A DNA stretch of 64,000 bases from Macrostomum lignano (taxonomy: Eukaryota), in assembly GCA_002269645.1 (NCBI GenBank), contig NIVC01001981.1:1-64000 (forward strand). Reading direction: 5' to 3'. The position numbers and the translations under genes are program-made. This document shows, in pieces, positions 1 through 64,000 of the stretch. Within the stretch, counting starts at the first letter, position 1, and each line of letters begins with the position of its first letter. The notes beneath the pieces were generated by a model. That model saw nothing but the letters and a program-made list of their open reading frames with translations. It was not told the DNA's origin and did not search any database.

Positions 1-1223
1 ATATTTTTTAAATTGCAGATTGTTGTTTTCAAATTCAAGTAACTTTGAAAGACTCAAAACCATATTTAGGCACTATAGGATTATGATTGGACTGTGTTAG
101 GTCTTTTATTGGCAATGAGTAATCCCCATCTAGCTAGCTAGCTAGCTTGTCCATGACTCCATCGTAGAGATAGTGGTTGTGCTCTTTTGTGCTGAGGTCT
201 GAAGAGTAAGACTGCTGAGGATCGACTTTTAAGGAGTCACGTACAATATGACTAACTTAGCACAAAAATTGTGGTAAATCAGGCAATCTGACTTTCACTT
301 GCAGGTTCGCGCTTGACATTTTAAGGATGATGTTTTTATATGGCTCGTGGCTGGTGCAGTTTATATGCTTTCCTTGTGTTACTGTGTTAGTAGGCCTAGT
401 TAGGCCTAATAGTGACTGCAATTGTTATATTTTATAATCGGCCTAATAATATCAGTATCAATTAAATACATGTATAGTTGGCAGGGTCTACTTGTAAACT
501 TTAGTATGCCTTCAATACTTAGGGCTTATACTAAAAATTATAATATACACTCAGACCATGACTTAGCAATGTATTAAAGTTTCTACCCCAAAGCCTGTGG
601 TCATTGTCAACTAATGAATTATTCATCTGTTAAATAATGAATTAATTAATTAATCAATTAGTTCTTAAATCTTAATATTATCATTAACAATACACTAATA
701 TCAGTTTATTTTTCTTCATATCAGCTTGATTGCAAAATCATCTTAATATAATATAAGCCTATAAATATGATATAAATTGCGTCACTTGGGGCTGCTGAGA
801 GTGAGATCTGAAAAAAGTTGACCACCGGATTTGGGGTGGAAACTTTAACAATAACATGTTGCATGTGTTTCTATTATTAGTTTAGTGATTAGTAGTAATG
901 ATATTATTAGAATATTAGCAATCAGTGCCCCTCATTGGGGAGCCAAAAAATGCAATACAAATTTTTAATAAACTAGGCCTATATGTAGTGTCTCTTTGCA
1001 ATATACCTCAGCAGTCCCTTATAAGCCTTGACATGTTAGCAATTCCTTCTATAAGCCTTAACATATCCATTTCCCTTCTTGACATCTCAGCAATGCCCCC
1101 CCCTTAAACCTTGAAATCTTAAAAAATCTATCAACCTTCTAATCCTAACCCTATAGCCCTACCCTAACCCTAACCATAAAGCATTGAAATTTCAGTAATT
1201 CTCCCTAAGAGTTATTATAGCAC

Positions 1224-1521
1224 CATACATGCGCAACCTCCGAAATTTGGTCGGCCATGCGACTTAGTTTCAACAAAAATGCGACGTAGTTTTTGGCCAA
1301 AAATGCAACTTACATGTAAAAAAACCCTAAAGCAAAATTAACGCAACTTTGGGTAAACGGCAGGAGTAACTATGACTGTCTTATTAAGCCAAAATGCCTC
1401 GTCAGCTACTTAGTACTACTACTTGGTTATTTTTTCGGGTGGGCATTTTTGCGACTTCCTTGGTTGGCCGCCAGATCGGTCGGCCGGATCGGCCGACTCG
1501 GCCGACTGTTGCGCATGTATG
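1224..1521. mobile_element. 298-bp MITE with 14-bp perfect TIRs and 8-bp TSD (hAT- or P-superfamily-like), carrying a 28S rRNA fragment
   Basis: CATACATGCGCAAC at 1224-1237 and its reverse complement GTTGCGCATGTATG at 1508-1521. Direct repeat TATAGCAC at 1216-1223 and 1522-1529. Subterminal GTCGGCC motifs at both ends. Confidence 0.8.
1351..1414 (+). rRNA. 64-bp diverged 28S rRNA fragment (helix 69-71 region), not a functional gene
   Basis: GGGTAAACGGCAGGAGTAACTATGACTGTCTTATTAAGCCAAAATGCCTCGTCAGCTACTTAGT aligns to the conserved 28S sequence GGGTAAACGGCGGGAGTAACTATGACTCTCTTAAGGTAGCCAAATGCCTCGTCATCTAATTAGT. The flanks do not match 28S. Confidence 0.85.
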
Positions 1522-2151
1522 TATAGCACTATAGCATTATAGCAATTCCCTGCAAGCCTCAACATTGTAAAGATTCCCAAATGAATCTCTTAATTTCAAA
1601 TGATGCTTCTTTTATTTTTTATATGACGCTTTTTCTATCAGTGACCCCCCCATGAGGGGCCAACAAATGATGTAACAAAAAGTTTTGAATAAATTATATG
1701 TAGCTTCTGACTTAGCCTTGATATCTTAGTTATTCCTCTATGAGCCTTGACATCTCAGCTATTCCCCTGTAAGCTTTGACATCATAGTAATTCTCTCCAA
1801 GAGTCACAGCACATAGTTTCATGCAACATTTTTTGTCTTTTATGTCTAACATGACACATTTTTTTGTCAAGGCTTGATTCTACTTTTGAATAAACTATGT
1901 TTAAACTACAGCTTCTCTTTGCAATAACCTCAGCAATACTTTGTGATTCTTGACATCTCAGCTATTCCCCTTGCAAGTCTTGACAGCTTAGTGATACCCC
2001 CTATAAACCTTAAAATCTGAAAAATCCCCTGTCAACCTTGAAACCTAAACCTTAACCCAAAACCCAAACCTAACCCTAACCCTAACCCTAAAAGCCTTGA
2101 CATTTCAACAATTCTTTTTCCCTAAGCCTTGACATTTTAGTGATTCCTCCC

Positions 2152-2493
2152 CATATATGCCCAACAGTGAGAACACCCATCTGACCTATCCGAACCGGAT
2201 AGGTGAAATGGCTGCCAGCCAAGGTAAGTCACAAAATTGAAAATGCGAAAAATGAAAATTGAGAGAAAAAAAAGGATAGAAAAGAGAGAGTAAGAGAAGA
2301 AAAAAGAAAAAAGCAAGAAGTCATACAAAGTGAAAATTAAGTCATATTTAGGGGAACTAAATCATAATTGAGAGGAACTAAGTTGCAATTGGGGTTGGGA
2401 GGAACTAAGTTGCAACTGGGAGGAACTAAGTTGCAAATCTGGACAAAACTAAGTCACACTAGATGGGTGAAATTTTGAGGTTGGGCATGTATG
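2152..2493. mobile_element. 342-bp MITE, sibling TIR family of the 1224-1521 element
   Basis: TIRs CATATATGCCCAAC (2152-2165) and GTTGGGCATGTATG (2480-2493), 13/14 match. TSD TTCCTCCC at 2144-2151 and 2494-2501. Internal GGAACTAAGTTGCAA repeats. Confidence 0.8.
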
Positions 2494-2805
2494 TTCCTCC
2501 CCAAGAATCATAGTACTATAGTTATTCTCTTGAAGCCTTGACATCATAGCAATTTCCAAATGAATCTTTTAACTTCAAAATGACTTCTTTTATGTCTATA
2601 TAATGCTTCTTTTCTTTTTTACTTGATGCTTCTTCTAGAATATCAGTAGCTACCCCCCTTAATCTCACTTAATATCAAACAGAAAAAACTAAAAGGATGC
2701 TATAATCCATAGTCAAGAAATTAGTATAGCCTATATTAGAAAAAAATCAAAAAACATTTTGTTAATGTTATGTGTCAAAGCCCATGGCAGTTCTATACCA
2801 CCTAA

Positions 2806-4123
2806 CAGTGTTGGGCACTTCCGTTACCAAGTAACTTGTAAATGGTAACGCAAGTTACTTTTTCGTAAAGCGTTCCTTACGCAAGTTACTTTCCTATTTT
2901 GGTAACAGAGTAACGGTAAGTTACTCAAATTTTGGAAGTCCGTTACAGTTACTTTGCAACGATCGCAATATTTAAATTTAAAACTGATATGCTTAGTTAT
3001 TATGCCAATTGTCACATTTTTAGCATTTTTCATTCCTAAATTCAAAACTAAGTGAATAATATCATACGGTATTACGCTGTAATTAATAAAGAAATACTTG
3101 AAACATGTTTTTACTTTGTTATTTTTGGTAAAATATTTTTGCTTTTCGTTTTTAAGTTAATAAAAATATTTTGTTTAGTTCTTAGAAACAAACAACCAAA
3201 GAAAGAATTTCATCTGTAGTCTCCACTAATCCACTCAGTGATCGACGTAGCCAGGAATTTTAATTGGGGGGGGGCGGGTTGGCTTGGCTGGCCATGCCTC
3301 ATGCCATTTCCACTTTTAGCGCCGCAGGCACTCATTTTAGCGCCGCAGGCACTCATTTTAGCGCCGCAGGCACTCATTTTAGTGCCGCAAGCACTCATTT
3401 TAGCGCCGTAGGCACTCATTTTAGCGCCGCAGGCACTCATTTAAGCGCCGCAGACACTCAATCGCCTCATGGTTTTTGGTACCCGCCACGCCCAACCCTA
3501 CCCCCCCCCCTGGTAGGGTGTCTTGCAGGTGGGGTGAAGTTGCCGCCCCAACGATTGGTAAGGCGGCCTCCCTGGCTACACCACTAAAGTCCACTGGCAC
3601 TGCACTGCACTGCACAATAATTTAATATTAATGATAATAATTGAAAATAAATAAAGACTAGTAAAGTAGACTGTAGAGTGGAGTAAAGCCAGGTACTTAT
3701 TACGAGCAATGTATTATCAAGGACAACTGAAGTTACGTTAAGTTGTCCTTGTGTATTATAACTTATAATGTTATTAAAAATTAAATTGCATTTTGCCTTT
3801 AACGTTTCTGACCTTCAGCTTCTCTTCTTTTTACGGAAAGGGCCTAAAGTGATTAAAATTTAATATAGTTACTGAAATTAATGTTGTTGTATTCTTCCTT
3901 CTGGCTTTCACGATCATTTGTGCTGTTCCAGCACATTTGCAATGTTAAAAAAGCAGAAAATTTTGTTTATAACATAGGTAACGGAAGTAAGTAACGGAAG
4001 TAACTTAAAAGTTACTAGGTTTTTGTTCAAAGTTACTAGGCTAACATAAGTTACTTTTTAAAAAGTGGTAACTTAAGTTACAGTAACGCAAGTTACTTTT
4101 TTAGAGTAACTTGCCCAACACTG
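2806..4123. mobile_element. Non-autonomous hAT-type DNA transposon (1318 bp)
   Basis: TIRs CAGTGTTGGGCA (2806-2817) and TGCCCAACACTG (4112-4123). TSD CCACCTAA at 2798-2805 and 4124-4131. Many subterminal GTAAC/GTTAC motifs. Confidence 0.88.
3236..3586. mobile_element. Nested MITE with internal 21-bp tandem array
   Basis: Imperfect TIRs CAGTGATCGACGTAGCCAGG and CCTGGCTACACCACTA. Near-TSD AATCCACT versus AGTCCACT. About 6-7 copies of GGCACTCATTTTAGCGCCGCA at about 3315-3455. Confidence 0.6.
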
Positions 4124-4782
4124 CCACCTAATACATATTTTTTAATGTACTTTTTAATCTAATACAAATATTTCAATTTTTTATATATTGAAATAAAAAA
4201 CAACAATAACAACTTAATATGCATTTTTCTTAGTTCAAAAATAGAAGAGATCTTAAAATTAAGTTTTCAACATTATTAAAGCTTTGCAATTATCTCCTTT
4301 GTTTACTTTGCTCTTGTTTTATGCTAATATCTACTAGAAAAGACAATAAATTATTTGTTAAGCATTTTTGAAATGCACTTATGAGTATTTGTCAACACAT
4401 TGGGAATGATTTCTAAGTTTTATAAGTGCCAGCAGCCAAGGCTAAGAGTTCCTCTCAAAAGCTTTGAAACTGGCAAAATTTATTCATTTCTATTGCTCTA
4501 CCCCCACCTATGAAAGTATCGATATGAGAAATATGTGTTCCCATAACCATGTCCATATCTGTTTATCTGCCTAAAAGCCTCCATATCTATAACCTATAGT
4601 CATGCCCATAGCTATGGCGGAACTCTAGCTTTTGCATTTATGACTTCAGAAATATGGTCATTTTAAAATATGCCATACTTTTCCTAAAACTACTATCTTC
4701 TGGACTTTTTTCTTTCATGTTTAGACTACTTGTAAGTAGCGGTAAAGACATCTGTTTTTAAAAGAAATCTCGCACAAAGAAA

Positions 4783-7700
4783 ATGTCCGCCCTAGCAACT
4801 AAACGAGACGATTTTTACAAAGATCGCAGCTACGATCCTCTGGCCAAGTATGGCCGAGATCGCAGCGATCTGCTCTCCAAGCTGGACTCCAATTCCTCTT
4901 CTTCGTCTGGCATTGGGAGCAAAGCTCTGGCTGGGGATAAATCCTCTGGTCTGTCCAGCTCCGATGATAAGGCCGCATCCGATGCTGGAGTTGGCTTTGC
5001 TAATTTGCCCAATCAGGTGAGTGACTATTAGGGCATACTACTTGCTTAGTAAGTAGCTTAAATAGTCTCTGTTGTAAAAGTTTATGTAGTAGATGTAAAA
5101 GTAGTGCTGGCTATTTTGCGGCAACGGAATGCCAAATTTTTTAAGCAAATGACGCGAAGATGGGTGCCTATGGCGCCAAAATGAGTGTTTATGGCGACAA
5201 AACGAGAGCCTATTGCGCTAAAATGAGTGCCTATGGCGCTAAAATATGTGTTTTTGGCGCCAAAATGAGTGCCTATAGCGCCAAAATTAAATCTTTATGC
5301 CGCCAAAATGGGTGCCTATTGCACCAAAATGAGTGCCTATGGCGCCAAAATAGTGTTCGTGGCGCTAAAATAGGTGCCCATAGCGCCGAAATGAGTTTTC
5401 ATGGCGCCAAACATCAGTTGCCCCTTACACAGTATTGGTATCATTATATTAGTGTTAGTATTATTCATTTTATCTACAAAATCGTACATATCGTTGCTAA
5501 AAAAACAGATTTATCGTCGGACCGTACGTCGCGGGTTCGAATTCAACTTAATGGTTGTTGGCGAGTCCGGCTTGGGAAAATCGACCTTGCTAAACAGTCT
5601 GTTTCTGTCTGAGCTCTACAATGCCGACCATATGGGACCGTCCAAGCGGATTAAAAAGACGGTATGTGTACTTTTATGGAATTAGAGTTCGTTTGGCACT
5701 GACTATTTCACTGTCTGACTCTTCCAATGTCTAGATAGAGTCTGACTTTTCCTCTGACTCTCATTGAGTTTGACTCCTTCATAGAGTTCGACTACCTTGG
5801 ACTCTCATGCAGTTTGGCTCTTCTGACTCTTTCTCTGACTCATATAGAGTCTGACTCTTTCTCTGACTCATATAGAGTCTGACTCTTTCTCTGACTCTTA
5901 TAGAGTCTGACTCTTTCTCTGACTCTTATAGAGTTTGACTCTTTCTCTGACTCATATAGAGTCTGACTCTTTCTCTGACTCTTATAGAGTCTGACTCTTT
6001 CTCTGACTCTTATAGAGTCTGACTCTTTCTCTGACTCATATAGAGTCTGACTCTTTCTCTGACTCATATAGAGTCTGACTCTTATAGAGTCTGACTCTCT
6101 CTGACTCTTATAGAGTTTGACTCTCTCTGACTCTTATAGAGTCTGACTCTTTCTCTGACTCTTATAGAGTCTGACTCTTTCTCTGACTCTTATAGAGTTT
6201 GACTCTTTCTCTGACTCATATAGAGTCTGACTCTTTCTCTGACTCTTATAGAGTCTGACTCTTTCTCTGACTCTTATAGAGTCTGACTCTTTCTCTGACT
6301 CATATAGAGTCTGACTCTTTCTCTGACTCATATAGAGTCTGACTCTTATAGAGTCTGACTCTCTCTGACTCTTATAGAGTTTGACTCTCTCTGACTCTTA
6401 TAGAGTCTGACTCTTTCTCTGACTCTTATAGAGTCTGACTCTTTCTCTGACTCATATAGAGTCTGACTCTTTCTCTGACTCTTATAGAGTCTGACTCTTT
6501 CTCTGACTCTTATAGTCTGGCTCTTTCTCTGACTCTTCTTCTGACTCTTTCTCTGACTCTTATAGAGTCTGACTCTTTCTCTGACTCTTATAGAGTCTGA
6601 CTCTTTCTCTGACTCTTATAGAGTCTGACTCTTTCTCTGACTCTTATAGTCTGGCTCTTTCTCTGACTCTTCTTCTGACTCTTTCATCTTTTAGAGAGTC
6701 TGACTCTAACACACATCTATTCGCTAATGCTAAATTGCTAGGCCTATTAGACATTATCCAGATCGCAGAAATCTCCGGAATCCCCTCCGCCCCAGGTGTA
6801 CGTGGAGTCGCACACGGTGCTACTCAAAGAGAACTCTGTGCACCTCCGCCTCACCCTGATTGACACCCCCGGATTTGGCGACGCCGTGGACAATTCCAAC
6901 TGCTGGAATCCCGTGCTGGACTACATCGATGCCCGATTCGAGGATCATCTGAACGCCGAGCAGAAGGTCAATCGAGGTCAACTAATCGACAGCCGGGTTC
7001 ACTGCGTACTGTACTTCATCGCGCCAACCGGGCACGGACTCAAGCCGCTGGACATTGAGTTCATGAAGCGACTGCACGACAAAGCCAATGTGGTGCCAAT
7101 TCTAGCCAAGGCCGACTGCATGACCCTGGAGGAGCTGCGCGACTTCAAGAAGACCATCCTGAACGAGCTGGCTCAGCACAAGATTCGAGTTTACGACTTT
7201 CCGGAATCTGTGCTGGCCGCGGCTGCCGCAGCATCCGGCGATTCCAATGCCGCTTCGGATTCTTGCGACGATGAAAAATCGATTAAACGATTGAAAGACC
7301 GACTGCCGTTTGCGGTTGTGGGAGCTAACTGCCTGGTTGAGTCCGCTAGTAAAGGCAGCTCCGGTAAAGTGCGCGGCCGGGCCTATCCTTGGGGCAGCGT
7401 CGAGGTTGAGAATCTTGAGCACAACGATTTCTTAGCTCTGCGCAATCTGATGCTGCGAACTCATATGCAGGACCTGAGGGAGACCACTAACAGTTTGCAC
7501 TATGAGAACTATCGCTACCTCAAGCTTTCCGGCATTGCCCAGGAATCGAAATTTCGCACTACTGACGGCAAAGATCCCATGGCCCAGATGGAGACTGAGA
7601 AACGTGATCACGAGCTGAAGATGCGCAAAATGGAATCCGAAATGGAGGGAGTGTTCGAAATGAAGGTGAGCTTTTTATTTGCTTCATGTTTAGGGTTTTC

Positions 7701-8896
7701 ACAGCGAGTTTCGTAGCATAAAAATTAGGGAATAATAATTGTAGAAATTCATTTTTATTAAAAGCATTAAGTTTGAGGCTTTAAAGTCATAAAGTTTGTA
7801 ACTTACGGTAATAAATTTCGGGATTTCAGAGTCTAATTCTGCGATTTCCGAGTCAAAAAGTTTAGAATTTTAGATTCATAAAGTTGGGGATTCATAGCCA
7901 TAGGGTTTGGGATTTCAGAGTCATGAAGTTAGAGACTGATAGCCATAAAGTTTGGATTTGTAGAGTCATAAGCGTTGGAATTTCAGAGTCATAAAGTTTG
8001 GGATTTCAAAGTCACCATTTGGGATTTCAGAGTCACCATTTGGGATTTCAGAGTCATAAATTTTGGGATTTCAAAGTCACCATTTGGGATTTCAGAGTCA
8101 ACATTTGGGATTTCAAAGTCACCATTTGGGATTTCAAAGTCACCATTTGGGATTTCAGAGTCAACATTTGGGATTTCAAAGTCACTATTTGGGATTTCAA
8201 AGTCACCATTTGGGATTTCAAAGTCACCATTTGGGATTCCAGAGTCACCATTTGGGATTTCAAAGTCACCATTTGGGATTTCAAAGTCACCATTTGGGAT
8301 TTCAGAGTCACCATTTGGGATTTCAGAGTCATAAAGTTTGGGATTTCAAAGTCACCATTTGGGATTTCAGAGTGCTGAAGTTTGGGATTTCAAAGTCACC
8401 ATTTGGGATTTCAAAGTCACAATTTGGGATTTCAGAGTCGTTAAGTTTGGGATTTCAGAGTCGTGAAGTTTGGGATTTCGGAGTCGTGAAGTTTGGGATT
8501 TCGGAGTCATAAAGTTCGGAGTTTCAAGACTCGTGCATTTTGGAATTTAGAATTACATATTTGTCTTATACATCATCACGCACGGTTAAGCTCAATATCA
8601 TTCGCCTACGCATCCCGCAGGTGAAGGAGAAAAAGCAGAAGCTGAAAGACTCCGAGGTGGACCTGCAGCGCCGCGCGGACCAGATGCGCAAACAGCTGGA
8701 ACAGCAGGAGGCCGAGCTGGCAGAACGCCGGCGCCAGTTCGAAGCCGAGAAGCGCGCCTGGGAGTCTGCGCAGGCTCAGGGCGGCGGCGGCGACTACGGA
8801 GACAGCGGCGGAGGTGGCGGCGTGTCCGCCACAATGGACGCCATCCACGGGAAGGAGAAGAGCAAGTCCGAGAAGAAGAAGGGCCTGTTTAAATAA
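4783..8896 (+). CDS. SEPT7: Septin, SEPT7/peanut group; exons 4783-5016, 5509-5661, 6796-7665, 8621-8896 (510 aa)
   Basis: GT-AG junctions, all phase 0. VGFANLPNQ|[27 protein letters not shown]-loop, [11 protein letters not shown], and a C-terminal coiled coil [15 protein letters not shown]|[12 protein letters not shown] ending KKGLFK. Confidence 0.93.
5160..5410. repeat. 21-bp degenerate minisatellite in septin intron 1
   Basis: Unit about ATGGCGCCAAAATGAGTGCCT; reverse-complement relative of the array at 3315-3455. Confidence 0.8.
5715..6710. repeat. 28-bp minisatellite in septin intron 2
   Basis: Unit TTATAGAGTCTGACTCTTTCTCTGACTC, about 35 copies. Confidence 0.95.
7770..8530. repeat. 21-bp minisatellite in septin intron 3
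   Basis: Unit TTTGGGATTTCAAAGTCACCA, degenerate at both edges. Confidence 0.95.
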
Positions 8897-10303
8897 AGTG
8901 CTGAATAACATTATGTACTTTAGAGAGCTGTTATTGAGTTTTTTTAATAAGTGAGCAGTCCTCTGGCTTAGCGGTTCTAGTCTCCCGTCGAACCAAATAT
9001 CGGGCATGAATTTGGCCTTTCTTAGTTAGACAAAAATCTTTTCATCAAATACTCGCTACTTTCTACTTATATTCGATTTACAAGTAGTATTGTGTACGAA
9101 TTATTACTATTATTATTAAAAACAATAATATTTTATCTGGCTTTTCTCTTGCGCGCCCGTATGTAATTAAAAAGTACAACCTGTCCTGTTTAGTTATTTT
9201 GTTTCAACTGTCATTTTGCACTTTTATATTTATTGCTTGAAAACGTTTTCTTCATTCATCGAGCTCGAACGGAAAACGGTGTTATTTGTACCTTTGAATT
9301 ACAACGCCTTCCTAGCTATTAGTTCGATTTAAAATCTGTTTCCAAATCTGTTTCTTTCTGTGCCCGGTTTTGCTTTTTTACGCTTCATTCTCTGCGGTAT
9401 TAATTTAATTTAATTGCAAAAGGATCTCGAACATGCCCGCTTATGCTACTGTCTGTCAACAAGTAGTAGCATGGCAACAAAAAAAAGTTTTTTATTTACG
9501 CATTTTTCATTTCTGCAAATATAATGTGCAGTTTGGGCGCAAGAAACGTATTAATACGATCATCTTTGTCGACCAAAATAGAACGGTAGTTGTACTTTTA
9601 ACTTTCTAATTACATTTTTAGTGTCATTTTTAGCCTAGTCAAGTATTTGGCCCTTTTCAACAGCTGATTGTTTGTTTTGTTGAAAATAAGCCATTAATGT
9701 TACTTGCAAAAGGTTATTATTCATCTAGAACTATTAATTTGCTATTTTATGCTTATGTTACTACTAATTTGAAGTAGTTAATAAGTAGTTTCTACTCATT
9801 TTTGGTTTAGTCCATTTAACTCTGATCATACATTGATATTGCAAGTTTCTTTTTATATGCGCGTTTTTATAAGTTTTTGCTAAGTACATGCTGTACTTTC
9901 TATTAGGCTTGTGTATTTATATTTGCTAAAAATCACAATTAATATGCCCAATTACTTATATTATAGCTTTTTTGCTTCTCCTAATAGTAGCTTAATTACA
10001 AGTTCAAATTGCAATCTCTGAACATTTCTTATCATGCGATTCGAAAGTTGAAAAATTTTAATCGCCATGAATTTACTCTTTTCTGTTAATTGCTACACTT
10101 ATATACATCTACATATATTGCATGTAATATATATTTAAATATACGAAAAATGTATTAGTTCGTATTATTTAATTATAGTTATTGTTTTTAAGTCTGATAT
10201 TATGCCAAGTCATTGGCTTCAATTTGTTGATTTAGACTTTGTTGATTTTAAAGTTTTTATTTAGGCTGTTATACCAGCAATATTAGATAACAGCCTACTC
10301 ACT

Positions 10304-11019
10304 AGCCAGTCAATCCCTTATCACTAAATGTACACTGGCCAGTCAATCCCTTATCACTAAATGTACACTAGCCAGTCAATCCTTTACCCCTCAATGTACA
10401 TTAGCCAGTCAATCCCTACCACTAAATGTACACTAGCCAATCGAATAACTTTGTATCGCAGTCCTTAAAATAAAAAAATCACTTAAATGCATGCGATCGC
10501 GTATTTCCCAGTCCATACATTGATAATTTGGTAAAAACAGACGGCTAAAAGCAATCGATCCACAGCTCAATGTCTTCGGGTCTGCCATCTGGATGGAGCT
10601 CCAAGGTCAGCAGCAAAACTGGTCGGACCTATTATGTTAACGACGTCACCAAGGAGACGCAGTGGGAAGTGCCTACTCATCCGGCTACAGGTAATTATAA
10701 GTTTAATGCAGCGTTTTTCCTTACATGTTTTGCCAATCTCTTCCCATCAAATACACAGGCCAGTCAATCCCTACCCCTCAATGTACACTAGCCAGTCAAT
10801 CCTTACCTCTCAATGTACGCTAGCCAGTCAATCCCTTACCACTTAATGTACACTAGCCAGTCAATCCTTACCCCTCAATGTACACTAGTCAGTCAATCCC
10901 TTACCCCTCAATGTACACTAGCCAGTCAATCCTTACCCCTCAATGTACACTAGCCAGTCAATCCTTACCCCTCAATGTACACTAGCCAGTCAATCCCTTA
11001 CCCCTCAATGTACACTTAG
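10304..11019. repeat. 32-33-bp minisatellite present both upstream of the Pin1 ATG (about 10304-10440) and in its intron (about 10755-11019)
   Basis: Unit AATGTACACTAGCCAGTCAATCCCTTACCCCTC. Confidence 0.9.
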
Positions 11020-11378
11020 GCGACGGCGGACACGGCAGGGGCGGCACCGTGCGCTGCCTCCACCTGCTCGTGAAGCACCGCGGCTCGCGCCGCCCGTCCT
11101 CCTGGAAGGAGCAGACGGTGACTCGCAGCCAGGAGGAGGCTGAGGCCATGGTGAAAGAGTTCCGCCGCCGAATCGTGTCCGGGGAAGCGAGTTTCGAGCA
11201 GCTGGCCGAGCTTGAGTCGCACTGCAATTCGGCCAAACGAGGCGGCGACCTCGGCGCCTTCGGCCGCGGCCAGATGCAGCCGCCCTTCGAGGAGGCCGCT
11301 TTCGCTTTGCAGGTTGGCGAGATCAGCGACCTGGTGTACACCGACAGCGGGGTGCACATTATCAAGCGGGTCGCCTGA
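10570..11378 (+). CDS. PIN1: Peptidyl-prolyl isomerase Pin1 (WW + parvulin); exons 10570-10690, 11020-11378 (159 aa)
   Basis: WW domain (GW..YYVN..QWEVP). Phase-1 intron G|GTAATT...TTAG|GC. Parvulin motifs [37 protein letters not shown] at 11414-11419. Confidence 0.95.
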
Positions 11379-12539
11379 GGAGACCGGACTGCCGCTGACT
11401 TCTCGGTGTTGTTAATAAATTATTATTTGCTTTTAATAATTATAATTATACTCATAGCATTGCTGTTGTCCTGTTAGGCAGTTTAACCAAGTTTCTAAAG
11501 GACAAAACAAATAAACAGAAAGTTTTTCTGTGACCATTTATAATATTTTCGAAAAAATATGGTTATTAGATTTTAATTTTACTCTATTTTATTAATTCTG
11601 CTGAAGATGCAGGTAAATTTTAAGCAAAGCTCTTGGAAAAATATTCGACAGATAATTGAATTTCGATCTGAGCTTACAAATTACCGTAGGTATAAGCATC
11701 CATCACAATCTCGAACCTAATAATGCTGTTATTATGGAATGTGGCATTTGCTGTTTTTCGTTGGAACACAGAAAGCTCAGGAATCCAAAAATATGTATAT
11801 GATAAAAGACAGCTCATAAATATATATATATAAGCGCACCTTTGGAAAGAATCAGTTAAAAAGTACGATTGTAGAACACCCTTAGGTAGTATTATTAATA
11901 CATTGAAACCAAATCATCATGGAGCTAAAGCCAGAACGAAGAAAAACACTTTGAATTTTTTAAAATAAACTTTTGAACGGTAAAACTGTTAGAAGTTAGC
12001 AAAATTACAAGCGTAAATTATTGGCAGACTAAGATAGCTAAATTAAGCCACAAAGCGCTAAACAAAGCATACATGTACTTTCCGCGTTGTTTCGGAGGCA
12101 ATGTACATTGTTTCTATTTTTAGAAGCGACGTTATCTTGGACAGCGTGCGCCAGTCTAAACCCCCCAATGTACATTGGTTCTTTTTTAGACATGACGCGC
12201 GCATGAATGCAGCTTTTAGGCCAGTATATTTTTTATTTTTAGAATCGAGCATGCACAATACGTGTACATTTATAGCACATAATTGAGAAGTCTGTTCTTT
12301 TATGTAGCAATGTACATTGTGTCTATTTTTAGAATCTGACCTACGCGCAAACTGGCTCGTAGAAGATAACTAGACGACAAAATAATGGACGGGTTTCTCC
12401 AATCAGGGATGCTATTTTTAGAAGCAACGCTTTCTAAGTAAGGATGATACAAAAGCAGTTTATGCGAACGGTTCAATGCTAATGTTGCAGCTCTACTCTG
12501 GTACATAAATCTTGTAAAAAAACTTGCAAACTTCTTAGT

Positions 12540-15210
12540 TTACTGCCGCTTAGCAGCCGACGCTACCACCTGTTGTTTTCGCACCTGGTAGCCTCGAAAA
12601 CCAGCTTGGATTTTTGCCGCCGCGGCTGCCTCCTCGGATTCGTCGTCTGCAGGTCGGGCTCGCAGACGATCCACCGCGGCCTCGGCCACCGCTTGGTGCT
12701 GCTGGGCGAGACTGACGTCCGTCTGATTGAAAAGCACGAAATCGACGAGTGACTTCACCTCCTTGAGTACGTCGTCCGGCTCTTTGTCCCCAAGCACCTA
12801 GAGTTGTTGATATTGGATGTATATTCAAGGTCGTTTTTGATGTCGTAGCGCAAAACGGGAGTGAGGTGATGGGTGCAGGAGTGAGGTGGTGGGTGCAGGA
12901 GTGAGGTGGTGGGTGCAGGAGTGAGGTGGTGGGTGCAGGAGTGAGGTGGGTGCAGGAGTGAGGTGGTGGGTGCAGGAGTGAGGTGGTGGGTGCAGGAGTG
13001 AGGTGATGGGTGCAGGAGTGAGGTGATGGGTGCAGGAGTGAGGTGGTGGGTGCAGGAGTGAGGTGGTGGGTGCAGGAGTGAGGTGGTGGGTGCAGGAGTG
13101 AGGTGGGTGCAGGAGTGAGGTGGGTGCAGGAGTGAGGTGGGTGCAGGAGTGAGGTGGTGGGAGCAGGAGTGAGGTGGGTGCAGGTTCAGGAGTGAGTCAG
13201 GGCTTTTTTAGCAACAACTGCTCACCACACAGAGCAAGCCAGCCTCGTCAAAGTGCTGAACCACCGGCAGAGTCTCCTCCTTGAATCGGCGCATTCTTTC
13301 AGCGGCTGTGTCCGCCGACTGCGACCCAGCCTCAGCCAGGCGCTCCATCATGTCGGCCTCGTGACAGTCGATGAGCAGCGCGAGATCTGGCGCGCCAACC
13401 CGGGCATACATGGCTCTGAGGCCTTCTTCCGTTTCTGGGAAGCCCTGCAGTGCGCGTACATGTACATGTAAGTGTTACATATGTACATGCACTTATCATT
13501 GTGGCGCCTCTTATTTTATGTATATTTAGACGCTACATGTTTCCCATTTGGGCCACATACATGTACACGTAAATTTCTGTACTGTTGTACATGTACATTA
13601 TATTTTGGCACTAAACGATTCCCATCATCAATAAAAGCTCGAGTCCTCCCTCACCTTCACAATCATGGGTTTTCCGTCCCCAGCGGCCGCCTCTAATCGA
13701 TCCACGGCCTCATCGGGTTCCAAGTCCGAGGCCAAGTCCACAATAGTCAGTTTATTATCGTTCAATCGTCCCAGACGTTCCAGGCAGGTCCTCCGGCCGC
13801 TGCCCGGGCCGCCCAACAGCAGCACCATCGGAGGCGGCTTGCTAGACTGTCCGTCGGCCACTCGGTCAGCTGGTTGTCCGAGATTGACCAGACGACGAAT
13901 GCTGGTCACCTGGCCGGCGGCAGCGGCAGGACCGCCGGTTTTCGCAGACGACGTTTCTGTCGGCTCCGCTCGGGTGGACTCGGACGCCAGCAGGGCGTCG
14001 AGCACCCGGACGGCCTCCTGGTTGACGGCCTCGTCGCTGGCGTCGGGATCGACCGGCAGCACCAGCAGTTTGCCGTCTTCGTCCAGCACCCGACAGGCGG
14101 GCAGGCAGGCCGTCTTAAACTCGGAGATTCGCCGGGCGATGTCACCGGGCTGGTGTTTGTTCTCGGACAGGAGTCGCTGCTGCAGGCTGGACTCTTCGAA
14201 GTCGAGGAGTAGGGCGTGATCGACTCGTTGGATCTGAAAGCCGGTTTAGTTTGCAGAGTCAGTATGCTGTGCATCAAGGTCAGGTCAGTCTAGTTTAGGT
14301 CAGGTCAGTCTAGTTTAGGTCAGGGTCAGCCTAGTTTAGGTCAGGCCAGTCTAGTTTAGGTCAGGCCAGTCTAGTTTAGGTCAGGTCAGTCTAGTTTAGG
14401 TCTGGGTCAGCCTAGTTTAGGTCAGGCCAGTCTAGTTTAGGTCATGTCAGTCTAGTTTAGGTCAGGTCAGTCTAGTTTAGGTCAGGTCAGTCTAGTTTAG
14501 GTCAGGTCAGTCTAGTTTAGGTCAGGTCAGTCTAGTTTAGGTCATGTCAGTCTAGTTTAGGGCAGGTCAGTCTAGTTTAGGTCAGGTCAGTCTAGTTTAG
14601 GTCATGTCAGTCTAGTTTAGGGCAGGTCAGTCTAGTTTAGGTCAGGTCAGTCTAGTTTAGGTCAGGTCAGTCTAGTTTAGGTCAGGTCAGCCTAGTTTAG
14701 GTCAGGTCAGCCTAGTTTAGGTATACAACCCTGAACTCTAAGATAGCGTCATCAAAATCAATCCCGAAGATGACGTCATCAAGGCCCTCACATGCTCCAT
14801 GTAGTCCTCCAGCTGCGCCAGGCTCCTCGGATATCCCTCGATCACCAGGCCGCGGCAGCTGGCATCGGCTGTGGCCTCATTAATAGCGCCAATCACCGCG
14901 GCGAGCACCTCCAAGTCTGGCGCCATTTCACGCGCCCTTTCATCGTTTCCCGCGCGCAGCAGGGCGCCAGTGCTGATCAGTTGGCAGTCGTAGCGATCAG
15001 CGACCAGACGGGCGACGCGAGCCTTGCCGCTACCGGGGCCTGCGATGACCAGCAGCACCGGGCAGTTCAGCGGCCGCGCCAGCTCGGGCACGCGGGCTCC
15101 GGCGGCGGCGCCGATCGGTGGCAGCACCGGCTTCTTGTCGAATAGGGAGTCGGCGCGGGACGAAGCTGCGGGCGCGAGATGGGAGAGGAAAGGGGTTCAA
15201 TAGGCTGATC

Positions 15211-15248
<38 letters not shown>

Positions 15249-15256
15249 CGTCTTAG

Positions 15257-15291
<35 letters not shown>

Positions 15292-15364
15292 ACGTCTGCC
15301 TTTCTGTCTGTCTGCCTTTCTGTCTGTGTGTGTGTGTGTCTGTCTGTCTGTCTGTCTGCATTTC

Positions 15365-15400
<36 letters not shown>

Positions 15401-15843
15401 TGTCTGTCTGTCTGTCTGACTGTCTGTCCTTCTGTCTTAGTGTCTGTCTGTCTTATTGTCTGTCTGTCAGTCTTAGTATCTGTCTGTCTGTCTGTCTGCT
15501 TGCCTGCCGGCAACTCAGCAACTAACCCCGACTGGAGGTCGGACGGCTGCCCCTCGGCGGAGTCACGGGCGGCAGCGGGGTCTTGGTCCTCTTGGCCTCC
15601 AGGAACAGGTCCCAGCGCACGCTGGACACGCCTTTGGCTTTGATTTTCTCCAGGCAGTCTTGTAGGTAGGCCACGTGATCACCGGGCCTGTGGTACATTA
15701 GACCCGTCATCAGGCACTGAAGTGGGAGTTATATTTTCGTGTAGCTGCATTTAACGTGAAAGAAACGAGAATGAAACATCTAATTTTACCTCAAAAAGCT
15801 GAGGAATCTCGCGCTTGGTAATGTAGTCCTTCGCGTCAGACAT
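12540..15843 (-). CDS. AK5: Adenylate kinase 5-like protein (docking domain, two degenerate AK domains, IQ motif); exons 15843-15790, 15716-15527, 15165-14792, 14233-13655, 13444-13226, 12797-12540 (557 aa)
   Basis: The N-terminus [18 protein letters not shown]|[11 protein letters not shown] matches the AK5 docking domain. P-loop-like AGPGSGK and GGPGSGR, IEGYPR and KGFP motifs, C-terminal [16 protein letters not shown]. All five introns are GT-AG with consistent phases. Confidence 0.85.
12860..13195. repeat. 20-bp minisatellite in AK5-like intron 5
   Basis: Unit GGGTGCAGGAGTGAGGTGGT, about 17 copies. Confidence 0.95.
14278..14722. repeat. 20-bp minisatellite in AK5-like intron 3
   Basis: Unit AGGTCAGGTCAGTCTAGTTT, about 22 copies. 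Confidence 0.95.
15210..15500. repeat. (TCTG)n/(TG)n microsatellite in AK5-like intron 2
   Basis: Direct reading. Confidence 0.95.
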
Positions 15844-18639
15844 TTTTGCTAGAAGTGCTGAAAATCAGGTAATGGAAAAAGCAATTATATAAGTCTAGGC
15901 AGAATTGGAATCAAAATTTGGATGCAGCTGGGAAGAATTAAACAGAACAGGTGATTGCTTCTAATGTCAAAATTTGAATTTAGACCTAGTACTTTGAAAA
16001 TATGAGCTACGCTCATAAACATTTATCTAATATAGTAAAAGCAAAATTTTTATGAGTACTAAATTGAAAATCAAAAATGATTTAACAGTTTTAAGTCGAA
16101 TAAATATGACTGATTTAGGGAAATTATTTTCTCTAAATTATTATTGAGCATTTGTGTAAAGATTTTAACCAGCATTAAACAGAAGAGGCTTCTGTATGAT
16201 TACTATATCATTTAAAACAATATATTTATTTATTTACTTTACCAGGAATTCTAAATAAAATTCGGAAATTCTGTTAGAAATATGCAATTTATGCTTAAAA
16301 TTACAGTCGCGCTCTAGGTACTTCATAATTGGTTGTTGTATGCTGCCTATAGTCATATAGGCAAATTCATTGTTTTTTGGTTTTTTACCTTTTTGGTCAG
16401 ATTATTCAAGGCTATAAATTACTTTTACTGAAAATAAAGAACAGCCTGAGATTTTTCTACAAAATTCTACTAGATTAAACCTAATAAAGATAATAAATCA
16501 ATTGTATCGCTTAAGAAATTACAGAGTAAAAGAATCCTATTATATTGCACAACAGCTCATATGCATATTGCATATAATACAGAGCAGTAATGCAAGTGCC
16601 GAAGTGCGGGTTGTTTAACAAATAAGGAAATCAGGACCAATACTAAAGTTTTAAACGTTGAACTTTTCAGTTGAACTTTTTGACTCGTTTAGCATGATAT
16701 ATAAATGTATTTTACTGGATTGCTTCAAAGAAAACAAATAATAGCAGATATCTACCTAATTTTATCGAGTTGAGCAACTGCTTCAAATTTTGACACGGTT
16801 GTTAAGGCAAAATTAGTAAAACAAGAAAAAAATTCTTAAAATGCAAAGGATTTGCTTTTGATTTCCTGTTATTGTTGTTGCGGCGTATTCTTTATGGCAC
16901 TCTTTTTTTAAGATGTCAAAAAGCTTTGTTTTACTAATCAAAGCTAAAATCAGAATAAATTTGTGAAGTACTGCTAAAGTAAGTAGTCAAACTGAGCTGT
17001 TTTACCATTTTTAGTTCTTGCGCTAAAGTCTGGCTTTTTATCACATCAAATCGAAACTATTTAGATTAGGTTCCTAATTAGATCTAAACTTTGATTTTAA
17101 CTGCTATACATGTACATGTGAGCTAGTACATAAAAAGGTAATTTTTGCATTTTGCATGCAATGGGCTAAATGAAAAAAGGAGAATTAATTATTTTCTTTC
17201 GTGTAATACTAGAAATTCTTGCATTCAGAAGAATAAAAATCTGCGAGTTTCCGGCGAGATTTTCTGGGCAATTTTCTTGCACGTTTTGAAGGCAAATTTT
17301 CTCTTAAAAGATACTTTTGCAAGAAAAAGACCTCGGTGACATTTGAATAAAAGTAGGAATCTCTCGCAAAATCTGAAAAAACTTGAGTTGTTCGCGAGCA
17401 CCTGATTCCGAAGCTTTCTTCCTTTGTTCGCCTCACTTTGCCCAATCTTTTGTTGCTTTAAGTTGTCTAAAAGCATGACAAAAATATGTTCGCTAACATC
17501 AGATCAGAAGAGAAAAGAATACCAGCCTTAAGTGAGTATTATATGGCTTAGCCTTGCTGCTCTAGTCAAAAAAATCGCATGTTTTGTCAGGACGTCGATG
17601 ATGCAGTCTGCATCCTCTTCTTGCACGTGCGTCTTGCCCTTCCATTTGTGCATCTGCAGCCTCCGTTTTTCTTTTGCTAGACAAACGATTTTTCGATCGC
17701 AAAATGCTATATAGCAAGGCAAAAAATATACACCAGCCAAAAGCTTTCTCAAAAGTGGAAGAAGCCCCCGGTTCTGTACCCAGTCTCGCAAGATTCCACC
17801 CAAACCGGCCCAAGAGGTTGGCCCATAGACGACGCTTTTGCTTCATAAAATCTTAAAAGTCTTGCAAGCCAAAGAAAACTTTATTCATATCTTTGCAAAT
17901 ATTTTTGGCTAGCGAGAAATTCTACATGAAAAACTTGACAGTTAGAAAATAATATTCGTTTTTTCTTGTTTTATATTTATATTTCGATAGTATATGTATT
18001 TGAAGGTTGTTTAAATGCATCTGCACAATTAGAAAAGCAGTAATTAGCTGAGTAATAAGATTCTTCCTACGTGTGCATGTACTCGCGGTACTTGCATAAT
18101 GCTAATAATGCTATATTGCTATAATGCTATAATGCTATAATGCTATAACCCGGCCGTGCCCCGATCGGCTGGCTGGCGGAAGGCACACATAGGCACGCTC
18201 GTACTGGATGGAGACATCGCTCCTTGCGAAAGCTTTGAGAAGTTTATTAGAATATCACATGTAACATGTACAATATTTCTGGCTTACTTTACGAGCGTAT
18301 ACTGTTATATGGAATAACAGATGAAACTGGCCGAAAAGAAACCAATAATTACCACATCTAGCTATAGCTATTGCAAGTATTCTGGTTGCACAAATCATAA
18401 TCATTATGCAAGCTAGGTCAGATTTCAACACTATATAGATTTGCAATTTCCTCTGGACAAGCATCCGCAGCATTCTAGAAGCACATACATGTAATGCTGT
18501 ATTCTCGATATGCTGTAATTTGCTTCTCTCAAAAGTAGCCACCTAAATAAATATATTTTAGCATAGCTCGGCGGCCTGCGAGATTGTTGCACGATTTCAC
18601 ACCAATGATTTCGTACATGAGAAATTGTGGGCTGTTGTA

Positions 18640-20230
18640 CACCAACAAACTGCCGCCTCAGACACCCAACAAACTGCCGCCCCAGACACCCAACAAACTG
18701 CCTCAGACACCCAACAAACTGCCGCCTCAGACACCCAACAACTGCCGCCCCAGACACCCAACAAACTGCCTCAGACACCCAACAAACTGCCGCCCCAGAC
18801 ACCCAAAAAACTGCCGCCTCAGACACCCAACAAACTGCCGCCCCAGACACCCAACAAACTGCCGCCTCAGACACCCAACAAACTGCCGCCCCAGACACCC
18901 AACAAACTGCCGCCCCAGACACCCAACAAACTGCCGCCCCAGACACCCAACAAACTGCCGCCCCAGACACCCAACAAACTGCCGCCTCAGACACCCAACA
19001 AACTGCCGCCTCAGACACCCAACAAACTGCCGCCCCAGACACCCAACAAACTGCCGCCTCAGACACCCAACAAACTGCCGCCCCAGACACCCAACAAACT
19101 GCCGCCTCAGACACCCAACAAACTGCCGCCTCAGACACCCAAAAAACTGCCGCCTCAGACACCCAACAACTGCCGCCTCAGACACCCAACAAACTGCCAC
19201 CCCAGACACCCAACAAACTGCCGCCTCAGACACCCAACAAACTGCCGCCCCAGACACCCAACAAACTGCCGCCCCAGACACCCAACAAACTGCCGTCCCA
19301 GACACCCAACAAACTGCCGCCTCAGACACCCAACAAACTGCCGCCCCAGACACCCAACAAACTGCCGCCCCAGACACCCAACAAACTGCCGCCTCAGACA
19401 CCCAACAAACTGCCGCCCCAGACACCCAACAAACTGCCGCCTCAGACACCCAACAAACTGCCGCCTCAGACACCCAACAAACTGCCGCCCCAGACACCCA
19501 ACAAACTGCCGCCTCAGACACCCAACAAACTGCCGCCTCAGACACCGAACAAACTGCCGCCTCAGACACCCAACAAACTGCCGCCTCAGACACCCAACAA
19601 ACTGCCGCCCCAGACACCCAACAAACTGCCGTCCCAGACACCCAACAAACTGCCTCAGACACCCAACAAACTGCCGCCTAAGACACCCAACAACTGCCGC
19701 CTCAGACACCCAACAAACTGCCGCCTCAGACACCCAACAAACTGCCGCCTCAGACACCCAACAAACTGCCGCCTCAGACACCCAACAAACTGCCGCCTAA
19801 GACACCCAACAAACTGCCGCCCCAGACACCCAACAACTGCCGCCTAAGACACCAAACAAACTGCCGCCTCAGATACCCAACAACTGCCGCCTTAAACACC
19901 CAACTGCCGCCCCTGCAACCCAACAACTGCCGCCTCAGACACCCAACAAACTGCCGCCTCAGATACTCAACAACTGCCGCCTTAAACACCCAACTGCCGC
20001 CCCTGTAACCCAACAACTGCCGCCTCAAAAACACCCAACAAACTGCCACTCCTGACACCCAACAAACTGCCTCTCCAGACACCCAACAAACTGCCGCCCT
20101 GACACCCAACAAACTGCCACTCGTGACACCCAACAAACTGCCTCTCCAGCCACCCAACAAACTGCCATCCCAGACACCCAGAAAACTGCTGCGACAGCCA
20201 CCCAACAAACTGCCGCCCTGAACACCCAGA
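18640..20230. repeat. 24-bp minisatellite
   Basis: Unit CTCAGACACCCAACAAACTGCCGC, about 65 copies, with 21-22-bp deletion variants. Confidence 0.95.
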
Positions 20231-20692
20231 AAAGTTTTTAGAACATACAACTTTTCGAATTTTACCTACAAGGGCAATTTGCTATTTCTGTCATTTTCTG
20301 CGCTTGACTGGGAGGACACAGCAGCAATAAAAATCGTTGTCCGTTACTATGACAACTCATTTTAAACTTCCTGCAATAGAGCCGAAACGGCCATAAAAAA
20401 CATTTATGAGCAGAAACTTTGGCCCAGCTCAGATGTTTAATTTTTGCCGCATTGAAATTTTATTTATAGCAAAATTATTTTTTTAAAACCACATTGTCAG
20501 GAGTTTTCTAACAAAAGTCAGTTTTCTGCCTTGTCCGGAAAACAACCAGGATTGAGTTTAGCTTTGTTTAAATTCAGCTTTTTTATATTTACGACTGTTT
20601 TTCTTGCTTCCATTGTTCGCAAATACTTGTAAATGGAGCCGGGTGCTTAGCTGCCTGCACCACCGCATGATTAGTTTAATACTCGTAGTTTG

Positions 20693-20890
20693 TGGCGCCA
20701 AAACTGGTTGAAGTGAGTGGCGCCAAAACTGGTTGGATCAGTGAGTGGCGCCGAAACTGGTTGGATCAGTGAGTGGCGCCGAAACTGGTTGAATCAGTGA
20801 GTGGCGCCAAAACTGGTTCGATCAGTGAGTGGCGCCAAAACTGGTTTGATCAGTGAGTGGCGCCAAAACTGGTTCGATCGTGAGTGGCGC
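20693..20890. repeat. 28-bp GGCGCC-containing tandem repeat x7 followed by a CTAAAA run
   Basis: Unit GTGGCGCCAAAACTGGTTGGATCAGTGA. Confidence 0.9.
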
Positions 20891-21299
20891 TAAAGCCAAA
20901 AACTAAAACTAAAAATAATATAATGGGTAGATCTAGCAGTAAAGTTCGAGCTAGCTCACTTTGGTGTAGGAGCTCTAACGGTTTTATAAATAGCTTATTT
21001 TTAGGCTAAATTATTAGCTAAATAATAATATTTAGTAGCTGCAGCGCCCAGATATGACAGTAAGCTGATATTATTGAAGTGTACAGCATTTCTATTTCAC
21101 GCCTCGCTGCTCAGAATAAAAAATTAATGTTTACTACCGTATAGCCACTGCGCCAAGCTCAACTTTCTCCGTAGAGCGGCAGGATAAATCGGCTTTTTAT
21201 TACAGCTGAGCTACTGGGATCTATTTGGGAAGTTGATTGTAATTGAACTTTTCCAACTGCAATGAAGAAATACTCAGTAATAAGTATGTAAATGATTGA

Positions 21300-22615
21300 G
21301 GGGATTTGGAGTCGGGGATTTATAATCTGGGAGTTGGAATCTGGGATATGGAATCGGGGATTTGGAATCTGGGATATGGAATCGGGGATTTGGAGTCTGG
21401 TATTTGGAATCTAAGATTTGGAATCTGGGATTTGGAATCTGTGATTTGGAGTCTGGGATTTGGAATCTGGGATATGGAATCGAGGATTTGGAGTCTGGGA
21501 TTTGGAATCTAAGATTTGGAATCTGGGATTTGGAATCTAGGATTTTGAATCTGAAATTTGGAATCTGGGATTTGGAATCTGTGATTTGGAGTCTGGGATT
21601 TGGAATCTGGGATATGGAATCGAGGATTTGGAGTCTGGGATTTGGAATCTAAGATTTGGAATCTGGGATTTGGAATCTAGGATTTCGAATCTGAAATTTG
21701 GAATCTGTGATTTGGAATCTAAGATTTGGAATCTGGGATTTGGAATCGGGGATTTGGAGTCTGGGATTTGGAATCTAAGACTTGGAATCTGGGATTTTGA
21801 ATCGGGGATTTGGAGTCTGGGGTTTGGAATCTGGGATATGGAATCGGGGATTTGGAGTCCGGGATTTGGAATCTGGGATATGGAATCGGGGATTTGGAGT
21901 CTGGAATTTGGAATCTGGGATATGGAATCGGGGATTTGGAGTCTGGGATTTGGAATCTAAGATTTGGAATCTGGGATTTGGAATCGGGGATTTGGAGTCT
22001 GGGATTTGGAATCTAGGATTTTGAATCTGAAATTTGGAATCTGGGATTTGGGATCGGGGATTTGGAGTCTGGGATTTGGAATCTAAGATTTGGAATCTGG
22101 GATTTGGAATCGGGGATTTGGAGTCTGGGATTTGGAATCTAGGATTTTGAATCTGAAATTTGGAATCTGGGATTTGGGATCGGGGATTTGGAGTCTGGGA
22201 TTTGGAATCTAAGATTTGGAATCTGGGATTTGGAATCGGGGATTTGGAGTCTGGGATTTGGAATCTAGGATTTTGAATCTGAAATTTGGAATCTGGGATT
22301 TGGGATCGGGGATTTGGAGTCTGGGATTTGGAATCTAAGATTTGGAATCTGGGATTTGGGATCGGGGATTTGGAGTCTGGGATTTGGAATCTGGGATATG
22401 GAATCGGGGATTTGGAGTCCGGGATTTGGAATCTGGGATTTGGAATCTGGGATTTGAAGTCTGGGATTTGGAATCTGGGATTTGGAATCTGGGATTTGGA
22501 ATCTGGGATTTGGAATCTGGGGGTTGGAATCGGAGATTTGAATATGGGATTGGGAAGAATCTGCTATGTGAAATCGGGGATTTGGAATATAGAAACTGGA
22601 GTTTGGAATTCTGAG
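21300..22615. repeat. 7-bp-based satellite (GGAATCT/GGGATTT) with higher-order blocks
   Basis: Direct reading. Confidence 0.95.
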
Positions 22616-22887
22616 CGGAATGTCCAAAACCTAAGGAAAAATATTAAATGAAATTTTTAACGCACAATGAGCGCCAAGTCCTGTGCGAGGCATTGAAGTT
22701 ATTTCACTCAATAAATTATCTTAAAGGTGCACTATGCCGAATTTATTGATTAAGATTTTTTCAATGGTTTAATTGGAACTTATGATGTGGCGGCCTCGCT
22801 TACTCAGTTTTATTTTTCATTGCCTCAGGTGTGCCGGCTTATCAGTCCGCCGATAGGTTATTATCAAGTAATCAGCTCGCAAGGCAA

Positions 22888-24161
22888 TTAGCGCTTCTTG
22901 TAGTCGGCAAATCGTTTGTAGTCGGCAAAACGTTTGCGAAAGTCGGCGAAACGTTTGTAATCGGCGAAGCGCTTCTTATAGTCGGCGAATCGTTTGATGT
23001 TCAGACCGACAGGCTGGCGGTCCAGCAGCTGCTTCAGGCTCAGGGACCGGAGCGGCTCAATTGCAGACCAGCGCTGACGGCCGGACGACTGCGGCTGCGG
23101 CATCCGCTCTGGGGGGTCTGAAAGTTTTGTTGCTAACTGAGAAAACAAAATTCACCTGCAGAGGGAGTCAGCTGCAGAGGGGGGAGTCAGCTGCAGAGGG
23201 GGGAGTCAGCTGCAGAGAGGGGAGTCAGCTGCAGAGGGGGGAGTCAGCTGCAGACGGGGGAGTCAGCTGCAGAGGGGGAGTCAGCTGCAGAGGGGGAGTC
23301 AGCTGCAGAGAGGGGAGTCAGCTACAGAGAGGGGAGTCAGCTGCAGAGGGGGGAGTCAGCTGCAGAGGGGGGAGTCAGCTGCAGAGGGGGGAGTCAGCTG
23401 CAGAGGGGGGAGTCAGCTGCAGAGAGGGGAGTCAGCTGCAGAGAGGGGAGTCAGCTGCAGAGGGGGAGTCAGCTACAGAGGGGGGAGTCAGCTGCAGAGG
23501 AGATAGTCAGCTGCAGAGGGGGGAGTCAGCTGCAGAGGGGGGAGTCAGCTGCAGAGGGGGGAGTCAGCTGCAGAGGGGGAGTCAGCTGCAGAGGGGGAGT
23601 CAGCTGCAGAGGGGCGCCAGCTGCAGAGGGGGGGAGTCAGCTGCAGAGGGGGGAGTCAGCTGCAGAGGGGGGGAGTCAGCTGCAGAGAGGGGAGTCAGCT
23701 ACAGAGAGGGGAGTCAGCTGCAGAGAGGGGAGTCAGCTGCAGAGGGGGGAGTCAGCTGCAGAGGGGGGAGTCAGCTGCAGAGGGGGGAGTTAGCTACAGA
23801 GGGGGGAGTCAGCTGCAGAGGGGGGAGTCAACTACAGAGAGGGGAGTCAGCTGCAGAGGGGGGAGTCAGCTGCAGAGGGGGGAGTCAGCTACAGAGGGGG
23901 GAGTCAGCTAGATAGGGGGGAGTCAGCTACAGAGGGGGGAGTCAGCTGCAGAAGCATTTCAGAAATCAAAATCTACAGAATTTTGAAACCAGATCAGGTA
24001 CTTTTGCAATAAAAGATTAGATTAAACAAAATTAGTACTATTTGGTGCGCATCAATCAATCAAGAATTATGGTTTATTGATGACCCACCTCGCCCGTTCG
24101 CAGCAGCAACCGCGCTGGCCAGGAGGACTGCAGCCAGGATCAAAATCAGCTGTCGAATCAT
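22888..24161 (-). CDS. Secreted neuropeptide/prohormone-like precursor; exons 24161-24089 and 23117-22888 (100 aa), encoding FADY x4 and FADF x1
   Basis: Exon 1 encodes a signal peptide, MIRQLILILAAVLLASAVAAANGR, ending in the phase-1 donor G|GTGGGT. The phase-1 acceptor TTTCAG|AC restores the frame. The C-terminus is KR-FADY-KKR-FADY-KR-FADF-RKR-FADY-KR-FADY-KKR-stop, with synonymous codon differences between copies. AATAAA on the minus strand at 22814-22809. Confidence 0.85.
23157..23952. repeat. About 19-bp G-run minisatellite in the precursor intron
   Basis: Unit GGGGGAGTCAGCTGCAGAG, about 40 copies, variable G-run length. Confidence 0.95.
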
Positions 24162-24609
24162 TGGTTGTTTTCAGTCGCTTTTTGTTTTCTTGATTTGCTT
24201 ACCTGTGAAAGAAAGTTGCGAGCTTTAACTAATTATTGTTAGAAGTCCTCTATAACGAAATGTTTTCTCATATATAGTTTCAACTCACTGAATGAAGTGT
24301 TATAAATATCTATTGTGTGGATGAAATGGCATCAAATACGAGCCGTATATTAGGGAATCATTAGCACCTGAGCATCACCTCAAAGGGAATTATTAGCACC
24401 ACCTGAGGGGGAATCATTACCTAAGAAGACCTCAAAGAGATTAAAAAATGAGCAATAAAATAGGACAAATGCAGTCAACACCTAAGAAACTGGAGCGCAA
24501 CGTCCTTGATCTACTTCAGTTGTCCAAGTCACCCACAATTATTCGTTAGGTTTCAATGAATCTATAGGCCTTAATCGAGTAATTGATAGCTAAAATTAGA
24601 CAAATAATA

Positions 24610-25439
24610 TAGCTTTGCAGCCCATTCGGGCTTACGCGCATTGAGTTTAATCCAAGATACGTTTGCCAATGCAACGCAGCTTTTGTCTATGGTAGCAAGG
24701 CTGGCACAGCGGCTTTTAATTTGGTCCAACAAGCATCAATTTGGTCCACAGCGACTATGAAACCCGATCAAGAGTTGCAGCTGTAGAATTCAATTTATTT
24801 AAGCAAATTTCACTGTACTAAAGTAACACCTGGTAACATCAGAAACGTATTCTACTTAACTATAACTACGGAACAAAGGTTTTATTAGCAAAGTCAAAGC
24901 TCCGCTGAGGAAAACAAAGATTAATTGATTTTCTCCTGCAATTCAAGCGGGCACGAAACGCAGCATCTGCCGATACCAACCTGCACACTTAAGGTGTGAT
25001 GGCGGCTGTAGCGGCCTCCGCAACGCGCTGAAGTACCAGTATTCTCCATTGGCCAAGGGTGGTGTTTGGAGGCGGCTGATCAAGCTCTAGTTGGGTGGCC
25101 GGGTCACTGAGCTCTTGTTTGATTACAGCCTTCAGGCAGGAATGGGCAGCCTCGACAGGATTCAGAAACGGAGAATATGGGGGCAATTGGATGAGCTGGA
25201 TCCTGTCCTGATGTACTTCCGGAATCCGGGTTCCGTTATGAAACCGCGCACCATCCATAATGATTAAAATCTAGGGGTAAAACTATCTACAGCCGCTATG
25301 GACCAAATTGATGCTTGTTGGACCAAATGAAAAGCCGCTGTGCCAGCCTTGCTACCATAGACAAAAGCTGCGTTACACTGGCAAACGTATATTGGATTAA
25401 ATTCAATGCGCGTAAGCCCGAATGGGCTGCAAAAAGCTA
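24610..25439 (-). mobile_element. Internally deleted Tc1/mariner (IS630-type) element with about 150-bp TIRs and a transposase remnant
   Basis: Inverted repeats at about 24610-24757 and 25290-25439, flanked by TA. Minus-strand remnant ILIIMDGARFH...LPPYSPFLNPVE (24989-25270), then a frameshifted KCAGWYRQMLRFVPA*. Confidence 0.85.
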
Positions 25440-25811
25440 TATTAAAGTCCGAGACAATGCAGATGTCAACGGCATGCTGCTGCCACAGAGGTGAATTTCA
25501 AGCTCTCACGGATTGTAAAAAGTAGATTTTATTGCTGGTGTAAGCTCTAAGGGCTGTGTGGATGGCTGTATGGATATGAATGAAGATTTTGAGTTGAATT
25601 TGCCTGGACAATGTAGCATTAATTATGTATATACATCCAGCATTGTGAAGCTCGCTTGTTCTCAAGTTATCCCTGCTGGGCTGCTGCTGGGCAGTGAAAA
25701 CATGCGGGTTTTTGCTACTGCTGGCTCTCTCTTCCAGAGGAAAGCATTTCTGCTGCAGGCATTAGGAAATATATTGTGACTACTGCTGCTGCGAACTGCG
25801 AGCATTGTCTC

Positions 25812-26696
<885 letters not shown>

Positions 26697-27280
26697 AAAA
26701 CCATTTTGTAATCAAATTGCAACTTACGAATCAGTCCAACGAAGGCTCTCTTTAAGCAGCAGAGATTCTGTGGGCGCAAGAAACAAACTGATTGATTTCA
26801 GCTTTTATGACCGCAATCTTCAGCCAATGACAGCTCAGGGCGCCCTGGTGCCTCCCCGGAGTTCAATGTCGCATTCAGTCTGGGCAAAATCTGTTTGAAT
26901 CTGCCTCATTGGTTGGACTTTCACTTTTTTTGCTCCCATCGGAGTTTCGTTTCAAAGTTTTTCGTGAGGAACTTTTTTAATCTTTTTGCTTTTTATTGAT
27001 GCAACAAAGCTTCAAAAGTTGGTATTGTCTTTGTTGGAAGCAATAACCGGGTTGGTGCGGACCCGGAAAAGGAGCTAAAACATTGGAAAGCAATGACAAA
27101 ATTAAAATTTTTTATTAATTTATGAAAGAATTCTTTTTTGGATTGCAAAATTTACTGCATTCAGATGGGTTTTGAGAGCTTTTTCACATCTGCCTGCGCC
27201 CGAGCGGCACATTCCGAAATTTCAATTTAATGCCATAAAAAAGTAATCTGTCTAGTCAGCTGTTAACAAATTCAATTCAT

Positions 27281-27986
<706 letters not shown>

Positions 27987-28404
27987 TTTCCTTTACTTGT
28001 ATTCTGCATCTCAGCTATCTGCCAATGCCTTACAGGGATTCCCCCTATTCGGAGTCGTACTTTTGAGAATAAATCTTTTCATTCAAATACTGTCGTAGCA
28101 CTTTCTTACCTCTTTGAAAATGTCATTCAGTCAACAATTAAGCTTTTTTTCAAGCAGCTTCCACCTCATATTCCCCTATTCATCAGCTTTATTGTCTTCC
28201 AAAGGAATAAATTCTGTTGAAATTCAGAAGGAAATTTCCCAAAATGTGACATGCAATCAGCGTACCTGGCATTTGCGGCTGCATTTGAGTCAGAGCTGTT
28301 TAGCGCGTCACTTAGCCTAGCAACTGCAGGCCAACTTGCTGTGCGACTCTCTTGTATTGGGTGTGCATCCTTTTCTATGATATGCTGTGTCTGGCAGGCA
28401 TAAT

Positions 28405-29335
28405 GTCTACAAGTGTGACATCCGTATCTAACAGGCGTGACATCCGTATATAACATTTGTGATCTCTGTATCTAACAGGCGCGATATACGTTATCTTTCA
28501 GGCGTGACATGCGTATCTAACAGGCGTGACATGCGTATCTAACAGGTGTCACATCGGTATCTAACAGTTGTGATATCCATATCTAACAGTTGTGATATCC
28601 ATATCTAACAGTTGTGATCTCCGTATCTAACAGGTGTGGCATCCGTATCTAACAGGCGTGATATACGTATCTAACAGGCGTGACATCCGTATCTAACAGG
28701 CGTGACATACGTATCTAACAGGCGTGATATACGTATCTAACAGGCGTGACATCCGTATCTAACAGGCGTGATATACGTATCTAACAGGCGTGACATCCGT
28801 ATCTAACAGGCGTGACATCCGTATATAACAGGTGTGGCATCCGTATCTAACAGGTGTGGCATCCGTATCTAACAGGTGTGACATACGTATCTAACAGGCG
28901 TGATATACGTATCTAACAGGCGTGACATCCGTATCTAACAGGTGTGGCATCCATATCTAACAGGTGTGGCATCCGTATCTAACAGGTGTGGCATACGTAT
29001 CTAACAGGTGTGACATCCGTATCTAACAGGTGTGGCATCCGTATCTAACAGGCGTGACATCCGTATCTAACAGGTGTGGCATCCGTATCTAACAGGTGTG
29101 GCATACGTATCTAACAGGTGTGACATCCGTATCTAACAGGTGTGGCATCCGTATCTAACAGGTGTGGCATCCGTATCTAACAGGTGTGGCATCCGTATCT
29201 AACAGGTGTGGCATCCGTATCTAACAGGTGTGGCATCCGTATCTAACAGGTGTGGCATCCGTATCTAACAGGTGTGGCATACGTATCTAACAGGTGTGAC
29301 ATCCGTATCTAACAGGTGTGGCATCTATATCTAAA
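28405..29335. repeat. 22-bp minisatellite
   Basis: Unit CATCCGTATCTAACAGGTGTGG, about 42 copies. Confidence 0.95.
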
Positions 29336-29610
29336 AAGTGACTGACCGCAGGAACAAGCTGTACAGCACAGCAACTACGAGTTACATTCGAGTGACAAGT
29401 CTACGAACAAATAAGTAGCATAAAGACATTAGATTAATCAAACAAAGAAATGACACAATCCACAAAAGTACCGATTGGGGCCGAACGAAGCATCACGTGA
29501 CAGAATTCAGGCCATAGATTGGTTCAACCACTGCTAGCTGCTAAGCTTCGTGAAATCGGCCCCTGCTGCTATCCTTTCGGTTTGTACTGGAAGGAAGTTT
29601 TCGACCATAG

Positions 29611-29701
29611 ACCAACTGGGTCAAACAGATTCTCCTTAGCATTACCTTAACTGACCTGGCAATACTAGCTGGCAATTCTAGACAGTTCATTTTTACCGGT
29701 A
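29611..29701 (+). CDS. Candidate upstream exon of the multi-pass membrane protein gene
   Basis: CATAG|ACC AAC TGG GTC...ACC GGT A|GTAAGC (TNWVKQILLSITLTDLAILAGNSRQFIFTG). Its phase-1 end fits the acceptor at 30946. Confidence 0.4.
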
Positions 29702-29879
29702 GTAAGCTCTTTGAAAAGTTAAAATCAAGCTTCGTTATTTACCGTTTTCTATTGCCTAAAAGTAATTAAACTACAAAAAATTCTTTTCCATGGCTGGATA
29801 TGAAACAAAGCTGAAAAGTGAGTTCTTGTTAGTGGCATTTATGACGAATTTGCTGCTTAGTCCTAATCATATCTTCATC

Positions 29880-30910
29880 TAGATCCTAATCCAGATTGTA
29901 ACCCTTGATAATCCAGATCCCAATCCATGATAATCCAGATCCCAATCCACGATAATCCAGATCCCAATTCATGATAATCTAGATCCCAATCCATGATAAT
30001 CCAGATCCCAATCCAGATCCCAATCTAGATCCCAATCCACGATAATCCAGATCCCAATTCATGATAATCTAGATCCCAATCCATGATAATCTAGATCCCA
30101 ATCCAGATCCCAATCTAGATCCCAATCCACGATAATCCAGATCCCAATTCATGATAATCTAGATCCCAATCCATGATAATCTAGATCCCAATCCAGATCC
30201 CAATCTAGATCCCAATCCACGATAATCCAGATCCCAATCCAGATCCCAATCCAGATTGTAACCCTTGATAATCCAGATCCCAATCCATGATAATCCAGAT
30301 CCCAATCCATAATAATCCAGATCCCAATCCAGATCCCAATCTAGATCCCAATCCACGATAATCCAGATCCCAATCTAGATCCCAATTCATGATAATCCTG
30401 ATCCCAATTCATGATAATCCAGATCCCAATCCACGATAATCCAGATCCCAATCCATGATAATCCAGATCCCAATCCACGATAATCCAGATCCCAATCCAC
30501 GATAATCCAGATCCCAATCCACGATAATCCAGATCCCAATCCACGATAATCCAGATCCCAATCCACGATAATCCAGATCCCAATCCATGATAATCCAGAT
30601 CCCAATCCACGATAATCCAGATCCCAATCCACGATAATCCAGATCCCAATCCACGATAATCCAGATCCCAATCCATGATAATCCAGATCCCAATCCACGA
30701 TAATCCAGATCCCAATCCACGATAATCCAGATCCCAATCCACGATAATCCAGATCCCAATCCATGATAATCCAGATCCCAATCCACGATAATCCAGATCC
30801 CAATCCACGATAATCCAGATCCCAATCCACGATAATCCAGATCCCAATCCATGATAATCCAGATCCCAATCCACGATAATCCAGATCCCAATCCACGATA
30901 ACCCAGATGC
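29880..30910. repeat. 22-bp minisatellite
   Basis: Unit ATAATCCAGATCCCAATCCACG. Confidence 0.95.
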
Positions 30911-30946
30911 CAATCCGCTAAATCACAACATTTCGCAAACCCGCAG

Positions 30947-33900
30947 TCAGTGACCAAGGCTTCAAATGCTCGTGGCCGTTTATTGAACACCCGAACTGGA
31001 AGGTCTCCAAGGATCTGAGCTCAGTGAAGTTCGATACCACGATAAAAAACAACTTGTTAACTCAGGCGAATCTTCTATCGTTTGCCTTCTTTTCCTCCAT
31101 GGGCCTGGCCATTGTTCTCGTGCACCTGGCCGGCAGGTACAGCACCAGGCGCAAATACTACGAACCCCTGGCCTCGGAGGTCAAGGCCTACTCAGCCGAG
31201 ATGGGCAGCACAGTGCAGAAGACCGCCCTGGATAGGGCCGTTTTTGACTGCCAGGAAGTTCCAGACTTCGCTGTTAGCATAGTGCTGGCTATGCTGGACC
31301 CGCTGAGCCTCAGCTACTCCTTCGATGTGGCGCTGCACGACTACGGAAGGTGATCCCAGATCCCAGATCCCAGATCCCAGATCCCAGATCCTAGATCCCA
31401 GATCCCCATCCCAGATCCTAGATCCCAGATTTCAGATCTATATCCCGGATCCTAGATCCCGGATCCCAGATCCCAAGATCCCAGATCCTAGATCCCAGAT
31501 CCCCATCCCAGATCCTAGATCCCAGATCCTAGATCCCAGATCCTAGATCCCAGATCCTAGATCCCAGATTCCAGATTCCAGATTTCAGATCCCAAATTCC
31601 AGATCCTAGATCCCGGATCCCAGATCCTAGATCTCAGATCCCAGATTTCAAATTCCAGATTCCATATCCCAGATCCTAGATCCCGGATCCCAGATCCTAG
31701 ATCCCAGATCCCAGATTTCAGATTCCAGATTCCATATCCCAGATCCCAGATACCAAGATCCCAGATCCTAGATCCCAGATCCCCATCCCAGATCCTAGAT
31801 CCCAGATTTCAGATCTATATCCCGGATCCTAGATCCCGGATCCTAGATCCCGGATCCCAGATCCCAAGATCCCAGATCCTAGATCCCAGATCCCCATCCC
31901 AGATCCTAGATCCCAGATTCCAGATTCCAGATTTCAGATCCCAAATTCCAGATCCTAGATCCCGGATCCCAGATCCTAGATCCCAGATCCCAGATTTCAA
32001 ATTCCAGATTCCATATCCCAGATCCTAGATACCAAGATCCCAGATCCTAGATCCCAGATCCCCATCCCAGATCCTAGATCCCAGATTTCAGATCTATATC
32101 CCGGATCCTAGATCCCGGATCCCAGATCCCAAGATCCCAGATTCTAGATCCCAGATCCCCATCCCAGATCCTAGATCCCAGATTCCAGATTCCAGATTTC
32201 AGATCCCAAATTCCAGATCCTAGATCCCGGATCCCAGATTCCAGATCCCAGATCCCAGATCCCAGATTTCAGATTCCAGATTCCATATCCCAGATCCCAG
32301 ATACCAAGATCCCAGATCCTAGATCCCAGATCCCAGATACCAAGATCCCAGATCCTAGATCCCAGATCCCCATCCCAGATCCTAGATCCCAGATTTCAGA
32401 TCTATATCCCGGATCCTAGATCCCGGATCCCAAATACCAAGATCCCAGATCCTAGATCCCAGATCCCCATCCCAGATCCTAGATCCCAGATTTCAGATCT
32501 ATATCCCGGATCCTAGATCCCGGATCCCAAATACCAAGATCCCAGATCCTAGATTTCAGATCTATATCCCGGATCCTAGATTTCAGATCTATATCCCGGA
32601 TCCTAGATCCCGGATCCCAAATACCAAGATCCCAGATCCTAGATCCCAGATCCCCATCCCAGATCCTAGATCCCAGATTTCAGATCTATATCCCGGATCC
32701 TAGATCCCGGATCCCAAATACCAAGATCCCAGATCCTAGATCCCAGATCCCCATCCCAGATCCTAGATCCCAGATTTCAGATCTATATCCCGGATCCTAG
32801 ATCCCGGATCCTAGATCCCGGATCCTAGATCCCGGATCCTAGATCCCGGATCCTAGATCCCGGATCCTAGATCCCGGATCCTAGATCCCGGATCCTAGAT
32901 CCCGGATCCTAGATCCCGGATCCTAGATCCCGGATCCTAGATCCCGGATCCTAGATCCCGGATCCTAGATCCCGGATCCCAGATCCCAAGATCCCAGATT
33001 CTAGATTCCAGATTCCATATCCCAGATCCCAGATACCAAGATCCCAGATCCTAGATCCCAGATTTCAGATCTATATCCCGGATCCTAGATCCCGGATCCC
33101 AAATCCCAAGATCCCAGATTCTAGATCCCAGATCCCCATCCCAGATCCTAGATCCCAGATTCCAGATTCCAGATTTCAGATCCCAAATTCCAGATCCTAG
33201 ATCCCGGATCCCAGATCCTAGATCCCAGATCCCAGATTCCAGATTCCTTATCCTAGATCCCAGATCCCAGATCCCAGAATCTGAAAATACAGAAGCCAAA
33301 CATTCTCAACCCTTGCAGAGCCGTTCTGCCCACCATCGTAACGCTGCTGCTAACCAGATCCGTGTACTACACAATCGCCTATCACGTGTTCACCTATTGC
33401 TCTCGCGAGAATTTCAACTGTCTATCAGATTTCATTCATCGTCGATTTAATTCAATCGGCTTGGCCAACGTCAGCGCCACGCTGATGCTGGCCTACGAGA
33501 TCTGCCAGTTGGTGCTGATGTACAACCAGACGGCCAGAGAGATGTCCAGCATGATTGGCAGCAGCTTCCAATTTTGGCTTGTCTGTCTAAGCTGCATCAC
33601 CTTCTGCATGGCCGTGTGCGGCACTGGCAGTCTGGTGAAGATCTGCTTGCTGATTTACGGCTTGAGCATCATTGTGTACCTCTGGATGTGCCTGCAGATT
33701 CGGTTTCTGTTCGTGATGGAGGAGCCGAAAACGCATTTCGCTGCTTGGCAGTTGAAATCTTTTGAAACCAGGAGGGAACAGGCCATGAGCACACCAGACA
33801 CTCTGCTGTACGAGAGCAACATCATCTGCTCCCTGCTGGCAGCGCCACTGCTGCACACCGCCTCCAGGCTTGATCAGGTGAGCGCGACTTTGTGGCGCCA

Positions 33901-36900
33901 TTTTTGACCAATTTGTGCGTGTAGTTTTCTAGCGTCATTCTTCTTAGCGACTTTGTGGCGCCATTTTTGACCAATTTGTGCGGGTAGTTTTCTAGCGTCA
34001 TTCTTAGCGACTTTGTGGCGCCATTTTTGACCAATTTGTGCGGGTAGTTTTCTAGCGTCATTCTTATCGAGTTTTTGGCGCCTTTTTGACCAATTTGTGC
34101 GGGTAGTTTTCTAGCGTCATTCTTATCGACTTTGTGGCGCCATTTTTGACCAATTTGTGCGGGTAGTTTTCTAGCGTCATTCTTATCGAGTTTTTGGCGC
34201 CATTTTTGACCAATTTGTGCGGGTAGTTTTCTAGCGTCATTCTTATCGAGTTTTTGGCGCCATTTTTGACCAATTTGTGCGGGTAGTTTTCTAGTGTCAT
34301 TCTTATCGAGTTTTTGGCGCTATTTTTGACCAATTTGTGCGGGTAGTTTTCTAGCGTCATTCTAATCGAGTTTTTGGCGCCATTTTTGATCAATTTGTGC
34401 GGGTAGTTTTCTAGCGTCATTCTTAGCGACTTTGTGGCGCCATTTTTGACCAATTTGTGCGGGTAGTTTTCTAGCGTCATTCTTAGCGACTTTGTGGCGC
34501 CATTTTTGACCAATTTGTGCGGGTAGTTTCATGTTTGTGAAGTTGTCCACCAACCCCACACCTCAGACCGAGTACACAGTCTACCAACCCCACACCTCAG
34601 ACCGAGTACACAGTCTACCAACCCCACACCTCAGACCGAGTACACAGTCTACCAACCCCACACCTCAGACCGAGTACACAGTCTACCAACCCCACACCTC
34701 AGACCGAGTACACAGTCTACCAACCCCACACCTCAGACCGAGTACACAGTCTACCAACCCCACACCTCAGACCGAGTACACAGTCTACCAACCCCACACC
34801 CTCAGACCGAGTACACAGTCTACCAACCCCACACCCTCAGACCGAGTACACAGTCTACCAACCCCACACCCTCAGACCGAGTACACAGTCTACCAACCCC
34901 ACACCCTCAGACCGAGTACACAGTCTACCAACCCCACACCCTCAGACCGAGTACACAGTCTACCAACCCCACACCCTCAGACCGAGTACACAGTCTACCA
35001 ACCCCACACCCTCAGACCGAGTACACAGTCTACCAACCCACACCCTCAGACCGAGTACACAGTCTACCTACCCCACACCCTCAGACCGAGTACACAGTCT
35101 ACCAACCCCACACCCTCAGACCGAGTACACAGTCTACCTACCCCACACCTCAGACCGAGTACACAGTCTACCAACCCCACACCCTCAGACCGAGTACACA
35201 GTCTACCTACCCCACACCTCAGACCGAGTACACAGTCTACCAACCCCACACCCTCAGACCGAGTACACAGTCTACCAACCCCACACCCTCAGACCGAGTA
35301 CACAGTCTACCAACCCCACACCCTCAGACCGAGTACACAGTCTACCAACCCCACACCCTCAGACCGAGTACACAGTCTACCAACCCCACACCCTCAGACC
35401 GAGTACACAGTCTACCAACCCCACACCCTCAGACCGAGTACACAGTCTACCTACCCCACACCCTCAGACCGAGTACACAGTCTACCAACCCCACACCTCA
35501 GACCGAGTACACAGTCTACCAACCCCACACCCTCAGACCGAGTACACAGTCTACCAACCCCACACCCTCAGACCGAGTACACAGTCTACCAACCCCACAC
35601 CCTCAGACCGAGTACACAGTCTACCAACCCCACACCCTCAGACCGAGTACACAGTCTACCAACCCCACACCCTCAGACCGAGTACACAGTCTACCAACCC
35701 CACACCCTCAGACCGAGTACACAGTCTACCTACCCCACACCCTCAGACCGAGTACACAGTCTACCAACCCCACACCCTCAGACCGAGTACACAGTCTACC
35801 TACCCCACACCCTCAGACCGAGTACACAGTCTACCAACCCCACACCCTCAGACCGAGTACACAGTCTACCAACCCCACACCTCAGACCGAGTACACAGTC
35901 TACCTACCCCACACCTCAGACCGAGTACACAGTCTACCAACCCCACACCCTCAGACCGAGTACACAGTCTACCAGTCGCTAATCCGCCGGTTCCGCCGCA
36001 AGAGAGTCTTTGTCCGCGCTTTCCTACTCAACGTCAGCTACAACATGTGCCACAAGACTCTTCTCAGGTCTTTGTTTGCACTGCGCGCTAAAGAGGGCTG
36101 CGATCAGGTTGCAGCCGGAATCACCTGTCACTACGGTATGCTGAGCAAGGCGATGACTTCGCACGCCTCCTTGAAGGCTCTCTACCTGTCGTTGATTTTC
36201 TATCGGCCTGCTGGCTCGGCGGCGTCAAGGTGGTGGCCACGGCGCACGCGGCTACGCGCAGTCGAATGATGAGATCGTTTGTGGAGCTGTGCCTCATTGG
36301 CCAGCGCTGGGCCCACATGACTCGCTGGCGGAGGCAGAACGGCCTCATCTTGTTCAGGGGCTGCCGGTTGATTGACCTGCAGATCTACGTGTATAATGTG
36401 AGGGCCTGAGGGATGGCAGCTGGGGAGAGGGAGATGGGAGAGGGAGATGGGAGAGGGAGATGGGAGAGGGAGATGGGAGAGGGAGATAGGAGATAGGAGA
36501 GGGAGATGGGAGAGGGAGATGGGAGAGGGAGATGGGAGAGGGAGATGGGATAGAGAGAGATGGGAGGGGGAGATGGGAGAGGGAGATGGGAGAGGGAGAT
36601 GGGAGATGGGAGATGGGAGATGGGAGAGGGAGATGGGAGAGGGAGATAGGAGAGGGAGATGGGAGAGGGAGATGGGAGAGGGAGATGGGAGAGGGAGATG
36701 GGAGAGGGAGATGGGAGAGGGAGATGAGGGAGGGAGAAGGGAGAGGGAGATGGGAGAGGGAGATGGGGGAGGGAGAAGGAGAGGGAGATGGGAGAGGGAG
36801 ATGGGGAGGGAGATGGGAGAGGGAGATGGGAGAGGGAGATGGGAGAGGGAGATGGGAGAGAGAGATGGGAGAGAGAGATGGGAGAGGGAGATGGGGAGGG

Positions 36901-38070
36901 AGATGGAAAGGGAGATGGGAGAGGGAGATGGGAGAGGGAGATGGGAGAGAGAGATGGGAGAGAGAGATGGGAGAGGGAGATGGGGGAGGGAGATGAGAGA
37001 GGGAGATGGGAGAGGTAGATGGGAGAGGGAGATGGGATAGAGAGAGATGGGAGGGGAGATGGGAGAGGGAGATGAGGAGAGTGAGACGGAGACGATGAAA
37101 GTCAATCAATGAATCGATTGCCCAACCCCACCAGACTTTCATAGTTGCTCTCACCTGGTGCACTCTGCTGTTCTGCTTGGACAATCTGCCTCTGGATCCA
37201 TCGGTGCTGAAGGTGCAATTCGCCAACTATCTGATCCTGGACCTGCGCTTCATGATCTTCCTGAATGCCACCCTGCTAGGCCTGACCTTCCGCCGGCTGA
37301 GCCGCTCCGTGCTGTACTGGATTCTCGCGCTGTCCCTGCTGCTGTACTCCTACCAGATCCTGTGGGCCGACATGCTGACAGGCGACACCCTTCGCTACAA
37401 GCTGATGACGCCGATCTACAAGTCCCACGCCGCCTGGCTGCGCCGGAACTGCTCCAAGAAAATCCGGCTCCGCCCGGTGATCAACGTCGGCCAGAGAATT
37501 GTCGATCACGAGGTGCTGCACCTGGCGGATTCCGACGCATTCTACCCGACCATCGTGGGCCTGACGTGGTGTCTGGCCGCTCTGGCCAGCTGCCTGTTTG
37601 ACAGTCAGCTGGCGGTGCTGAAGAGCCCCTATTACTGCATTGGGGACTTGGCCAGCGTCAACTTCGCCAGGAGAATTAGCTCCGGGCTGGTGAACTGGGT
37701 CGCTCATCTTCTCAGTGCCGCCAGGGCTTCGCTGCAGTCGGTCCGCTGGTCCAATAAGCAAATCAATCGGAAATTTTGCTGCTGCCCCGCCAGCTGCCTC
37801 TGCTGCTCCTGCTGCGAGAAATCCGCGTCTCTGGCGTCGGCTGAGCAAAAAATGCAGCAACAGCAGCAACAGCAGCAGCAGCTGACGCCTCTGCTTCAAC
37901 AGGAGGAACTGGCCACAATGTCCATCGCCGAGCAGCTGGTGCGGGAGAAGTACACCAGGGAGGAGACTGAGCTGGTCCTGAGCAGCCTGGCTGAGGCGGG
38001 ACTAAGGCAGCGACTCATCGATGGCAGCAGGCGGACGAGCGCGTTCAGCGTCACTTCCGATCCAACCTAG
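30947..38070 (+). CDS. Uncharacterised multi-pass membrane protein (at least about 770 aa); exons 30947-31349, 33319-33877, 35976-36397 (apparent 1-nt deletion near 36205), 37135-38070; 5' end unresolved
   Basis: GC-rich coding blocks with matching splice phases (1, 2, 0, 0), many hydrophobic segments, and a Cys-rich (CCCPASCLCCSCC) and poly-Q tail. Family not recognised. Confidence 0.7.
31352..33280. repeat. 7-bp-based intronic satellite (AGATCCC/AGATCCT/AGATTCC) with higher-order units
   Basis: Begins 2 nt after the GT donor at 31350. Confidence 0.95.
33883..34530. repeat. 60-bp intronic minisatellite, about 10.5 copies
   Basis: Unit GCGACTTTGTGGCGCCATTTTTGACCAATTTGTGCGGGTAGTTTTCTAGCGTCATTCTTA. 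Confidence 0.95.
34548..35975. repeat. 34/35-bp intronic minisatellite, about 41 copies, ending at the splice acceptor
   Basis: Unit CCTCAGACCGAGTACACAGTCTACCAACCCCACAC; the last copy ends TCTACCAG. Confidence 0.95.
36415..37085. repeat. 13-bp polypurine minisatellite (GGGAGAGGGAGAT)
   Basis: Direct reading; same family at 39665-40285. Confidence 0.95.
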
Positions 38071-38637
38071 CTGATCCCAATCTAGCTGATCCCAATCTAG
38101 CTGATCCCAATCTAGCTGATCCCAATCTAGCTGATCCCAATCTAGCTGATCCCAATCTAGCTGATCCCAATCTAGCTGATCCCAATCTAGCTGATCCCAA
38201 TCTAGCTGATCCCAATCTAGCTGATCCCAATCTAGCTGATCCCAATCTAGCTGATCCCAATCTAGCTGATCCCAATCTAGCTGATCCCAATCTAGCTGAA
38301 CCCAATCTAGCTGATCCCAATCTAGCTGATCCCAATCTAGCTGATCCCAATCTAGCTGATCCCAATCTAGCTGATCCCAATCTAGCTGATCCCAATCTAG
38401 CTGATCCCAATCTAGCTGATCCCAATCTAGCTGATCCCAATCTAGCTGATCCCAATCTAGCTGATCCCAATCTAGCTGATCCCAATCTAGCTGATCCCAA
38501 TCTAGCTGATCCCAATCTAGCTGATCCTAATCTAGCTGATCCCAATCTAGCTGATCCTAATCTAGCTGATCCCAATCTAGCTGATCCTAATCTAGCTGAT
38601 CCCAATCTAGCTGATCCTAATCTAGCTGATCCCAATT
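38071..38637. repeat. 15-bp homogeneous minisatellite, about 38 copies, immediately after the stop codon
   Basis: Unit CTGATCCCAATCTAG. Confidence 0.97.
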
Positions 38638-39664
38638 TTGTTATTATTAGCACAGTACATCAAGCGCAGTTTTTATAAAGTTAATATATTAGCAGATCGA
38701 ATTGATGAATTTCTTTCTAAAAAGCTTTTGCACCTATTATACATATTTCTGCAATTTAGCCAACAAATGCGAACAAATATGGCGTAGTTATTTGCTAACG
38801 AAGTAAGCGAACTAATCTATTTATTTAACAATCAACTGCCAAATTATTAAAGTAAATAACTAATCACCTACCTAATTATCAGTAATTAACATCAATAAAA
38901 TAAATGACGCACTAATTATTACTCTGAAGCAACAGTGCGTGTTATATATGTTGCATTCTGATTATTTTTTGTTTATTTGTTTATTTGCAAAGCAAAGGAA
39001 ACTAATTATAATATTTAAAGGTAATTGTAGTCCACTATTTGCTACTGGCATCTCTCTACAGTAGAGTAGTGCGAATATTTTACTAATTAAACAACAAGCA
39101 TTTTGGCACTATTCGTTGTGACAATGATGTGTGTATTTAGAAGTAGTGGTTGAATTGAGAGATTAAACAAAATTTGTATGATTAATGGCATTTACAAAAA
39201 AGCAGAATTTTCAGAATCAAAAAAATCAATACAGAATCTTTACATCACAATAAGCAGCAGTGAAGTCGACTTGAAGTCGAGATGGAAAACGAATTTTTCA
39301 AAGTAACTTTGTACACGTAACAGCTGAATACTCGTCTTCAAAATTTATGGGAATGCTTGAGCCACATTAATTACTTTATTGGGTATTCATTTATGAACCT
39401 GCATGTTATTCATACACAGCTAAAGCAAGAACCACTCAAGTAGGATGGGAGACAACGTTTCTTAAAAAAAATTAGGAAGCAGGTTTTACCAAAAGTTACA
39501 TTTACGTAGATAGGAGGTTTTAATTTTTTCAGTAGAAAAATATTATAAATTAATAGTAATTAGAAATACAGAGCTATAAGAGTGGCAATTTATATCAAAA
39601 GATGAACACTGGGTCTACCTCCTAGTGAAAGCAATATCAATTTTTGTTTGTTTTTGTTTTTTGG

Positions 39665-40285
39665 GATGGGTGAAAGAGATGGGGAGAGGGAGATGGGGAG
39701 AGGGAGATGGGGAGAGGGAGATGGGGAGAGGGAGATGGGGAGAGGGAGATGGGGAGAGGGAGATGGGGAGAGGGAGATGGGGAGAGGGAGATGGGGAGAG
39801 GGAGATGGGGAGAGGGAGATGGGGAGAGGGAGATGGGGAGAGGGAGATGGGGAGAGAGAGATGGGTGAAGGAGATGGGGAGAGGGAGATGGGTGAAGGAG
39901 ATGGGGAGAGGGAGATGGGGAGAGGGAAATGGGAGAGGGAAATGAGAGAGGGAAATGGGAGAAGGAGATGGGAGAGGGAGATGGGGAGAGTGAGATGTGG
40001 AGAGTGAGATAGGTGAAGGAGATGGGAGAGGGAGATGGGGAGAGTGAGATGTGGAGAGGAAAATGGGAGAGGGAGATGGGGAGAGTGAGATGGGTGAAGG
40101 AGATGGGGAGAGTGAGATGGGTGAAGGAGATGGGAGAGGGAGATGGGAGAGGGAGATGGGTGAAGGAGATGGGAGAGGGAGATGGGAGAGGGAAATGGGA
40201 GAGGGAGATGGGAGAGTGAGATGGGTGAAGGAGATGAGAGAGGGAGATGGGAGAGGGAAATGGGAGAGGGAGATGGGAGAGAGAG
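39665..40285. repeat. 13-14-bp polypurine minisatellite
   Basis: Unit GGG(G)AGAGGGAGAT. Confidence 0.95.
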
Positions 40286-40581
40286 GGATTTTTCGATGAA
40301 ACCTGACTCCTGACTGTCCTTCTACTTGAGTACTCATTGAGCTAATGTACATTTATAAGGTATTCGCCGCGGACGCACCCTGGCGCAACGCCTTCGGCCA
40401 CATATCGTCCCACAAACAGAGGTGACGCAATTCTATCAATTCCACTGACTCCTGAGCCACAATACTCACACACGCTCACGCAGGGTGTTCAGCGACCCTT
40501 TGACTTTGTAATCATCCATGGCATGTACAGTCTGCGCCTTGGGGGTTGGCCTTCAGGTAAAAAGCAGCTATCATAAAGCAG

Positions 40582-53126
<12,545 letters not shown>

Positions 53127-53607
53127 CTATTTTTGTAAGGCCTATAAAAGATGGCGCTTTGACTTCAGTTTATCATCCGGACTGGAGCGGAGGCCTCATG
53201 TGGGGCATCAATCAATGCGCCTGGCTCAGACAGATCCGGTAGGGTTGGGGACAGCAGGGGGAGCTCTGCAGCTCCCGGGGTGGGACAGTTCACACCGCGG
53301 CTCTCCACTCACTGCCCCACACGACTGGCATTACGAACGGGGGGTCTCTGTGAGTGAGTTGAGTGAGTGGCATGGCGGACTCCATCAAAGCTTAATATTC
53401 TGAAGGCATCTCTGCTTCCATAGCCGATGGCCATATAAGTTAGTCCGCCCAATACATTTTCGTGACGGCATTTGGAACAGCTCCATCATCAAGTTCCGCA
53501 GAGAGGGTAGGAAATCCCCAAGCCATGGAACAGGGGGATTAGCGAGGTAAATTAGGGATTTTTCATTCGACTAACCGCGTATAATGTATAAATTGCAATA
53601 CTCTTGA

Positions 53608-53621
53608 GTCACCATGGCAAC
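53608..53621. promoter_or_regulatory. X-box (RFX)-like palindrome GTCACCATGGCAAC
   Basis: Matches the GTHNYYATRRNAAC consensus. Confidence 0.35.
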
Positions 53622-54009
53622 TAGAACACTGTATCGGTCAACAGATAGCCAAATCTGGGATAAATATCCCACAACGACTGGCTTGAGGGGTTTCCCCGGC
53701 TGACTCCAATCGTGAGTCACCGTAAGCTGCCGCGCGCGTGTTGCCGCGAGCTAGCAGAAAAGAAGCAAAAATGGCAGAAATGTTGCAACACAAATCTGAC
53801 TCGAATTTTTCTTCTAAAAGCATTTTTTCCTTTTGATTCTTTTTGAACATTTTAGTAGTAACCATTTTGGCGCCAACTTTATACAGCTGTGAGAATTTTG
53901 TAACAGGACAATCATTATCAGTGGGGGGGGGGCAAGGTAGGCGGTTGACCCCCTTGACCTCCCCTATCTCTTTATCACTCAACAGGTAGTGACTCTAGCG
54001 AGTGACAAC

Positions 54010-54150
54010 AAAAACAGGGGCGCCCACCAAGAGACAGGGGCGCCAACCAAGAGGCAGGGGCGTCCAAAAAGAGACAGGGGCGCCCACCAAGAGACAGGGG
54101 CGCCTACCAAGAGACAGGGGCGCCCACCAAGAGACAGGGGCGCCCACCGT
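54010..54150. repeat. 20-bp GGCGCC-containing repeat, about 7 copies
   Basis: Unit GGGGCGCCCACCAAGAGACA. Confidence 0.9.
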
Positions 54151-54530
54151 GACACTAAGTATTGGCGCCCCATAGTGCTCCCCATAGTCCACTCACCAAC
54201 TCTCTCTGACGTCATCTTTCATTAAAGTTATCCCTGCATCACTTCTGCAGTGTTTGACTGGATCAGTTGCTTCTGAATAGAGAAAAGCCATTTACCAGGG
54301 CATGAAACTATCAGACCGACTTTCTCAGTCGGGCAGTTTATGCTAATCTGATTTCACCGGCTTGGTGACGATGGAGTGCGAGAATGAAGTGAGAATCCAA
54401 ATTCTTTTATCATCCCCATCTTATGGATATTGCTAGAGGCTTGGCTGACTCCCCGAACCAGCTCTAGAGGATGACTCATCCTTGAGTGTATTCGAATATT
54501 TACGAAATGCTATACATCTATATCAATGAC

Positions 54531-54544
54531 GTTGCTATGGAAAC
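54531..54544. promoter_or_regulatory. X-box (RFX)-like palindrome GTTGCTATGGAAAC
   Basis: Near-perfect RFX consensus. Confidence 0.4.
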
Positions 54545-55194
54545 GACCCCGGATGCCGCGTACACGAGCTGCTGTTATTTGTGACGGGACGCTGAAAATG
54601 AGGCTCCTGATGCAGATCGAGTCAGCGCCCCCAACCCCCGCATGAAAATGAGGCTCCTGAAGCAGATCGAGTCAGCGCCCCCCACCTCCTCATCTTGAAG
54701 TTTCTCAGTGGCCCAGTTAGAAAAGCCGCATCTGGAAGCTGGGGTGAGAAATGAGAGCGGTGTGAGAGATTCTGCGGGTGGCCCGGGTGAGTCACCTCTG
54801 TTGCAGGCCCACAGGCCAGGCGGCCTGCTTTCGCTTTCCTCTTGCTTCTCGCCTCTTCTAGAAGAAGAAATTCGTGGGGACCGCAAGCAATTTCTTTTTT
54901 CTCGTAGTTGGCGAAACCGGAGAATAACAGGAGAAACTAGACTGTGTCACAGGGGCCCACCGCAGAGTAAGAGTAGTGACTTCACTCTCCGTTTTTTACT
55001 CCTTTCTAGTAGGGAAAAAACAATATTTAGTATCGAATACCGTTCCAACTATTTTGCTGGATTGAAATTTCAGACCATCAGTTTTATTTGACTGTGAGCT
55101 TGTCTCCGATTTCAAGACGCGTGTTTTGTCGAATGCTGTCCTTTTAGGAATCTGTTTTACTTCGAGATGCGCAAACATACAAGCCATTGCTGAT

Positions 55195-55870
55195 GGAGAG
55201 AGGCAGGGACAGAGGCAGGGACAGAGGCAGGGACAGAGGCAGGGAGAGAGGCAGGTAGAGAGGCAGGGAGAGAGGCAGGGAGAGAGGCAGGGAGAGAGGC
55301 AGGGACAGAGGCAGGGAGAGGGGGAGGGAGAGAGGCAGGGACAGAGGCAGGGAGAGGGGCAGGGAGAGAGGCAGGGACAGAGGCAGGGACAGAGGCAGGG
55401 AGAGAGGCAGGGAGAGAGGCAGGGACAGAGGCAGGGAGAGAGGCAGGGAGAGAGGCAGGGATAGAGGCAGGGAGAGAGGCAGGGAGAGAGGCAGGGAGAG
55501 AGGCAGAGAGAGGCAGGGAGAGAGGCAGGGAGAGAGGCAGGGAGAGAGGCAGGGAGAGAGGCAGGGATAGAGGCAGGGAGAGAGGCAGAGAGAGGCAGGG
55601 ACAGAGGCAGGGAGAGAGGCAGGGAGAGAGGCAGAGAGAGGCAGGGAGAGAGGCAGGGAGAGAGGCAGGGAGAGAGGCAGGGAGAGAGGCAGGGAGGGAG
55701 GCAGGGAGAGAGGCAGGGAGAGAGGCAGGGAGAGAGGCAGGGAGAGAGGCAGGGAGAGAGGCAGGGAGAGAGGCAGGGAGAGAGGCAGGGAGAGAGGCAG
55801 GGAGAGAGGCAGGGAGAGAGGCAGGGAGAGAGGCAGGGAGAGAGGCAGGGAGAGAGGCAGGGAGAGAGGC
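55195..55870. repeat. 12-bp minisatellite GAGAGGCAGGGA
   Basis: Direct reading. Confidence 0.96.
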
Positions 55871-56866
55871 CCCCAGAGTCAGCAGCCAAGGATGCCATAT
55901 CAAACAGGGATTGCAGAGTTGCAGGCCCGGTTTAAAAGCCAATGCAAAAACGCTAGCCATGAAAGATGTCGAACGCAGCTGTAAAAGGAGGGTAGGAACA
56001 GCTTTTTAGCAGAATTTCCAATTTTCTTTGCTTGTGTCCGGCACAGTGTAAAATGGGCACGCACCGCGGCGCCTGGGGAGGTGTGGGCGCCGGGATTTAG
56101 GGGGAAAATATCCCATTGCCTTAATATCCCCAACACGAACCCCCCGTCAGCAGGCATGAGGAATGAGCGATGCCCAGCAATTCACACCATTCACTGGGAG
56201 GAGGCGCGAGCCAGTATTTTTCCCGGCTGGATTTGGCGCCAGAGTGGCGGAAGGCTTTGTTTTGCCAATATTCCTCAGCTCCAGGCCATGGACTACTAGG
56301 GGCTCAGTGTCTGGAGTGGAGACTGCATTCGTTTGATTTGGATTTTTTGGTCTTTGGAGAATTTTTTTGTGAGCAAAATCTAAAATTGAGAATCCAAATC
56401 TTTCTAAAGTGGGCAACCTGTTTTGGGCACCGTGTGAGGGGCGCCGTGAGAGGGACACCGTGGGAGGTGCGCCAACAAAAAGGATATTATGGCAGCGAAT
56501 TAGCCCCCTCCGAGCTCCTCCTCAATCCGCACATTCTGATTCACACAAAATAATTTTTTTCCCGACGGGTTTCCCAATCCAGATTCCTGCAGCCAGAAGT
56601 CCATGAAGCCCAGCATTAATTTCGTGCCGTAAATCCCTGCACCCCCGACTGAAGTCACGAGCGCCTAGAGGCGAAAACGCATTTTAAAGAATCTGAGTTA
56701 ATTTTTATTATCTTCAAGGCTGTGCCCGCAGATTTTATCTGTGTTGTTTTTAAATTGGCGCCAACAGGATATTTTGTTTAAATCATTCTTAAAAAACATG
56801 AATATTAAACCAGGATACAAGTGCTGATGCACTGTGGAATGTTCGGGAGAATAGCTGCCGACTTAC

Positions 56867-56965
56867 ACCGCCGCAAATGTGATTTGCCTGGCACGATGCG
56901 AGCTGGGAGTGCGGCTGCCGGTGCATCCGTGACAGGGTCCGGTTCGCTGCTGAGCTCTCTGACAC
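56867..56965 (-). CDS. Candidate 99-nt frame-preserving exon, possibly of the anosmin-like gene
   Basis: CCCACCCCCAG| acceptor and |GTAAGT donor; GC-rich; open in phase 0 (VSESSAANRTLSRMHRQPHSQLASCQANHICGG). Confidence 0.4.
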
Positions 56966-57049
56966 CTGGGGGGTGGGGGCATAAATATGGTGAGGATTAT
57001 TATCGTGGCAAATTTAATGTGACAGCATTCTAGTCAGAAGACAGATACT

Positions 57050-57515
57050 TTAGTGTGAGAGGGAGAGACTGAAAGGGAGATTGTGAGAGGGAGATTGTGA
57101 GAGGGAGATTGTGAGAGGGAGATTGTGAGAGGGAGATTGTGAGAGGGAGATTGTGAGAGGGAGATTGTGAGAGGGAGATTGTGAGAGGGAGATTGTGAGA
57201 GGGAGATTGTGAGAGGGAGATTGTGAGAGGGAGATTGTGAGAGGGAGATTGTGAGAGGGAGATTGTGAGAGGGAGATTGTGAGAGGGAGATTGTGAGAGG
57301 GAGATTGTGAGAAGGAGATTGTGAGAGTGAGAGAGTGAGAGGTAGAGAGTGAGAGGGAGATAGTGAGAGCGAGATTGTGAGAGGGAGATTGTGAGAGGGA
57401 GATTGTGAGAGGGAGATTGTGAGAAGGAGATTGTGAGAGTGAGAGAGTGAGAGGTAGAGAGTGAGAGGGAGATAGTGAGAGCGAGATAGTGAGAGGGAGA
57501 TTGTGAGAAGGAGAT
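57050..57515. repeat. 14-bp minisatellite GAGAGGGAGATTGT
   Basis: Direct reading. Confidence 0.96.
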
Positions 57516-57999
57516 TACTGCGTGCGAGAGACTAAGGACGGTGAGAAACCCTGCAGGCCGAAGTTGAACTTGAAAGAAAAATTTAAAGCTGGCAGAACTG
57601 CTGCAAGGCCGCGCGCTCCAGAAACATAAATAATTTCGGCCACGGAGCAACGGCGCAAAAACCGCGAAGAAGTGTTTATTGTTTACGATGTCGCCTGCAG
57701 CGGAAAACGAATATTCCCAACCCTAAGCTTCCCCACCTGCCCGCCTGAAAGCTCCCATCAAGTTTGAAGGTGCGTACTGTTTATAGAAAACTATTCGCTT
57801 CTTCTTTTAGAAGAGATTTGACGGAACACAAAGGAGAATGACGTTGCTTGCGTTGCGTACCGAAGTTTAAACATTTTGTGCGAACTTTTTGAATTTTGGA
57901 TTTGAAAATCGCTTTCCTAGCCAAAAGTGAAATAGAGGGCTATGAATGCGGAGAGGCTTAGATGAAAGTGAAAATGTGAAATAGGCAGTGTCTCCGTTT

Positions 58000-58460
58000 C
58001 CATTCTACTCGTATCTACTCTCTCTTCTCTCTCCCCTCTCCTCTCTCAGCTCTCTTCTCTGCTCTCTCCTGTCTCATCCCTTATCTCTCCCTCTCCTCTC
58101 TCCTTTATCTTTTCTCCCCTCTCATATTTCTTCTCTCCTCTTTAATCTCTCCTCTCTCATGTCTCCTCTCTCCTCTCTCATTTCTCCTCTCTTCTCTCAT
58201 ATCTTCTCTCTTTCATCTCTCCTCTCTCAGATCTCCTCCCTGCTCTCTCCTGTCTCATCTCTTATCTCTCATCTCTCCTCTCTATTTTCTCCCCTCTCAT
58301 ATCTCCTTTCTTTTCTCTCATCTCTCCTCTCTCATCTCTCCTCTCTCCTCTCTCCTCTCTTCTCTCTCCTCTCTCCTCTCTCCTCTTTCCTCTCTCTTCT
58401 CTTCTCTCTCCCCTATATCCTGTATCCTCTCTTACCCTTCACCCCCTCCTCTCTCATTTC
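58000..58460. repeat. Degenerate CT-rich low-complexity tract
   Basis: Direct reading. Confidence 0.9.
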
Positions 58461-59349
58461 ACTTTCGTGTCAGTGTGCAATATTTATTTGCTCACCCCTC
58501 CCGAGCATCTGTTTTTGGCCATCTCATCTACCGCCAACTTGCGGCAAAAGTCCCCAGAGAGCTCAGCCCATAACACAAGCGTTGCCGATTAATGCAAGCC
58601 CTTGAGAATCAATTTAGCCAGCGGTGTAACTCGATCCCCAAAAATGAATCGACAACTAACAGCTGCACAGTCGAGCAGCAGTCTCCCTGAATCTCCCCTT
58701 CATCGTTGGACACAGCTGATTCGCCACAACCGACTGACAGCTAGCATCTCCACCCCGCAGCCCGACACGCTTCGATAAACTTGACAAGCAGCAAAAATAC
58801 CTCATGTACCTCATATTATTACTGACAGCCAATAGAAATTGAGCTGGATTTGCTCAAACCGTCAGTATGCTCATGTGATGTTGATGTCCCGATCCCCTGT
58901 CTGTGTGCCGCCCCCCCCCCCTCAGAGCGCGTCCCCCCAGGGAAATTCTGCGGATAGTTGAGAATCTTGAGATGCTGGGCTCAGGATGAAGAAACTGCAA
59001 TGTATACAGTGTGTGGGAGCAGATATGCAGACTCAAGGCGGGGTTGGTTGAGGATCAGAACAGATCCGCGAATGGGGTCGATGGCGGATGACACCCGAGG
59101 GGCAGGCCGTTGCGGGGAATGAAGCAGACCGAGTGAGCACAGCTCTGCCGTGAGGACACGGGTCTTCTGCGGCTGAGAGATGATGGCGAGGAGGGAAGAG
59201 ACTGGGTGGCTGTTTGGTTAGGAAAAATACAGGGGAAATATTTTTCGAGTAGGGGAACAGAGTAAATGGGTTGATGGAAATAGAAAGAAATACATGTAGG
59301 TAGGAGTAGATAGACTCCAAGAGGGGTAGATAGACACCAAGATAGGCGC

Positions 59350-60100
59350 AAGATTGAGAATGAGATAGACACGATTGAGAATGAGATAGACACGATTGAG
59401 AATGAGATAGACACGATTGATAATGAGATAGACACGATTGAGAATGAGATAGACACGATTGAGAATGAGATAGACACGATTGAGAATGAGATAGACACGA
59501 TTGAGAATGAGATAGACACGATTGAGAATGAGATAGACACGATTGAGAATGAGATAGACACGATTGAGAATGAGATAGACACGATTGAGAATGAGATAGA
59601 CACGATTGAGAATGAGATAGACACGATTGAGAATGAGATAGACACGATTGAGAATGAGATAGACACGATTGAGAATGAGATAGACACGATTGAGAATGAG
59701 ATAGACACGATTGAGAATGAGATAGACACGATTGAGAATGAGATAGACACGATTGAGAATGAGATAGACACGATTGAGAATGAGATAGACACGATTGAGA
59801 ATGAGATAGACACGATTGAGAATGAGATAGACACGATTGATAATGAGATAGACACGATTGAGAATGAGATAGACACGATTGAGAATGAGATAGACACGAT
59901 TGAGAATGAGATAGACACGATTGAGAATGAGATAGACACGATTGAGAATGAGATAGACACGATTGAGAATGAGATAGACACGATTGAGAATGAGATAGAC
60001 ACGATTGAGAATGAGATAGACACGATTGAGAATGAGATAGACACGATTGAGAATGAGATAGACACGATTGAGAATGAGATAGACACGATTGAGAATGAGA
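59350..60100. repeat. 21-bp homogeneous minisatellite, about 35 copies
   Basis: Unit GATTGAGAATGAGATAGACAC. Confidence 0.97.
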
Positions 60101-60444
60101 CACGTGAGTGCAGATGCAGAGAGCCAGACTCAGCAGCAGAGATAAGCAACGGATTCGCGAACAGCAGTAAATTAGCAAATTCCCCACCAGTGAGGGAAGA
60201 GATTGAGATAGAGCACTTCCTGAACAGAGTTCAAGGCAAATATACCGCGATTAACATGGACTCTCAGTTCTCCCTCATCTTCACTCAATCCTTGCAGCTA
60301 CAGCCACATACTATTCCTTGATTGCAAAAATGTGGGTCACTATTTTATGATGTGCTTTTACTTTTAGGAACAGTCAATAGAAACTCGGTTTAGAAAATTA
60401 TCTGTTGTTTCTCGAAATTTCAGCACAAAATGGATCCAAACAAG

Positions 60445-61655
60445 CGAATAGAGAGGGAGAGGGAGAGAGGAGGAGTTGGAGAGGGAGAGGGAGAGAAGAG
60501 AGGGGGAGAGGGAGAGGGAGAAAAGAGAGGGGGAGAGGGAGAGGGAGAGAAGCGAGGGGGAGAGGGAGAGGGAGAAAAGAGAGGGGGAGAGGGAGAGGGA
60601 GAGAAGCGAGGGGAGAGGGAGAGGGAGAGAGGAGGAGTTGGAGAGGGAGAGGGAGAGAAGAGAGGGGAGAGGGAGAGGGAGAAAAGAGAGGGGAGAGGGA
60701 GAGGGAGAGAAGCGAGGGGAGAGGGAGAGGGAGAGAAGCGAGGGGGAGAGGGAGAGGGAGAAAAGAGAGGGGGAGAGGGAGAGGGAGAGAAGCGAGGGGG
60801 AGAGGGAGAGGGAGAGAGGAGGAGTTGGAGAGGGAGAGGGAGAGAAGAGAGGGGGAGAGGGAGAGGGAGAAAAGAGAGGGGGAGAGGGAGAGGGAGAGAA
60901 GCGAGGGGGAGAGGGAGAGGGAGAGAAGCGAGGGGGAGAGGGAGAGGGAGAAAAGAGAGGGGGAGAGGGAGAGGGAGAGAAGCGAGGGGAGAGGGAGAGG
61001 GAGAGAAGCGAGGGGGAGAGGGAGAGGGAGAAAAGAGAGGGGGAGAGGGAGAGGGAGAGAAGCGAGGGGGAGAGGGAGAGGGAGAGAAGCGAGGGGGAGA
61101 GGGAGAGGGAGAAAAGAGAGGGGGAGAGGGAGAGGGAGAGAAGCGAGGGGGAGAGGGAGAGGGAGAGAAGCGAGGGGGAGAGGGAGAGGGAGAAAAGAGA
61201 GGGGGAGAGGGAGAGGGAGAAAAGAGAGGGGGAGAGGGAGAGGGAGAGAAGCGAGGGGGAGAGGGAGAGGGAGAAAAGAGAGGGGGAGAGGGAGAGGGAG
61301 AAAAGAGAGGGGGAGAGGGAGAGGGAGAGAAGCGAGGGGGAGAGGGAGAGAAGCGAGGGGGAGAGGGAGAGAAGCGAGGGGGAGAGAGAGGGAGAGAAGC
61401 GAGGGGGAGAGAGAGGGAGAGAAGCGAGGGGAGAGAGAGGGAGAGAAGCGAGGGGGAGAGGGAGAGAAGCGAGGGGGAGAGGGAGAGAAGCGAGGGGGAG
61501 AGGGAGAGAAGCGAGGGGGAGAGGGAGAGAAGCGAAGGGGAGAGGCAGAGAAGTGAGGGGGAGAGGCAGAGAAGCGAGGGGGAGAGAGAGAAGCGAGGGG
61601 GAGAGGCAGAGAAGCGAGGGGGAGAGAGAGAGAAAAGCGAGGGGGAGAGGGAGAG
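60445..61655. repeat. 1.2-kb polypurine GA satellite
   Basis: GGGAGA/GAGAAG units of about 18-30 bp. Confidence 0.96.
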
Positions 61656-62064
61656 GCAGTAGTTCTAGGCATCAATAGTTAATCAAATATTCGCGGCAAC
61701 TGCAGATGACGTGCCCGTGAAATTGGTCACTGAAATTTGAAATCGGGACATGCAGCACACGGCAGCTAAAATATATTAGCAAAGCCTATTGAAGAATTCC
61801 CACACAATCTGAGTCGCCTGGGATGGCTGCCCTCCCTCAATTGCTGATGCACAATTATTGCTACAGATCTGTTGGGATTGGGTAAAATAATTTCCCAAGG
61901 AAATTATAGGGAAATGAGAAGAAGAGGAGGCGATGATGTGGCTGAAATGATGAGGCCTCGGTCGGGGTTATTTTCAGTCCTCTCTGATCCTCACGTCGCC
62001 GGCGTTCTGTCCCCAGAATCTTCTGGTCGAATCGAGTGCAGGTCTTTGTGGGCGCATTTCTCAG

Positions 62065-63570
62065 CCCCCCACATCCTCATAATCCCACAGCCTCATAATC
62101 CCACAGCCTCATAATCCCACAGCCTCATCACCCCACAGCCTCATAATCCCACATCCTCATAATCCCACAGCCTTATAATCCCACAGCCTCATAATCCCAC
62201 AGCCTCATAATCCCACAGCCTCATAATCCCACAGCCTCATAATCCCACATCCTCATAATCCCACAGCCTCATAATCCCACAGCCTCATAATCCCACATCC
62301 TCATAATCCCACAGCCTCATAATCCCACATCCTCATAATCCCACAGCCTCATAATCCCACATCCTCATAATCCCACAGCCTTATAATCCCACAGCCTCAT
62401 AATCCCACAGCCTCATAATCCCACAGCCTCATAATCCCACATCCTCATAATCCCACAGCCTCATAATCCCACAGCCTCATAATCCCACATCCTCATAATC
62501 CCACAGCCTCATAATCCCACATCCTCATAATCCCACATCCTCATAATCCCACAGCCTCATAATCCCACAGCCTCATAATCCCACATCCTCATAATCCCAC
62601 ATCCTCATAATCCCACAGCCTCATAATCCCACATCCTCATAATCCCACAGCCTCATAATCCCACATCCTCATAATCCCACAGCCTCATAATCCCACAGCC
62701 TCATAATCCCACATCCTCATAATCCCACAGCCTCATAATCCCACATCCTCATAATCCCACAGCCTCATAATCCCACAGCCTCATAATCCCACATCCTCAT
62801 AATCCCACATCCTCATAATCCCACAGCCTCATAATCCCACATCCTCATAATCCCACAGCCTCATAATCCCACAGCCTCATAATCCCACAGCCTCATAATC
62901 CCACATCCTCATAATCCCACAGCCTCATAATCCCACATCCTCATAATCCCACAGCCTTATAATCCCACAGCCTCATAATCCCACAGCCTCATAATCCCAC
63001 AGCCTCATAATCCCACATCCTCATAATCCCACAGCCTCATAATCCCACAGCCTCATAATCCCACATCCTCATAATCCCACAGCCTCATAATCCCACATCC
63101 TCATAATCCCACATCCTCATAATCCCACAGCCTCATAATCCCACAGCCTCATAATCCCACATCCTCATAATCCCACATCCTCATAATCCCACAGCCTCAT
63201 AATCCCACATCCTCATAATCCCACAGCCTCATAATCCCACAGCCTCATAATCCCACAGCCTCATAATCCCACAGCCTCATAATCCCACATCCTCATAATC
63301 CCACAGCCTCATAATCCCACATCCTCATAATCCCACATCCTCATAATCCCACAGCCTCATAATCCCACAGCCTCATCATCCCACATCCTCATAATCCCAC
63401 AGCCTCATAATCCCACAGCCTCATAATCCCACAGCCTCATAATCCCACATCCTCATAATCCCACAGCCTCATCATCCCACATCCTCATAATCCCACATCC
63501 TCATAATCCCACAGCCTCATAATCCCACAGCCTCATCATCCCACATCCTCATAATCCCACAGCCTCATCA
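62065..63570. repeat. 16-bp minisatellite, about 94 copies
   Basis: Unit CTCATAATCCCACA(G/T)C. Confidence 0.97.
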
Positions 63571-63924
63571 TGCTGTACTAATCTGGAAATTAGGAAATTC
63601 TGAAATCTTTAAGCTCGTCTGATGGCTGCGTGACGGATAAAAAATAGCAAAAAGAAGCAGAGAACGAAACCCGGAAATTTAATGACAAATAGTATAAATT
63701 TGTTATACTGTGTTGCACCAATTTTCGCCTAACTTACTTTATTTGGAAGAAGAGTGAGAGAGGCTCGATCGTCTTTACTAATTAGTGGCGTTTTTTTATT
63801 TTTATTAGCTATCTGTTATTGACTGTTCCTAATAAATAGATAGCTTGCTAGCTATTTATTAGGTAATATTTATCACATAATTAATAATTAACCTAATTAA
63901 AACTATACTATTTGTATATATCTA

Positions 63925-63990
63925 GGGGGTTGTAGCCCAGTGGTTAAAGGGTCACGACTGGAAGGTCGGGGGCTCGATTCTCGACCCACC
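63925..63990 (+). mobile_element. tRNA-derived SINE-like head or tRNA pseudogene at the window edge
   Basis: A-box-like TAGCCCAGTGGTTAA (63933-63947) and B-box-like GGCTCGATTCT (63971-63981); the anticodon arm does not fold. Confidence 0.55.
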
Positions 63991-64000
63991 TGGAACAATT

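What the first reader, a model, noticed from the sequence alone, without database searches (positions are those of the whole stretch)
22888..24161. Hidden prohormone-like gene releasing FADY/FADF tetrapeptides (achatin-like?)
Seen: splicing 24161-24089 to 23117-22888 gives a 100-aa ORF with a clear signal peptide and five tandem FADY/FADF units, each flanked by KR, KKR or RKR. The DNA copies differ at synonymous positions (TTC/TTT, GAC/GAT, TAT/TAC, CGA/CGC/CGT), which is expected from selection on the peptide rather than a DNA repeat. Established: dibasic sites are prohormone convertase sites, and the lack of a Gly before the basic residues means the peptides are not amidated. Molluscan/annelid achatin (GFAD, with D-Phe at position 2) is also a non-amidated repeated tetrapeptide. 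Inference: this is a divergent achatin-like or new peptide family that I do not recognise, possibly carrying a D-amino acid.
Basis: partly seen in the sequence, partly recalled or inferred. Interest (0 to 1): 0.85.

Follow-up and report, generated by a model that had tools for sequence, protein, structure and literature searches.

The report
Hidden flatworm FADY peptide precursor gene
An unannotated two-exon gene in the flatworm Macrostomum lignano very probably encodes a small secreted precursor that is cut into five copies of a new four-residue signalling peptide (FADY/FADF); it is a new example of an ordinary kind of neuropeptide gene, and it is not an achatin.

Summary
On the minus strand, exon 1 (24161-24089) joins exon 2 (23117-22888) through a GT..AG intron. 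This gives a 100-aa ORF with a textbook signal peptide, a 44-aa spacer and KR-FADY-KKR-FADY-KR-FADF-RKR-FADY-KR-FADY-KKR-stop.

It looks like a real gene. This ATG is the only one of 1725 in the window that passes a crude signal-peptide test. Five of the six variable DNA sites among the copies are synonymous third positions (p about 0.004). Exon GC3 is 0.70, against flanks at 0.31-0.38 GC. AATAAA lies 74 nt after the stop.

The window is Macrostomum lignano contig NIVC01001981.1. No protein in 5.8 billion clusters or 1.84 billion representatives resembles the precursor, and no held paper mentions FADY, so it appears unannotated.

Achatin membership fails. There is no N-terminal Gly, no aromatic residue at position 2 and no acidic C-terminus. 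Twenty per cent of random tetrapeptides in the same scaffold align with an achatin precursor equally well.

The closest known family in register is the non-amidated AxxxDF family of nemerteans and brachiopods (AKFNDF, ASWLDF). The match is suggestive (0.2-3% of random tetrapeptides) but unproven. Expression, processing and any D-residue remain untested.

The parts
24270..24276 (-). TATA-like element TATATAT, 115 nt upstream of the ATG (possible core promoter)
   Evidence: consensus match only, function not shown
24089..24161 (-). Exon 1 coding part: the ATG, the signal peptide and the first base of codon 25 (MIRQLILILAAVLLASAVAAA|NGR + G). It has an n-region with Arg3, a 10-12 residue hydrophobic core, and a small-residue c-region offering ASA|V, AVA|A or AAA|N cleavage sites.
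   Evidence: the only ATG of 1725 in the window that passes the signal-peptide heuristic; an in-frame TGA lies 4 codons upstream
23118..24088 (-). Phase-1 intron of 971 nt, with GTGGGT donor and TTTCAG acceptor
   Evidence: the non-repeat parts are 31% GC, against 59% for the exons
23163..23952 (.). Minisatellite inside the intron: 19-bp unit (minus strand approximately CTGCAGCTGACTCCCCCCT), 41.8 copies, 93% matches. It probably contributes to the gene being missed by annotation.
22996..23117 (-). Exon 2, spacer (pro-region) part: DPPERMPQPQSSGRQRWSAIEPLRSLSLKQLLDRQPVGLNI
   Evidence: no Pfam match
22891..22995 (-). Peptide array KR-FADY-KKR-FADY-KR-FADF-RKR-FADY-KR-FADY-KKR. Units start at 22989, 22968, 22950, 22929 and 22911.
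   Evidence: TRF period 18/39 with only 74-80% DNA matches, while the peptide is conserved
22888..22890 (-). Stop codon TAA, directly after the last KKR
22809..22814 (-). AATAAA polyadenylation signal, 74 nt after the stop
   Evidence: consensus match only

Best explanation
This is a real, unannotated two-exon gene of Macrostomum lignano. It encodes a 100-aa multi-copy peptide preprohormone, most likely a neuropeptide precursor.

The proposed mechanism has five steps. (1) The N-terminal signal peptide (cleaved after about Ala17-Ala21) takes the protein into the ER and the regulated secretory pathway. (2) A PC2-type prohormone convertase cuts after each KR, KKR or RKR site. (3) A carboxypeptidase E-type enzyme trims the basic residues. 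(4) Four copies of FADY and one of FADF are released with free C-termini, because no Gly precedes the basic residues and so there is no amidation. A pro-region fragment of about 40 aa is also released. (5) The tetrapeptides act as secreted signals on an unidentified receptor.

Shown from sequence: the ORF, the splice-site consensus and phase, signal-peptide-like features, a dibasic site on both sides of every copy, synonymous-biased divergence of the copies, coding-like composition, and a polyA signal. Inferred: transcription and splicing, neuronal expression, actual cleavage, bioactivity and the receptor.

The peptide is not an achatin. Its nearest known relative in register is the spiralian AxxxDF family, in which [F/W]-x-D-[F/M/T] precedes KR. 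Orthology to that family is possible but unproven (my estimate is about 0.25).
For: The gene model is exact. The signal peptide exon is unique in the window. Five of the 6 variable sites among the copies are synonymous third positions, p = 0.0039. The extra basic codon changes K to R by three nucleotide differences (AAG to CGC) and still stays basic.

CDS GC1/2/3 is 0.63/0.43/0.70, like the neighbouring septin exon (0.59/0.36/0.65). The flanks and the non-repeat intron are 0.31-0.38 GC. Only one frame of exon 2 is open and the stop follows the last KKR directly. AATAAA lies 74 nt downstream.

The organism is M. lignano (100% match to BOX15_Mlig016777g1, contig NIVC01001981.1). It has a PC2 homologue expressed in the nervous system whose knock-down is lethal (PMC4490696).

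The architecture of a signal peptide followed by KR-flanked short copies is that of MS-verified spiralian precursors such as AxxxDF and achatin (PMC8557429). FADF is 3/4 identical in register to brachiopod FFDF, FVDF and FNDF. Only 0.23% (Lingula) and 3.1% (Lineus) of random tetrapeptides in the same scaffold score as well.
Against: There is no expression evidence of any kind. The exact 100-aa product and its unspliced variants are absent from a 15-billion-protein collection that includes transcriptome-derived assemblies.

No homologue was found in any other species, so there is no cross-species conservation to back the within-gene signal. The selection test rests on only 6 variable sites. The signal-peptide test is a home-made heuristic, not SignalP.

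The genome is full of minisatellites, some of which mimic dibasic-flanked repeats. The AxxxDF match is not corrected for the roughly 70 families one could compare with, and hhalign gives only 10% probability.
Confidence: 0.7

Rival explanations
1. The gene is real and encodes the same secreted, convertase-processed FADY/FADF peptides, but they are not neuronal. They would be made by gland, epidermal or reproductive (for example prostate) cells and act as a pheromone, seminal-fluid, defence or adhesive-related peptide.
For: Everything that supports a secreted multi-copy precursor is equally compatible with this. The lack of homologues outside the species fits fast-evolving reproductive or defensive secretions. 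Kexin- or furin-type processing of repeat precursors is not restricted to neurons (established knowledge).
Against: Tandem very short identical peptides, each flanked by KR, are the hallmark of neuropeptide precursors in spiralians (PMC8557429). The in-register resemblance to the MS-verified AxxxDF neuropeptides points the same way. There are no tissue data either way.
Confidence: 0.15
2. This is not a functional gene. It would be a chance ORF created by a short period-18/21 tandem repeat in a minisatellite-rich genome, with a fortuitous upstream signal-like ORF, or else a decaying relic that is no longer expressed.
For: TRF reports the array as a DNA tandem repeat. The window holds many minisatellites whose translations also show dibasic-flanked repeats. 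No annotated or assembled protein matches it. There is no cross-species conservation.
Against: The copies are only 74-80% identical as DNA yet nearly identical as peptide, with 5 of 6 variable sites synonymous. Only one frame is open, and the stop follows the last cleavage site directly. The only signal-peptide-like ATG of the window sits 971 nt upstream on the same strand, with a phase-compatible GT..AG. Exons and flanks show a coding-like GC3 contrast. A polyA signal is present.
Confidence: 0.1
3. It is a divergent orthologue of achatin. Its peptides would carry a D-residue and act on the achatin receptor.
For: It shares a repeated non-amidated tetrapeptide with a 6-residue period and the letters F-A-D with Achatina GFAD. 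BLASTP against a nemertean achatin precursor gives E = 0.004 for the single comparison.
Against: That alignment is out of register with the cleavage sites (FAD-YKR against FGD-KRG). In register, 0 of 4 positions match. Of random tetrapeptides in the same scaffold, 20.4% score as well. All achatins start with Gly, have the aromatic residue at position 2 and end in D, E or N. The likely ancestral form is GFGN, so 'FAD' is a derived molluscan state (PMC6188537). Planarians have no recognisable achatin (PMC3890597).
Confidence: 0.03

Closest known systems
AxxxDF (ASWLDF/AKFNDF) multi-copy neuropeptide precursors of nemerteans and brachiopods (Thiel et al. 2021, PMC8557429)
   Same: Both have a signal peptide followed by many copies of a short, non-amidated peptide, each flanked by KR or KKR. 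Counting back from the C-terminal cleavage site, both show an aromatic residue at -4, a variable residue at -3, Asp at -2 and Phe (or Tyr here) at -1. FADF compared with FFDF, FVDF or FNDF is 3/4 identical. The local alignment RKRFADYKR / RAKFVDFKR is 5/9 identical and 7/9 similar. AxxxDF peptides were confirmed by mass spectrometry in Lineus.
   Different: The known peptides are hexapeptides starting with Ala-[S/K/T]. Here those two positions are basic residues, so the product is a tetrapeptide. The nemertean precursors carry long acidic spacers and a conserved C-terminal domain (…ETIKVIREMLLKD…), whereas this precursor stops right after the last copy. Tyr is the commonest last residue here and is never seen in the listed AxxxDF peptides. 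The statistical support is only suggestive. The family has not been reported from flatworms.
Achatin precursors (GFAD, GFGD, GFGN, GFFD)
   Same: Both have repeated non-amidated tetrapeptides flanked by KR, a 6-residue period and a small precursor with a signal peptide.
   Different: This peptide has no N-terminal Gly, Ala rather than an aromatic residue at position 2, and an aromatic rather than acidic or amide C-terminus. It shows no in-register identity and no similarity above random.
FMRFamide-type and flatworm npp multi-copy precursors
   Same: They share the same general architecture and the same presumed processing machinery (PC2 and carboxypeptidase). The cleavage context KR|F… is also the same.
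   Different: Those peptides end in Gly-KR and are amidated, with RFamide or similar C-termini. FADY/FADF has no Gly and no Arg-Phe motif. No FADY-like sequence occurs in the planarian prohormone supplements or the cestode npp list.

Membership tests
Multi-copy neuropeptide preprohormone (generic kind) | N-terminal signal peptide | tested here: met
   Basic n-region (R3), a hydrophobic core of 10-12 residues and AXA-type cleavage motifs. It is the only one of 1725 ATGs to pass the heuristic. SignalP was not available.
Multi-copy neuropeptide preprohormone (generic kind) | Each peptide copy is flanked on both sides by dibasic convertase sites | tested here: met
   KR, KKR or RKR lies on both sides of all five copies.
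Multi-copy neuropeptide preprohormone (generic kind) | Peptide copies conserved by selection rather than by recent DNA duplication | tested here: met
   Five of 6 variable sites are synonymous third positions, p = 0.0039. DNA matches are only 74-80%.
Multi-copy neuropeptide preprohormone (generic kind) | Transcribed, spliced and expressed in neurons or endocrine cells, with peptides detectable | not testable with these tools
   No M. lignano transcriptome or peptidome was reachable. The exact product is absent from the protein collection.
Multi-copy neuropeptide preprohormone (generic kind) | Processing enzyme present in the organism | not tested
   Literature only: a PC2 homologue (RNA815_2403.2) is expressed in the M. 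lignano nervous system (PMC4490696).
Achatin | Tetrapeptide with N-terminal Gly | tested here: not met
   Residue 1 is Phe in all five copies. All achatins listed start with G.
Achatin | Aromatic residue at position 2 (the residue isomerised to the D-form) | tested here: not met
   Position 2 is Ala.
Achatin | C-terminal Asp, Glu or Asn directly before the basic site | tested here: not met
   The C-terminal residue is Tyr or Phe. Asp is at position 3.
Achatin | Precursor similarity above what KR periodicity alone gives | tested here: not met
   20.4% of random tetrapeptides in the same scaffold score at least as high.
Achatin | D-residue present, and activation of the achatin receptor only by the D-form | not testable with these tools
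   This needs chiral peptidomics and a receptor assay (PMC10089201 describes the property).
AxxxDF (ASWLDF/AKFNDF) | Multi-copy, KR-flanked, non-amidated peptides behind a signal peptide | tested here: met
AxxxDF (ASWLDF/AKFNDF) | C-terminal motif [F/W]-x-D-[F/M/T] directly before KR | tested here: met
   FADF matches fully. FADY matches with a conservative Tyr at the last position.
AxxxDF (ASWLDF/AKFNDF) | Hexapeptide with N-terminal Ala | tested here: not met
   The product is a tetrapeptide. The two N-terminal positions are occupied by basic cleavage residues.
AxxxDF (ASWLDF/AKFNDF) | Precursor-level homology | tested here: inconclusive
   hhalign gives 10% probability and aligns only the repeat. 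BLASTP gives E = 0.41. Randomisation gives 0.23% (Lingula) and 3.1% (Lineus), uncorrected for the number of families.

The most novel reading that the evidence does not exclude
FADY/FADF founds a previously unrecognised flatworm transmitter family of non-amidated tetrapeptides that carries an unusual modification. This could be D-Ala at position 2 (as in frog dermorphin) or sulfotyrosine in the Asp-Tyr context. It would act through a receptor with no known ligand. A D-residue would make it the first D-amino-acid-containing neuropeptide of Platyhelminthes. A milder version is that it is the flatworm orthologue of the AxxxDF family, which would push that family back to the spiralian ancestor.
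Probability: 0.08. Interest if true: 0.75.

Novelty: new member of a known kind. Interest (0 to 1): 0.45.

Why it matters
M. lignano is a transgenic flatworm model, and the library I could search holds no systematic neuropeptide catalogue for it. This locus shows that small, repeat-interrupted prohormone genes are missing from its annotation. It also yields a concrete, easily synthesised candidate ligand (FADY, [M+H]+ 515.2136; FADF, 499.2187) for receptor deorphanisation, RNAi and behavioural work.

If the link to AxxxDF peptides holds, a family thought to be restricted to nemerteans and brachiopods would extend to Platyhelminthes. That would date it to early spiralians. It would also show how a new dibasic site can shorten a neuropeptide. 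If the link does not hold, this is one more lineage-specific flatworm neuropeptide, which is useful but expected.

Tried and rejected
- **Homology searches.** A word-indexed search of 5.8 billion protein clusters with the 100-aa product found nothing at E <= 10. A full HMMER scan of 1.84 billion representatives with exon 2 gave three hits, all low-complexity repeat proteins of 313-955 aa (ADYxKT, FVDYQP and similar), which I rejected as spurious. Pfam gave no match.
- **Degenerate DNA pattern.** A pattern for FADYKRFAD[YF] run against metagenome contigs gave two hits. L003 is a 17-bp direct DNA repeat in AT-rich non-coding sequence. L002 lies in the alternative frame of another ORF. I rejected both.
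- **A wasted search.** One protein search was meant to retrieve the annotated ADK-like neighbour, so that the annotation over 22.9-24.2 kb could be listed. It returned nothing at the threshold I set. The absence of any gene model over the locus is therefore inferred, not read from the annotation table.
- **Rfam.** No match anywhere in the window.
- **Literature.** 'FADY' and its variants in full texts match only author names, FLAG-tag junctions and PD-L1 peptides. They do not occur as a repeated or dibasic-flanked peptide in the supplements of Collins 2010, Thiel 2018, the T. crassiceps npp list or Conzelmann 2013; the scattered letter matches there fall inside unrelated proteins. McVeigh 2009 and Bauknecht & Jekely 2015 are not held. 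Koziol 2016 did not turn up among the papers listed by the full-text searches.
- **Alternative splice choices.** The second GT in the donor region and the upstream AG at about 23137 both shift the frame into early stops.
- **Fungal-type KEX2-processed RiPP precursor.** I considered this and dropped it because the contig is metazoan (septin-7, Pin1-like and WAP+FN3 genes).

Full report
**1. The observation.** Reading the minus strand of 22700-24400 and splicing 24161-24089 to 23117-22888 gives a 303-nt CDS. Its product is MIRQLILILAAVLLASAVAAANGRDPPERMPQPQSSGRQRWSAIEPLRSLSLKQLLDRQPVGLNI-KR-FADY-KKR-FADY-KR-FADF-RKR-FADY-KR-FADY-KKR-stop.

Exon 1 is 73 nt, so the junction is phase 1. The donor is GAG|GTGGGT and the acceptor is ACTTTCAG|AC. 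An in-frame TGA lies four codons upstream of the ATG. The neighbouring alternative donor and acceptor both lead to early stops. Of the three minus-strand frames of exon 2, only this one is open.

**2. Is it more than chance?** The window is extremely rich in minisatellites. One of them (19 bp x 42 copies, 23163-23952) fills most of the intron. A control scan showed that other minisatellites also translate into dibasic-flanked repeated peptides: GGEGEGE at 60.4 kb and QFVGCL at 19.8 kb. That pattern alone therefore proves nothing.

Five features set the FADY array apart.

- Its DNA copies are only 74-80% alike, yet the peptides are almost identical. Of six variable sites in the 18-nt FAD[YF]-K-R core, five are third positions and synonymous, and the sixth is Tyr to Phe. 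The hypergeometric p is 0.0039, and simulation gives 1e-4 to 1e-3. The extra basic codon is AAG in two units and CGC in one: three nucleotide differences, and the residue is still basic.
- A crude signal-peptide filter applied to all 1725 ATGs on both strands of the window passes exactly one, the ATG at 24161. I wrote that filter after seeing the sequence.
- CDS GC1/2/3 is 0.63/0.43/0.70, like the septin exon in the same window (0.59/0.36/0.65). The flanks and the non-repeat part of the intron are 0.31-0.38 GC.
- The stop codon follows the last KKR immediately.
- AATAAA lies 74 nt downstream and a TATATAT lies 115 nt upstream.

**3. Organism and annotation status.** A septin exon at 6796-7716 is 100% identical to BOX15_Mlig016777g1 of Macrostomum lignano. 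The window is the first 64 kb of contig NIVC01001981.1 of assembly GCA_002269645.1. The annotated neighbours are a septin-7 orthologue, a Pin1-like gene and an adenylate-kinase-like gene.

The protein collection that holds those annotated proteins contains nothing resembling the FADY precursor. It does not contain the exact spliced or unspliced products either. A full HMMER scan of 1.84 billion representatives found only three unrelated low-complexity proteins. Pfam has no match. A degenerate DNA pattern for FADYKRFAD[YF] in metagenome contigs gave two chance hits.

Full-text searches for the peptide found nothing relevant, and neither did searches of four supplement sets. So the gene is hidden in the sense of being unannotated. 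As far as I could check, the peptide is undescribed. I could not read McVeigh 2009 (not held), and Koziol 2016 did not appear among the papers my full-text searches listed.

**4. How it most likely works.** The anatomy is that of a multi-copy neuropeptide preprohormone.

- The signal peptide would be cleaved after Ala17, Ala19 or Ala21.
- Prohormone-convertase cleavage would follow each KR, KKR or RKR site.
- Carboxypeptidase trimming would then release four FADY and one FADF.
- Their C-termini would be free, because no Gly precedes the basic residues.

M. lignano has a PC2 homologue expressed in its nervous system, and its knock-down is lethal (PMC4490696). Transcription, splicing, neuronal expression, cleavage and bioactivity are all inferred. 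No transcriptome or peptidome of this animal was reachable with the tools.

Possible modifications are speculation only. Asp-Tyr is a classical sulfation context. Position 2 is the usual site of L-to-D isomerisation in animal peptides, and here it is Ala.

**5. Comparison with known families.**

*Achatin.* Achatins are tetrapeptides GFGN, GFGD or GFAD (PMC6188537). The nemertean forms are GFGD, GFGE, GYGE, GFVD and GISD (PMC8557429). The achatin receptor responds only to the D-form (PMC10089201). In register from the cleavage sites, FADY and FADF share 0 of 4 positions with any achatin.

BLASTP against a nemertean achatin precursor gives E = 0.004, but it aligns FAD-YKR with FGD-KRG, which is out of register with processing. 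I also placed 3000 random tetrapeptides into the same KR/KKR/RKR scaffold, and 20.4% of them scored at least as well. Three defining features fail, so this is not an achatin. Planarians also lack a recognisable achatin (PMC3890597).

These are the non-amidated AxxxDF peptides of nemerteans (ASWLDF, ASWIDT, ASWLDM, ATWHDF) and brachiopods (AKFNDF, AKFVDF, AKFFDF). [quoted passage not shown]

In register, their last four residues are [F/W]-x-D-[F/M/T]. FADF is 3/4 identical to FFDF, FVDF and FNDF. RKRFADYKR aligns with RAKFVDFKR at 5/9 identical. Only 0.23% (Lingula) and 3.1% (Lineus) of random tetrapeptides score as well.

Several points count against membership. The N-terminal Ala-x is missing, replaced by basic residues. 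The nemertean C-terminal domain is absent. hhalign gives only 10% probability. The randomisation figures are not corrected for the roughly 70 families one could have compared. I rate orthology at about 0.25. It remains the closest known family in how the mature peptide looks.

**6. Verdict.** The interpretation as a hidden prohormone-like gene is supported by sequence evidence (confidence about 0.7 for a secreted, convertase-processed signalling-peptide precursor, most likely neuronal). The achatin label is rejected, and the D-amino-acid idea is unsupported.

The finding is a new member of a known kind. It is useful for a model flatworm with no neuropeptide catalogue among the papers I could search, and it would be mildly surprising if the AxxxDF link holds. 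Interest is 0.45.

Noticed in passing
window 1-64000: The window is the first 64 kb of M. lignano contig NIVC01001981.1 (GCA_002269645.1). Annotated genes are a septin-7 orthologue at 4783-8896 (+), a Pin1-like WW+rotamase gene at 10570-11378 (+) and an adenylate-kinase-like gene at 12540-15831 (-).
   Followed up: yes
window 18642-20217, 22000-22588, 23163-23952, 25776-26755, 30341-30990, 34531-35982, 36200-37226, 38051-38653, 48396-49351, 49698-51011, 54996-55960, 59033-60187, 60451-61655: There is a very heavy load of minisatellites, for example 24 bp x 67, 14 bp x 42, 19 bp x 42 and 27 bp x 45. They create long spurious ORFs in several frames on both strands, some mimicking dibasic-flanked peptide repeats. 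This is a trap for ORF-based reading of this genome.
   Followed up: partly
window 49256-49966 (-): This ORF has a WAP four-disulfide-core domain followed by a fibronectin type III domain (Pfam E = 3.6e-6 and 1.1e-4). The combination is typical of anosmin/KAL1-like secreted proteins, so this is probably an exon of such a gene.
   Followed up: no
window 24198-24208 (-): TTTCACAG|GTAAGC ends 42 nt upstream of the ATG. It reads equally well as a splice acceptor (a possible spliced-leader trans-splice site) or as a donor of an upstream non-coding exon. The 5' end of the transcript is therefore open.
   Followed up: no
window 22831-23121 (+): A 96-aa antisense ORF (GTG start) overlaps exon 2. It has no start ATG, no signal peptide and no match. 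It is most likely a by-product of the GC-rich codon usage of the sense strand.
   Followed up: partly
window 37177-38070 (+): A 297-aa ORF has hydrophobic segments, a Cys-rich stretch and a poly-Gln run, and no significant Pfam match. It may be an exon of an uncharacterised membrane protein.
   Followed up: no
window 23000-23090 (-), pro-region of the precursor: The spacer contains SSGRQR, a Gly followed by basic residues. If it is cleaved there, it could release an amidated N-terminal fragment (…PQPQSS-amide). This is purely a sequence observation.
   Followed up: no
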